A stretch of 64,000 nt of DNA, from positions 19,344,001 to 19,408,000 of the forward strand of contig NC_135254.1 of the NCBI RefSeq assembly GCF_964204865.1, read 5' to 3'. Position 1 is the first letter of the stretch; every line of letters begins with the position of its first letter. A program made the translations under genes and the position numbers. This document shows, piece after piece, positions 1-64,000 of the stretch. Below the pieces are notes generated by a model. That model saw only the letters and a list, made by a program, of their open reading frames with translations. It was not told the DNA's origin and did not search any database. The DNA comes from Styela clava. Its lineage: Eukaryota.

Positions 1-158
1 TTAATTAAAAGGGTTTAGTATTTAAATTGAGTAAAGTACGTTTAACTTACTCAGGAATATTAATCGGAAAGTAACAATTTTAACATTATTCTGGGGCTCC
101 GTGAATAATAGTCAACCTTTTCAAGGGCTCCGCAACACCAAAAGTTTGAGAACCCCTG
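1..158. mobile_element. Right end of a non-autonomous hAT-type DNA transposon (truncated by window edge)
   Basis: It ends ...AAAAGTTTGAGAACCCCTG at 158, with repeated GGGCTCCG subterminal motifs, like the termini of the other hAT MITEs here. Confidence 0.6.
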
Positions 159-256
159 CAGTAGGGGATAATTCAGTACCAGAGGATTGCTGGCGGCTTC
201 CTCCCATCATCCATACCCTAAGCTAGCGCTTCCCAAACTTTTTTCGCCACGGAATA

Positions 257-560
257 TTAATACTTTTTATGATGTAATTTCAGTTTTTTCTCTACTTTCG
301 CTTGAGGCACATAATATGCAGCACTTACGCCAAATGGATTTTCCGAACCGTCAGTAAATACGTACATAGTCTCGATAGTTTTCGTGTATATGGTCAGGAA
401 ATGACGTTTGAAGTATTGTAGGTGAACATGTTGTATCATAAATCGTTAACGATGTATCTTGAGGAATCGGTAAAAAAGCTGTTGGTTGTTTTCATAATAA
501 ACGTTGCAAATGACGGTTTGTCAGAGAAATATTCTTCCCACGACTGTTTGAATAATTGTG
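257..560 (-). mobile_element. Decayed RNase H fragment of a non-LTR retrotransposon (LINE)
   Basis: ORF 257-439 contains YVFTDGSENPFGVSAAYYVP, matching the LINE RNase H first catalytic motif (hYTDGS...GxAhh). The surrounding frame is broken. Confidence 0.6.
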
Positions 561-619
561 CTGTAATTTATAGGAAGACTTTTTAATGCAACCAAACATT
601 GTGATTGGATTACAGCCAG

Positions 620-812
620 TTTCCGCAATATAGTCGTTGTTCTTATTGTTCCTGTTCTTGTTCTTTGACACGTTTTTAAAAAGTCGCGTTTCTCTTTGAT
701 TACTGGACCAATTGCTTTGAAATTTTCAGTAGTTGAAGATGGAATTTTTTTCTAGAAGGCTATTAGTTTTATTAATTGTGTCTATATATTTGAGCATAGC
801 TCTCTTGTTTAT
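620..812 (-). repeat. Dispersed repeat (AACAAGAGAGCTATG family), copy 1
   Basis: The reverse complement matches 9847-10120 (AACAAGAGAGCTATG...AATAGCCTTCT...CTGAAAATT..AAAGCAATTGGTCCAGTAATCAAAG). A partial copy lies at about 4515-4590. Confidence 0.75.
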
Positions 813-1440
813 GATCTAATCCCTTCAATATTTGTATACTGTAAGTAAACAATTACTTTCGACTGTGACCACTTGTAACACAAACATTTGTTTAATTTAT
901 GTGTTTATTATCACAGCTGAGTCCTATGAAAATGGCAACACGAAGATCGTGTTTGCATCGGATTATTCAACATTTATCCTGACTGTTGATTGTAATAAAT
1001 TTGAAGGTAATTTTTGAAGTGTAACAAGTGCAGGAAACAAATTAACTTTTAATTTGCATACAACCGCAAGTTTAGGAACTTGGGCGAAGATCTTATTTAT
1101 TAAGTAACCGCTTCAGGAAACATCAAGCGCATTAAATAAAATAAAACTATAATACTTTTTCAGCACAAAATAAATGATGCCATAATCATATAAAATGAAA
1201 TAACTCCAAAGTGTGTAAAATAAGGTCTCAAAACTGAAACCGTGGCGCCGTGATTAGTTCATACCAATATTCACTATAATAATTATTTTCGAAATACAAC
1301 GCTATTTATAACATAGTCTCAAATTTTTCAGGTATTCAGATGAATCGGAGTGTATACACCAACTTCATATATCCAACAGCGAAAGATCTTCTTGGCGCCA
1401 GGAATACTTTAATTGATTTGAATGTGACATCACCTCTAAG

Positions 1441-2842
1441 CAGCGCCGGATTAACCATTAAACAATATAAGCACGTGCTTAGGGCACCAAGCAAAGAGGG
1501 GCATCACAGAAATTTTAGAGCAGAATTTTATATAGTTTATCGGTATTTATTAAAATATTACGAGTTCACCGTTCGCTTATTTTTTGTCTTCAAGTATTAT
1601 ATTAACTTTCTTTACTGAAAATAAACACTGAAACTTATTTATTGGACACGAAATGGGCCTATGAGTCGTTTTCTTAAATTGTTGTAGTTTTTTCTTTCTA
1701 GTATTCACCTTGTTGCTGCATTTTTATTTTGAAAAAATTTCTATTCACTTCAACAATTGGACCAATGAACTATTTACACTATGTGGCGGTTCCACGATCG
1801 CATTTCAACGATATATTCGTCAGCAAAGTCGGGAATTTCTTGATAAGGTAGACCAGGGTGGTCCAAACTCTGTGATGCTGATACATTCAGTGCGGCTCAC
1901 AGAACAATTTTAGCGTATATTTGTATCTAATGGAGTAAAGTTTTTGAGTTTTTTTTTAGATGGGGTTGGGATACCGAAATTCGAACCCTTTTTCTAACGC
2001 TTTGTGCCTTTATTTTAGAAAAAACACTCGCGTCGGCTATGTGACAGTAGTGACGAAACGCAGAGCCGACTTAACGCCGCGTAATCCAGTTTTTTTAGCT
2101 AGGTCCCAAAAACCAACTTAGACTGACTTGGTTGGTATTTGACGATGTCACTAAGCTTGCTCACGCTGCAAGTTTTTAAATTAATCAATATAACAATTCG
2201 TAATAAAATGAGTGTCGCAAGAAAGGTGACATATGAGAACACGGCGAAAATATATTTCCTTGCCCATCACGCAGTGTCTGGTTTGATTTCAAGTCTGTCC
2301 CGTAATATCTGTCCCGAAAGAATATAATTTGAAGCGACATTAAACGCGAGATGCGCAAAATACAACGGTAATTCTCGGGAATTAACTTTAAAATAACTGA
2401 AGGCTTTATATATCTTCTTTAAACGAACGCCACCCACAGGTACCGGTGAAATACAAAATACAAAAACCGGTAAACTACAGTTGTGACTTGTATCCTTTGG
2501 TATGTCGATTCACGTTGAGACTGGAGGCATGAATTTTTATTGTCACACTCCCTCAGGAATAAATTTAAAGTTCGACCGATATATCGGCCCGATATTGCGT
2601 GTTTGCATATATATAATATCGGCAATAAACGGCAGATATATATATCGGCTATATATAACAGTTAAAAAACTTAATAATAATGTTAATAATGTTCGTAAAA
2701 GTTGTTTTATTTACTGTTGGTTTTGATTATTTTCAATGGATAATACACTTATGTGGTTTATTGTTTTTATAATTAAATTACACATGAGGGGGCACCAAAG
2801 TCTTCAGTGCTTAGGGAACCAAAGAGGCTTAATCCGCCCCTG
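1441..2842. mobile_element. Non-autonomous hAT-superfamily DNA transposon, 1.4 kb
   Basis: Imperfect TIRs CAGCGCCGGATTAA / TTAATCCGCCCCTG, subterminal GTGCTTAGGG and GGGGGCA motifs at both ends, and an 8-bp TSD CCTCTAAG (1433-1440) / CCTCTAGG (2843-2850). Confidence 0.8.
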
Positions 2843-3099
2843 CCTCTAGGTATTTCTCAATGCTCAGATGTTGCTGTTGAAACCGATATCTCAACAAAAT
2901 AATGCCACGGCCCAAAATTAGATTGTTTGGCTTATATATATTATTAGACACTCATACCTATTAACGATACGAAAGAATATTCAGACGCATACTATATTGA
3001 ATATTCACCAATTTCAGTGTTCGTTCGATATACCGTGCAGTGTTTGGAATACTCCCCATATTTACCATCAAATCTTTCTATCTAGTACTTTTGCACCCT

Positions 3100-4330
3100 A
3101 TTTGGAATGGGGGTTATATACAGTCCAATACCGTCGTTAAATGGGTTATTAGAGCTGCTATTAAGTTCGCCAGAAGACCTTCACAATAGTATTCTTAAAA
3201 TATGTCAAACCCTGACTGTTGTATTGAAAACAATATTCATTTTTTCAATGTCAAAGTTATCTCAATCATGTCAAAGTTATCTTCGAAAAGAAATTGAATA
3301 TATAAAACACAATTCGACACATTTGCTTGCGAAGCCGCCCCCTACTTCTGTCGGCTCTAATGTTTAACCCAGCATGCTGTACGTAACAGAAACGGACAGC
3401 GCATGAATTTTATGAATCCGTCGTCGCCCAATGCACAAACTCATCAATTCTCCTATGGGAATGGCAGTAATAACAAAGTCGATCACTCCAATCACCAATC
3501 TTTATCCAATGCTACAACGTCCTGCTGGTACTATTAGCGTTATGGGAATTCAGCACGCGACTGCGTCCAGCCGGTTACCTTTTGCAAACGAGGTTATTTT
3601 TTCTGCCTGACTAGTAAAGACCATCACAGCGACATATAAATTTAGTTTGTAAGTTTCATTCCAGTTCTTCAAACACAAACGTTCTCTAGCTATTTGATAG
3701 AAAAGGCGGTCGAACATTTCCTTTTGATACAGGAGCAACAGTTTCTTTAATCCCTCACATTTGAAAGTTGTAACGTTCTCGACCAACGATACACCAATAA
3801 CATGGTAGGGTCAAAAAGTCTTTCAATAACTCTTTCAATATATGAAACTATCACAAATTTTTTCATTTTCTAAATAGCACGTGTTACGCAACCAACATTA
3901 GGAGCTGATTTTTTGTCAGAACACGATCTTTTGGTCGACTTACGCAACTCACGCCTCTTCAGCCCAAACTCTAATACCCCCATATTTGGTATGGAATTCT
4001 CTGTCAGAACAATAAATCAATAGCAAACTTCATTCATTTCTTTCAACTTCATGTATTGCCCTGACAGATTGTAGAGCGAAACATAACACGATCCACCGTA
4101 ATATTACAACCGGGCAACCAGTGCATTCTAAAGCTACACCTTTCCCGCTCTATTTACGTCAAAAAGTCAGGGACCAACTTAAAAACTTATAAAAATTTTG
4201 AGAAACAGCTCCTTCCGCTTCCTCTTATTCGTCTCCCAAAGATTGTACCAAAAAAGGTTAGCGATGAGGTGCGAATTTGCGTTGACTATAGAGCTCCATA
4301 AAATCATACGATTACACACAGATAATCAAT
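3100..4330 (+). mobile_element. Decayed Ty3/Gypsy LTR retrotransposon gag-pol fragment (CsRn1-like)
   Basis: Collinear remnants: Gag knuckle CWYY*RYGNSARDCVQP (3523), protease FDTGATVSLIP (DTG at 3726) and TQPTLGADFLSEHDLLVDLRNSRL (~3885-3955), linker HNTIHRNITTGQPVHSK (~4082), and RT start VPKKVSDEVRICVDYRA (~4245-4295). Stops and frameshifts lie between them. Confidence 0.85.
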
Positions 4331-6869
4331 TTCTCACTAGGGATGGCGGAATCGAGTCTGAATTCGATTACAGAATCGATTCTCCGCGGAATCAACTAGA
4401 ATTGGAAAACTACCTGTACCAGTCGTCCCGATGTCATAAAACCGTGTTCCCGTAAATAAAATTATACAGCGCAATTTGGATGAAATATCAGATCTCACAG
4501 AAAACTAAGAAACAAATAAAAGCAATAGCCTTCTAGCAAAATAGAATCTTTAACCACTGAAAATTTCAAAGCAATTGGCCCGTTAGCAAATGACAATTTG
4601 CAAGCGATTTTCTGTGCAAGCGTACCAACCAGATGCGAAAACAAGTTTTATATGGAATGGTGGGGAGAGTACCACTTCAGTGCTGCTGAATTGTATTCAT
4701 CTCGAAGTTTTCCAGAACCATTGGAAAAGTCTTTTCAAATTGCTTCTTTATTCTATTCGTCTAGTTTGATTCGTAAAAAAAAAATTAAAATAAACTAACA
4801 CCATACACATGATACATGTACAAATATATCCGAATAAATAAGACAGATATCGAAAATAGGAAAAACCTCATTTCCTACCCAGCGCGATATTGATAGATTT
4901 GCTTGCGTGTTTATTCATAGCTTATTTGCAACAGAGCACACTACTTTGGATAGATACCTGGTACCTTTCATTTCAATCCTCAGGTGAGGTATATTCATAA
5001 CGTGCCTATGATAAAGTCATAAATATAACCTCGAAGACGGTGTGCAATATATATGATTTGAAAATCTACTATTATTCTGGGTGCTTTATTGAAAGCTAAA
5101 TTTATCATAGCCGTATAACACATAAACACTTGTGGTTAGCATCTGGTTTAAATCGTGGCGTAAAATTATAATCAAGTATGCATGTAAAATATTTCTTTGT
5201 CCTTTCCTTTTCCCAAATTCTTCAATCTGTTATATGTAAATGACCGTACGTCTAATAGCATTGTACAAAGGGTCCAACTCATACTATCCCACATGTCAGA
5301 TATTTACTAGTTTGGGTAGCTGGTTTTGTTTATATAAAAAATACCGATAAATCGATATATTCATTTAATTTTAATATGATTTTGATTGGTAAATACACTA
5401 TTTTGATAAGGTAAACCCACGATTCAATTCATCTGAAACACATAGGCTACTTAGTAAAATACAGTTGCCCAGTGGTATTTTTCTTCGATGAACGTATAAT
5501 GAGCTACAACTCCACTCAAACGCAGTCTACTGCTCGATTACCAACACCAATGCGTGTGTTACGTTATTTTGAAATTTCTTTGCATCTTAAAAAAATATTA
5601 TCCGTGCTATATGATTTCCTAAAGTATCAAAATTATCATTTAAAAACTGTAACTTAAAATAATCATAGTCACGAATAATTCATTCAATCAATCAAATCGT
5701 TTTTTATTAGCCATCCATGCAAGCAAACGGGCACAACAAAGTTAACACAAAATTGAAAATATTTATATACATATTCATGACTTTGCCCAGAATGGACAGG
5801 ATAACGGCGAAATGACCATTCGATCCCCCTGTCAGCGGCTACCTTGGTTAGGTAATTATGCTTACGGTAATTCTGTATTCCCTACTATAACTTATTGTCT
5901 TCAAAACTGTGCCGATGATGCATCAGCAACTGTGTTGTCGGTTTATGTATATTAGCAACGACCGGAAAATAAATTTAAATATCCGCCTGTAACAATTTGA
6001 TGACAACACGAAGGAACCCACGTCTTAATCAACTTCCCTATAGGTGTCTCCCTAATAACCCTAACCCGTGTCATTGCATTTTGTGAAAATATCCGATTGT
6101 TTCGTCAGCGCGACGTGTTATTCAGGCCCTAAACACCTTTGCGCCCGTATTTATCAGGGCTACCGCTTCTGTCTGAATAAAAACATGAAGATTGACATCT
6201 AAAAGTATCTAGATTGAAAAACAAAACATCCAAAAATATGTCTAAATATGAAGTGGAAGTTGAATTTAATAAAACTAAACAAAACAAAAGAGCACAAATA
6301 GTTTCTGCTGTACATATCTTTTGAAATCGAAACAGGTGCCCGCAACATTGTTTATTTGAGATTGGGTGAAATTTAATGTTGACTAGTATTGCATTCAGAG
6401 AATCTGTATTGCACCAAATTTTTTTCAACGTCAGCATGTAATTAAATAGCGTAGTAACATTGCTGGCTCACATTGCTGCTGCTGTGTTATTGTTCCACTT
6501 TCTAACTTTACAAGATTGATGTTTTGTAGTTGACTTCTGCCCTGCCGATATTTATCAGAGAAAGGCAGACAATCTGTACTTTGGAGCAAGTTATTTTTGA
6601 GCAGCATCGGAAATCCTCCGGACAATTACACACTGGAGAAATATTGTGCATGGTATGGGTGTTGGTGGATTTTTGCATCTTCTGTTCAAAGAGCCCAGGA
6701 ATTGGTTATTTTGGCAGATAATAACATTTCCTTTATCTGAAAAAAATGGCGAGGCTTTTAACCGCACTTCTGCCACGTGATAAATTCGATCTCGTTTATT
6801 GTTAAATTGCTAGGACAAACTGTTGAGGTCATAATGAGTCTCAAAATTAGAAAAAAAGACTTTATATAA

Positions 6870-7637
6870 CAGTGGTTCTTAAAGTATGGGTCGCGACCCA
6901 AACATGGGTCGCGAAGGTTCTCAAAATGGGTCGCGCCAAGTTCGCCAATGCAAGGTCGATCCAAGAGAAGGTGGCCGAATCTTTCAGCTAGTCTAATGTA
7001 TCAATTTACTTTCATAACTTTTGGTATTTAAAAACTATGAAGTATAAAATCTCATTCGAGGAAAGAACTGTTTTGAGCCCATTGTTACATCACAATTTAT
7101 ACCAGTCACGTGTCTTGTTTTATGGTGTAGGTCGGTAACCATTTACTGCGAACGAAGCACTGTGTGCACATTTGATGAGTAAAAAGTTGCGAGAGAGACC
7201 GAAAGCCTAGCATGGCATGTTTGCGTCGGACAGCGATATAATTACTGTAATTGGAACCGAAGCCAATAATTAGAAATGACGCAACAACTTTCTGCTACCA
7301 TTCGAGAGTCGAGACTACGTACCTATTTTTGGATTTACAAGGATTTTTGGCACTGATGGTCATTAAAACCAAGGCTCGCAATCGCCTCGATTGGAGTGAC
7401 AACTTGCGCATTGCCTTAATAAAATATAGCCGTGTATTGAAGATATAATAAAAAAGTAATTTCAGTTTCATCAATCAAACTGAGTCAGTGGACAGTTTCT
7501 AATAAAAATTATTGTCTGTATTTGATTCAAAAAGTACTAGCATTAAAAATACATTTTTTGTGATGTTGAGGATTGGGTCGCGAGTATTCACAAAATTTCT
7601 GATTTGGGTCGCGCTCAAAGAAGTTTAAGAACCACTT
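6870..7637 (+). mobile_element. Internally deleted hAT (Buster/Charlie-type) transposon
   Basis: TIRs CAGTGGTTCTTAAA / TTTAAGAACCACTT, repeated GGGTCGCG subterminal motifs, TSD TTATATAA/TTATATAG. The internal remnant TTYL..GFLALMVIKTKARNRLDWSDNLRIAL (ORF 7251-7448) matches the hAT C-terminal dimerisation domain. Confidence 0.85.
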
Positions 7638-8581
7638 TTATATAGCTTGGATGATGCTCTTGATGATATATACTCATCTGAGAAATTCTTCGGAAAACCC
7701 TTGCTATTAAAAAAAATCGGCCAAGACAAGATTGCTTCAGAGATGTTAGGACTACGTGCAAATAAACAAATGTTATCGGCCATGACTGAGGAAAAGTCGA
7801 ATACGGGTAGTTTAGATTACTCTAAAAGAAATTGTAGTTACCCAAACAAGAAATCCAATGACAACAGCACCAAATTCATGAACGATGATGGACCGCCAAA
7901 ACACAATTCTTCCGCCCAGCGACCAGATGAGAATCCTTATCCACCCACTAAAGGCACAAATAGGTAAATCAAACTTGAAACCGGGAGATCGTAAGATTAC
8001 TTATCAAAACAGAATCTAACATGCTTGCTGGCATTATAGGATTAAGCATAAGATTTTCGAAAAAAAGGTCGATCGGGCACATGTTGATACCATAGATTTC
8101 AAACGGAAAATTTTTTTTTTATGGGGATAAATATGTTGTAATCGACCAACAAGATTTTAAACCTAATCAAGTCAGCCATAAAATTACAGGTAAATCTGCG
8201 AGTGAGTTAGCTAATTTTGTAAAAAAAAACGAAGTATCTAACACCAAACTGCCAATAAATAAATACGACGTCAACGATGCTGGCTATTTGAATTCTCTAG
8301 CAAACGAAAAATGGGATACCTCAATGACTCTTTAAACTTAGCTCACGAGGTTTGTAGCCTCAATAGTTCTCAAATGTTTTTAAACAGAGTTCAACTACGG
8401 AGTGTGTTTTAAAAACACTGTAACGAAATTTTAAATCCAACACTCCACTTATGCGCAGTTTGCTCATATTAAGGTACTAAACACGAACCATAAGAAAATT
8501 CGTCCTAATCATAAATACAGTATACCATCGACGAAATAAATATTCTTCAAATATACGCCGGGCAAAAGATAACCCCTCATC

Positions 8582-9084
8582 CAGTGATTTTCCGCGGAAC
8601 ATTGGTATTCCGTGAAAAACCTTCAGGTGTTCCGCGTCAAATTTTTGTTTCCTGGTTGAAAATTGTATGATATAAAATATAGGAATTCAGAATCAACGAT
8701 CAATCATTTGGTTTTAAGATGAGTTTGACACTCTGACAGAATAAAAAAAATTTAATCATCGAAGCGAGCCAAGATAATATATTGAAATGTCACAACTATT
8801 TCTAGCTTTATATATACAGCACGTCTTAGATAATTCTCTTTGATATTTCGACGTCTAGTTCAGCGTTTGAGTTTGAAAAAGCTCTATTTGTAATCTCTGC
8901 ATCCTTGTATTTGCTAGGTCTTTTTCCATTTCTTTGCTATTCCTACACTGATACAAAAATAAAATGATTATTCGTTAATTAGATCGATTATTTCCAAAAA
9001 ATTTGAAATTTTCCTGTAATGTTCCGCAAAAAATTATAAAAGTAAATAGCGTTCCGCGATTTCAAAAACGGTCGGGAATCACTA
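8582..9084. mobile_element. Degenerate hAT-type MITE
   Basis: CAGTGATT... and ...GGGAATCACTA termini, with repeated GTTCCGCG subterminal motifs near both ends. Confidence 0.55.
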
Positions 9085-9846
9085 ATCTGAAACGTGTAAT
9101 GTTTTTTTTGTGCAAACAACTTTTTACAGGGTGTCTCAAAATGTCGTTTCCTACTTGACTCACGTGTCCCACTCACCACACATGTCCCACTTATTTCCAT
9201 TATATCGTTATTATTGAAGTGTTTCCGTTTCAACCCAAAAAATGTTTATCCAGAGAAATGATGCATGCGCGGCAATTTTCGTCAGCATTTAATTTTATTA
9301 AAAATCATGCTTTGACTTTAGATGCACGCTTTATTCACCTTTGATTCTGGATTTGGCATAACAATCACAGGAAATGGTTACAAAGACCACGCCATGTGGA
9401 TCGAAATAGACGAGTAATCGTAGATTTGATTTCGTTGATTTGCTTTCGTCGTATCAAATTAATTCAATACCTGGCTGATTGGCGTTGATAAGATGATGTA
9501 ATTTTATCTTCGTAAACAATACAAATGGAACCTATTCGTCAACGCAATATAGATGAAATATTTTGTCTTTGCCCATTTGTATATTTATGATTGGAAAATA
9601 CAGAAAATCGGCGGTTACCAATCTTTGGCGATCTTGTTACATACCGATTCTGCGTGCATAAGAGAAAACCTATTCTCTCAAACACATTTCTATCAATAGA
9701 ATCAGAGATTTTTGTTATCGACCGATTTGAAATTTGCCCAGATCAAATATTTTCAATAATAGTCTTTCATTGTCTCAGTCGATATTTAGGGATACTGGTG
9801 TAATTCATCAAATTTCAATTTCATAATCTTTCAAGATCACAACAAT

Positions 9847-10122
9847 AACAAGAGAGCTATGTGCAAATATATGGACACGTACCGCCACATAGTGGCAAAT
9901 TTTGATGACGTCATAGCACACACAAAAATGTATCCCATGAAATAAATAAAAATAATAGCCTTCTGGCGAAGAATTTAATCTTCAAGCACTGAAAATTCTA
10001 AAGCAATTGGTCCAGTAATCAAAGGGAAAAGCGGCTTTTTCTGTGACAAAGAACAAGAAGAAGAACATAAAAAGAACATTGGTATTAAAACGATCCCAAG
10101 GTCCACTTACCAATGTCCAATA
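9847..10122 (+). repeat. Dispersed repeat (AACAAGAGAGCTATG family), copy 2; possibly Helentron-associated (HINE/DINE-like)
   Basis: Homologous to 620-812 (-). It includes a short AAG/AAC microsatellite near its 3' end. The family assignment is inference. Confidence 0.65.
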
Positions 10123-11198
10123 ATATAAAAATCTAGTTAAAATATATTTCAAGCGTTTTACGTAGTTTGAAACAGTGGTCGGCACTCGGCAACCATCGGG
10201 AAGCAGTGAAACATCATACCGTTAGAGGCAGTATGGCCAGGATATTTGCTTATCTTAAATTTGAACACGGTATAATGAAATGATACAGGTTTACGCAAAA
10301 TGGTCAAATGGAAATTTATCGTTAATCAATATCGAACATTAAAATTCACTTGCGTTATACAGTTGAGTTGCACATTCAAGTTGTAAACGAAGTGTGTTTG
10401 AAGGGCGGTGCGCAAATAAATTTAGTTTCGAACTGGCCCGCTAATTACTGACGCCTGGTTTAAAATAATCGATCGGTACATTACTTTCTGGAACTAACTC
10501 ATCTAACTGCATAAGCGATGCCTGAGTCAAAAAATAACCGATTGATCATTGAACGACATTGTTCAATGGTTGTTTCTATTTGGAATATCTTTATTAGGTA
10601 ATAATCAGGCGTCAGTTTAGCTGTAAAACTGTATTGCATTAGGCACGAAAACTGCCCAGGAAAAGTAGGCTACCATGTTCATAAGTACATGTATTCATTT
10701 TAAAATTTCTTGATTTTGTGCGTAATGAATCACTACAGAATCTGGTGTGTCTAAAAAATGTCGTGTGACACTTGTTCCTTGACAAGTGGGACACAACATT
10801 TTTGAAACACCGCTTTTTACAAGCGCCGGATATCGATCACTAAAATGCGTGAGTGTTGAGCAACCGACATAAGTAAGTTTTTTGTTAGAGTGGGCCACAA
10901 GTAGGATATCATATAATAACTGTTACCCTGCTTTTTGCCCAACCGGTAAGTTAAAATGGCTCGTGCCGCGAATTTAAATATATACTGTATATATAAGTAA
11001 TGGCCTTCTAAGGACCATTTCTATACTAAGTTCTTCCATCGATTGGTCTATTATTCTCGAAGAAATCGTATTTTTTATAACGATAACAATCAACCCACGT
11101 TGTATATTTTTACGTTGTATATTGTATCAGAAATTTTTACGCAGTATTTTATTTCTAGACTACCACTTGGAGATACTTGACATATCCAGAACTCAATT

Positions 11199-12628
11199 TT
11201 ATGTTTTCGAAAGTTGTTTTCTTCCATCCATTACTTTTCTGACCCCTATGGCGATGCCGGTCGAGAAGATGAGAGAAGCGCCAATCAAACTTAAATATGA
11301 AGGGACATCACCAAGAAATGTAACCTGTCAAAATTTTCAAAATTTCAGATTTGTTGTATATACATGTTGCTGTTTTATAGGGGTATGGTGGTAAGACAAA
11401 ATTGTAAATAGAAATTGTTTCGCAGACAGTTCTGTTTAAAATTCAGCATCCTATATCTTCATCTACACAGCAGGGGTGTGCAAACTGCGGCCCGCGGGCC
11501 AAATGCGGCGCACGAGAAAAAATTGTGCAGCCTGCGGAGAAGTGCCAAATTTGAATGGTATGCGGCACGCGAAACGAGTTTTTAATTCGATTTAATCTGG
11601 TCCAAATTCTTATCTATGCCTATGATATTACAATGCCCTAACACCAAGCTCATGCGAAGAAAACAGCGCATGTCACAAGATCAATAACCAAGAATGTCTG
11701 CCTGCAACTACTAGAAAGCCTATGTTAAATAAAGGTGAGGCCCGCGTTTCACCCATTTGGCCCTCCTGTAATAAAGGTTGCACACCCCTGACCTACAGCT
11801 AAAACTGGTTTTATCATGTCGTGATTTACATTGTATAATCTCATATCTTACCTGCATAATGTAGACAAAAACAATCTGGATTGATCGAAGAACGACAATA
11901 ATTCCTGCTCGCTCTCTTTGCAAGGCGATTGTGACAAGAAACTGTCCTAAATTTGCAATTATTCCAAAAGAAAACAACAGGGGTAAATCATTCCAGCACG
12001 GGTAATTGAATTCTCCACCTGCAGCCAAGATTACGAGGCACACGAGTCCACCGCTAAAGCTGTAATATGTGATGTGAAGAGCCGGATGTGTTTCTCGTCC
12101 GAGTTTGCGAACAGCTATGATTGACAAAGCCATGCATAGCGCGGACAACAGTGCAAAAATAACTCCAGACAAATTTGTTTCAGTCTCGTAGCTCACAGTA
12201 AACAAAAATGATGGTCTTACAATGAAAACAACGCCCGTGAGAGCAACAAACGAAAAGATAATTTCGTAGATAGATAAATTCTCCTTTAACAGAGTTCTTG
12301 ACAGAAATGGCACCATAACCATGCCAAGGTACGAAATAGTGATTGCGTTTCCTGCGGTAAGCTTATCTGCTGCTAAATATAAAAACATCATTCCCGATGA
12401 ACCTAGTCATCCTCTAATCCACAGTAGGCTTTTTAGTCCAGTCGGTCCTGTTATATCAATTTCATCATGCTTATACTGCACGAATGGTAAAATTGTCAAA
12501 AACTGCACTACGCAGCGAGTAAGACTTATTTGGACTGGATGCAAATCAATCATCTTCACAAATATTAACATGGTAGCATATAACAAAGCTGAGAGGAGAG
12601 CACAAAAAATGCCGACGAATGAAGTCAT
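11199..12628 (-). pseudogene. SLC35G/EamA (DMT superfamily) transporter copy A with one in-frame TGA (pseudogene, null allele or readthrough gene)
   Basis: Exon 1 is 12628-11852 (777 nt; CAG|GTAAG) and exon 2 is 11324-11199 (VTFLGDVPSY...KQLSKT*), the same lengths as in copy B. ORFs 12407-12628 and 11720-12391 are in one frame, separated only by TGA at 12409-12407 (codon 74). Confidence 0.8.
11471..11790. mobile_element. hAT (Charlie-like) MITE in the SLC35G copy A intron
   Basis: Perfect 13-bp TIR CAGGGGTGTGCAA / TTGCACACCCCTG, with GCGGCCCGCGGGCC subterminal. It is absent from the copy B intron (189 vs 527 nt). A related copy lies at about 40575-40800. Confidence 0.85.
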
Positions 12629-12750
12629 GTTTTTTTCCTTGATAAATATGTGTTTATTTATAGTTCTCTCTCAGGTTTTCAATTTTGACGTGGATTTGCG
12701 TCACGTAAAATCAGACAGATCCGTGCTCTTTTTATTTTTCAAGATAATGG

Positions 12751-12760
12751 TTTTATATAT
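12751..12760 (-). promoter_or_regulatory. Candidate TATA box of SLC35G copy A
   Basis: ATATATAAAA about 125 nt upstream of the ATG, conserved at 16731-16740 in copy B. Confidence 0.4.
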
Positions 12761-13914
12761 TTTTTATTACTGTGAACTAAAAATAAAAAAAAAACAAGGA
12801 CAGTTGAGAGCATAAAGAACGGCATTTATCTAATATACACCACGCATATCCCAGAGCGTTTGACACTTTAGGGCAATATTGATGTAGGAGTAATTTGCGA
12901 TCGAACTGTCGATGAAATATTAGTTATACATCGGCCAATTCACTGGGTAAACAATTGAAGGACAAAAGGTTGTGTTAGTAATAATATTGGTAAACCAAAA
13001 CGACAAAGCTGTTTTGACACTTTGATAAACCTTGACAAACCTATTTTTATTTTCCATCTTATGTCGTCACTGAATCCGAAGTACAAGATTGTTCATTGAT
13101 TGGTGCTACGTTTTTTTTTTTTTTCTAAAGGTTCCGAAGGGACTTGTATTATTGACATAAATATTGCAATATAATTTGCTGATAGAAAGATATTTGTTCA
13201 TCTCTGATTGCGGAAAGCATATGGGAAGGCATTTTGGCAGTCAACAGTTAGAGTATACTGTATACATAATATATCGGGCGGCTGTACGCATCAAAATATA
13301 AATGGGACTACCGTACTACCGATTCAGTGGCGACATGGAACCCAGTAAAATAGGTTTGTCAAGCAGTCTAAATAACTTTGTCCTTCTGGTTTGACTTTAT
13401 TATTACTAACACTATCTTTTGTTCTCCAAGTGTTTCCCCAGTTGAAATGAACTCTGAATCGAAAAATCATAAACCTTAGACACAAAGATTCTCTGGCAAA
13501 TTTATCTTTACCTCTCAACTTAAGCAATTCTAATCGCGTTTATGCATGCTACACTCCTGCAGCTATGGTTGTAGAGCATACCTGAATCACTGTTTTCTAC
13601 CTAGTAATCGTGTAGGCCTATTGTACAAATATTAATGTACAAATTAAATCCGACATTTTAGGCATGTTTGCAAACATAGACAAAAAATAAATAAACCTGC
13701 TTTTCAATATGTATCGGATAATGAGATACAAGGAAATTGCTATACTCGTATTGAGTACATTGGATTAATTTTGAATAAGTATTTATAACTGGATATGTTT
13801 CACCATGCTTTAAAAGTCTTCATGCATCTGATTAGATGGCAAAACAAGAATGCAAATCATTGTGTTGCATTAGGCTACAGGCTATACGCCCTATGAGCAA
13901 GGAGAAGTTTTTTG

Positions 13915-14480
13915 GGGGAAATAAGCGATTTCGCTTGTTGTTTACGACAAGTTTATGCAAAACTAATTTTATTCTTTTTCTAGATCGGGACTCTAGTATA
14001 AGAAATGCTAAAAATAATAAAATTGAAAAAAATTCAATTTTAGAAGAACATATAATAATCAAACAAAAATCTTTTTTGGGGTACAATATGAGTATTTTGG
14101 TCGTTGTTTACGCCATTTCAAGAAAATTTTTCAATTATTTATGTACAGCGGGACGCTAGTTTTTTATGTTAAAAATATGAATTTAAACAAATATCAAGTT
14201 GGGGAACATGTAATAATTAAACAAACAAACAATTTTGTGTGTGAAATATGCAATTTTCGGTCGTTGTTTACGGTCAGTTTGAAACATACTTTCTCGATTA
14301 TTTTCACAGAACAGGAATTTAGTGTTGTTGTTTATTGGTTGTTTAATGTTGCAAAAAACATCAAAATTAAATTAAATTCCAATCTGGGGAACATAATATA
14401 CTGAATAAACAAAAACTATTCTTGAGTGAAATATGCTATTTTACGTCGTTGCTTCCGGCAAGTTTGAAACATACTTTCTC
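13915..14480. repeat. Degenerate tandem repeat, about 4 units of 160-190 bp
   Basis: The core AATATG..ATTTT.GGTCGTTGTTTACG..AGTTTGAAACATACTTTCTC recurs at about 13920, 14085, 14243 and 14428. Confidence 0.6.
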
Positions 14481-15517
14481 TAAATATGCCGCATTGATGC
14501 ATTTCAAATATAAAACAAGTCTTGTTTGATTTTCTAAAAACCTTTAGTTCAGCGCAAGTTACACATGTTAAAATGTAACTCATATTTATTCACGCTGTTT
14601 TATCAAATCTGCTACCACTTTACTTGATTTATGACTCGAATTTCTTTCATCCTTTTCTTACACCCTTCTGTTATTCTGGTTAATCGGAGATTTCTGTCTA
14701 AATTTCTTTCTATGACCCATTCTATATTTTATTACCATTTTCTGCATAAAATATCACTATCATTTTTTTTTTCTTCTTTATTAATAAAAACGATAATTTT
14801 TTCACAATTAATGACATTTTTTACAAACTAGAAAATTAGAATCTCTCTTTGCGAAGTTTATATTTGTAAATGGAATATATTCCACATAATAAAACACAGT
14901 TGATACCCTGCTATGGAAAACCCTTATAAAACATCTCTACTTGTTAAATTGAGGTTTAATCCATATCCTACAGTTAGCCATGCAATAACTATTTTCAAAA
15001 ATTGTTGCACAAATTCACAGTGGTAAAATAAATGTAGGCTAATACAGTTTTGACATACATATCATAAAATGTACACTTTGGTGTCTTATTTATTTTACAT
15101 AATAGGCTATTTGTCGGTATTGCTATCAAAGCAAATTTCACACGAAAAGAGCGGAGCCGTGACTCTATTGAACCATAAAAAACATTTTCATATAGTAGCA
15201 GCTAATTTTCAAAGTTCTCGCACAATCCGGTTGACCAGGTTTCTTTTTCGGTGGGTGGCGAAATTTCAACAGCACGAAGCTTATCGTAAATATATCGGGA
15301 GGTTTTACCATTATTTTTAATAATTTTCGACTATACTAAAATGGGAATTGAAATTTTTGATAATTTTGTTTTCCATGTTTGTATACACAATATATAATTT
15401 TTAGATACGATTGCATATCATAATAATCAGAAAAACAGTAATAAGGGCTTTTACAAAGTCTTTATTCTTTAGAGACGACCACTTGGAGATTCTTGACATA
15501 TGCAGAACTCAATTTAT

Positions 15518-16609
15518 TTATGTTTTCGTAACTCGTTTTCTTCCATCCATTACTTTTCTGACGCCTATGGCGATGCTAGTAGAGAAGATGAGAGAAGCGC
15601 CAATCAAACTTAAATATGAAGGGACATCACCAAGAAGTGTAACCTGTAAAAAAATTCGAATTTCAGATTTTTATGCATGTTGAAGTTTTATGGGTGTATG
15701 AAAGTCTTACGAACAGTTCTGTTTGAAATTCAACTTCCTATGTCTTTATCTCCAACATTAAAGGAGCAAGCTACTTGCTAATAGGACTGGTTTGCTCATG
15801 TCGTGATTACATAGTATAATCTCATATCCTACCTGCATAATGTAGACGAAAACAATCTGTATTGATCGAAGGACGACAACGATTCCTGCTCGCTCTCTTT
15901 GCAAGGCAATAGTGATAAGAAACTGTCCCAAATTTGCAATTATTCCAAACGAAAACAGCATGGGTAAATCGTTCCAACACGGGTATTTAAATTCTCCACC
16001 TGCAGTCAAAATTACCAGACACGTGACTGCACCGCTAAAGCTGTAATATATGATGTGAAGAGCCGGGTGAGTTTCTCGTCCGAGTTTTCGAATTGCGATG
16101 GTTGCCACAGCCATGCATAACGCGGACAACAGTGCAAAAATGACTCCAGACAAATTTGTTTCATCCTCGTAGCTCACAGAAAACAAAAATGGTGGTCTTA
16201 CAATGAAGATAACACCCGTGAGAGCAACAAACGCAAAAATAATTTCATAAACAGATAAACTCTCCTTTAACCATATTCTTGACAGAAATGGCACCATAAC
16301 TATGCGAAGGTACGAAATAGTGATTGCGTTTCCTGCGGAAAGCTTATCTACTGCTAAATATAAGAACATCATTCCTGATGAACCTATGAATGCTCTAACC
16401 ACCAGTAAGCTTTTTAGTCCAGTCGGTCCTGTTATATCAATTTCATCATGTTTATACTGGATGAATGGTAAAATTGTCAAAAACTGCACTACGCAGCGAG
16501 TAAGGTTAATTTGGACTGGGTGCAAATCAATCATCTCCACAAATATTAACATGGTAGCATATAACAAAGCTGAGAGGAGAGCACAAGAAATGCCGACGAA
16601 TGAAGTCAT
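15518..16609 (-). CDS. Solute carrier family 35 member G-like (EamA x2) transporter, copy B, 300 aa
   Basis: Exon 1 is 16609-15833 (259 codons, CAG|GTAGG) and exon 2 is 15643-15518 (VTLLGDVPSYLSLIGASLIF...KT*). The product has about 10 hydrophobic segments and EamA/SLC35G-type motifs (TRCVVQF, LKESLS, GVIFIVRPPFLF, IAIRKLG, ALQRERAG). Confidence 0.9.
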
Positions 16610-16730
16610 GTTTTTTTTTCCTGATAAATATCTGTTTGTTTTTTATTCTCTTCCAGGTTTTCAATGAAATTTGACATGAATTGGCATCATGTAAAATCTG
16701 ACAGATCCGTGCTCGTTTTCAGAATATTGG

Positions 16731-16740
16731 TTTTATATAT
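16731..16740 (-). promoter_or_regulatory. Candidate TATA box of SLC35G copy B
   Basis: ATATATAAAA, positionally conserved with copy A. Confidence 0.4.
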
Positions 16741-17812
16741 TTTTTATTCCTTTGAACTAAAACTAAAAAACAAGTTCAGTTGAGAGCATAAAAAACGGCA
16801 TTTATTGAATGTACACCAGCCATATCCAAGAAACAGAAATTCTGAAACTACATCACAAAAGTTTGACACTTTGGGGCAATATTGATGTAGAAGGAATTGG
16901 CGATCGAACTGTCAATGAAATATCAATTATATATACATCGGGCAGTTTTCGGGCAATTGACTGGGGAAATTCTTGAAGGACGAAAGGTTGTGTTAGTAAT
17001 AATAAAGTTTAACCAAAATGATAAAGCTGTTTAGACACTTTGATAAACCTTAAAAACCAATTTTCATTTTCAGAGGTTTCCATCTTATGTCGTCACTGAA
17101 TCGGAAGTACAGGGCCGTTAATTGATTGTCGCGTCGTTTTTTCTTTGAAGGTTCCGAAATGACTTGTGTTATTGACATGAAAATTGCAAGCAAATTTGCT
17201 GATAGAAAGATATTTGTTGATCTTTAAAGACGGAAAGCATATGGGGAGGCCTTTTGGCAGTCAACAAATAGAGTATACTGTATACATATCAGGCCGCTCG
17301 GCGCATCAAAATATATAAAATATTTAGCCAGCATGTGAGTACTATGCCGAGCGTTTTTGATAAGTCCCGAAGTAATGTTATCACGTGTGTACTGCAGTAA
17401 GCCTACAAGTCGAGTTGCTTACCACCAATTGGACTAAGTTGCGGTCACCGTTACAAGTGTTTACGTGCCTTCCGATACATGGATCGCATCATAAAAATAT
17501 TATTCAATGTTTACCAAACCAGTGAATCCTGTCGGAACTGTAAGAACGAACACAAGCGACGTGTCAGACTTGATTCATTTATCTCATATTAAAAAAAAGT
17601 TCTAAAGTACTGAAGCCTTTTTGCTATGGTGAGCATTGATATCTCTTATCAGTATTGATTCATGACATTTGGAAATATATCAAACTTTGCCTGTGTGCAG
17701 TAAAATTACTTTGATAAACTGAACTCTGAATCGTAAAATCATAATCTTTACACAGGAAGATTCTCGCCGACAAATTTATCTTCACTCCCCTCAACTTAAG
17801 CGAAGCCAAGCA

Positions 17813-18072
17813 CTTTATACATGCTACACTCCTGCAGCTATGGTTGTAGAACATACCTGAATAAATGATTTCTACCAAGTAATGGTGTCGGCCTATTGTA
17901 AAAATATACCAGTACAAATAAAGTCCGACCTCTCCACTTAAGCAAAGCCACGCGCGTTTATACATGCTACACTCCTGCATCTATGGTTATGAAACATACT
18001 TGAATAAATGATTTCTACCTAGTAATGGTGTCTGCCTATTGTATAAATATACCTGTACAAATAGAATCCGAC
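17813..18072. repeat. Local direct duplication (~120 bp x2) upstream of SLC35G copy B
   Basis: TTTATACATGCTACACTCCTGCA...GCCTATTGTA..AATATAC..GTACAAATA occurs at about 17813 and 17957. Unit A has a single copy (~13540-13655). Confidence 0.85.
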
Positions 18073-18486
18073 AATTTAGGCATGTTTGCAAACATAGTCA
18101 GAAAATAAATAAATCACCCATGAAATAGACGTAACATTAGGTATATAATGAGATAAGCCTACAATGAAATCGCTGTACTTGCTTTGAGCATTATGATATT
18201 TGGGAATATGATTAAGGGTAGGAAATATAACTATTTTGGCACTGCTGGACTAATTTTGAATAAGTATTCATAACTGGATATGTTTCGCCATACTTTAAAA
18301 ATCTTAATGCATCTGATTAGACGGCGAAATAAAACTGCATATCAAATATAATTGCATTACGCTATATACGACCTGTGTGGAAGTGTAGGGTGACCGATTT
18401 AGAAAAATGTATTTCTTGTTGCTGTTTGATTGCTGGCGATACAGTGGTTGGTGTTTCTGATGATATGCTGTCTAGTTCTTGATCTT

Positions 18487-18790
18487 ACAACGAGATAGCG
18501 ATCAGAGACCGCCGAATTATCGATCTGGTGGCGTGTATCCTTCGCCGTGGCTCAATAGCGACACCGCGTGTCCCATCACTAATTAATTAATAACCCGCCA
18601 ATTATACGACATAATTCATTCAAAATCAATAGGCTGGTCCGAGATATGATGAATGCACATGCAAAATTTGGAGCAGATTCAACCTCGCTTTCGTGAGATA
18701 TCGCGTAACATACGAAAGTGTCTAACAAACAAACAAACAAACAGACAAATACCTATCAACATACTTACCGATCAAGATCGATATGTAATA
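18487..18790 (+). mobile_element. Probable Helentron-associated short element (HINE/DINE-like)
   Basis: It starts ACAACGAGATAGC, contains an (AAAC)n microsatellite (~18724-18749), and ends in a short stem-loop (CGATC-AA-GATCG) followed by TAATA. Confidence 0.5.
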
Positions 18791-19250
18791 ACACTGCACA
18801 CACAGAATAATTAGATATAACGATCGACGAAGTGGATCATAGCACACAGGAACTTACGTTTATGTAAAAGATAGAAACGACCACTGCCATTTTCAGAAGC
18901 AATACTTATTCATTCACTGTTAAAAATGTTGCCCATATAACTAATATTCCCTACACGTACACCGGTTTCCGAATACACGTGTATTGGTATCCTAAATATT
19001 CACGAATACAAATGACCGGTCAAATATAAAATTCCTTTCATTATAATTCTTGAAATCATTGACGCTATTTTCAAATATATTACATGTATTACATATATTA
19101 TATACATTTGATTAGTTTTATGGAGATTTTTTTTCTAATTCCACTTTTTTGAGACGTTTTTCAACATTCATTGGTGACTGATTCATCCTATTATATTTGG
19201 CATCGATATTTGGATATTGTCGAATGAGCTTTGACCGAGAAGTATATATG

Positions 19251-19805
19251 TTTAACTCAGTTAAGGTGTAATTTATGAAAGAAATAATTTTTTCTCATCC
19301 AATTCATCACAACAGTATTTTTGTTAGACATATTTATAAAACCCATATATCAAAATTTTAAAAAATTTCCACAGTGCGGAAAGTAAGGAATTTCTCCCTA
19401 ATTTATAGAAAAAATTATTGAAATCATCAATTTAACTGAGTTAAACCGTAATTTATGCTAATCCAATTCATCAACACAGTATCTTTGGTGAACATATATA
19501 AAACACATATTTATATTTGAAAAAATTCCACTGTACGGAAAGTAGGAAATTTTCTCTCAATTTATCGAAAAAAATCGACGGAAACGTCAATTTAACTGAG
19601 ATAAAGCGTAATTTATGTAGGAAATAATATTTTTTCTCATCTCATTCACCAACACAGTATCTTTGCTGGACATCTATAAAACACATATTAAAATTTTAAA
19701 CAATTCCGCCATGCGGAAATAGAGGATCCTCTCCCAATTTATCGAAAAAATCGACGAAAACGTCAATTAAACTGAGATAAAGCGTAATTTATGCAAGGAA
19801 TAATT
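19251..19805 (+). repeat. Tandem repeat, about 3.2 units of 160-180 bp
   Basis: Units start TTTAACT[C/G]AG at about 19251, 19431, 19590 and 19766, and share GTAATTTATG, AACA[C]AGTAT.TTT and CGGAAA.TA cores. Confidence 0.85.
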
Positions 19806-21800
19806 TTCATCAGATGATAATATAAAACTAATCGATGTAAAAAAGAAAAAATTTATAGTCGACTTGGGATTTTGCTAACGGTGATATCTTGAAAATAATC
19901 TTGAGCGACTAAAATTTAAACAGTTACCAAGATCGCAAAAATGTGAGTTAATTTCTATCATAATCGGGCAGTATACCATCTATTTTAATGTACGCAGATT
20001 GCAGTATTTTAGAGAAATAATATATTTATTTTATTGTAAGTAGGCGCAATGGCGAGTTACGTTGAAAATACTTAAATTAATATGGATGATTTTGAGTGAC
20101 AGAAAATTCATCATTGCTGAAAAAATCGGCAATTTTAATCAATGGCATAATCGCGAGCAAAGACTGTTTTGATCTGAATTTCCGTTTCCAATTTCAAACA
20201 CAATAAAATTTACTGGAAATAAAAAAATAATAAAACTAAAAAGTTTGGGAACCAATGCGTTAGCTTAGACCAGGGGTCAACCCTAAATACAAGAGGGCCA
20301 GAAAGAAACAATTGGGTAAAACCGCGGGCCGCACCTTTATTTAACATAGGCTTTCTTGTAGTGCGGGCTCAATAATTTTGGCACGCTTAGCAAAAATGCT
20401 TAGCACGAAAATTCATATCAGATTGGATAATACCACAGGGTGTTTTCATTGGACCATATCAGTTCTTGAATATTTGGCAAACAAATAAAGCATTTATAAT
20501 CCAGTAAATGCTTTCTTAAATACTCTCTAACATTCTTCCTGAGTTTTAGCATGTATTTAATCCTGATATTGATCGGCCTAAAACTCAAAATAATCTTGCA
20601 ATGATCTCTTCAAATTCGGATGTCCTCGTCAATATCCATGGCTTTGCAAAAGCTTCAACTGTTGCTTACCCAGTGAAATTTTTGTTTGTTTTCATCTGTC
20701 GCGTTGATCTCGCAGCTACGACGACATGTTTCCATAAAACCAGCGTCTGCTGGTCCAGGACCTTTTAGAAGCAGAGATGAAACCTTTCATCTCGTTATCA
20801 GACGAACTCAATTTTGAGTTGATAATGACTTTGACATTCTGAAGTCTTAATTAATCATAAACTGACCCTTTTGACGGTTTTTACAAAATATGAGAAGTGG
20901 ATTGTATATACATGTCGTGTATAAACAATATCGGTGCAATTACCACTGATAATGCGTTGGTTTTTAATAGCATTATTTGAATATTTTGTAATTGCCATTG
21001 GTTTTCAAAGACAGAAAAAAATTCACCGCTATCACAAAAGATACAAGACCCAATCTGATAAAAATTAAAGCATTACTTGAAATGCATATTTAATGATTTG
21101 TAGATTCAGAAAAGCTTTGATTGATGTTGATGAGACGTAGATAACCTTAAAATGAAATATGAATGAAATACTTGGGGTATTTACCTGATAGACACAAATA
21201 GAAAGTCAAATTAAATCATAAAGCAACAAAAGTAAGATCACTGTACTAATGAGTTTCAAATGGAGTTTGTTAACTGTCAGTTTGACACACAATACCAATC
21301 GAGTCTTTCACGGTAGTTCATTTCATTTTACAATACAAATATTTTGTAAATAAGCTAAGGTTGAGTCGGTGTCTATTTCCTGAGTCAAAAAATTGTTATC
21401 TTTCTAACCGAAATTAAATTGCCAATTTCTGAACTCAATTACAGATTTTATTAAATGAAAGATAACGAAAAAGTAAATGCCGATTCAATCATCAATACCA
21501 CCAAGCCACAATAGATATTCAGTATATATACAAATATATGATATTTTGAATATTTCCTCTCATTTTTAGGTGTAGTTTAGGCCACTTATTAGAAACTCCG
21601 TGCGAATGAAAAACTGTCTACTATTTCGTTTCCATGTATTAATTTGGCATATAGTAAAAGCTATGAAACGGATCTTTACTTCTTCCTACACAGGTTATAG
21701 TGGCGAGGATAAAGTTCAAGTAAAGAAATGAGAGCACTCCTTTCGGCTATAGGATAACTTGAATAATGTTACAACATCATCCGCAAAATATTTTAAATTA

Positions 21801-22814
21801 CTATGTATTAGTAATTGATACACTTTCTTTAGTTTTCCAACAGGATGGAACATAATATTTTTTGAAATTCTCAGTTAAAAGGGCGTGAAGAAACGGATTT
21901 AATACAGTGTGAAAAACGATTGAAGGCTCCATGAATGCCATGAATCTCAACGATCGTTTGGCTGATTCCGGAATGGGTATTTCACTTAACTGATCAGTAG
22001 CGAGAAAGCTGAAAAGTGTCAAAGTAATCGCCAGATTAAAAGATGCGTACATGAGAAATAATACATATGTAAATGAAATATACTTGATAGAACTATACAT
22101 TTTCTTTCGGAAAGAATCACTTCTACTGTGCTGCTCGTGCTTCATTATTAGGTTATACAATATCATGGGATATAATATAACAATAGCGAGAACAGGGGGT
22201 ACATTTGAAAGTACATCCAAAATGATTAAATAATAAATATAAATATCCTCCATTATTAAATGTTCAGGATTTATAACAAAGTTTTTTATCTTTGGAAAAA
22301 ATATGACTGGAATTGACACACTTGTCGCAAGCAACCAAATACACACCACAATTGTGGTGACTTTTTTCTTTGTGGCAAATATACGAAATTTAATAGGATA
22401 TGCAACGCCCAAATAATTAAAAACTGCAATGGCTGTCACTGTCCAATTGCTCAAAACAACTTCACATGATGCAAATAATGAATCTGAGGACACAAGTACG
22501 GCAGTTACATCATCATCTTGTTCCATAGCTAAGTTGGCACATCGAATAGCAATCAATATACAAACACATGCTATGTCAGTAATAACTAAACAGAGCAGTA
22601 AATTGTTAGAAGGAATCTTAAGAAGTATTTTCCGGTGTTTGATAATGACATAAATTACGATGAAGTTGGCAAATAATCCAGTAATGGATAATATCCAAAA
22701 CAACACTCTCGATGCAAGCGCAAGTGAAGGCTCTTCGTGGAGTAAATCCAGAGATGAATTGATAAATAATGAGGTCCTGTAGGACAACACAGAATCGTTT
22801 TCCATTCTCGTCAT
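21801..22814 (-). CDS. Intronless class A (rhodopsin-like) orphan GPCR, 337 aa
   Basis: Seven hydrophobic segments with N-terminal glycosylation sites. TM1 has ANFIVIYVI, TM2 LLLCLVITD, the TM3 end AIAVFNYLGVAYP, TM4 IW..A...SIP, TM5 P..AIVILY, TM7 LNPFLH, and helix 8 ENFKK. Confidence 0.9.
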   Translation of the reverse strand: MTRMENDSVLSYRTSLFINSSLDLLHEEPSLALASRVLFWILSITGLFANFIVIYVIIKHRKILLKIPSNNLLLCLVITDIACVCILIAIRCANLAMEQDDDVTAVLVSSDSLFASCEVVLSNWTVTAIAVFNYLGVAYPIKFRIFATKKKVTTIVVCIWLLATSVSIPVIFFPKIKNFVINPEHLIMEDIYIYYLIILDVLSNVPPVLAIVILYPMILYNLIMKHEQHSRSDSFRKKMYSSIKYISFTYVLFLMYASFNLAITLTLFSFLATDQLSEIPIPESAKRSLRFMAFMEPSIVFHTVLNPFLHALLTENFKKYYVPSCWKTKESVSITNT

Positions 22815-23544
22815 TTCTTGGAATTGAAGCCTTAAGCATGAATAGATTTTTGTATTACTTCATAACCATATAAACAAACCTATATTGCTCCAAAAATATT
22901 GTGCGCCTGTGAACAGTATGATTATATATATACTTTAAATTCTAACCGAAAAAAATTGTCATACATAATTTACTGCTGTTCCCTCATAAATAATCCCTAT
23001 CATTGTATTCCATCAAATTATTCTCTGTGAACACCCTTAATGGACATCGCTGCCCGTTCGAGAGGCTCGGGTGATTTTCTAAAGTAAAAAGCTCTTTCTT
23101 CAATCACAAAACAATACAAGAAAAATGAACGTATGTCACGCTTTTGATAAACGTTATTGTAAGTTCTGCACCGATTGTGTAAAGTCTCCTGCAGCATATT
23201 TTCCGAACACATAAAACACCCCTCTAGCAAGTGACTTTTCTGCCACACGATTCAATTTTGGCTTGACATACAATGTTTACCAGGAGTAATAGATCTGAAA
23301 GTATTTTGGCATGATTTTCTGAACTTGGCATCATAAACAGTCTTATAGATATAGTACTACATCTTAAATATATATGTGGCATACCATTCGTTGGAGGATA
23401 AATTGGCAATCAGAGTACACCTGTCCAAATCAATACGTTAACATTTCAAACCACCAACAAAATTATTTGAACAGCACCAAAGACCAGTAACCCTGAATAG
23501 AACCATAGCCTTCGTTGTCAGATTTACTGATCTAATGCACGGGT

Positions 23545-24300
23545 CTATATCTAACGACAACTCCATCAGGGACACGATCTCGCGGTTGCCAATTCCAAAC
23601 TTGGCATCGATGCGCATTATAATGCCCTTATCTTGTTCATGATAATTCTTTCCTATTTGAGTTCCCTTTTAGAACTTTTGTTAACAGCCGCTTAAAATCA
23701 GGCCATCTAGGTCTATATCTAAGAACATCTCCATCAGGGCCACGATCTCGCGGTTGCCAATTCGAAACTTGGCATCGATACGCATTACAATTAGGGCTGG
23801 GCATTTTCGAATACCTTGTGATTTCAGAATCGAATCGAATAATTTTTTCGAATCGAATCGAATCTCGAATACTTGAAAATATAAAATTGTAAGCGACTTT
23901 ATCATAGTAATTGGTCCTCTCAACAAATGAATTACTGAAGACATAGAATAAATCACTCAGATAGATTACTGAGCGTTCACACAGAATAACAAACACGTTT
24001 TATCAATAACTCACTACAGAAAATAGTCATATGTTAGAAATTCGTTGAAAAAATATCACTCCAATGAAAAAAAAATTGGGGAATTCACCTCGACCATTAG
24101 CGGAAAGATAAAAACAAGATGGCGGCGATTCGAAATTCCAGTCTGAACCGATTCGAATAATTTACTATTCGATTCGATTCGAATATTCGATTCGAAATGC
24201 CCAGCCCTAATTACAATGCTCTTATCTTGTTCATGATAATTCTTTCCTATGTCGCTAACTTTTAGAGCTTTTGTTAACAGCCGCATAAAATCAGGCCATC
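23545..24300. repeat. Two-unit ~170-bp tandem repeat, second unit split by a MITE
   Basis: Unit 1 is about 23545-23710. Unit 2 is about 23711-23791 plus 24218-24300 (CTCCATCAGGG.CACGATCTCGCGGTTGCCAATTC...CTTATCTTGTTCATGATAATTCTTTCCTAT...TCAGGCCATCT). Confidence 0.85.
23792..24209. mobile_element. hAT-type MITE with perfect 8-bp TSD
   Basis: TIR TAGGGCTGGGCATTT / AAATGCCCAGCCCTA, (GAATC)n subterminal repeats, and TSD ATTACAAT at 23784-23791 and 24210-24217. Confidence 0.92.
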
Positions 24301-24811
24301 TGTAGCACATAATTTTAAACACTTTTAATTAACTGATACAGTAATACCCCCAGGCCCAAATTTGACACTAAATAATTTCTTTCCAAAATAATTCTGAGTA
24401 ACGCCTGGTATTTAACATCCTACGCATGTCGCCGCAAGCATTGGATAAATTAATTCATAACTGGTTAAATAGGATTGGAATGATTACTACAAGCAAGAAT
24501 GCATGCTAAGACGCTATTTACTTGATGCCAAAACTAAACAAAAAAATTATAATTTTCTGGTGTTCAAATAGAATTTACCTAAAACAACATAACTCACCGA
24601 AAAGGACACTTTTAAAAGATATTAATTGGTCGGTATCTCGTGGGAATTAGCTCTAATCAAATTAGATTTCCATGATAATGCATTGGCTCATATATATATA
24701 TATATTACTTATAAATATACCCATGGTCGTATGAATACGTTAGCAAATGAATTTCTTAAATGCATAGCGTAGTACGATCGGGAACGTGAATGAATTTAAC
24801 ATTGACCGTCG

Positions 24812-25201
24812 TAGGGCTGGGCATTTCGAATCGAATAGTACATTATTCGAATCGGCTCGGAGCAAAATTTCGAATCGCCACCATCTTGTTTTGTTTCTTT
24901 CCGCCAATGGTCGAGGTGAATTCCCAAATATTTTCATATTGAAGCCATATTTTTTCAACGCAATTGTGACATATGACTATTTTCTGTAGTGAGTTATTGA
25001 TAAAACGTGTTTCTTATTATGTGTCAACGCTCAGTAAATTGTCTGAGTGATGTATTCTATGTTTTCAGTAATCCATTGGTTGGCAGGACTAATTACAAGG
25101 ACTATTACTAATAAAAAGTCGATTACAATTATATATTTTCTAAGTATTCGAGATTCGATTCGATTCTGAAATCACCAGGTTTTCGAAAATGCCCAGCCCC
25201 A
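24812..25201. mobile_element. Second copy of the TAGGGCTGGGC MITE, opposite orientation
   Basis: Same TIRs; the internal sequence is the reverse complement of 23792-24209. Confidence 0.9.
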
Positions 25202-26024
25202 CATTGACGATAACAGATTGTCGTCAGGGTGTATAATAAACCAGTATCTAACTCTAAATATTTTTCTGTTAACATTTTTACTCATGTCCTAACTTTTGTG
25301 AATTTTCTGTACTGTTACTGTCTTTAATGGCCACCCGATTGTTTGTCCGCTGTACGATGCGCAAATACTATCGACAATCAGTAAAGCCCGACTTTAGTGA
25401 ATTACAATTGCTATATATATACGATTACTAACTACTCGCGCAATTTCAATACATACTTTTCATAGTCAGATTCCGCTTGTGTGATAACACAGAGCCAGCG
25501 ACGCCGACAAGTATTTACTTTAATTTTTTTTTTCGCTGAAATTCAGGAGATAATATCATTTTATTTCGACTAAGTGTACAAGAAAATTGTTTATAACAAG
25601 AGTGAAACTTATAACAGAAACTGACATAAGACATTTTCTGCATTTTAATTGATATTATCTGAGTGGATTCTGTTTTTTATGAGAACGTCATTGTAAACGT
25701 ATGTTTTTTTGTTTGTCAAAAATCTTTTTCCAGATCATGCAAAAAAAAATTTAAAAATAATTGCAAGAACAGACTAGTTATCTTTTGATATTTTATGGAA
25801 ATAGACAGAACACAGATTCTTATGAAATATGTTGTTATTAGCATTCAACGCATACTAATATGAAACTACAAAACGGTTTTTACTTCACGCGAATACCTAC
25901 ACAATCTCCCGGATAATAATTTGCGATTCACACATTTATGCTGACGGCACCACTTGATGGCAAGTCCGACAACATCCCTGGAACTCGTAATGAAGCTCGC
26001 CAACTCGCTTTGTTGGAGCTAGAC

Positions 26025-26310
26025 CAGACATGGGCAAAGTATGGCCCTCGGGCCAAATCCGGGTAATTCAATCTGGCCCGCCTTGTGCTGCCACAACCAA
26101 ACCGAAATCGGAGTTTTGATGTTTCAGCTGGAAAATAGCTCAAGGAATTTGTTGAAATTGCGGTTAAATTTAGCTTTAGCACGAGGCATATTTTTGTAAC
26201 ACTGGTAAATATTGTTCTTATAATGTTACTTTTTCGACACACTTACATGGCCCGCCAGTCTAGGTAGACAAAAATTTTGGCCCCTGGTTCAAAAATCTTG
26301 TCCACCCCTG
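26025..26310. mobile_element. hAT (Buster/Charlie-type) MITE
   Basis: Termini CAGACATGGGCAA / TTGTCCACCCCTG, GGCCC subterminal motifs, and a perfect TSD AGCTAGAC (26017-26024, 26311-26318). Confidence 0.85.
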
Positions 26311-26732
26311 AGCTAGACCCAAGCTACCCATATCAGTTGTAGTTAACAGAAATTTTTCGTGGCTTCAGGCTCAGCTCCCAATCATTAGAATATCTTTCAA
26401 GTTTATAATTTTCTAATACTTCATACAAACAATAATAACTATTTTTTTTCAGCTTATGGCTTCTTTTTTAATTTAATAGCTCTGGAACTGGATTCATTGA
26501 TTGATATTTCGTTTACAAGGTTAAAGGAGTAGACGTTTTCATAAACAAAAGTTCAACGTGTCATTGCGTTATATAAAATCCGCATGCTTATGATATCACA
26601 CGCCCAAAACTATTATTTAATTGCTTTGTGACCTTTTTGGACTAGACTGCTTCAAAAATGCTTTTCGTACAGGAAACAGGACCTGCAAAATTGAGACAGG
26701 AAATATATATCGGAATGTAGTAAGATATATGG

Positions 26733-27607
26733 CAGGGATGGCGAACCTTTTTCAATGAATGGGTCAAAAATTATAATTTTATCGCGGAACAGAAGAGAGT
26801 GGGTCACAGATATTTAATCAATATTTGTATCTACTAGAAACTTCTGAAACGAATCTTATAAGCTGGTGTTGGTGTAGTTTTGGGCTTTACTTATGCAGCA
26901 CTTCTATCAGGGACTTTTTATGGCCCTCGGTTTTATGATATTAGAGTACGAAAAAAACGCATATGAATTACCAAAAACGTTTAGGATGATGCGTTAAATT
27001 ATTTTACGGTTCTAGTGTTTGGAGGTAATTCCGCTTTGATAGTGTTAAAATTTTGGATCAGCTTCCAACCACATTAAGGCACCTTTACACTGCCCCATTG
27101 TAATATCAGATTTCTAGATTTTTATTTCAAGTCTGAAAGATTTTGTTTTCACAACGGCATTGTAGGCGAGAAACTAATTAAATGCAAAGTAGCATCTAGT
27201 TCTCGTATAACCCCTAAAACAGTCTGCAGATGCACTTCCAAAAAGACAGGCGTTGCGAGAAATGAGCAGATCAATTGCATTGTTATGTCATAAACGATGT
27301 CAGGCCCAATAGCTGAATAACGATACACAGCGGTGCATTCATGCGTACAAGATTAGGGGTTTTAAAAATTACCGTACCGGCCCGAAATCAACATTTTGAA
27401 TATGAGCGATCGCAGCCCTCCCTGACTGTCCAACTGACGGTACATCATAATAGTTTAGTTATTGTTAGATTAATTTAAGGCCGGTTTTATCAATTTTTAT
27501 CACTGATATATTAGCATTTTATTTTATTCGTGCCTTCGCTGGGCGGGTCACAAATAAAACGCGGTGGGTCACTTTGTGACCCGCGGGTCAGTGGTTCGCC
27601 ATCCCTG
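26733..27607. mobile_element. Non-autonomous hAT transposon, 875 bp
   Basis: Perfect 15-bp TIR CAGGGATGGCGAACC / GGTTCGCCATCCCTG, GGGTCA subterminal repeats, and a perfect TSD ATATATGG. Confidence 0.92.
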
Positions 27608-27689
27608 ATATATGGCATAGTTTTACATTGTTCCATATAACGTTATATATTGCGTGATTTGTTCGTGATGTGAGTGGCCTAGTCTGTTT

Positions 27690-27842
27690 TCAACTCAGAT
27701 AAATTGGTGATCTCGTCGATTTTTTCGATAAATTGGGGGAAATTCGCTACTTTCAGCACGGTGGAATTTTTTAAAATTTCAATATATTATGTGTTTCACG
27801 TATGTCTACAAAAGATACTGTGTTGATGAATTGGATGAGAAT
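27690..27842 (-). repeat. Inverted monomer of the 19251-19805 repeat
   Basis: The reverse complement reads TCTCATCCAATTCATCAACACAGTATCTTT...AATTTATCGAAAAAAATCGACG, as in the tandem units. Confidence 0.8.
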
Positions 27843-28049
27843 TTTTTTTAAAAACTCAATGCTAACCGGTTCGCCTATCTCATAAAATTCCGTGAGGCGG
27901 TTCTATGGAACCGGTGCGAACCGGCTGAATCCACTTCAATGGCCGAATCCCACCACTGGTTCCACCGAAGAACTCGTTCTTGCGTAGGAAAATTTTGGCA
28001 TTACCTATCTCACAATAAGGTTGGGAAATCTGCTTGAATGAATAGATGT

Positions 28050-28085
28050 ATGATTGGCCGCTTAGATTTATATTGTTACGTCACT
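28050..28085 (+). promoter_or_regulatory. Candidate NOS1AP proximal promoter (inverted CCAAT plus CRE-like site)
   Basis: TGATTGG at 28051-28057 and TTACGTCA at 28076-28083, about 1.25 kb upstream of the first coding exon. Motif evidence only. Confidence 0.3.
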
Positions 28086-29355
28086 GTCGACTTTTTGCTG
28101 ATTGAAGTAAAGTCGTAAATAAACAAGATAGTAGATATTTGGGAAAACACCTAATAACAAGTTAACAACGTAGGGGATGTATGCCGCACTTTAATGTGTT
28201 TTAGGCCAGCCATGGTCTTGTGTATACAACTATACATCCCGTCTTCAATGTTGATATTTACTAACTCCTGTGTTTTTGTTTTTACGGGACGAATAAACAT
28301 ACATACATACATACATTTAGAAATGGCAGAATGCTGGAATGAGAAGAAACACAACTGGAATACCGGTATCTGATTACAGCATTTTGCAACATGCTGACAT
28401 GTAGCTTATTGCTGTATTGTCTACTTCCAGACTTTTTAGTTCAGGGGTTTATATACCAGTACCGGTATCTGTATACGGTATCACAGTACTGCAGTATCAG
28501 CTTTTGGTATAGCTGTATAGGCCTAGCAATAAATTACAGAATTAACCTGCTTGTAGTGCTTGAGAAAAGTCATAGTGTGTGCCCGCTCATAGGCTCAACA
28601 GCACAAACAGAAAAAAATCATAAATCTAGTTGAACAAGGCCAGAAAGACAGACAGACTGCCGGACTGTGACAAGGCTTTAATCCTATAATTAATTTAGAA
28701 CTCTATCACATAATTTTTTTCAACTAGATACTGTCCGATAACACACAGACACATGTTACCGAATCCGATAGTGGTAAATTCAGAAAGTACGGAATTGTTG
28801 GAATTTGGTATTCTGGAAGGAAACAATTATACACATGTACACAATATTTACTCAGTAATTGACCTGTTCAACGAATAATACTGTAATATCTTTTTCTCAT
28901 TGCAACTCATTTCTTCGAAAATAGTGATATTCTATTGCAGCAGTGCTGCAGTGTTAGATATTTTGGTATTCAGGTATTGCAAGATTGGTATCAACTTTTA
29001 TTTCTTATATTTAGGCTATTATTTGCTATATTTTATTCGTGACTGTTGTAATACTGTAATAGTGTTCAATTGATGATAAAAGCTTTCAAAGGTTAGGGAC
29101 CCATATAATCATCTAAATTGTTTTAAATGAGTTTTTTTTATTATGACTGAAAATAATATTTGCCATGTAGTAGATAGGGTTTAGTAGACCAGACATTTTT
29201 CCATTTACCTTGTTTCTCATTTTTACGGCTCTTTTGAGAAAGATCAGAAAATTGCGTACTTTTAATTTGACGAAAAACTTGAAATCAATCTTTTCTGAGA
29301 TCATTCTATTTGCTTCCATGTTTTACAGACTAGTAGATAGATGCAGGTTGCGAAT

Positions 29356-32300
29356 ATGCCATCCAGGCTCGGAAAACGGAAGGATTACAATCTTGTAGAT
29401 GATGCGTATGACAGTCGTGTTCCAATGCATAATGAAGATGCATTTCGCCATGGGATTGAATTCAAAGCAAAGGTATATTATAAAATAAAAAAAATGCACA
29501 TATTTTTTATTTCAGATTCGAATCTAATTAAATGTAAAATTCCAGATTGAAATAATTAGGGCCATGGTTTGCTTATGATTAAGCCATCTTATCGTCTTCT
29601 TCTTTCGCGGGACAAATATGGAAATCGTATCCATCATGTTGGCATTTTTGGAAAATTAAATTGTGTGAATGATTCTGACATTGTTTCAATAAATACACAG
29701 AACTTTTTGTGAAAGTTTTTACTCAGAATAGAAGGTTGATTGTCTATGGCAAGAATTTTGTTGTTCTTGGGAAGGAATTTTGCTGTAGTGTTACTAATAT
29801 TCGTTAGCTCTTCATTATTACTATATATAATACTTGTTCATGAACGCTTTATAAACAACTTAAACTGTGCAAAAGTGGAAGTGCGACTTGCGCATAATAT
29901 TAAATGATAATTCATTCAAGATTGAATAGGCCTAACAAAGTACTTCCTCATGGGGAGGAATGAAGGGTTCAAAATAGGCGAAAGGATGAATTTAACAAAA
30001 AAAATTGCTACCTACTGGTCTATGGGTAGATCATCTGTTTATGATAGATATCCAAGACAAGTATTTTTTCAAGGACTTCATGTATTCACTGAGGGCTCAT
30101 TCTCTTTCATTTCTGTGTGAGTTCTTGTGACCTTGCTTTGAAATATTTTTAAAAAAGGTATTCAAATTCATTTTGTCCATTTTTAACTATGGGATATATA
30201 TTTCAGTATATTGGAACATTGGATGTACCTCGGCCGACTGGAAGAATGGAGATCGTTGTAGCAATGAGGAGGATCAGAGTGAGTTAAATTCATTTACCGT
30301 ATATCTTTATATCTTCAATATTTTTTCTGAAGTTTAACAAGGTTGTTCATATATATCTAGAGGCATAACTGGGGTTTCGAATTTAACTAAAAAATTTTTT
30401 TGGAATTTTGTCTTACATTCTGAAAGAAACAGAATATTGAATGACCAGAAGGTCATACAGCTGTATGGTGTACGACTTGTGTTTATTTAGTAGTGATCTG
30501 ATTACATCATATATATTTGGTTTTGCTTTTCTTGGAATTCTTTCAAGAGTGCATTATGTAATGCTGACCAAGCATGGATTATCGTATATATTTATCTAAT
30601 TCGCATTGAGAATGAATCATGCATGTTTCGGTATGATGTTAGCAATGTCCTTGGATGATATATTAGGCCTACCTGAGCTTTGACAGTATTATTTCCTCAA
30701 AGTTGTTCTATAAATATCATTCTAAGAATAGCTTCTTTTACCAGACTGATTATTCTGCAAATTTGGAACAATTCAGGTCACCTGAAAAGCTGGAATACAT
30801 TTATAACTATGCTGATGATGTCAAAATTCTTTTTTTTTTATGAAAAAGATACTTTTGAGTAAAATAACTTCTAGAGATGGGTTTTTGCATGCCGCAATTT
30901 CGCATAAATATGAGCTAGATTTAATTGAAAAATAATATTGAATTATATACAAATGTGTATGTTCGTATAATATGGGGTATCTCAGAAGCATTTGAGTTGA
31001 AATTGTAATCTTACTGAATATTGTATAAAGTAGTCTTAGGAGCATTCATTGCCTTCTAAAGTACTTTGGTGAATGTCATGCATTATGTTAAATGTGAAAC
31101 ATAGTTTGATCATAATGCCATTTACATAATTCCACATTTTAATACCAACTCAAAAACAGGGCCACATGTGCGCATTGAAATAATGTGGTCAGAGAATTGA
31201 AATTATTATTTACTCTGCATTTGCCCCACTGTGATATCAGCTCTTGTACAATAATCAGAATTACTAAAAATTTTTTGTTCTCATTTTTCAATTTATAAAC
31301 ATTTTGAGGAAGCGTTTGATTTATTATAATTTCTATCATTTGTAATTCAATCAATGGTATTTATTTTGATACCCTTATAGAATGCCATGTCGTTTCGACC
31401 AAGTTTTCCTTGAAGGTGCCTAACTACTCTAATCCCTTATGTTTATGATAATACTATAGGTTTATAAGCTGTGTTTTTCTTTGTGCTTTTAATCCATACT
31501 CATTCTGCATACCAACCATCTTCACCATGTTTTATTGATGGATTAATAAATATCGTTGACGATATATCCCTCAAGCTGGTAATTTAATTCTATTTCACTC
31601 TCTTGTTAGAGTATTAAACCGAATGGATCACCCTGCATCACAAAAAAGATAGATAGCTGTGGTCTAATGCTTGGTGTATTCCTTTGCTGAATTTTTATTG
31701 AGAATAAACGAATAGATTCAATTGCTAAATAATAATAACAGAACAAAATTTTTTTTCTTCACCTGTGTTTATAAATATAAACCAAATGTGAAGTTTGCCA
31801 TTATTAACCCAGTCACACTTCTTCTAACTGCGGTCAAGTCAATTGAATCATATCTCAGGACCGTGGAAAAAATTTGTATTAAATCATTTTCTAAATGATT
31901 GCTTTCTGAAGCCCTAATGGAGTGAAAGTTACAAGTTAATTTACGTTAAGCTTCTCTAGTATGCTATCTATCTATCGTCAATGGGTTTGGTTTGTTCCTA
32001 TATGGTTCTGTCTGGCATCTATAACTTTTGTTAATAAGATTTTACGCTATTCGCTAAACCACAAAAATTCCGCGGGTCTGAATTTTTGGTTATCAACTGT
32101 GTACAATACAATATATACACAATAAGTAGTTGGTTAATCAATAGAAATTTCGAATATTTTGATTGATCTCAGATTTTACTGCATCATTGTTTTATTTGCA
32201 TTAAAGACAAAACTTGCTTTATGTAGTAATTAATGGTATGTAAAAATACGAAAATCTTTCCTATGATTCAAAATCTCAAGCAGCATGCTTGAGACCTTCC

Positions 32301-35300
32301 AACTATACAGACTACTGTTATTGTTTCGTAGGTCTTTGTTAATGCTCATTCAAGTGGAAATAAAATGCTTTTATCTCGGCCATATCACAGCCTTTTGTGT
32401 TTAAACGAGGCATACTTTCATGACGACAAACTGTTATTCATTTTTATAAATGTATCCTTATAGGATATTCACTTTCCTTACGATTATTGTTGACCCAAAA
32501 TCTTAAATTGCTTAATATTTTAATTATATCTTCATTAACGTTATTCAAATTAATATGACCAAGGAGGCATTATAGTGTTACAAGGTACACAGCATTTTGA
32601 AACCCCTTCCTTCGAATATCCAAGCTGTATCCCATGTTGTAATTTATCGAGTTTTAATTTACCAAATTTGCATAGAACATTGAATGGAAAATAATGTTGA
32701 ACAGGAAATGCTTTACACAGCCATAAAAGATTGATAACTTCCGTTCTGTAGTATGTGTTGTTAATTCAGGATGTGGCTTCAAATTATAGTTGTACTTTGA
32801 TTACATGCCTAATATATTATAATAGCATCAAGAAGCCTATTATTACTTAGCAAGACAAGAAGGTTGACAATCATTCAAGCTTATTTTATACCTATGATTA
32901 TATCATGTTTGGAAATTATTTTTGAGAAAGACATTGTGTAGAAAATTTATAGCACAAAATGGATTTTTAACATAAAGAAGTTTTTGATGTTTGAAATATA
33001 TGTTTTTCAAATTACTATTTTTGAAATTGTATATATTTAATTATTTTATTATTCTCATTTAGAAGGCCTGATTTTAAGATTTTTATCCTTCAAAAATACA
33101 GCCTTGAACTGCATTGTGTGACGTGAGCGTCATTAAAATGTACATTGTTGTATATTGAATACCTGCGGCACTTTTACGTTGTATACTTGAATAATACTCG
33201 TAAAATACAATTTTAACTTGTTATTGCAAGTTGTATAAAATTTGAAAGCAATGTTTCGATTACCATATTATTAAAGGAGAATTTTAATCATTAAAATCAT
33301 TATTGATATTTTTGTTGCATGCTCAGTTGTGTTCAGTAATTGGTCTATGACTGATTACCTCAATGCTTTCCAAATGGTCAATATTTGTACAAAACATATT
33401 GTCATGAGCAATATCACAGTTATGACCAAGCAGCGTTGAATCATTTCTTTCTTTGATATATAAATGGAATACAGTAATATATACAAAACAGGACCAATTT
33501 GGCTATAATATGCAATATCGCCGGATGAGAACAGAACAGGCCTAAGTCACAATTTTGAGTTTTGAGAAAAACGCAAAAAAACAATTTGGAATTTTTTTAT
33601 TTTCGAATTTCTAGATATTCACACTTAGTAAAGTCCTGAGCTCTGGTTATTTTAATGTGGATGAGAATATCTTTGTAATCAATATTTTTTGGCACTTCAG
33701 CTTCAATTCCTTCTTGCTTTTTTACCCCCATAAGAAACTTTGGCCCATTCTGTTCTCAACAACTTCTGAAATTTTTTGTATGGGATGCAAGGTAAAACAA
33801 GGTGACTTAGGCCTAAGTTGCACTGAACAAATTTTTAGGGATGTAAGTTTCGGACATTTCATTTCTGATGTTCATGCCCATCATATTGGAACTGAGGACT
33901 ATCTTTTTTCAATATTTTGGGGTTTTGAGCCATGCTCTACAAGGTGGTGGTCTTGAAATCCTGAATTTCTCAATAATAAAAATTTTAGCTGGACTTAGGC
34001 CCATTCTGTTGTTAAATATTTTAGGCCTAAGTCCAGCTAAAATTTTTATTATTGAGAAATTCAGGATTTCAAGACCACCACCTTGTAGAGCATGGCTCAA
34101 AACCCCAAAATATTGAAAAAAGTCAATTTTCCAAAAATGTGACTTAGGCCCCTTCTGTTCTCATCCGGCGATATAGTTAACGTAGTTCTTGATTTGTCAC
34201 CTTGAGCATTTATTCATCAGTTTGTCAGATAAAAATTAGGTTCCACCCTGACATTGTAAGGAAAAATAGGATATTAAAAAAATAATAATTTTAATCTGAA
34301 CCATTATACATCGTCAGACTTCATGACATACAGTGATTTGTGTAAATATTTCTGCTGAACATGACCCTTTTAAAATATATTCAATATTTGATATTTCGGA
34401 ATGTATTTTGTGTGGTATATTTTTGGTTTCAGACATTACTGGCCTCGATCAATTTCACATTTTGGAGCACGAACACATCAGTCTTTCAGCCTAAGGCATT
34501 TTTACAAATTAACAAAAACATAACAACTGTTTTGCCTTTGTGCTTTAAGTTTAATTTTCTTATCATTTGCTCTTTTATTCAGTATGAATTCAAGGCTAAA
34601 GCAATCAAGAAACGAAAAGTTAATATCAGAGTATCAACAGATGGAGTTAGAGTGGTATTGCGCAAAAGAAAAAAGGTTTGTTTTAAATCATTGATCAGAT
34701 TGTACTGAATTCTCATGAAAAAAATAAGGCACTCCAGAAGTATGTGTACCAATATGGAGGTATCGGTAATTAATTTTGTTCGCCTACTATACATCAAGTT
34801 GTGTAAAGGGACTGAACCTATGGGCAGGCAGGCGGTATATTCACTTATCTAACACAGACAGTCCCCGAACTCGTGATAGAACTAAAATAGGAAAAATCGG
34901 AATATGAAATTATGGCCTAACCCTAACCTGGTACAAATACTACGGGAGTACTAATAATAATAGGTTTTTTAAGTTGTACAGTTTGTCTTTTCATCTGACC
35001 TGACTTTTTGTCTTTTTTATCATTCAATAAAGGTGTTAAATTTTGTTTCAGAAAAAAGAATGGGCCTGGGATCTGGACAGGATGTTAATTATGCATGATC
35101 CAATATACAGGTAAATATTCTTGCTGTTCAAATTCAACCTTTGAAATATGATCCATCGTCGGTGCCCTTTTAGAGGTTCAATGTACCTTGCTGATTTGAA
35201 TTTCACGTTCATGCTTAGTTCTTAGTTTCTAAAATTAAATTTCATCTTAAAATAACATTTTAGTTTTCGTGCTTGTTTTTTTTATTACTGTAGTTGTACT

Positions 35301-38300
35301 TAGTCCTTTTTGATGCTAGGCTGTATGTTAAACTTCTTCAAATAATACCAGTGAATACTGTACGAGTGGCCTAAGAAACTGCATCTGATTTGAGTATTGA
35401 TACAAGATGTGCGCTGTCAAATACCTGTCGTACACATGACATGCTCAAGAATAAACATTGTGAAACGTTACATTTAACTTGAGCCAATGTTATCTTGGCT
35501 TTTTGAAGTGAATAAACACAATCTTATATTCTTATCATACCCCCAGTAGCCTGATGTATAAATGTGCCCTGAATTGTTGTCCTAGGCAAGCAGGATTGCA
35601 ATGATCTGTAGTTTCATATTCTATTTTAATTTTCTATTATAATCCTAAATAGGGGCGCAGCCAGGATTGTTTTAGCGGGGGCATGAGGCATTCATCAATA
35701 TAACTAAAGTTGTCCATCGCTGAAAGCGAGACACCAAATTAAATTCCACCATTGTGTCTTGCCTGCCTCCCTTTATGTTAAAAATGCGATAATGCACTGA
35801 ATAAAATAGTTTTTAACCACAAAAGGATGATACTTTCACTGTAGAAGGACGTTGTTATTTATTCTAGGCAAAACACTTCAAGTTGAAAAAAATTCCAAAG
35901 TAAGAGGCTGCACCCCCGCATGCAATAATCATAGACCAATCCATCAATAAGCTTATACTAGAAAGACCCACAGCCTTACAATGTTGTGAAACAACAAAAT
36001 ATGTTACAAATAATTAACTAATATTTACACTTTACAGGATATTCTATGTCTCTCATGACTCCCATGACCTCAAGATATGGAGTTTCATCGCTCGTGATGG
36101 GCAAAGCAATGTCTTTAGATGTAACGTTTTCAAGTCACCGAAAAAGGTAAGTCCGTTCTAATGAATAGATGAAATTATTATATTTATCAAGGATATGTAA
36201 CCAGCAGCTCCTTTCAGTCAGTTGATTTTTTTATTTTAATTATTTTGCTTCATACTCGCTCTTTACTACATAGAGGGGTATTGATATTGGTCGAAACATT
36301 TTTTTTTGTTTTGACGTAGCTTAAATCCTACAATCTGGTTAAAACGGAGGTATGCCCTCATTTCTGATTGACTGGTGATATTTGGTTCCCATACAATGGA
36401 AAAGAAAAAATTTGGATTTTATATAAATGTCTGCACTTGCACTACAAATTTTATTGCGGTGTAATATTCTTATTTTCTTTTATTAGCAATTATTGAGAAT
36501 TCATTTTTTGTGGGGTAATATTGAGATTCTGGCTTTGATTGAAAAAAATAAAATTAGTATAAATAACTATTTCCTGATCGAATCCAGTATGATCTTTATG
36601 CTGATATATTGGAGCGCTATTTTTCAATCTTTCAATTTATTTCATTTGATTCACTTAAGAACTTACTTGTCATTTTTCCGTACCCAATTAACTAATATTT
36701 CTTAGAATTGTCAAGATTGTTTTTGTTTTCCCAAGTGAACCAAATAATGTTTCATTGCTGGGTTGGGCCCTAGTAATTCATGGTTGAGTTCTTGCACAAG
36801 CTGTTATGATTGGGATTGGATGAGATTTTTGTGATAAAAGTTCGTTAAATATTCTATACGCTCGACTGGCTTTGCTGACTGAACAATTTTTTACATTCTG
36901 CTTGTAAAGATGGTACAGGGTGTCCCAAAATAAATGAAACCCATCAATTCGATAACGATGTTTGATATCTGTGCAAATAATATTCGTATAATATATGTAT
37001 ATTTGTACGAGTCGCACGACCCTGGTTTAATTTTTATAACAAACTCATTTAATTCCAATTATATGTTTAAATTCATAGTCTAGTGTTAAAAATTTTTTTT
37101 TGCATTCATCTATTAAGTTAGTTGACTCTATTGACTTTTCAGCTGGAATGTCAATACATGAAAGATTCCAACACCAGAAAGTAATATTTTTAGGAAATTG
37201 CGTGGAACTCATTTGTTGTTATTGTTTGAATTTACCTCGTTCTCGAATTGTGTTTTTTGAATGGTTGAAAATACAATCGCTAGACTCAAGTGCCGGTTAT
37301 ATTCAAAATCCCCTCACTTGACACTTCCAACCTTTTCGTTTTCATAAAATTTTACTTTACAACATTGCATTGCAAATGAAGTATTTTATTTATCACCATT
37401 AACTTGTTTAATAATATGTTTTGATTTTTTAGTCTCAGGCAATGAGAGTCGTAAGGACAGTTGGCCAAGCATTTGAAGTCTGCCATAAACTCAATATAGG
37501 ACCTCCAGTGAAAAAGGATGAAAATTCAAATGATAAATTGAAAGAAATCAAATCAAGCGCAGGTAAAATGCTATTGAATCTTTTGTCTGTGATAGTAATA
37601 AATATATTCTGTCTCTATCTTAATTAAATTCTTAAGTTTTTCAATTGCATCTTGGAGTATTATATCCTTTGTGTCAGCAATCAGCATCTCTTTAGACGTC
37701 TAAGTTTGTGACTTTTGAAATATATGTATACTCTTGAAATTGAACGATGCATGAGAATTATGATTTTTGTTTATGCTAGGAAGTGATCATAGGTTCATAT
37801 GAACTCAGCAGCTGGCTCATTTTACTTGCTAGAAAATTGTGACTCAATCCCAGGTTATATCTAAGCAGTATACAGAGTCCAATAAGCTTAAAGTTTGGTT
37901 AGGGATTATGTGCGAGGATACATTGAACTGGGTAGCAGCCTATTGCCTATTTGATCATCCAAGTGTATGAAAGACTGTGGTTTGGTATGGGATTAAGTCT
38001 TACGTTATCCCGTTTCCCTTGGGATGAATATTATAATTTAAGTGTTGTCTATATCTCATTTGGTGATGTTTTTGTGATTAAGTTGGAAGCCGAATTTTCA
38101 TAATAGGGATTTAAATGTGATATTAAATATTTTGCAGTCATTTTTGGATATTTAATAGTCTTATCAAGCCGGCCGTTTTCTAACTTTACTATCATCTAAC
38201 TTCTGCTATGGCACAACTAAACTATGGTACACATGGTAATAGAGTTGAAACAATTTGCAATTAATATATTGGTATAATATTTGACAACAGCTATTATTAT

Positions 38301-41300
38301 TGTGAGAGTACACACGAATGCTTGTGCATACTGTTTTAATACAAGATTGTCTGACACTCCCAGTTTCTCTTACATACTTATGTAAACAGATATGTTTAGA
38401 TATATTCAGATATTATATATGATGCAATGTCGCAATGACAATTTTATAATCTCATGTTATGTTGTACGTCCTGAACAGCATGAGCATATATAAGTAAATA
38501 TAAGCATATATATAAGTAAATACAAGGGCAATGAGGAGAATTGAAAATTTGAGTTTAATTTATTGGTTACAATACATTTGCTTGCCTATGTACTTTGTTT
38601 GTCATGTTTTCTGTAGCATACTACAAATTTTTTTTCTAACTTCTAATTATCCCCTTTTCATTTTTTTTCAATAGATGATAAAGATCAGAGTGAAGAAACA
38701 GATAATTCAAAGCCTGATAAAACACTGGAAACAATAACAGAAAATTCAACAACTCCAAACGGAGATCTAGATGCCAAAGTAATTCCTTGTTAATTCATAT
38801 TTATTCTTCGAGTGTTCATATAAGAATCGCACACATTATATATTCCATTTTACATCGCTTTATAATCATTTATTCCAAGCCAATATTTCTTTTAAATTTA
38901 CTGTTTTAATGCTAATGTACTAATAATTAAGTTGTATCTGTCTTATCGGTTTGTCAACATGTATATAGCATTTATGTATATACTTTGTGTATAAAAATTC
39001 TGTCCTATATTCCTATGTTACATATTTACCACTCATTTAGGGTTTGAGAAATTAGGTAAGAGTTTCTTCAGTCAGGGTCGTGTCAAACTTTTCTGCTGCT
39101 CGGGGTGAATTTCTAATAATGATGCCTAGCTTCAAAAATAATTTGTAATTTATTATTGTTTGAATCATCAAACAAGCTAGAAACTCATCCCTATAACATG
39201 CTGCTCCTATTATCCCTTCTATACAAGCCCCTGGGGCCAGTCTTTCTAAGCCAAAACCACCACCAAGTAGATAACAATATAGAGAAAATATGCAAATCAT
39301 TTTTTAATTTCAGAAATCACTGTCTCTTGATGGAAAACCGCCAATAGTTTCGAAAGACGATTCAACGCCAGTGTCGCAAAATTTATCAATATCACTACTT
39401 CAATCCATCGATTCAAAAACTCCACTAAGCACTCATCATCAATTACAACTGAGTCAACAAAAAATACAACAGGCTGAAAATCAGGCTCAAATGGCTGTAG
39501 CACAGGTTAAAAATTGTCAGAGTAGCTACCGGTAATTCAAAAAGCTGTAGAATTCCTGTAGGGATTGCCAAGACTGAATAATTGGATGTGATTCCATGAA
39601 TCAGTGAAAAGTAGATTTTATTCGTACCGTTTTAACTTCCCATCTTGAATCTTGATCTTAAAATTTGTTTGAAATTTGTGACGTTTTTCTCATTTTTTCT
39701 GTAATTTTTTCGGATAATGGACTAATTTTAAAGTTATTTTTTTATCGATTTAATATTGATTTTTTCAAGATTTTCTCTAAGTATATTTTTTATTCCAGGT
39801 GCAATTATTGAAAGATCAACTTCTAGCTGAAACAAGTGCTCGTATGGAAGCGCAGGTAATGCTTTAATTTTCTATCTATCAGTGTATTTTTGTTTATCTG
39901 ATGGAAATTATGATACCGCTTAAAACATGGAAAACTGAAATGAAAAAGCAGTAATTTTGATTATACTTCCTTTATCGAATAGCAAAAATATAAAATTTTA
40001 CTTAAACCAAATTTTTTTAACATCTCTTGGGAATATGCCTATGAAATTTTGCTACTTTTGTAATATAATTTAATGTGAAATTAAATCAGTTCTGCTCAGA
40101 GATAAATTTTGAATTTGCATATTTGAAGAATGCATCTTGGCAACACATGATATTTTTCTGCTTAAAAATTTGCATAAGCGTTAATTTTTTATGCAAATAT
40201 ATGGGAAGGAAAAAATTCTCAATGATATTAAAAATAAATTAGACATTTGAATAAATCTTTAAAATAGCAAAATAACTTCGCTGCTTCTGATATCTACTAA
40301 GTTGACGTGCGATTCGAAACAGCAACAACTCAGACATTTTTAAAATTTGCTGGTATTCGGATTTAACTCCGGATTTGTATCACCATAACTTGATTTACAA
40401 CTTAAGGACTTGTGTTGTACAGAACTGGTATTCTGATACTTGGGTCCAAAAATCACCTTCAAATTCAGTAGTCATCACAGTTGTTCAAATGTTTTGCAAT
40501 AGCCTTTGTTATTCCAAACAACTTTGTTGAAGGTCTCATTTACGTCTGTGTTTTGTATCCAAATGCGACCCTCAAGGAAATCTTGTGTGGCCCGCGGAGA
40601 AGCGACACTTTTGAGTGGTATGCAGCCTGCGCAACAAGTTTTCAATTTAATCTAGTATGTGCTAGTAATTCCGATTACTTTGCGTTGCAATGCCTAGATC
40701 TGAGCTTGTGCAAAGCGAACAACGCACATCACAAGATCAATAACCAAAATTTTTGTGTCTACAACTACCAGAAAGACTATGTTAAGTGAAGGAGCAGCCT
40801 GCGGTTATATCTAGTTATTTGTATCTGACCCTCGTGTTGCAGGTCCCTCATGGTTTAGTCTATTCAAATTTCATTTTCAAGGCTCGCAATCATCAACTTT
40901 TACTTCAAAATCGAGATCTCCTTCAACAAATGACAGAACTTGTCGCAAAACTTTCGGAAGTCGAAGCCAAACTAAACAATGTAGAAATGGAAGACTCATT
41001 CTCACTTGGACTAAGTAAAATAATAGTTGATGCTACAACACCTGCCAGTGGGACTGTTGATGCATCTGGTATCATGGATACTGATATGACAAAAGTAATT
41101 CTTTTTAATTTGCCTTTTTTTATTTTACAATCAGTGCGTTGGGATGGTCGTGAGTGTTTTTTTACAGATGGTTATGCACAGTGCATTTTTTTGTATACCT
41201 TTTGCTCTGAACAAGAGCACAAACTGTCTTATTGGCTATCTCATTCATTGCTATAATATGAAACTTTCGACATTACTTATATTAAATCAGAGTAATTTTG

Positions 41301-44300
41301 TGACAAAAAATAACAGAATTTATAAAATCGTGCTCTTATGGTTCTATTTATTTATTAATTTTTTTATGTATTATTGGAACAACCATGCATCTTAATCTAC
41401 AATTATAAAGTGGATGCGCCAACATACTGTTATTGAATCACAACAATACTGCAGGTTGTCCATAATCAAGATTATCAATTTCAAATTGGTTGAATATACA
41501 TGACTTCTACATGTTCTCTGTTAAATAAAACCTGATTTAGAATACAGGGGTTGTTCATAAAATCTGGTATTAAACTTTGTGAAAAAAAAATTTATGATCT
41601 TTGTGCAACTAATTATGGCCATATAAACGTGTATTTAACGAGGTAAAAAGAAAACACTCATCAAAATGAAACCAACCTGGATAAGATATATTGAAAACTG
41701 ACTTCGTAACAACATTTTGAGATTATAACTGGAATTTATGAACACCGATATAGCATATTGCAAACTATCATTTCAGACTGTAGTGAGAATAGTACATTAT
41801 ATAATATTGACCATCCAACCGATTTAATAATTCAAGTTAAACTCCACTCTGCGGCCATGCAAGTAGATAAATAATAGGATTTTCCAGACTGGCCCAACCT
41901 ACTCCTTCAAAACAACTAACTACTAACCTTATAGTGGATTTTGTTCAACAACTTTTTTTTCAGGTCAGTCCATTCATAGATACCAGCTTATTCGCAAATG
42001 CCAACACAAGTATGCGAACTCCTGATCTATCAAAACATTCAAATGGACTTGCAGCAGCAACCACAGATACTTCAACGTCTACTATCACTAAATCAAGTAC
42101 GGCAAGCGATTCAGTTCGACTTGAAGTCAAGCATAAACAAAGAGGAGTAAATGGCAATGATGGTAAGAGGTTGAAAGACATTATATTGTAGTAGAGGTTT
42201 TTGAAAGAATTTCATTGACGTTTGAAATATTACTGTGTTAAAGTTGGTTTCCAGGAATCTGTTTAAAATTATAGCTTATTGTATGAAATAATTCAACCAG
42301 AGCTGCAAAGTTGGAGCTTAGTATGTCTATACTAGATTCTGTGTTGAAATTTAAAATTCGTCGAATCATAATTTCAAACGTCTGATGGTGATAATCGAAG
42401 TCTTTAATTAAGAAACTCAAAAATCATTAAGCTGACACGAGCATTTTCAATTATTAAAAAAGGCTTGCATATGCTACATTTTTTTCTATAAAAATTTGGT
42501 TTTGCTAGTGTTCAGAGCTGAAGTCTAAACAGAATTTCCTTTAGCTGGAGCTCAACCTGTCTTACCTGAGATTGGTGTGAATATTTTAGATTTGCAGCCC
42601 TATGACCAAGAAAGACAATAAATGATAAATTTTCTTAGTTGGGTCAGCTTCATTATGTAAATTATTTTGGTATTTTGCTTTCACATAAACTTTCTTTGTC
42701 AGGATCTGGTAGTTCTAGTTCATCCTCTAGTGATGAAGATGAGGAAGATGGTGTAGGACCAATACTACATCTTGCTAGTGAATCTGGCACTTTAAAGAAT
42801 AAGGAAATTGAAAAAAGTATCGCGTCATTGGCAAACGGAAGTGCAATTGCTGACCAAACAGAGTAAGATTAATTTATAGTTGAAAGTGAAATTGAGTTAA
42901 ATTTTAGAGTAGTTCGGAAATCTTGGATTTAAATCCTGTGGCGATGTGTCACCCACCACTTCACCCAGGGTGTTCGGGCTAGCTAATGCTTAACCGAAAA
43001 GAATATGGCCTTTATTAAACATAGTATCTTCTAATTATCAGTGCCTGGTTTCCAAGCCGTTCTAACGTAAAGATGTAATATCTCTCATTTTTCTTATAAC
43101 AATGATTATTTCTGAATGGAGGAAGGAAATTTTTAGATTTTTGCCTAAAAAGTAGAAAACCAAACCATTATTAAGTGTTTGACTTCAAACTTATTTTGTA
43201 GCAAAATTATGATATATATTCATATATGCCAAATTTTATATTGTCCCTATAGATTTAGAGTAAAAACGACATTTTTATATATTTTCTATCATGATAAATA
43301 GCAATAATTTTGATTTTGTCTGAAACAGAATATTTGAAAATCTTTAATCAAAGGCTTATTGCATACTAATGTCAGCATCAGCCATTTTTTGTGTCGTCTT
43401 TTCAGTGTTCAAAATTTAAAATAAATCAGAATTGTCTGTCTAGAACTAATTGAGTGAATCAAAAGTATCTTTGTTATCTCAAGGGACTTTGTTGGAATTA
43501 CATTTTTAATTAGGTTATCGCATTGATTGTGATTAAAGAGTGATAAAGTAAGCCTTTATGTTCACAATGCATATTACATTATATTCAATTACAGGGCTTT
43601 TGAAATATGTCAGCACTAACTCTTTTATTATTTACATTATTATTTATTTTTATTATCTCCAAATTAATATTTCCAAATATGAAATATTCGAAGTATTCTA
43701 AATTAGGTGACTATCAACTAATGACATAAGAGGTCGATGCATATTGAATGAGTTTGAATTTGGAAGTGAGGAAAAGTTGCAATAAATAGTGATTTGATTG
43801 GTCTCCATTTTAACATTTTTCAGAAATTAAATTCTGGCCTTTTTGGTCATACTGGAAGACTTCTATCAAGGAAAAACTGTTCTAATTCACAAAAAATAGA
43901 ATATCAAATATAACCAATTTTCAAAACTATTGGAATATTCGATATATTCATTTTAGGCATCCTTGCCTGCTCTTGACTTTGCAGAGAAAATCATTTGGGT
44001 AGGCAATACCGAGCTGTGAAGATTCAGGTCTGTCCCAATAATAGTAGCCACATCACTTTATATATTATATTGTTAGATATCAGTGGCTTCTTGTATAGGG
44101 CTTTGTTCAGAGCAATAGGCTTGAATAAGCGCCATATACTAATATTGACGCGCCAGAATTGTGTGTACAAATATGGAGGTAACTAATTTCGTTCACCTAC
44201 TATAACTATCAATTTGGATAAGGGAAACCTATGGACATGGTCACATGGGGTATATTCACTTTGATGACAGTAACTCAAACAGGTCCTGAACTCGTAATAG

Positions 44301-47300
44301 AACTATAATAAGAAAATCGGAATAAAATTATGACCCAACTCTAACCTGGTAAACATACTATGGGAGTACCCAAAGATTAGGATAATACCTCAGCCATTTT
44401 AAAAATGGCAATTGTCTCTCTTATATACCTATTTGAACTGATGCCAAAGTATTGATTAAAATATTGTCACTGGGATCTTTTGGCCTGGTAATGTTGACCT
44501 TCCGATCTTCTACTGCTGTAAATTATTAATGTCTGTACCTGACGTAATGCAGGTGGTAGTCTTACCTGGCAGGCAGTTAATTTTAAATTTATTATAAAGT
44601 GAATTGGATCGATGCTCACTTGGTAAAATTTGAGGTGCTCCCGTAGTATGTGTACCAGGTTAGGTTGAGGCCATAATTTTATTCCAATTTTCCATATTTT
44701 TGTTCTATTACGAGTTCGTGAACTGTCTGTGTTAGTCAAGTGAATACACCCCCTGCCCATTGTAATCAGTCACTGTACACAACTTGATGTAAAGTAGGCA
44801 AACAAAATTTTTTTCCTCCATATAGGTACACATACTTCTGTAGCGCAAATTTGATATTACTAGATTATTTAAATTTTAAAACAGCGATTCCCAGCCTCCG
44901 TATTTAGACTAAGAAGATATATTTTTGGCTCTGAATAGAAATTTTACAAAGTTAAATTTTTTTTTTTTTTTTTTTTGGTTGTGTGTGTACTTGTGTTCGT
45001 TTGTTGCTATTTCTTTTAGATATTCCCCTGTTAGTGTTTTATGCATATACCGCATTTAGCCCAGAGGAAACTCAAAATTTATGTTCCATAATATGCAATT
45101 ACCTTTTCACTGCCTTTATCTATAAAGAATATTTATAATAACGCGAATCATTTATAAAAAGTTTGAGAGAGCATACAAATCATTTTTTTAAAATGATGTG
45201 GTATTATACTATCTGGATATAGCTTTACATTGTTCTACTTTATTTATATTCAAAAAATAAATTCAAAATTATTATTAACACCTGGGTATAGTTGATTTGG
45301 TTCTGTGGAAGATAAGAAACTGATAAAAAGCTAATGAGTAATTTGATTTTGAATTTTAAATTATTTTTCAACAGGCATTTCACCCTATAGCTCAATATGT
45401 ATCTCAATCATCTATTTTAATTGAAGCATACATTAGACCAGGGTTCCCCAAACTTTTTAGGCCGCGGTCCCCTGTTTGTAAATTTTATTTTTGACAGACC
45501 CCTAGGCCCTATCTTATGCCATATCAATTTTTATGCCTAACAATGGATATCGTCCGCCTTGATCAATCATAAAAGATTCAACTGCTTTTTAATTGAAATC
45601 AATCATTAAAGATTGATCTATCGTTGCACAACCCCTGTACAGTCATCATGGACCCACAGAGGTCTGCGTATCCCAGTTTAGGAAACCCTGCGAAACACTG
45701 TATGTCACTGCTCTATGCCATTGTCATTGATACTATGTCATTGATACTAATATTTTGTTCCAATTGTTATTGCTCAGTTTTTTTATATAACAGAAACACA
45801 TCAATCTGGACTTCTGGACTGGTCACTCCCGAGAGAGCACTGAGTGGTAAAGGATATCAACATCCTCAATCCACAACAATGAGTTTTGAAGATATCTCAA
45901 TATCAACTACTGTGAATGACTCAAATGCTAGGTGAGATTTCATCTTTAGGAATTTATGTTGGATGTATTAAAAAAAAAGACTGAAATAAGCACAACGTTA
46001 AGAAGATATACGAATTGTGTGTTCTTTAATATATGTATGTAAAATATACAGGGTGAGTCGAAAATTGGGGTGACAGTTAATAAATGAATTAGATAATTAT
46101 TAATAACTGTTGTCTGTTACCCTTCTTTTGGCGCACCCTGTTTATTAGGATAGGAAATACATATTTATCCCAGGGAAGTAGAAAGCCGATAAGACGACTC
46201 AATCATATGGCAACCACAGCCTTTTGTTCGGTTACCAGTCCATGTCGGGTATGAGATTAGTTGGCCAGTTATTTGTTTTCGGAATCATGGACTCAAAGGT
46301 GGGGGAAGCTGTAACCTACCAGTGGTTATATGAGCCACCCTACGGCGGCAAGGATTTCAGCAGTTCTCTTGCCCATGGCTATCTCCGCATGGCATTTGAA
46401 CCTGCAAACCTGCGCAGGGAAATCAGAGATGCGGCGGTGAGCGTATTTTTAACGATTAGCACTATGCGCCACACCGCCTAGACTTTCATAGACTTTTAAA
46501 TTGTAAGAATTTGGGGATTGAAAATATGGATACTTATGGGCTGTTCAACTCTTAATAATCTTTTAGCTTTGGAGTGGAATTTAGTCATCAAAATGAACTT
46601 TGTAATTGTTTCACAAATAGTAATCCAAAAACATGTTTTCAGCAATGGTTACACTTTGTCACCTATATTTACCGTTGGTTCAAGTGCCACAGAGGCTCAA
46701 AGCAGTTTCCAACATTTTTCTATTACCGAAGCTGACCTGTCTCTGAAAATTGATGATACACCGAAAAGTTCCATGAAGTTTTCTCAAATGAAGAAGTCTT
46801 TTTCCACCAGTGCAGACATGCAAGATAAGGTTATTTGTTTATTGACTTCTGTATTACATTTTATATTACATGCTCTGAACAATGCCTTATACTAGGGGTG
46901 GCCAACATGTCGATCGCCATGTCTCGAGTAGTCGATCGTATATGATTTTGAATAGACATAACGACATGTCTAAAAGGTATTTGTGTCCAACCAATATTAA
47001 AACATAAAATAAACCAGTCAAAACCCACACATTTTGTGTGTGCAATCTTGCGAGGGCTTTTTAAGTTCGAAGCTCTATTTCAACTAAGACCTATCTAGGA
47101 GCGGTATTGTCAAAAATTTCCGACACAATCCGTAACCGCAATATATGACAAATCCTATCCGGAAATCGTTTCAAACGTTTCATGGTTTCATTTATTGCCC
47201 AGTTATTATTAAATATTTAGTTTCACAAACTAGATTCTAAGGTAAACTTGATTTCAATCGAGGCGAGGTAGCAGTAGTATGGCTAACAGTATTAGTTTCA

Positions 47301-50300
47301 ATGTTTTGGTGGCTTGAAGAGAAAGCACATTTTGTCTTTGCAGTTGGAAATTTAATATCTATACATTTTTGTGTGTGACAATATTATCGATCAGTCGTTT
47401 GCAAGATATTTTGAAAAATTTTGACGATTCAGCCAAATACAGGTTGGTTCACCCCTGCTCTATACAAGTAATCACTGCTAGGTATAGTTATGAAGACCGG
47501 GATCTTTCCGATCGGCATTGCCTACCCAATTTATATAACTCTGCTTGAGGTGGTAGGCATGGGATTTGAACCTGAGATTTTAATTTATGAATCTGCAGAA
47601 TCTAGCCTCGTCCGGGTGCAAAACTCAATTCGGCCGAATGCAGAGATATCTATTTTGTGTCTGTAAAAATTGATTCTGAAAATTCTTAAACATCTAAAAT
47701 TTTGGAAAACCGAAGAATATGAAATAAAACAAATAATCACTTTAAAAGGCTTTTTAAGATCAGGGTTGAATTTTATCTGGTTGGTGTATTCCATGGAGAA
47801 AATTTCCAAGGAAGGAAATTTCTGAGGAAGGATTTTCCTGGTTCTGTCTGTGTTTATACACTTAATCTTTCGTCTTCAGCCATGATCATATAATCTTAAT
47901 TTGAAGATTTCAACTTATTGAGTGTTGCATTTCCAAGATTTTCAATTCTAATCAATTATAAAAAATTCTTATAGTTAACATTAAAAATCTCATTTATTAG
48001 GAAAAACTCCTTCCATCTACGTCTCATAGCAGTGCAGAACTGTCTTCACAACAACGAAAATCAAGCAGGAGTTTCATTAAGTGGACTAAAGTATCAGAAA
48101 AAGAAAGTCCATTGGAAGATTCATTTCAATCCCAATTGTAAGTTAATTATGAATGTTCAATATGTTGTTTAGAACTTTAGAATAATTTTTCATCAAGATT
48201 CAGGTTTTGTTCGAAAATAGTGATTGCTTAAGTGGGTGTTTATTTGTTGTTTTTGATTAAAAATATTTTGAAACTTATATTATAGGTCGCCGTTCTTTAT
48301 ATAATATAGATCTTGATAACTACCAAAGAAGTTTTGATATTTTATATAGAGCATGTTGCTCCAAACAAGGCCCTATACAGACAGCCAAGACAATATGGAA
48401 TGAGCAACTTTTTTTGGGAGCATCAGAATCTTTCAGGTTCAACATGGCAATTTATTATACCTTGGGTTTAGGTGGTGGACGTGGGATTTGAATCAGAGAT
48501 GTTAGCCTACGATGCCAAATTGCCAACACAGTCAAGTCTAACGCTTTAACCACTAGCGCCTAGTAATTTAATTCTGCTTTTATGCAATAACTTCATTCGA
48601 TTTTTCCAACATATTATATAAAAGGTATGTCCGAAAAAAAATTGAGTCTATTTTGACGATAATGTTTTAAAAAAATATTAGATAATATAAATTTCTATTT
48701 CTGTGTAGATATTGTTTAGTCCAAAACATTTGAAATTGAAATCAGTATCTGCTACCGCAAAATAACCCTTTAAATATAGACATCCCTAGAGACAATGCCA
48801 GATCCTTTTTTGTCCATAAAGTCCCTTGATAGTTAATATGCTACAGAACAATTGTTACACGATATATAATTTCTCTGGGGAATTCAACTTGACAAGACAA
48901 TGAAGTGTAGGATTTTATATTTGTCCTTTGGGAAAGAAAGGCATTAGAGATGGCCTAATCTTAATGCTTATTGGCTGGATTGGGGAATATTTAACTAGTT
49001 TCTGATGAATGAAATTGTAACTTGGCAATTTGTGATAAAACCAGTTTCACTGTCGCATAGTTTGTTTTTATCTTCCTAAATTGAAAAAAAAAAATTTATG
49101 AATATTATGCCAAAAAGATTCAAGAATCTCAAATCATTAGGATCAAACATTCCCTACCAAGTGTTCACAGACTAGATAGCATTGGATTTTATATATTTTA
49201 TTTCATATATATTTTTTTATATTTTCATATGCTGCTTATTTACACTTTTCACTCTCAGCAAGGTCCTATACAAGTAGCCACTGATATATATATAAGAAGC
49301 TGCTCTTTTTAGAAGAGCCGTATTCTGCCAAACCTGTTCGGCGATCTTAGTCTGATTTTCTTCATATTATATTTTAAATGCTTGGCTATTAATTGAACGT
49401 TCATAAAATGATATGCAACAATGCAAGCATAGCCTTGTAAACTTTCTTCATTTCTGAACTTTTTCAGCGAATCGGATCTTTCATTGCTAATACCATAGCA
49501 TGCGACCGACGCTTTGTGCAATATTTTTGTCAGGTAAAAACAGAGATTGAACTAATGGGTGTTGAATGAATAATGAATAAAAACCTCAGCAATTTATATT
49601 AATGATATTAACGATTAAATTCATAGTCATATTTACAATCATTGATTATTACAAGATTGGTCAATTTTAAATTCGAATTAAATTTTTTGCAATGATTTTA
49701 GCCAATGATCTGTAGTGAAAAAAAAAGTTGAGTTTTCTAACTTGATTTTTATTGAGTAATTTATTTTCTATTGACATTATACCAAATTTATTTAAAGTTT
49801 GATGTGCTCCACATTTTTATTTTACAGAAGGCTTACTTTTACTAATACAATACTATTTTTGATCACTTTTAATTGGGCACGTTTTTTGTATCATCATTAG
49901 GTGTGATATCTGTGGTGGTGACTAGTTGAGTAAAGTAGTAAACCTATTGGTCAGCTAAAGCAGGGTTCACCAAACTTTTTGTGATGCGGACCAATGTTCC
50001 CTCTAATATTTTGGAGTATGTGTGCGCAGAAATTTTGGTGTGTGCGCACTTTTTTGGAAATGACTAATATTTGTGCAAAAACCAATGAAGAAATTTTGGC
50101 GTTCTAACCGGGTAATAAGTGGGCCAACAACAAACTTTCTCAACCTGCCAACCGAGCACATTGTTACATTACATCAAAATACGTCTGTGCGCAGTAAATC
50201 TATACGTGTGCGCAACCTCTGAAAGCTGTGTACGCGTGCACACGCGCACACCTTAGAGTGAACACTGATGCGGACCCACGTTTGTGAATCTTGATTTTCA

Positions 50301-53300
50301 TGGCCCCCTTTTCTAATGCCGTACCAATTTCTGTGCCAAATTAACGAGGAAAGGTAATGTTTTATTTACAACATAAAAACACAAACTACATTAATGTGGA
50401 GGATGAGTTTGCTTTTCCCTACTCAATTTTCTGAACAATTTGTGATAAACGAACTCTTGGGTTCGACTCTGTGGCAAGTCTTGACCTGTGTTTTGTCATC
50501 ATATTGGTGTCAGAGTCAGAATTATTTTATTTGTCACTTCAATTAAAAAAAAAATCCAACAATAAACTGTATGTAATAAGTACAGTATCAAAATGACAGG
50601 TGTTGTGATTGTGAAGGATGGATAGCTCTGTCATCTAGTCTACAGCACCTTGGTGAGAGCTGAAAATGCTGCCTTACACATGTAGGTTGTTGCAAATGGC
50701 AATAACATTTTCTTTCTGACACTGACAGCAGCGATGGATATTCGTCCGCAGTGTTTAACCCAAAAATATGAAATGACTTTTTGATTGAAAACAATGATAA
50801 AAGATCAAGCAGACTCTCCGTATCGTTGCGAACCCCTATGCAGTTATCAAAGACCCTCTGTGCAATCATCACGAACCTCCAAGAGTCCGCAGACCCCAGT
50901 TTAGGAAACCCTGAGCTAGAGTGATATATTGTTTTTACTTTAATCTGTAGCAAACAATGGCTGTTGAATATAAGAGTGCATTTATTTGCAACATGTTATT
51001 TCTCCCAAACTAAAAAATCCATCTCATGAAATAACCTTAACCTGAATGCTTTTGAAAATTCAGCAAGAGCAATATACCGTATTTCCCGGCGATTAAGTCT
51101 ACCCGGTAAATAAGGCGAGGCCCGTTTTAGAGCCTGTAAAAATGGGACCTCAGTAAAATCGCATCAATATCGGAATCTCAAATTACCATACAACGGCTTC
51201 TAAGCGGCCACTACAATTGTGCAATGGTTAAAATACCATATTTTCAAAAAGTGATTTCACTATGAATTTTAGATAGGATGACTACTAATACCGTAGTTTG
51301 ATGATGGTATAATTTTTGGCAATATTAACTTCAACATCGAAAAGTAACTAACTTTTACCAATCAGTTTATATACGCATTTATATATAAACATTTACTGTT
51401 TGTTGAATATGAGTTGTCCATATCGACAAGTGGAATAATTGTACGTTGGACCAAATTTCCAAGAAACCATCAGATTTGGAGTAAAATATTAGGCTTCATG
51501 GAGTCTCGGAAAGTTCGAAAAATGGAAAAGTGATGGCTTGCAGAGAATAAACGCTCTTCATCAATTTCTTCTGTAAATGAAAAAGTTCAAGAGTTTGGTA
51601 ATTTAGGAGAAAGGCAATTCTCTGTATCGCCCAACAGCAAATAACTAGAAAGATTTAGTTCCATGAATCATAGATCTCCTTCAATAACAATGATTTTAAA
51701 ATTTTCTAATTTTGTGAGATTAAAATATAATTATTAATCATTGCTATTTAAATAAAAATTTTAAAAATCAAAAATATAAATTTTTTTATAATTTGTTAAT
51801 CTCGATTATTTGCATTAAAAATTAAAAGATTAAAATGTGCATAAATGAATGTAATAAATAAATGATTGGCATATGGCATCAAATTGCAGAACTATATCTA
51901 TCTCACTGTTTGTGCCATTATGCAAATAGGTATTCTCTGATTGATAATCGACTCGACTACTAACTATGAAAAAAGAAAGTTTTGTGTTTGGGGTATGATC
52001 GTTTGTATTTTTATATAGGTGTGACAATGGTTTTATTTTTGTCAATTACGGTATATATGATTTTAAGAAATTTTGATAAATTAAAAAAAATACTGCAATA
52101 TATAAACTATTTGTTATCTAAATACATTAATATGTTTGTTGATGAGTAGAATATGTCAGATGATTCTGTTGAAAATATTGCATTTTTCTTTGTAATGTAA
52201 AACATTTTATTAATAATTGAATTTATGTGATTAATCATTTTTGTCTACTTCACTACTAAATATAGTTCTGTTTGGAATTAAGCAGAGGACTATTTCTTCA
52301 AAATATTAATTCATTTATTACAAAATGTTTTATCGAATTTGCTATAGTTTGATAGTTTTTCTATTGCATCATTTTTTCGTGCTAATACCATATTATTATT
52401 TACTTATAAAATGATCGTTTACATCAGAATCTTATGAGAATCTTCATATTTTCAGGCCGGATTCTAGCAACCAATCATCTGATTCTGTTTTGACGCCTCG
52501 ACTCGATCCACCACCAAGAGTAAAACGTGCCACATCCAGTAGAGCACTTCCAGATTACCGACCTCGACCTGATACTCAGTTGAGTGATGGTGCAGCCAGC
52601 CCTTCACATAGCTCTACTAGGACTATTACAAGCCCAAAATTAGTCGACACCAGTGATTCCGATTTAGAAGTACCGTCAAAGCTAGCGAAATATCAAGCTC
52701 AAGGAGTAAAGCTTTCACAAAGCACTCATAATTATGGAAGCGATCCACTGTTATCACGTTTTGATCCACTGCTTTCAAAGTCAAAATCTTTTGATCACCA
52801 ATCTCCGACACCTGTTCCTAAAGTATCTTCGGAATCATTTACTACAGTGTTATCTCCGGTACAAGATGTTGGACAGCAGAATCCGTTTTTGTATATAACC
52901 CCTCAAACTCCAGAAAGTTCGAAGTATTGTAAACCTGTAAATCCAGAAGAACTTTCAAGGTCTTACTCTGATTTGGAACAGTCTTCTACGCTATACGTTT
53001 CGGGGATTTTTAGTTCCCCGGAAGAATATGAAGCCAGATTACGCTACGAACCTTTGCGCAAACAACAAGCAGCAGAGTGGCACCGGTCCGCAGAAAACAC
53101 AGAAACTCGCCTTAATTCTAGTTTCCATGCTGGTGACCAGAGTTCCAATGCTTCTAATAAAAAACAAATTCACAATGATGCTGGAGGACCGTTACCAGTA
53201 TATCGCACATATAGTGATTTGACATCATCTTTAACTCCGATTAAAAATATCCCTAAACCCACTGACAATACCAGTCTCAAGACTATAGGATCATATAATT

Positions 53301-53812
53301 CCAATTCTAGTAATAATAATATTTTAACACAAGATGATACGGATTCAAAGAAAATGTTTATGAATAGTAAGTCATTGCAGTTGAACTCTGACACGGGCCG
53401 TGGTGTATTCAAGGATCCACCTTCTGCTGATGGTAACGTTTCACTTTTAGATGATTTATTTATTCATGAAATTGATGAAACCTCAAATGAAAGTGCCATT
53501 TCGCAACCAACAAAATCGGGCACCGATGGGGCTTTATTACAAAAAGTAAAATCCTCGGCTGTAGTTTTTAATTCAAATCCATCCATGGTACGTATCACCA
53601 ACCCTCTTGAAACATTGCACGAAGAATTTTCTAAAGCCCATATTGCTGCTGAACCAATTCAAACTGGTAATCATGCTATTGCAGGATTGGTTAACGATAT
53701 CAACCAGATATCTGTTAGTTCGACCAACTCAGATTCTGGTGTTTCAGGGTGTGGAGGTATCATGAAGGCTGAACAGGAGTCTAGGGATTCGTCAGATCTT
53801 GGTGATCATTGA
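29356..53812 (+). CDS. NOS1AP: NOS1AP/CAPON (PTB-domain adaptor) orthologue, about 1107 aa, 16 coding exons
   Basis: Phase-consistent GT-AG exons: 29356-29472, 30207-30278, 34583-34675, 35052-35110, 36038-36146, 37433-37562, 38675-38778, 39314-39505, 39799-39855, 40882-41094, 41964-42162, 42703-42862, 45794-45931, 46643-46829, 48001-48137, 52456-53812 (3324 nt). The peptides [92 protein letters not shown] and [28 protein letters not shown] match vertebrate NOS1AP. Exons 11-15 rest on splice signals and phase only. Confidence 0.93.
33519..34170. mobile_element. Non-autonomous TIR DNA element (possibly Sola1-type) in NOS1AP intron 2
   Basis: TIR CGCCGGATGAGAACAGAA..GGCCTAAGTCACA / TGTGACTTAGGCC..TTCTGTTCTCATCCGGCG, flanked by ATAT on both sides (fits a 4-bp AWWT TSD). 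Confidence 0.75.
33903..34122. repeat. Perfect inverted repeat: 99-bp arms, 22-nt spacer
   Basis: 33903-34001 is the exact reverse complement of 34024-34122. Confidence 0.95.
34729..34951 (+). mobile_element. ~220-bp MITE (CCTAAC-containing family), copy 1
   Basis: Imperfect ~23-bp TIR GCACTCCAGAAGTATGTGTACCA / TGGTACAAATACTACGGGAGTAC and an internal CCTAACCCTAACC. Homologues lie at 44149-44369 and 44635-44847. Confidence 0.8.
40575..40830 (+). mobile_element. Degenerate copy of the 11471-11790 hAT MITE
   Basis: It shares GCGGAGAAG, TGGTATGC.GC, CACAAGATCAATAACCAA and CAACTAC.AGAAAG.CTATGTTAA with that element. Confidence 0.7.
44149..44847. mobile_element. Two inverted copies of the ~220-bp CCTAAC MITE (44149-44369 +, 44635-44847 -)
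   Basis: Both match 34729-34951 (GAACTCGT.ATAGAAC.A.AATA.GAAAAT.GGAATAAAATTATG.CC.AAC..AACCTGGTA.ACATACTA.GGGAG.AC). Confidence 0.8.
45439..45690. mobile_element. hAT MITE related to 49961-50913
   Basis: Termini CAGGGTTCCCCAAACT / CCCAGTTTAGGAAACCCTG. Confidence 0.75.
46047..46142. mobile_element. Tiny Tc1/mariner-type MITE
   Basis: TACAGGGTG...GGGGTGACAG / CTGTTACCC...CACCCTGT inverted termini. Similar TACAGGGTGTC ends occur at about 9125 and 36914. Confidence 0.55.
46146..46478 (-). mobile_element. tRNA-derived SINE, copy 1
   Basis: On the - strand the 5' head is GGCGGTGTGGCGCATAGTG (A box), followed by GGTTCAAAT (B box) and a (ATCCT)n tail. Homologues lie at 59626-59961 and about 62190-62598. 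Confidence 0.8.
46893..47457. mobile_element. hAT-type MITE
   Basis: Termini TAGGGGTGGCCAAC / GTTGGTTCACCCCTG, GTCGATCG subterminal repeats, and a degenerate TSD CCTTATAC/CTCTATAC. Confidence 0.7.
48465..48562 (-). mobile_element. Head of a second tRNA-derived SINE family
   Basis: The - strand reads GGCGCTAGTGGTTAAAGCG (A box) and GATTCAAATCCC (B box-like), with a spacer too long for a tRNA. A similar B-box segment lies at about 47545-47575. Confidence 0.55.
49961..50913 (-). mobile_element. Internally deleted hAT (Buster) transposon carrying a nested insertion
   Basis: TIR CAGGGTTCACCAAACT / AGTTTAGGAAACCCTG and TSD AGCTAAAG/AGCTAGAG. The - strand remnant EYPSLL../[19 protein letters not shown] (~50650-50745) is the hAT dimerisation domain. 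Confidence 0.85.
49992..50267. mobile_element. Nested 276-bp hAT MITE
   Basis: TIR CAATGTTCCCTCTAA / TTAGAGTGAACACTG, GTGTGCGCA subterminal repeats, and a perfect TSD ATGCGGAC (49984-49991, 50268-50275). Confidence 0.92.
51075..52052. mobile_element. Degenerate Tc1/pogo-type element
   Basis: TA-CCGTATTTCCC...TAAG left end and a weak ...ATTACGG-TA right end. Confidence 0.4.
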
Positions 53813-56661
53813 TATTGTAATTCAAGTAACCATTACCATTGTTTAAATTGACTTTTTTAGTGTTCTACATTTATGATCAATGCCCATTAATCTCTGACGT
53901 TTCATTGAACAAATCATTGTTTGCTATTCTGTGATTATTCAAGTAATTTTCACTTAATTAACTATTGCTGGTTCTGTAATTGTTTTAATTTTTTATACTT
54001 CTTAAAACCATGTAATATTGTGAATAATTTTTGTAAGAAATCCGCTGTTTTTTATTTTGTTTTTATTATTGCACTATTACTTAATCGCCAATCTAAGTTT
54101 CCAAAACGGATGTTTTTAATTTTTTCATATGTTTTATATTCATCGTCTTATGGTGCTTTAATTATTTGAGCATTGTGTAAGCTGGTGTGCCCGTTTAGGT
54201 TCCTAGAACTGATGCGATTTTATTTTATATTCATATAACAAAAAAATCTTTGTTGTATAGTTGATTGTTTGCCAAGATATAAGTCTGATTTTGGGATTTT
54301 AATTGCTGGTACATTCAATTTAAGAACACAAGAAATTTCAAAGTTGGGTAACATTTTGTCAGATATTCAACTGCCTTAAATCATCAACAAATTCACTACT
54401 TTATGTTTTTCTTTTTTAATGGAATTATGAAAATATGAAACGACAGCAAAAATCAATAGCTTGTTGGTACTAGCAAAACATATTTCTACACTCCTAGTTC
54501 TAATTTTGGTTCTGTTTATCAAAATTTCATTATATTGTGTGGGTGATGAAGATTGCCTCATTTTTGGTTTCTAAAATATTGCTATATTAATAGCGAACAA
54601 CTGGGCAAGTCTTATTATTATATGGTCCCACACCTCAAGAATATCAAGTAGGGGTCTATAAATAAATCCGTTGGTTGTATTTGGCCTTACTAATCTCTAA
54701 CTAGACAAGATAAAGTTGCTTTGTGAATGAATAATTATTATTATATTCGATATATCTTTGATATGGACAGTTAACGTTTTATGATGAAGTTTCAAATTGG
54801 CCAACCTAAAAAAGTGGGTGTTGTATATCGTGCTTTTTCATCATCTGAGATTATGACTCTTGATAGGTCTTGGTAAGATGCCATGTTGTAATGAAATCAT
54901 AAAAATCATGCCCAGACAATTCAGGATTATATTGAGATATTTCAATAGAAAATACAATTTTTGTTTCATTATTTTCAAACATTGAAATAGTTTATTTAAT
55001 CAAATATAAAGATAGCTGGTGCTTTGTAGAACAGGCCTGATCATTTCACATCTACAGTTGAGATGTAAAACTCGCAGCAAATGTTTTTAAGATCATATTT
55101 TTGTTGCATGATTCATATTTATATCTATCTATTAGTGAATAAATTGTTTTCGTGACTCTCTATTTGCTGGTAGTAGTTTTAAGAAAGTTGGCTCTATTTT
55201 ACACTATGTGTGTATTTTTACATTCTTTCATATCCATTCGTACTAGCGTTCACATAGTCCAACTATGATAATTGGATCAAGTTAGCAAGATTGAATATTG
55301 TTGCATTTGCCTTTGAAGATGAATATATATTGTGCGAATATATAAGCAATGGTTACAAATCTATTACAGTTCCTGAGCTGCCATAAGATAACTTTATTCT
55401 GTCATAGCAAATAAGAAAGACAAAAGTTAGTGCATCCATCAAAAAAAATATTCTAATTGTTTGTTGAGGTTCATGCTATTGAGGAAATGTGTCATCGAAT
55501 GTTTGCTTGGGAAGTTGCCATAATTATGATTACGGTATATATATATTTACATGTATCAACTTTGGATGTTATTGTAATGTCAAAACGTCATTCTCTTGTA
55601 ATTCAAATAGACAGACTTTCAGACAATTTTGTCTTTATCGATTGCGAAGTTTGGTTATAGTCTAACTTTTAAAAAAGATTTCCTTACTCTATGATATTAC
55701 CTTTCAATCATGTGAAAACTTTGAACTACATGAAATACTTGGATGAAATAGTAAATGTTTCATCTCTTAGTTGAAGTAGTTTTAAATTTACCGTTTTTCA
55801 CTGATTCGTTTCAACAGTGTCTTCCTGTAATTAATGAACTTACCACCCATCTATAATTGCAGATGATTTTCAATTTTTGTACCTGTTTTTAAAGATGAAT
55901 TGTATGTATGGTATAAACCAGCACACAGGAGGATAATTTTTTTTACAATTTTTACAAGATACCTGATTGTCCAAAATATTTATTTATTGGGAAAAGTCCA
56001 AGTCAATACATAGCTTGATTATTTGTCTTTTTATTGTGCCATAGTTACCAGCAGCGTTTATTCTTGATTTTTTCATAGATTAAACATGTTTTATTTTTCA
56101 ATAATTTAAGTTGTTACACCATTGGTTTTACCTTTTTTATTAAAATTTCATGCATAAAATAGGTGCTTGCTATCATTGCATGTTTTCTGTAGTCAGCAGT
56201 AAGTCTTAAAATGTTTCTTATTTATTGTTTAAACGTGTGTTAAATCCATATTTGTGTCAGAATTCAGATTTCATTACTTGGTATTCAATCGGAAATAAAA
56301 GATTCAAATTTTGTGAAGGCAGCCTTGATGATTTTAAACAACCTGTTACAGCAATGAAATTCCGTTTGTAAACTAGAAGTCCAACATTGTGACTTCATTT
56401 TTTTTTACTGTAACGATTTTTATTTGAATATTGACAAATTCGGTTTGTGTAAGTAAATTGATGTGTTTGTAATCCATATTTTTTAGTTATATGGCCAGCC
56501 AAGTATAAACCTAGGTTTTGATTTGCTCACCAAAACGTTCTCGTATTTGCAGTGAATTCTTTGTATGCCTTGCACTTTCAACCACTTGCGAAAGGGACTT
56601 TTCTCTGGTGTTGATATTTGTTTTTCATTTTAGTCATTAAATTATGGTTATTTTAAATAAA
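53813..56661 (+). other. Probable long NOS1AP 3' UTR region with several AATAAA signals
   Basis: About 2.8 kb of T-rich sequence after the stop with no recognisable mobile elements, unlike the introns. AATAAA occurs at about 54661, 55138, 56294 and 56656. Confidence 0.45.
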
Positions 56662-56740
56662 ACACAAGTCTCATTTTTATCACCGGGCAAGGAATGGCAT
56701 ATTATGGGTAGAGGAAAGAAGAATTACTCCTTGAGTGTTA

Positions 56741-57096
56741 CCGTGTTTCCCCGAAAATAAGACTGGGTCTAATTTCAATTTTCTTCCGAAAATTAACACT
56801 AGGGCTTATTTTCGTGGGATGTCTTATATTTTCATTTAGCAAAATCAAAATTACGAGATTGTCAAATATACAAAATATGAAAACCGATACCCATTTACTT
56901 AACACGTAACACGTTTTTATTCAAAATAACTGCAAAACGTAATAATCTATCATTTAAAACGTGTAGGAGAGATTTTTTGCTATCGACTAGGTCAAAAAAA
57001 ATTCGCGTTAATGTCTGGGTCTTTTTTAAGGGGGGGGGGCTTATTTTAAACTCATTTTTTGAATTCAGGTGAGGTCTTATTTTCGGGGAAACACGG
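56741..57096. mobile_element. pogo/Tigger-like MITE
   Basis: Perfect 23-bp TIR CCGTGTTTCCCCGAAAATAAGAC / GTCTTATTTTCGGGGAAACACGG, preceded by TA, with internal CTTATTTT repeats. Confidence 0.85.
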
Positions 57097-57374
57097 ACCA
57101 TGGTACATACTGTAGAAGCAGAAATATAATTTTTAAGAACCGATGTTCACTAAAAGCCAGGCAAAGGTAAAAAGATAATTAATGGGACCCGTATTGAGTG
57201 GCCAAAGATAAGCTCAGTTATTTTTTGATTGATAAATGCGACGAAGATGTCAGTGGGGTGATTTATTTGAATCAACTGTGCCAAAAAATACCAGGTGGGA
57301 GAATTAACAAAAAGAGGAAGTAATATTAAAAAGTCTTCAAGGCCTTAAAAAAATATAAGAACGTTTGATTAAAT

Positions 57375-58290
57375 ATTAATATGGAAGTCTATTGCACTGG
57401 GATTAATGGCCGCATTTTACGAGGTACTTTTCGCTACATTTTACCGCCTACACAACCGCTTGCATACCTCGGTATGTGGATCGGTGGGTGCCCACGCCCT
57501 CAACACACCTCAACGCCTACATGTACAACTTGTTCAATATCAACAACATAGAAAATCCCCATTCAATATGGCTGTCTGGCATATTTATGCTCGGTATTCA
57601 AGCCATGGAATATTTTTCAATTTTGAACGCTTGCGCCGATGTAAAGAATTGTCTGGGATTAAATGGATCCAGCAATGCAAGCCTATGGACAGAGTATCGC
57701 CCAGGGGAAATGTGCGCTAAGTAAGTAACACTATCAGATTATATAATAAGCGCACGTTCTTTTGCTATTTTGAGCCGCCCTGCTGTCCTGAGATACTGTA
57801 GTGTTTGTATAACTTGGTGCTGCATATTTGGACCCTCTGATATAATTAAGATCTCTATTCTGCCATTACAGCATTAGCATAAAACAGTGGTGCTTTGATT
57901 ATTTTGGAACCCTTTATTCTTCCCTATGCTGCTGTGCATAAAGAGTATTTTGTTCATTCAATCTTCAATGAGTCCTTATCTAATGTTATATGCAAGTAGT
58001 TTGTTATGTTTTCATAAATAAGGATTAACTTCTAGTAATAATAACAGAATAAAGAAGTAAAGAACATTAGTAACACTACAACAAATACCACAAAAGTTTT
58101 TTCCCAAGAAAATTGACATAAGAAATGACAATATGCAAGATAGCTATAACCAAAGGACGACAGAGGGGGTAAAGGCGTAGTGCAAATGACTAGAGAATTA
58201 TTGCACTTGCCGAATTGGGTTAGAAGGGCATTCTTCAGTCATCTGACCTAAATGTGGTACCACGTTGACTGGACCCCAAGTACTGAGGTA
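57375..58290 (+). pseudogene. Frameshifted remnant resembling a CXorf38/DUF4559 (HEPN-like) N-terminal domain
   Basis: Segments in order but in shifting frames: WKSIALGLMAAF, PTCTTCSI, GCLAYLCSVF, IKW, SNASLWTEYRPGEMCAK (strong donor GTAAGT at 57721), then KIDIRNDNMQDS (58121-58138; RNxxxH with H>Q) and MTRELLHLP. The resemblance is to a recalled consensus. Confidence 0.4.
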
Positions 58291-58470
58291 GTGAAATACT
58301 AAAATGGTGTAAGTGTCTTTGTCTGTTCAAACATTTCGTAAATATATTAGCATGCTCATTATAGGGTGTTTAAATATCATTAAAAGAATTGGCAGTCTTA
58401 TTTTCCCTATCTTTCCCATGTTTGTAGTGCTTTTGTAAGTGTTGATTTAACTGGGAAATTTAACTTACAG

Positions 58471-61400
58471 ATGTAGTATAGTGACGATTCTGTCATGGGA
58501 AGTACCTGTCCATCGTAAGCACCTAATCACATATGTAGCATAAACATATTAACATGCCGGCTTGAAATTTAACGCTGGCTGTTCCATCACTAAAGAAATA
58601 GAACCTTCATTCTTTACTCTGGACCCACAATGAGTATATTCAGAGTTCATGCCACCACTGAGTAAATTAACCATATCATGCTGCAACAAGCAATACAGTA
58701 TCGCAACATTAGTAAAATACTGTAAAATAATATATATATAACTGCTTATTTTTCAGCTGCTGAAGACTCGTGTACTATTGTTTTAGGAGAGGATGATTCG
58801 CTTACATCATTACAGATTTCATCAAGTTCTTTATCACAGTTGATAGAAAATCAAAATGTCCTGGGTATAAATTTTTAATAATAAAATGTACATATTTGAA
58901 TTTAGTCGGATAATATTGTTACTTTTATGCTAAGAGGAAAGAAGTGTGAATATACTGAATTATATGATAAACTATAACACTGTAACAACTATGCAAGTAT
59001 TCAATATTTTGTTATTCCCTTTTTCTACCAGTTATTGATAGGAAATCTTCTCCAACTTATATACCCACTAACTTCATTCGAAATATTTGAAAACAAATCT
59101 TGATATCTGGTCTGGTGCTTTCAGCATACATCGGCTTGTTTCTAACAGTAGTATTATTTCTGTATTCTTTGTGATGCCCTCATTTGTGGTCCAATTTTCA
59201 TGTATATTGTATGCATTTGTAATTATACATGTTATTTTGAACTTGTTTTTAAAATTCTTCAGTATATAAGGAACCTTGTATAAAACGTGATTCTAGCAGC
59301 ATGCACAGTGAATACATTTTATGACTCTTTTTCTTTTTAGAAGATTTCAAAATACTTCCAACACAAACCGAAGCTTATATGTCATCATTGGAGATCTCCT
59401 CCCTGAGTAATGTTGAGATCAATCAAAACAATGAAGAATGTGTTAAGACTAACTTTACACCAGGGCCAGGTACAATTTCAGTAATGAATGTTTTTGTCTC
59501 AAAGTAACTTGCTAGTCATCTTTAACTCATCTATATTTTGTATATGTCGTATTTATTAATGAGAATTTTCGATACTATTGTGCTATTCCCCCACCACTAA
59601 TCAATCAAATCGTTTTTATTAGCCATTAGGATAGGAGTTACATATTTATCCCAGGGGAGAGGAAAGACGATATGATAGAATAAATATATAACGAGCCACG
59701 ACCTCTTGTCCAGTTACTATTCCATGTTGGGTATGGGATTAGTTAGCCATTTATTTGTTTTTTGATGCATGGACTTGATGGTGGATGGAGGAAGCCGCAA
59801 CTGACCAGCGGTTAGGTGAACCACTATGCGACGGTGAGGAGTTCAGCAATCTTGCACATAATTATCCTCGCATGAGATTCGAATCTGCGAACCCACGCAG
59901 GGTAGTCAGAGGTGCAGTGGCAAGCGTATTCCCAACGCTCAGTATGATATGGCACATCGCCAAGCTTTTCTATGAAATTTTTGAATTGTTTCAGAATCCA
60001 TTCTGAAATTGTTTTCATCTACAAATTGAATCACGGATTTAGAAAAAATCATGTTTTTAATCACAACTTCAGCCAATGAAAGGGCAGATTATAATATCTA
60101 TGTTACTAAAATATCCTTGACTTGCGCATCTTTCAGAGGTCTTGTCTTCTGAAGTTTCGGGACTCACTTCCAGTAATGTGGCCACTGAGGCTGAGCAGAA
60201 AATGAATAAAGAAATTGGTGATAAAAATTGTGAGGAAATACCGGCTAAAGGTAATTACATTGTATTACCGGTAAGTGTTTACAGATTGACAAATTTCTCA
60301 AATTATAGAACTATTGACAAATAGAAAACAGATATTGAATATATGATTTTATTTTCTCAAAGAAATTGGGATTTCTCCATTCCTTTTGAATAAATCAGTA
60401 AAATTAGTAGGATTTTCATTAATCAAACATTTCCATGTATTATTGTAGCTCACATAAAACCTTTGAATTACTCTAAACTTTTCCTAATGCACACACAGAT
60501 TTTAAAAATAGGTACTGGTATATTATTGTGTGTAGGGTAACAATTTTTAATGAATAGAGATATGCAGGGTGTTCATATAGTTGTATAATTTTTAGATTGC
60601 AACATGAATTTATTGATACCATATATAGTTTGTTGAGCCATACAGGTGTATTAAATGAAGTACAATACCTAAATAAAAGAAACGTTGTTGAGATATATTG
60701 AGAATTAATTTCATGACAAACTTGAAATTGTAACAGGACCTTATGAACACTCTGTATATGTATACTCTAAGTTTCAATTATTATTAAGTCTAATGATTGT
60801 GTAGTAGTTGATTGTGAAGTGGTTGATTGTGATCTGAAAAAGTGAAAGTTATTCTTGTATTGGTAGCACTATTACTATCACATCATCTTGGATTATTTTT
60901 TATTATCTCTAAAGTGTTTGTTGTGAACTCATAGACTGGCACAATATTTATTCACTGTTTTACTCCAATGACAATATTTACATTTTCACACATTTAGCAG
61001 CGGTAGACATTACCGTTATTTGCCCTACTTGCATTTTTATATACAATGTTAAGCGTCCTCATTGTGCCAATATCAAGTAAATGATTAAATGTACGGTAGT
61101 TAAAATATAAAGACACTGACTCTGAGTATTCAAGTTCGATAACAAATAATGTGAATAGTATTTGGCTAGTACTCTAATTTAATAACAAAGGATATGTGAT
61201 GTCTGAGACACATATCATATACAATTAAGCATGGAAACATAAATTTCTCAATAAAAACAAAAACTATGTGAACACCTAAATAACATTGGATGGATTTCAA
61301 CCAGTTTATATTTATGCTGCACTATCCAATCCATCCGTTCATTTGATTTTCAATGAATTACTTTTACTTTGTGACCCAATCGAACAAATGTTATGAATAA

Positions 61401-64000
61401 TCATATTTTGTGTATTAAGATATTTTTGTTTACGACACAGTTGAAAAAATTTCATCTCATGGAATTTCCTTTATGTTTTTCATATGCTTCAAAATATTTT
61501 TATCATTATTTTGAATATCTTCCATGGTATACCAAATTTATATCATATGGTATACGAAATTCCTTATAATACAGATATCTTACTTGGGCATTTACTATTT
61601 ACCAATCGAATGTAACAAAATACCTTGAGAGTAAGGGCTGTTTTGAAACAGTACACTATCTATTATGAATCAAAATGATTGTGACGCAAAAGTTTGAAGT
61701 CAGCTTATTGCACCATAGATCCCAAACTAAGTACACAAGTTACGTAATCCTTCCTGTTAAATTGATTGATTGCTTATTTGGCTTAAAGTAAGAGAAGGTA
61801 CTGGAAATTCTATTACCCTTGGGACTTTCCAACCCAAAATTCCCAGCGGTTTACCACACTCATATATTTAGAGAAGTCTTTTATTTTCAACTACTAACAA
61901 AAAAAAAATTTCTATGTTATATTCCACAACAAGAATGCTATTATATATACGTTATATGAATTAATTTGCTGCTTCTTTTTCAACCTCCAATGATATTGAT
62001 AAATTCACTTTGTTACTTTTCCAAATGGTATAGCCGCCGTATCTGGATCTGCTGATGGAAAGCAATCAAGCAAAACTATTCCTAAAGTTCATAATTCATA
62101 TCAAGAGTTCAATGCATTCCATGGCAATGTTTGTCTAGGTCTTGGAAATCAAGAGAACCAACATGGTATGTGGCATACAATGCATCCATCCTTTTCAGGT
62201 TCAAATCCCATGCCTACAAAGGGTGTAATAAATTGGGTGGGCAATACCAAACCGCAAAGATTCCGCTTTTAAAAATAGTACCTCCTTACAAATTATTAGA
62301 TATCAGTTGCCACTTGTTCGGGGTAGAAGGCCTGAATGAGCTTTGTGTAAAAAAAATTTGCTGGATTATTATAATAATATAAATAACTAATCCGAAAATG
62401 AGCGGATTCAGAATATATTCCAATACTTCTGAAAATGTTAATATTTATAACCACATTAGGCATTATAATAATTGATCTAGCTGATCCCATACCTGACATG
62501 GACTGGTAACCGGACGAGAGGCTGTGGTTCGCCATATGATTAAGCCGTTTTATTGGCTTTCCTCTCCCATGGGATAAATATGTAAATCCTATCCTATCGA
62601 TTCAATTTTGTATTTTAGTTTCGTGATTGAAATATGTTTTCAGAACGTCAGCCATTCAAAAAATGTACTTCTCACCAGAACCATTTGTCTAATAAATGTG
62701 GATTTGATGAGAGTAAAGGTATTGAAAATGTTCTTTGTCCTTTCTTACAATAACATTATGAAATGTTTGGATATATTGAATACTATTCTATTTGTTGATA
62801 GGTATTGGTGATTTTTCAAACAATTGTGACAGCATTCTTCCCACAGTATTATATGATTTGGGGGTTACTGGTAAATCTCATTCCTTTACTGGTAAGGGAG
62901 AAGAACTAAAAGGAACAAAACTAGCACCAAATATTTTGCACACTCCTCAAGAATTGAGACAATACACACCACCTCGTCCTACTTTTCAAAAAACAATAGT
63001 CTTTGAAGAAATCTTGGATCAACTTGAACATGGACATAAAATCATACATCTTCATGGTATGTCTGGAACAGGGAAATCTCAGATTGTTCGTGGAATTTGT
63101 AAAGTACTTGATGAGAGTAATAGATCTTATTTGTTATGGCATATGCAGTGCCAAGATGGAAGTAATTTGCTCAAACTGGGTCTTGAAAGACTCATAGATA
63201 AGCTTGATGATTGTAGTATAATAGATGTAATTCTTAGAAGGACATTACTTGAAGAACTGCAGAACAATCGCACAAAGACTCTTGTAAATAAACTAACCAC
63301 GTTACACACGAAAATACTGCTTGTCATAGAGGATATTACTGACGATGAAAAAGTGCTGGCTCGCAGTTTAGTCCAGAGTTTAAGTACTCTAGCCACTCAA
63401 TCCTTGCAAATACTCATTGCATCTCCGAGAAAAGATGTTTTATACACTGAAGAGGACATTGATGCTATGAATTACTACTACACAAAAAGAGTAAATGGAT
63501 TTATAAAGCCAGAAGCAGTAGCTTTCCTCACGACTGGGAACATAAACAGAAAGGGAGCTGAGCAGTTAGCAGAGGCACTCGCCTATTCTCCACTCAGACT
63601 TACTCTTGCTAAAAACTACTGTCGTAAATATAGGGAATCGTATCAGTCTTATTTTGATGGCCTTGGGAAGGATGAAACAGTAATTGAAAAAGAGAAACAA
63701 ATTCTGAACCTTCATCCAGATTTAGCAAAATGCCATGGATATGAGGTCATTATGAAAGCATTAAGACCAAGGAGTAAAGTTGAAAAAGAAGATTTGCAAT
63801 TTTTGGTAATAGAAATGATGTCATTCTTGAATAATGAAAACATTTCTGATTATTTACTTGGTAAGTTTTTCCAACAAGTCCAACCAATGGTCTTTCGTGA
63901 AGAACAGAGGATGGTTCAATGTCTAAAAGCTAGACTTGAAGATGACTGTGATATGGATGTGCATAGTTTTTCAGATAAAATTGATTACGGTGAACAACTT
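58471..64000 (+). CDS. STAND NTPase (NB-ARC/AP-ATPase type, NLR-like) gene, partial, runs off window
   Basis: Exon 62802-64000 is open for 399 codons with no stop. It has Walker A IHLHGMSGTGKS (63056-63079), Walker B ILLVIED (63314-63334), sensor-1 ILIASPR, GF..PEAVAFL, GLPL-like LAEALAYSPLRL (63584-63595) and MMSFLNNENIS. Upstream phase-1 low-complexity exons are 58757-58864, 59341-59469 and 60137-60250, with a possible exon at 58471-58514. Confidence 0.8.
59626..59961 (-). mobile_element. tRNA-derived SINE, copy 2
   Basis: Colinear with 46146-46478; B box GATTCGAATC and ATCCT tail. Confidence 0.8.
62190..62598 (+). mobile_element. tRNA-derived SINE fragments, copy 3 (interrupted or composite)
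   Basis: B box GGTTCAAATCCC at about 62198. The 3' part CCCATACCTGACATGGACTGGTAACCGGACGAGAGG...GGGATAAATATGTAAATCCTATCCTAT (62485-62597) matches copies 1 and 2. Confidence 0.7.

What the first reader, a model, noticed from the sequence alone, without database searches (positions are those of the whole stretch)
12395..12425. Single internal stop in SLC35G copy A sits in the UGA-CUAG readthrough motif (possible pseudo-pseudogene)
Seen: the - strand reads AGA GGA TGA CTA GGT TCA TCG GGA ATG ATG. It is the only lesion in 300 codons, and exon lengths, splice sites and the terminal stop are preserved. Established: UGA followed by CUAG is the best-characterised animal stop-codon readthrough context. 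Inference: copy A could yield low-level full-length transporter, or reinitiate at the ATG ATG five codons downstream. Caveat: CTA GGT may simply encode a conserved Leu-Gly, so a recent TTA>TGA null mutation or a sequencing error explains the data equally well.
Basis: partly seen in the sequence, partly recalled or inferred. Interest (0 to 1): 0.75.

Follow-up and report, generated by a model that had tools for sequence, protein, structure and literature searches.

The report
Young nonsense allele in duplicated transporter
One of two neighbouring sea-squirt transporter genes carries a single premature stop codon in a sequence context known to be leaky, but it looks like an ordinary, recent knock-out mutation, not a proven case of a gene that works through its stop.

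Summary
Copy A of a two-exon EamA/SLC35G1-like gene (Styela clava, minus strand) has one in-frame TGA at window 12409-12407 (codon 74 of 300), followed by CTAG. Everything else matches intact copy B.

The genome has six paralogues, and the other five have a sense codon there (Phe x4, Leu TTA x1). The TGA is most simply one step from TTA. The CTA-GGT behind it is an inherited Leu-Gly that predates the stop.

Copy A is still transcribed and correctly spliced in one RNA run, at about one sixth of copy B's contig depth. No SECIS and no downstream RNA structure were found. Branch dN/dS is underpowered: omega A is 0.52 against 0.32 for B, and neither omega A = omega B nor omega A = 1 is rejected.

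No listed read or contig piece bridges the TGA, so the base call and its population frequency remain unchecked.

Best reading: a young Leu-to-stop null or hypomorphic allele in a redundant tandem duplicate. A few per cent readthrough is plausible from the context but is neither shown nor shown to be selected. NCBI already models copy A as a 221-aa protein starting at the ATG ATG.

The parts
11852..12628 (-). Copy A exon 1: 259 codons, ATG at 12628, CAG|GT donor after 11852
   Evidence: G000:C5:19355852-19356628, 86% aa identity to copy B, '1 TGA' inside. EamA PF00892 hits on both pieces.
12407..12409 (-). In-frame TGA, codon 74, the only stop in the reading frame
   Evidence: The other five paralogues have TTC, TTA, TTC, TTT and TTC here.
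12403..12406 (-). CTAG directly 3' of the TGA (CTA Leu plus the first base of GGT Gly); the full context is GGA TGA CTA GGT
   Evidence: It is the only CTAG in copy A's coding sequence. The inferred A/B ancestor already had CTA GGT.
12386..12391 (-). ATG ATG (codons 80-81), the start of NCBI's 221-aa model of copy A
   Evidence: P0001 begins MMFLYL.... It lies inside predicted helix 3 (residues 63-89) of the copy B model.
11325..11851 (-). Copy A intron, 527 nt, GT..AG, phase 0
   Evidence: An RNA contig joint 11322->11850 'skips 527, CT..AC (cut +2)', depth 5.5, in run X6.
11471..11790 (.). High-copy MITE-like insert in copy A's intron, with 16-nt terminal inverted repeats; absent from copy B's 189-nt intron
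   Evidence: arms 11471-11486 and 11775-11790, 94% complementary. (depth about 5000 against about 15 in X1, many loose ends). (other copies in the window).
11199..11324 (-). Copy A exon 2: 41 codons plus TAA, after a ...TTGACAG acceptor
   Evidence: It matches the C-terminus of NCBI P0001.
15833..16609 (-). Copy B exon 1, intact, 259 codons (the comparison copy)
   Evidence: EamA PF00892 at E 6.8e-28 in two stretches. It is NCBI P0002.
15518..15643 (-). Copy B exon 2: 41 codons plus TAA; intron 15644..15832 (189 nt)
   Evidence: RNA joint 15641->15831 'skips 189', depth 32.3, in X6.

Best explanation
Copy A is the tandem duplicate of an intact EamA/SLC35G1-like ten-helix transporter gene in Styela clava. 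It has acquired one evolutionarily young nonsense substitution, most simply Leu TTA>TGA at codon 74, inside predicted helix 3.

The gene is otherwise untouched and still transcribed and spliced. Most ribosomes should stop after 73 residues, giving a two-helix fragment. The mRNA carries a stop 555 nt upstream of its only exon junction, so it should be an NMD target. That fits its roughly six-fold lower contig depth than copy B.

The CTAG after the stop is the inherited Leu-Gly coding sequence, not a signal that evolved for recoding. Because UGA-CU(AG) is intrinsically leaky in fungi and mammals, perhaps around a per cent of ribosomes may read through and make full-length protein. That would make the allele hypomorphic and not strictly null. 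There is no evidence that this leak is needed or selected, and five intact paralogues exist.

Shown: the sequence, the gene structure, the paralogue states, the transcription and splicing, and the absence of a SECIS. Inferred: youth of the mutation, NMD, and the level of readthrough.
For: There is a single TGA in 300 codons, and start, donor, acceptor and terminal stop are as in copy B.

Six family members occur in the genome and only copy A has a stop (1 of 6). At that column the others read B TTC, C TTA, D TTC, E TTT and F TTC. Gly follows two codons later in 6 of 6.

Parsimony with C as outgroup gives 16 nonsynonymous and 15 synonymous changes on the A branch, against 21 and 19 on B. In the 73 codons before the stop, A has 0 nonsynonymous and 2 synonymous changes. 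There are no indels and no second stop.

The ML branch omegas are A 0.52, B 0.32 and C 0.33. That is a modest, non-significant rise, as expected if only the last part of the branch was unconstrained.

A spliced copy-A contig of depth 5.5 is seen in run X6, against 32.3 for copy B.

The reference haplotype also carries a derived Thr at codon 112, where runs X1 and X5 have the ancestral Ile. So copy A varies among samples.

On context leakiness: UGA-CUA alone gave 1.5% readthrough and UGA-CUAG genes 3.5-31% in HEK-293T cells (PMC4132726). UGA-CU is leaky in fungi and mammals (PMC4207609 abstract).
Against: The TGA was not seen in any independent read or contig. The listed pieces stop at 12350 and 12324 and restart at 12607 and 12442 in X1 and X5. 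The raw-read run X11 has zero depth there.

No run tallied a C>A change, which is what the ancestral TTA allele would look like. Polymorphism is therefore not shown either.

Omega A = 1 is not rejected (p 0.18, and 0.32 for the post-stop part). Omega A = omega B is not rejected either (p 0.42, and 0.11 post-stop). 'Young' therefore rests mainly on the lack of further lesions and on an assumed indel rate.

The stop fell on the only site in the gene that gives UGA-CUAG, about 1 of 130 possible nonsense changes. That is what one would expect if leaky nonsense alleles survive better.

The origin of the codon is equally parsimonious as TTC>(TTA or TGC)>TGA in two steps.
Confidence: 0.6

Rival explanations
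1. Pseudo-pseudogene. The TGA is fixed, or kept at high frequency, and is read through often enough that copy A supplies working full-length transporter. Selection would then still act on the whole reading frame, and possibly on the context.
For: The core context UGA-CUAG is exact. The next base, G, also matches the OPRL1/Getah UGA_CUAGGC hexanucleotide in 5 of its 6 post-stop positions. The -1 codon GGA is the one glycine codon that did not abolish readthrough in human reporters. The transcript is made and spliced. There is no second lesion, and A has 0 nonsynonymous changes before the stop. Omega A = omega B is not rejected. The stop sits at the only CTAG in the coding sequence.
Against: The stop is absent from 5 of 5 other paralogues, and CTAG occurs in 1 of 6. 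The context predates the stop. Glycine at -1 is among the lowest-readthrough amino acids. There is no stimulatory downstream structure: z is +1.20 and 181 of 200 shuffles fold as well. The post-stop omega of A is 0.62 against 0.23 for B. Copy-A RNA depth is about one sixth of B's. Five intact paralogues make the loss cheap. No orthologue, Ribo-seq or peptide data could be reached.
Confidence: 0.13
2. Assembly or base-calling error. The real gene has a sense codon, most likely TTA, and copy A is simply intact.
For: No independent read or contig was shown to cover the site. A search with the 73-aa N-terminal piece found nothing. NCBI's protein comes from a 24.9-Mb contig that is probably this same assembly, so it is no second witness.
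Against: No run tallied a C>A change at any listed place (X1, X5 and X11 have no C>A at all; X6's only C>A is at 16105). Bin 12379-12575 has depth 6.15 in X1 and 6.51 in X5, with no listed other letter at 12407-12409, although 18 rows were hidden. From general knowledge, a lone substitution error in a polished chromosome-scale assembly is much rarer than a real heterozygous or fixed variant.
Confidence: 0.08
3. An N-terminally truncated 221-aa protein, started at the ATG ATG five codons after the stop by reinitiation or an internal transcript, is the functional product. This is how NCBI annotates the gene.
For: NCBI model P0001 starts exactly there and uses the same exon 2. The -3 purines give both ATGs an acceptable context. 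The ATGs are only 15 nt past the stop.
Against: The product would begin in the middle of predicted helix 3 and lack helices 1-2 of the first EamA repeat. The model is of low confidence (pLDDT 63.5), but its ten helices fit the family. Before the ATG ATG the mRNA carries the original start and six further ATGs, with a 74-codon ORF. From established knowledge, that is long for efficient reinitiation. The RNA contig at 12540-12693 shows that the transcript includes the original start. The 73 upstream codons show 0 nonsynonymous changes on the A branch, so they were not free to drift for long.
Confidence: 0.04
4. The UGA is recoded by design, either as selenocysteine or by A-to-I editing to UGG (Trp).
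For: UGA is the Sec codon. No RNA contig covered the site, so editing cannot be excluded.
Against: No SECIS appeared among the 4 weak Rfam matches (all E of 2.1 or more, far below gathering) in 9500-12800 on both strands. None of the 5 other paralogues has Cys at this column; all are Phe or Leu. The 141 nt around the stop fold no better than shuffles (z 0.22), so there is no obvious editing duplex.
Confidence: 0.02

Closest known systems
Programmed UGA-CUAG stop-codon readthrough in vertebrate genes (OPRL1, OPRK1, AQP4, MAPK10, MDH1, LDHB, VDR)
   Same: The core signal is identical: UGA followed at once by CUAG. Here the sequence is UGA CUAGG, sharing 5 of the 6 post-stop bases of OPRL1's UGA_CUAGGC (PMC4132726 passages; preprint 10.64898/2026.07.14.738498).
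   Different: Those are natural terminal stops whose readthrough adds a short C-terminal extension, and the stop and context are conserved across vertebrates. Here the stop is premature (codon 74 of 300), absent from every paralogue, and its context is an inherited Leu-Gly. The -1 codon is glycine, a poor P-site residue for readthrough.
Olfactory receptor pseudo-pseudogene Ir75a of Drosophila sechellia (Prieto-Godino et al. 2016, Nature 539:93; recalled, since the paper is not held; the reference entry was seen)
   Same: A premature stop in an otherwise intact, transcribed gene of a multi-copy membrane-protein family, proposed to give full-length protein by readthrough.
   Different: As I recall it, that case has a fixed stop and a demonstrated, neuron-specific functional product. 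Here neither fixation nor any product is shown, and the tissue of expression is unknown.
Ordinary segregating or recently fixed nonsense (loss-of-function) allele in a tandemly duplicated gene
   Same: A single-step nonsense change with an intact neighbour 4 kb away and four more paralogues. Transcription is retained at a lower level, there are no secondary lesions yet, and other nonsynonymous variation segregates in the same copy.
   Different: Nothing defining differs. The only unusual point is that the hit fell on the one site in the gene that creates UGA-CUAG.
Human SLC35G1, a chloride-sensitive citrate transporter (PMC11542916; title and start of abstract seen in the listing only)
   Same: NCBI names copies A, B and C 'solute carrier family 35 member G1-like'. 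Copy B has two EamA (PF00892) stretches.
   Different: No substrate can be inferred for the sea-squirt copies. Orthology to the human gene was not tested here.

Membership tests
Programmed UGA-CUAG readthrough | UGA stop followed immediately by CUAG | tested here: met
   GGA TGA CTA GGT at 12412..12401 on the minus strand.
Programmed UGA-CUAG readthrough | Stop codon and its 3' context conserved among relatives | tested here: not met
   0 of 5 other paralogues have a stop at the column, and CTAG is present in 1 of 6. Orthologues in other species could not be reached.
Programmed UGA-CUAG readthrough | Protein-coding constraint continues downstream of the stop | tested here: inconclusive
   Post-stop omega on the A branch is 0.62. 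Omega = 1 gives p 0.32 and omega A = omega B gives p 0.11. There are no frameshifts or further stops in 226 downstream codons.
Programmed UGA-CUAG readthrough | Permissive -1 codon and extended context or structure | tested here: inconclusive
   The -1 codon is GGA. Glycine is among the lowest-readthrough amino acids, but GGA is the exception that does not abolish it in human reporters. There is no stable 3' structure (z +1.20).
Programmed UGA-CUAG readthrough | Readthrough product demonstrated (reporter, Ribo-seq or peptide) | not testable with these tools
   No translation data could be reached.
Pseudo-pseudogene | Premature stop fixed in the species | tested here: inconclusive
   No listed piece from 4 runs bridges 12407-12409, and the raw-read run has zero depth there.
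Pseudo-pseudogene | Gene still transcribed and processed | tested here: met
   Run X6 has a contig with copy A's 527-nt intron removed at GT..AG (depth 5.5), and a contig over the start codon at 12540-12693.
Nonsense-mutation pseudogene or null allele of a duplicated gene | Disabling lesion in a recognisable ORF, with an intact paralogue present | tested here: met
   There is one TGA at codon 74. Copy B is intact 4 kb away at 86% identity, and four more intact exon-1 copies exist.
Nonsense-mutation pseudogene or null allele of a duplicated gene | Relaxed selective constraint on the disabled copy | tested here: inconclusive
   Omega is 0.52 for A against 0.32 for B, with LRT p 0.42. Parsimony counts are 16N:15S against 21N:19S, Fisher p 1.0.
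EamA / SLC35G transporter (drug/metabolite transporter superfamily) | Two EamA repeats, about ten membrane helices | tested here: met
   In copy B exon 1, PF00892 hits at E 6.8e-28 in 2 stretches. Copy A's pieces give 9.6e-6 (26.4 bits, below the 28.2 cut-off) and 2.8e-18. The AF2 model of copy B has ten helices at pLDDT 63.5. NCBI's name is SLC35G1-like.
Selenoprotein | SECIS element in the 3' UTR, and Cys or Sec homologues at the UGA position | tested here: not met
   No SECIS match at E up to 10 in 9500-12800. The column is Phe or Leu in 5 of 5 other paralogues.

The most novel reading that the evidence does not exclude
Copy A is a tunicate pseudo-pseudogene. The UGA at codon 74 would be fixed, and the inherited CUAG context would let enough ribosomes through (inserting, as I recall, Trp, Cys or Arg at a Phe/Leu position of helix 3) to keep a low-dose transporter under selection. 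On this reading, nonsense mutations survive preferentially where the local code happens to be leaky.
Probability: 0.12. Interest if true: 0.6.

Novelty: new member of a known kind. Interest (0 to 1): 0.3.

Why it matters
If it is the ordinary young null allele it appears to be, it matters little beyond annotation. NCBI's 221-aa model hides the fact that the gene is a 300-codon ORF with one stop.

If the stop proved fixed and leaky, it would be a natural experiment on how sequence context buffers nonsense mutations in duplicated genes. As far as my one search shows, it would also be the first such case in a tunicate. In one search, 5 papers held 'readthrough', 'premature stop codon' and 'ascidian', and by title and abstract start none is about an ascidian gene.

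The case is cheap to settle. One amplicon across individuals and one reporter construct would do it.

Tried and rejected
**Reads.** Read laying was meant to confirm the TGA and test polymorphism. It showed splicing of both copies. No listed piece bridges the stop, the raw Hi-C run had zero depth there, and 18 'other letter' rows and 904 pieces were hidden.

**Independent protein fragments.** The search with the 185-aa post-stop piece gave only 3 NCBI S. clava proteins from 428 candidates. The search with the 73-aa pre-stop piece gave no candidate. So there are no transcript-derived ORFs from other samples, and the length window of 0.55-1.75x limits what could be seen.

**Metagenome pattern scan** across the stop: 0 matches.

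**dN/dS.** Pairwise NG86, parsimony polarisation and my own three-branch codon ML all ran. My first impression from parsimony, that neutrality is clearly excluded, did not survive the ML model: omega A = 1 has p 0.18. I dropped that claim.

**SECIS and selenocysteine:** rejected.

**Downstream stimulatory RNA structure or editing duplex:** none.

**Structure.** The AF2 model of copy B is of low confidence (pLDDT 63.5, pTM 0.55). I used only its helix boundaries and ran no fold search.

**Papers.** Prieto-Godino 2016 is not held. Supplementary figures and tables of PMC4132726 and of the 2026 preprint were not seen. They could give the exact readthrough value for a GGA -1 codon.

**Exons.** Orthology to human SLC35G1 and substrate were not tested. 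The exons were never joined for a search. Each exon was searched or counted apart, and the joined step was left out.

Full report
**What is there**

The window is G000:C5:19344001-19408000.

On the minus strand lie two tandem copies of a two-exon gene.
- Copy A: exon 1 at 12628..11852 (259 codons), a 527-nt GT..AG intron, and exon 2 at 11324..11199 (41 codons plus TAA).
- Copy B: 16609..15833, a 189-nt intron, and 15643..15518.

Copy B's exon 1 matches Pfam EamA (PF00892) at E 6.8e-28 in two stretches. NCBI calls copies A, B and C 'solute carrier family 35 member G1-like'. An AlphaFold2 model of copy B is of low confidence (mean pLDDT 63.5, pTM 0.55), but it shows the ten helices expected for this superfamily. 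Helix 3 spans residues 63-89.

**The observation**

Copy A reads ...CTG TGG ATT AGA GGA TGA CTA GGT TCA TCG GGA ATG ATG... The TGA is at 12409..12407, codon 74. It is the only stop in the 300-codon frame.

**Where the stop came from**

The genome holds six family members, and only copy A has an internal stop (1 of 6). A codon alignment gives, at the stop column and the two following codons:

| Copy | Codons |
|---|---|
| A | TGA CTA GGT |
| B | TTC ATA GGT |
| C | TTA CTG GGT |
| D | TTC GTA GGC |
| E | TTT GTT GGA |
| F | TTC TGC GGA |

A and B are sisters (dS 0.23), and C is the outgroup (dS about 0.5). The simplest history is Leu TTA in the A/B ancestor, as in C, followed by TTA>TGA in A. 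A two-step route from TTC is equally parsimonious over the whole family.

The next codon was already CTA in the A/B ancestor: A has CTA, B has ATA and C has CTG. Gly follows in 6 of 6 paralogues.

**Is the context more than chance?**

The CTAG behind the stop is the only CTAG in copy A's coding sequence. None of the 129 other possible single-base nonsense changes, 47 of them to TGA, would have produced UGA-CUAG. Taken at face value that is roughly a 1-in-130 coincidence, and it fits the idea that leaky nonsense alleles survive longer.

It is a post hoc number, though. Among many single-stop genes a per cent or so will show it by chance.

**Expression**

Run X6 holds a contig in which exactly copy A's intron is removed (joint 11322->11850, skips 527, CT..AC with cut +2, depth 5.5). 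The 282 exon-1 bases of that contig carry 4 other letters. Another contig at 12540-12693 covers the original ATG. The same run holds copy B's spliced contig at depth 32.3.

So copy A is transcribed and correctly spliced, at roughly one sixth of copy B's contig depth. Contig depth is a poor measure of expression. The lower depth fits nonsense-mediated decay, because the stop lies 555 nt upstream of the only exon junction. That is an inference from the exon-junction rule established in vertebrates. A weaker promoter would explain the lower depth equally well.

**The base call itself**

This could not be verified.
- The listed pieces end at 12350 (X1) and 12324 (X5), and restart at 12607 and 12442.
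- X6's pieces are 11850-12131 and 12540-12693.
- The raw Hi-C reads (X11) have zero depth in the bin.
- 904 pieces and 18 'other letter' rows were not shown.
- No run tallies a C>A change at a listed place on copy A, which is what the ancestral TTA allele would look like on the plus strand.
- Bin 12379-12575 has depth 6.15 (X1) and 6.51 (X5), with no listed difference at the stop.

That is weak support for the TGA, no more. At 12294, X1 and X5 both read the ancestral Ile (ATT) where the reference has Thr (ACT, codon 112). Copy A therefore varies between samples, and the reference haplotype carries at least one further derived amino-acid change.

Protein searches for transcript-derived fragments from other samples found none. 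A metagenome pattern scan also found none.

**Selection**

- Pairwise A-B omega is 0.30.
- Parsimony with C as outgroup gives 16 nonsynonymous and 15 synonymous changes on A, and 21 and 19 on B (Fisher p 1.0).
- Before the stop, A has 0 nonsynonymous and 2 synonymous changes, against 8 and 3 on B.
- My three-branch codon ML model gives omega 0.52 for A (0.62 after the stop), 0.32 for B (0.23) and 0.33 for C (0.36).
- Neither omega A = omega B (p 0.42, and 0.11 post-stop) nor omega A = 1 (p 0.18, and 0.32 post-stop) is rejected.

What does argue for a young lesion, or a tolerated one, is the absence of any second stop, frameshift or splice-site loss. The A branch is about 0.2 neutral substitutions per codon. 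If I assume an indel-to-substitution ratio near 0.1 (general knowledge, not measured here), neutrality over the whole branch would be expected to give several more disabling hits.

**Other recodings**

No SECIS appears among the four weak Rfam matches in 9500-12800. The column is Phe or Leu, never Cys, in the paralogues. Selenocysteine is therefore rejected. The 110 nt after the stop fold worse than shuffles (z +1.20), and the 141 nt around it fold at z 0.22. There is neither a readthrough-stimulating structure nor an obvious editing duplex.

**How leaky could it be?**

- In HEK-293T reporters, UGA-CUA alone gave 1.5% readthrough. Natural UGA-CUAG genes gave 3.5% (MDH1) to about 31% (OPRL1, whose context is UGA_CUAGGC). 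Deleting CUAG abolished readthrough (PMC4132726, passages).
- UGA-CU is leaky in fungi and mammals (PMC4207609, abstract). Extending this to a tunicate is a reasonable inference.
- A 2026 preprint reports that the -1 codon has the strongest upstream effect. Glycine and proline give the lowest readthrough, and all glycine codons except GGA drop it to background (10.64898/2026.07.14.738498, section 10 read whole).

Copy A has GGA at -1, so the context is permissive but probably at the low end. I did not see the per-codon values, which are in figures and supplements.

**The annotated alternative**

NCBI models copy A as a 221-aa protein starting at the ATG ATG. That product would begin inside predicted helix 3 and lack helices 1 and 2 of the first EamA repeat. 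The mRNA carries the original start, a 74-codon ORF and six further ATGs ahead of it. I consider it an annotation convenience, not a likely working transporter.

**Verdict**

The most likely reading (about 0.6) is a young Leu-to-stop allele in a redundant tandem duplicate. It may still be polymorphic, and it may leak at the per-cent level. It is a new member of a known kind. It becomes interesting only if the stop proves fixed and conserved in sister species.

Noticed in passing
window 11471-11790: A 320-nt MITE-like element with 16-nt terminal inverted repeats (94% complementary) sits in copy A's intron and is absent from copy B's. Its contig depth is about 5000 against about 15 for flanking DNA in run X1, so it is a very high-copy family in this genome. 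Related copies lie near 40559-40806 and 20260-20362.
   Followed up: partly
window 16378-16395 (copy B codons 72-77): Intact copy B has a burst of derived changes exactly around the position where copy A has its stop: W>V (two bases), I>V, G>A at an otherwise invariant Gly, L>F and L>I. That is five amino-acid changes in six codons, while A and C keep the family consensus. The cause is unknown: a multinucleotide mutation, a small conversion tract, or selection on helix 3.
   Followed up: no
window 12294 (copy A codon 112): Runs X1 and X5 both read the ancestral Ile (ATT) where the reference has Thr (ACT). This is a segregating nonsynonymous difference in copy A.
   Followed up: partly
window 14786-15636 and 15831-16900: Copy B's RNA contigs in run X6 imply a 3' UTR of about 730 nt and transcript sequence running at least 290 nt upstream of its ATG. 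The 'goes back 3970' joint is the part of that contig beyond 16900 landing on copy A's paralogous upstream region, not a real rearrangement.
   Followed up: partly
L003 (G000:C5:19056378-19060157): NCBI's isoform X2 of paralogue C (P0003, 269 aa) ends ...IMQTNGNKTKTS and not with the conserved last helix. A conserved exon 2 (VAFLGDVPSYLSLIGAALIF...) does lie 138 nt downstream of exon 1, so the isoform would lack helix 10.
   Followed up: no
run X5 ('organism B'): A run labelled as a different organism holds copy A DNA at about 99% identity (for example 1 other letter in 231 bases) but almost nothing over copy B. This may be low, patchy coverage of sea-squirt DNA in a mixed sample. I did not pursue it or try to identify the sample.
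   Followed up: no

What the first reader, a model, noticed from the sequence alone, without database searches (positions are those of the whole stretch)
52456..53812. NOS1AP without the PDZ ligand but with a C1orf226-like motif: the long form may be ancestral
Seen: the model is about 1107 aa and ends ...SSDLGDH*, not a hydrophobic PDZ-binding end. The last exon begins [20 protein letters not shown]. Established (from recall): canonical human NOS1AP is about 500 aa and ends in -EIAV. C1orf226 lies immediately downstream of it and contains FPRLDPPPPITRKRTPRAL, and extended NOS1AP isoforms lacking the PDZ motif exist. Inference: NOS1AP and C1orf226 were one ancestral chordate gene, the nNOS-binding tail is a later addition, and [11 protein letters not shown] is an uncharacterised conserved linear motif (SH3/WW-type ligand).
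Basis: partly seen in the sequence, partly recalled or inferred. Interest (0 to 1): 0.75.

Follow-up and report, generated by a model that had tools for sequence, protein, structure and literature searches.

The report
Sea-squirt NOS1AP with long non-PDZ tail
This is the large last coding exon of a sea-squirt gene that looks like the adaptor NOS1AP; it gives the protein a long floppy tail instead of the short end that docks on nitric oxide synthase, much like a long form already known in mammals.

Summary
Window 52456-53812 (+) is a real 452-codon coding exon. It reads ...[20 protein letters not shown]..., ends SSDLGDH*, and is the longest open frame in the window. It lies downstream of PTB-domain exons of a NOS1AP-like gene at 29.3-37.6 kb.

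My table of 15 coding exons has GT-AG at every intron and matching phases, about 1,094 codons. The exon has no in-frame ATG before codon 314, so it must be spliced to an upstream coding exon.

The tail has one detectable relative among 1.84 billion representatives, an unnamed 517-aa protein at 35-39% identity. Six short islands are conserved between the two, and PR[LI]DPPPRV[KR]R is one of them; "RAL" is not kept. AlphaFold2 predicts disorder apart from one helix.

The DUF4628 model does not recognise the exon. No tool returned a C1orf226 sequence, so the claimed shared motif stays untested.

No EIAV-like end is encoded in 37.6-57.3 kb. The NOS1AP-C1orf226 long isoform of mammals is already published. 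The "ancestral single gene" reading is plausible, not shown, and not found in print. Verdict: an ordinary gene and a modestly interesting evolutionary lead.

The parts
52456..53812 (+). Terminal coding exon (1 base completing a Leu codon, 451 codons, then TGA). It encodes a Ser-rich tail (17% Ser) predicted to be disordered.
52493..52537 (+). Conserved island 1, [15 protein letters not shown].
   Evidence: 11/15 identical to P0001. PPPR and RxxS fall in the same alignment columns.
52550..52579 (+). Conserved island 2, [10 protein letters not shown].
   Evidence: 7/10 identical
52745..52789 (+). Conserved island 3, [15 protein letters not shown].
   Evidence: 11/15 identical
53018..53104 (+). 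The only confidently predicted helix (exon aa 188-216). It contains island 4, [20 protein letters not shown] (nt 53027-53098), the best conserved block.
   Evidence: 20/25 identical. 10-residue block means 62 (aa 181-190) and 79 (aa 191-210), DSSP helix 188-216.
53102..53140 (+). Conserved island 5, [13 protein letters not shown].
   Evidence: 11/14 identical
53417..53470 (+). Conserved island 6, [18 protein letters not shown], with an LxxLF / DLF pattern.
   Evidence: 13/18 identical. LDDLF falls in the same column in both sequences.
48001..48137 (+). Predicted preceding exon. Acceptor ttattag|, donor |gtaagt. It ends with 2 bases (TT) that form Leu with G at 52456.
   Evidence: Prediction only, no RNA evidence.
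29341..37562 (+). PTB (PID) domain exons of the NOS1AP-like gene: 29341-29472, 30207-30278, 34583-34675, 35049-35110, 36038-36146, 37433-37562.
   Evidence: PF00640 PID at E=2.3e-6 for the 36.0 kb exon and E=0.029 for the 37.4 kb exon. Best PDB match is the GULP1 PTB domain, E=0.0064. Splice sites.
38675..46829 (+). Predicted middle exons: 38675-38778, 39314-39505 and 40882-41094 (Gln-rich, coiled-coil-like by eye), 41964-42162, 42703-42862 (Ser/acidic run), 45794-45931, 46643-46829.
   Evidence: GT-AG sites and matching phases. No Pfam hit for the 39.3 kb and 40.9 kb exons. No conservation or RNA evidence.

Best explanation
The stretch is the last and by far the largest coding exon of the single NOS1AP/CAPON-like gene of this tunicate genome. 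The gene encodes an N-terminal PTB domain, a Gln-rich middle part, and about 640 residues of Ser-rich, mostly disordered sequence. The last 452 residues of that come from this exon.

The tail most likely works as a scaffold of short linear motifs. Six conserved islands are embedded in fast-evolving disorder: a PR[LI]DPPPRV[KR]R..S proline/basic island, RPRPD, SRFDPxLxKSKS, one amphipathic helix ([13 protein letters not shown]), LNSSxHAGDQ, and SLLDDLF.

The protein ends in a non-hydrophobic, non-conserved C-terminus, so it would not dock in a PDZ pocket the way vertebrate NOS1AP (-EIAV) docks on nNOS. In function it resembles the published mammalian long isoform NOS1APc, which is NOS1AP spliced into C1orf226.

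Shown: the exon is real and conserved, the PTB exons lie upstream on the same strand, splice phases are compatible, and no EIAV-like end is present. Inferred: that all these exons are joined in one mRNA, that the islands are binding motifs, and that the tail is homologous to C1orf226.
For: - Real coding exon: (465-codon open frame; 0/2000 shuffles stop-free).
- Conserved: 1 hit among 1,835,955,588 representatives, E=2e-51; 35-39% identity, 167/425 aligned pairs identical, six islands.
- PTB exons upstream.
- 15 exons, all GT-AG, all phases fit.
- The first in-frame ATG is at codon 314 of the open frame, after five of the six islands, and a TGA closes the frame at 52412-52414. The conserved part therefore cannot be translated without an upstream coding exon.
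- Exon 1 and the last exon are each single copy in the genome.
- Disorder: AF2 mean pLDDT 39.5, 400/451 residues below 50, one helix at 188-216.
- No PDZ-type end: -LGDH here and -TGSE in P0001, with C-termini that do not align well. 0 of 720 plus-strand open stretches in 37600-57300 end in E[ILV]AV or [DE].[AILV]V.
- Mammalian precedent: PMC12660744 and PMC11607453 (passages).
Against:
- The NOS1AP identity of the PTB exons rests on a generic PID hit plus my recall of the NOS1AP N-terminal signature. No tool returned a named NOS1AP (searches were blank).
- The middle exons have no conservation support.
- With two sequences only, the 'islands' are weakly defined.
Confidence: 0.7

Rival explanations
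1. The exon belongs to a separate downstream C1orf226-like gene, or to an independent transcript with its own promoter and small first coding exon inside the 4.3 kb intron. The NOS1AP-like gene would then end earlier.
For: - In mammals C1orf226 is also transcribed on its own (PMC12660744, introduction: multiple independent transcripts).
- Read-through of the donor at 48138 gives an immediate stop and a C-terminus ...EDSFQSQL, which has an S-x-L class I PDZ-ligand form.
Against: - The exon has no ATG before codon 314 and needs an upstream coding exon anyway.
- The nearest well-formed exon upstream (48001-48137, |gtaagt) has exactly the complementary phase.
- A stop right after a GTAA donor in this phase is automatic and needs no biology.
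Confidence: 0.15
2. The exon is the NOS1AP tail, but the tail is a lineage-specific, fast-evolving disordered extension of tunicates. It would be unrelated by descent to vertebrate C1orf226, and the proline motif resemblance would be chance or convergence.
For: - DUF4628 (PF15429) finds nothing in the exon, its first 100 aa or P0001 at E<=10. In the whole genome its only match (E=1.09) is a Lys/Arg-rich ORF elsewhere.
- Exhaustive phmmer finds only one relative and no vertebrate protein.
- A profile search found only P0001 itself among 8000 scored candidates.
- In the motif-region search, 30 word-sharing candidates were found and none reached E<=10.
- The atlas look-alikes are generic disordered proteins scoring <=0.83.
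- 'RAL' is not conserved even between the two relatives.
Against: - The position is the same as in mammals: a non-PDZ tail spliced after the NOS1AP middle region.
- Disordered tails routinely fall below HMM detection while keeping short motifs.
I could not check it.
Confidence: 0.3

Closest known systems
Mammalian NOS1APc, the 'intergenic' NOS1AP-C1orf226 (Nos1ap-Gm7694) splice isoform
   Same: Both have the PTB domain of NOS1AP at the N-terminus and a long alternative C-terminal region that lacks the PDZ-binding end. In both, the tail is encoded downstream of the NOS1AP middle exons (PMC12660744, abstract, introduction and discussion read; PMC11607453, passages).
   Different: - In mammals the tail comes from two coding exons annotated as a separate gene, and it coexists with a canonical -EIAV isoform. 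Here it is one 1.36 kb exon, and no EIAV-type alternative was found.
- Sequence homology of the tails was not demonstrated.
- The mammalian partners (Scribble, YAP, KANK1) are untested here.
Canonical vertebrate NOS1AP/CAPON
   Same: A Dab-like PTB (PID) domain is encoded by several small exons at the 5' end. A Gln-rich middle region was seen by eye.
   Different: The canonical protein ends in ...DDEIAV, which binds the nNOS PDZ pocket (PMC5350102, passage). This model ends in ...SSDLGDH and is about twice as long.
   Same: Only the genomic position relative to NOS1AP exons, plus the recalled proline motif.
   Different: The family model gives no match at E<=10 to the exon or to its relative.

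Membership tests
NOS1AP/CAPON | N-terminal PTB/PID domain | tested here: met
   PF00640 at E=2.3e-6 (window 36030-36137) and E=0.029 (37433-37567). Searched exon by exon; exons 1-3 alone gave no hit.
NOS1AP/CAPON | Orthology to named NOS1AP proteins (N-terminal signature) | tested here: inconclusive
   No named NOS1AP was returned (blank). The PDB holds no NOS1AP PTB; the best match is GULP1 at E=0.0064. The resemblance of exons 1-6 to NOS1AP is from my recall only.
NOS1AP/CAPON (canonical isoform) | C-terminal PDZ ligand -E-I-A-V | tested here: not met
   The model ends -LGDH. 0 of 720 plus-strand open stretches in 37600-57300 end in E[ILV]AV or [DE].[AILV]V (44 masked bases left out).
NOS1APc-type long isoform | PTB exons and non-PDZ tail joined in one mRNA | not testable with these tools
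   Splice sites and phases fit and the exon lacks its own start codon.
C1orf226 / DUF4628 | Match to the family profile PF15429 | tested here: not met
   0 families at E<=10 for the exon, its first 100 aa and P0001. The own-genome scan's only match lies elsewhere, at E=1.09.
C1orf226 / DUF4628 | Shared PRLDPPP...R..RAL motif | not testable with these tools
   No C1orf226 sequence could be obtained. The E-value cap is 10 and all three searches are used. Among the two tunicate-type sequences the conserved part is PR[LI]DPPPRV[KR]R..S.R; 'AL' is not kept.
SH3 / WW ligand motifs | Canonical consensus ([RK]xxPxxP, PxxPx[RK], PPxY) | tested here: not met
   None is present in either sequence. Only PPR/PPPR (group III WW-type pattern) is conserved in the same columns. 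The patterns are recalled consensus forms.

The most novel reading that the evidence does not exclude
The mammalian 'intergenic' NOS1AP-C1orf226 product is not a read-through oddity but the ancestral gene. On this reading, the common ancestor of tunicates and vertebrates had a single gene encoding the PTB domain plus a long disordered tail that opened with PR[LI]DPPP..R and had no PDZ ligand. The nNOS-binding -EIAV end arose later in vertebrates through use of an internal donor and alternative terminus. C1orf226 would then be an annotation split of one gene, and the proline/basic island a linear motif more than 500 million years old with an unknown reader.
Probability: 0.4. Interest if true: 0.6.

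Novelty: new member of a known kind. Interest (0 to 1): 0.4.

Why it matters
NOS1AP is a disease gene for QT interval, schizophrenia and nephrotic syndrome. A 2025 paper (PMC12660744) showed that the long NOS1AP-C1orf226 isoform predominates in kidney, and that a variant was misread as benign because only the canonical transcript was considered.

If the long form is the ancestral architecture, the C1orf226 exons should be treated as integral NOS1AP exons. The few islands conserved since the tunicate split would then be the first places to look for partners and pathogenic variants. As it stands, this window provides a consistent gene model and candidate motifs, not proof.

Tried and rejected
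- Motif-region search (exon aa 1-60): 30 word-sharing candidates, none at E<=10. I did not pursue it, so the candidates were never seen.
- Exon 1 (44 aa) against the protein collection: no candidate.
- Two-sequence profile: only P0001 itself among 8000 scored.
- Atlas, whole exon: generic disordered look-alikes at <=0.83, with no DUF4628 row among those shown. Atlas, exon 1: no usable hit.
- PDB: nothing for exon 1; GULP1 and ARH PTB domains for the 36.0 kb exon.
- The DUF4628 hit at L001 is rejected as chance: E=1.09 in a Lys/Arg-rich ORF.
- P0001 carries no name and is known from 2 contigs only.
- Papers. 'RLDPPP' anywhere: 0 papers. 'DUF4628': 0. 'C1orf226' with 'ancestral': 0. NOS1AP with Ciona: 7 papers hold both terms and 6 were listed; judged by title only, none is about the tunicate gene. 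One search was badly framed and told me nothing.
- Papers not held: PMC2262962 (DYC-1), PMC5123869 and PMC4456437 (the first NOS1APc papers). What they say about invertebrate tails or conserved motifs is therefore unseen.
- Supplements are closed. Figs S1-S4 and Note S2 of PMC12660744 (isoform repertoire, junction peptide) may bear on the motif, and I did not see them.
- A PDZ class I reading of ...FQSQL after intron retention is set aside as an automatic consequence of a GTAA donor in that phase.
- I built no joined (spliced) protein and ran no search or fold with one. Exons were searched one by one, and the length is a sum of exon lengths.
Full report
WHAT IS THERE. At 52455/52456 a polypyrimidine tract and AG (...catattttcag|G) open a frame that runs without a stop to TGA at 53810-53812. 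The peptide reads (L)[39 protein letters not shown]... and ends ...[11 protein letters not shown]. The exon starts 12 codons before 'LTPRL'. The 465-codon open stretch is the longest in any frame of the 64 kb window, and 0 of 2000 shuffles of the exon remain stop-free. The window has 29-38% G+C in 2-kb windows and contains no N.

THE GENE AROUND IT. PTB-domain exons lie upstream on the same strand. Pfam PID (PF00640) matches the exon at 36.0 kb (E=2.3e-6) and the one at 37.4 kb (E=0.029). The best solved structure for the former is the GULP1 PTB domain (E=0.0064).

From splice-site scans I drew up a table of 15 coding exons:
- 29341-29472
- 30207-30278
- 34583-34675
- 35049-35110
- 36038-36146
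- 37433-37562
- 38675-38778
- 39314-39505
- 40882-41094
- 41964-42162
- 42703-42862
- 45794-45931
- 46643-46829
- 48001-48137
- 52456-53812

Every intron is GT-AG, and at every junction the leftover bases add up to a whole codon. The 13-codon difference is unresolved.

That this is NOS1AP rather than another Dab-like PTB adaptor rests on my recall of the NOS1AP N-terminal sequence. No tool returned a named NOS1AP (searches were blank). Exon 1 and the last exon are each single copy in the assembly, so there is one such gene and one such tail.

IS THE EXON PART OF THAT GENE? Three things from the sequence say yes.
- The frame is closed by TGA at 52412-52414, and the first in-frame ATG is codon 314 of the open stretch (nt 53354). 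That is after five of the six conserved islands, so the conserved part needs an upstream coding exon.
- The nearest well-formed exon upstream, 48001-48137 (ttattag| ... |gtaagt), ends with two bases (TT). With G at 52456 these make a Leu codon.
- In the only relative found, the open frame likewise runs upstream of the conserved part into non-matching sequence. That is what a large non-first exon picked up by an ORF caller looks like.

Transcript evidence is missing. The look-up of sequencing runs listed 15 runs. Thirteen hold at least half of the sampled words of the exon, and none is on record as RNA. Nine are guessed to be RNA, with a share of 0.70-0.84. The junction therefore stayed unchecked.

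RELATIVES OF THE TAIL. An exhaustive phmmer scan of 1,835,955,588 representatives gave exactly one protein at E<=0.001. This is P0001: 517 aa, E=2.1e-51, unnamed, known from 2 contigs. BLASTP gives 155/437 identities. The MAFFT alignment gives 167/425 identical pairs.

Identity is concentrated in six islands:
- TPR[LI]DPPPRV[KR]R..S (11/15)
- P[DE][YF]RPRPD.Q (7/10)
- P..SRFDP.L.KSKS (11/15)
- [20 protein letters not shown] (20/25)
- LNSS.HAGDQ (11/14)
- P.S.DGN.SLLDDLF..E (13/18)

Its 'RAL' end reads 'RGK' in P0001. The extreme C-termini (-SSDLGDH and -DQTTGSE) are not conserved, and neither is hydrophobic.

AlphaFold2 on the two-row alignment gives mean pLDDT 39.5, with 400 of 451 residues below 50. 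There is one helix at residues 188-216, with 10-residue block means of 62 to 79 across aa 181-210, and it coincides with island 4. The composition is 17% Ser. This is a disordered tail with short conserved motifs.

THE C1orf226 QUESTION. Pfam DUF4628 (PF15429) gives no match at E<=10 to the exon, to its first 100 residues or to P0001. Run over the whole assembly, the family's only match (E=1.09) lies 5.5 Mb away in a Lys/Arg-rich ORF and is chance.

A search restricted to exon residues 1-60 found 30 proteins sharing the required short words, but none scored E<=10, so none was shown. A two-sequence profile recovered only P0001 among 8000 scored candidates. The atlas offered only generic disordered proteins.

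No tool gave me a C1orf226 sequence, and sequence from memory is not admissible. The claim that C1orf226 carries the same motif is therefore untested here. If the recalled string is right, a shared run of seven residues in a comparison fixed in advance by gene position would be hard to put down to chance. That is why I keep the homology reading at roughly even odds.

The motif fits neither SH3 consensus ([RK]xxPxxP, PxxPx[RK]) nor PPxY. Only a PPR-type pattern and a following R-x-x-S are conserved in register, along with LxxLF in island 6. The patterns are recalled consensus forms.

THE PDZ LIGAND. Rat and mouse NOS1AP end in a nine-residue peptide finishing -EIAV. The authors state that the C-terminal region aligns from fish to mammals (PMC5350102, passage). 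In this window, 0 of 720 plus-strand open stretches of at least 8 codons between 37600 and 57300 end in E[ILV]AV or [DE].[AILV]V. On the minus strand the counts were 0 and 1 of 741. The 44 masked bases were left out.

Reading through each donor gives no such end either. The read-through of 48137 ends ...FQSQL, but a stop right after a GTAA donor in that phase is automatic. A canonical nNOS-type end is therefore not encoded here. Other kinds of PDZ ligand, or an exon outside the window, are not excluded.

WHAT IS KNOWN.
- A splice product joining the 5' part of NOS1AP exon 10 to two coding exons of the neighbouring C1orf226/Gm7694 was described in rat. It lacks the PDZ-binding end, is the predominant isoform in human and mouse kidney, and causes podocytopathy when disrupted (PMC12660744; abstract, introduction passages and discussion read).
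- The same isoform, NOS1APc, binds KANK1 partly through the C1orf region (PMC11607453, passages). It associates with phosphorylated YAP (PMC5320711, passages).
- C1orf226 'follows the NOS1AP gene' (PMC9576154, passage).

None of the parts I read discusses invertebrates or ancestry. 'C1orf226' with 'ancestral' finds 0 papers, 'DUF4628' finds 0, and the motif letters find 0. The first NOS1APc papers and the DYC-1 paper are not held, and supplements are closed, so I cannot say the idea is absent from print.

HOW IT MOST LIKELY WORKS. The PTB domain anchors the protein to its partners. In mammals these include Scribble, according to the papers cited above. The long disordered tail presents a handful of short conserved motifs and one helix to further partners. 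The end of the protein cannot act as the canonical nNOS PDZ ligand. This is inference from anatomy and from the mammalian long isoform. Only the anatomy is shown.

VERDICT. The feature is an ordinary gene whose architecture matches a known mammalian isoform. The evolutionary reading (one ancestral gene, PDZ end added later, an old proline/basic motif) is reasonable and apparently unpublished. It rests on one untested recalled motif and on two sequences, and the family-level test that could be run was negative.

Noticed in passing
window 33903-34001 and 34024-34122: A perfect 99-nt inverted repeat (100% complementary, 22 nt between the arms) lies inside intron 2 of the NOS1AP-like gene. It could be a hairpin-forming element (MITE-like) or an assembly artefact.
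   Followed up: partly
window 48130-48146: If the donor at 48138 is not used, the frame stops at once and the protein would end ...EDSFQSQL, which has an S-x-L class I PDZ-ligand form. This is probably just the automatic TAA of a GTAAGT donor in this phase.
   Followed up: no
window 37425-37440: Two in-frame acceptors lie 6 nt apart (tttttag|TCTCAG|GCA). They could add or drop Ser-Gln at the start of the last PTB exon.
   Followed up: no
window 21804-22814 (-): An intronless 337-aa rhodopsin-family GPCR ORF (PF00001, E=8.7e-18) lies upstream of the NOS1AP-like gene.
   Followed up: partly
window 11720-12628 (-) and 15758-16609 (-): Two tandem copies of an EamA-type (SLC35G-like) transporter gene. 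The intact 283-aa copy matches PF00892 at E=3.2e-28. The other is split into two ORFs.
   Followed up: partly
window 45624-45700 and 50781-50924: Intronic open stretches share a similar peptide-level string (...PSLGNP...). This suggests copies of one interspersed repeat in introns of the gene.
   Followed up: no
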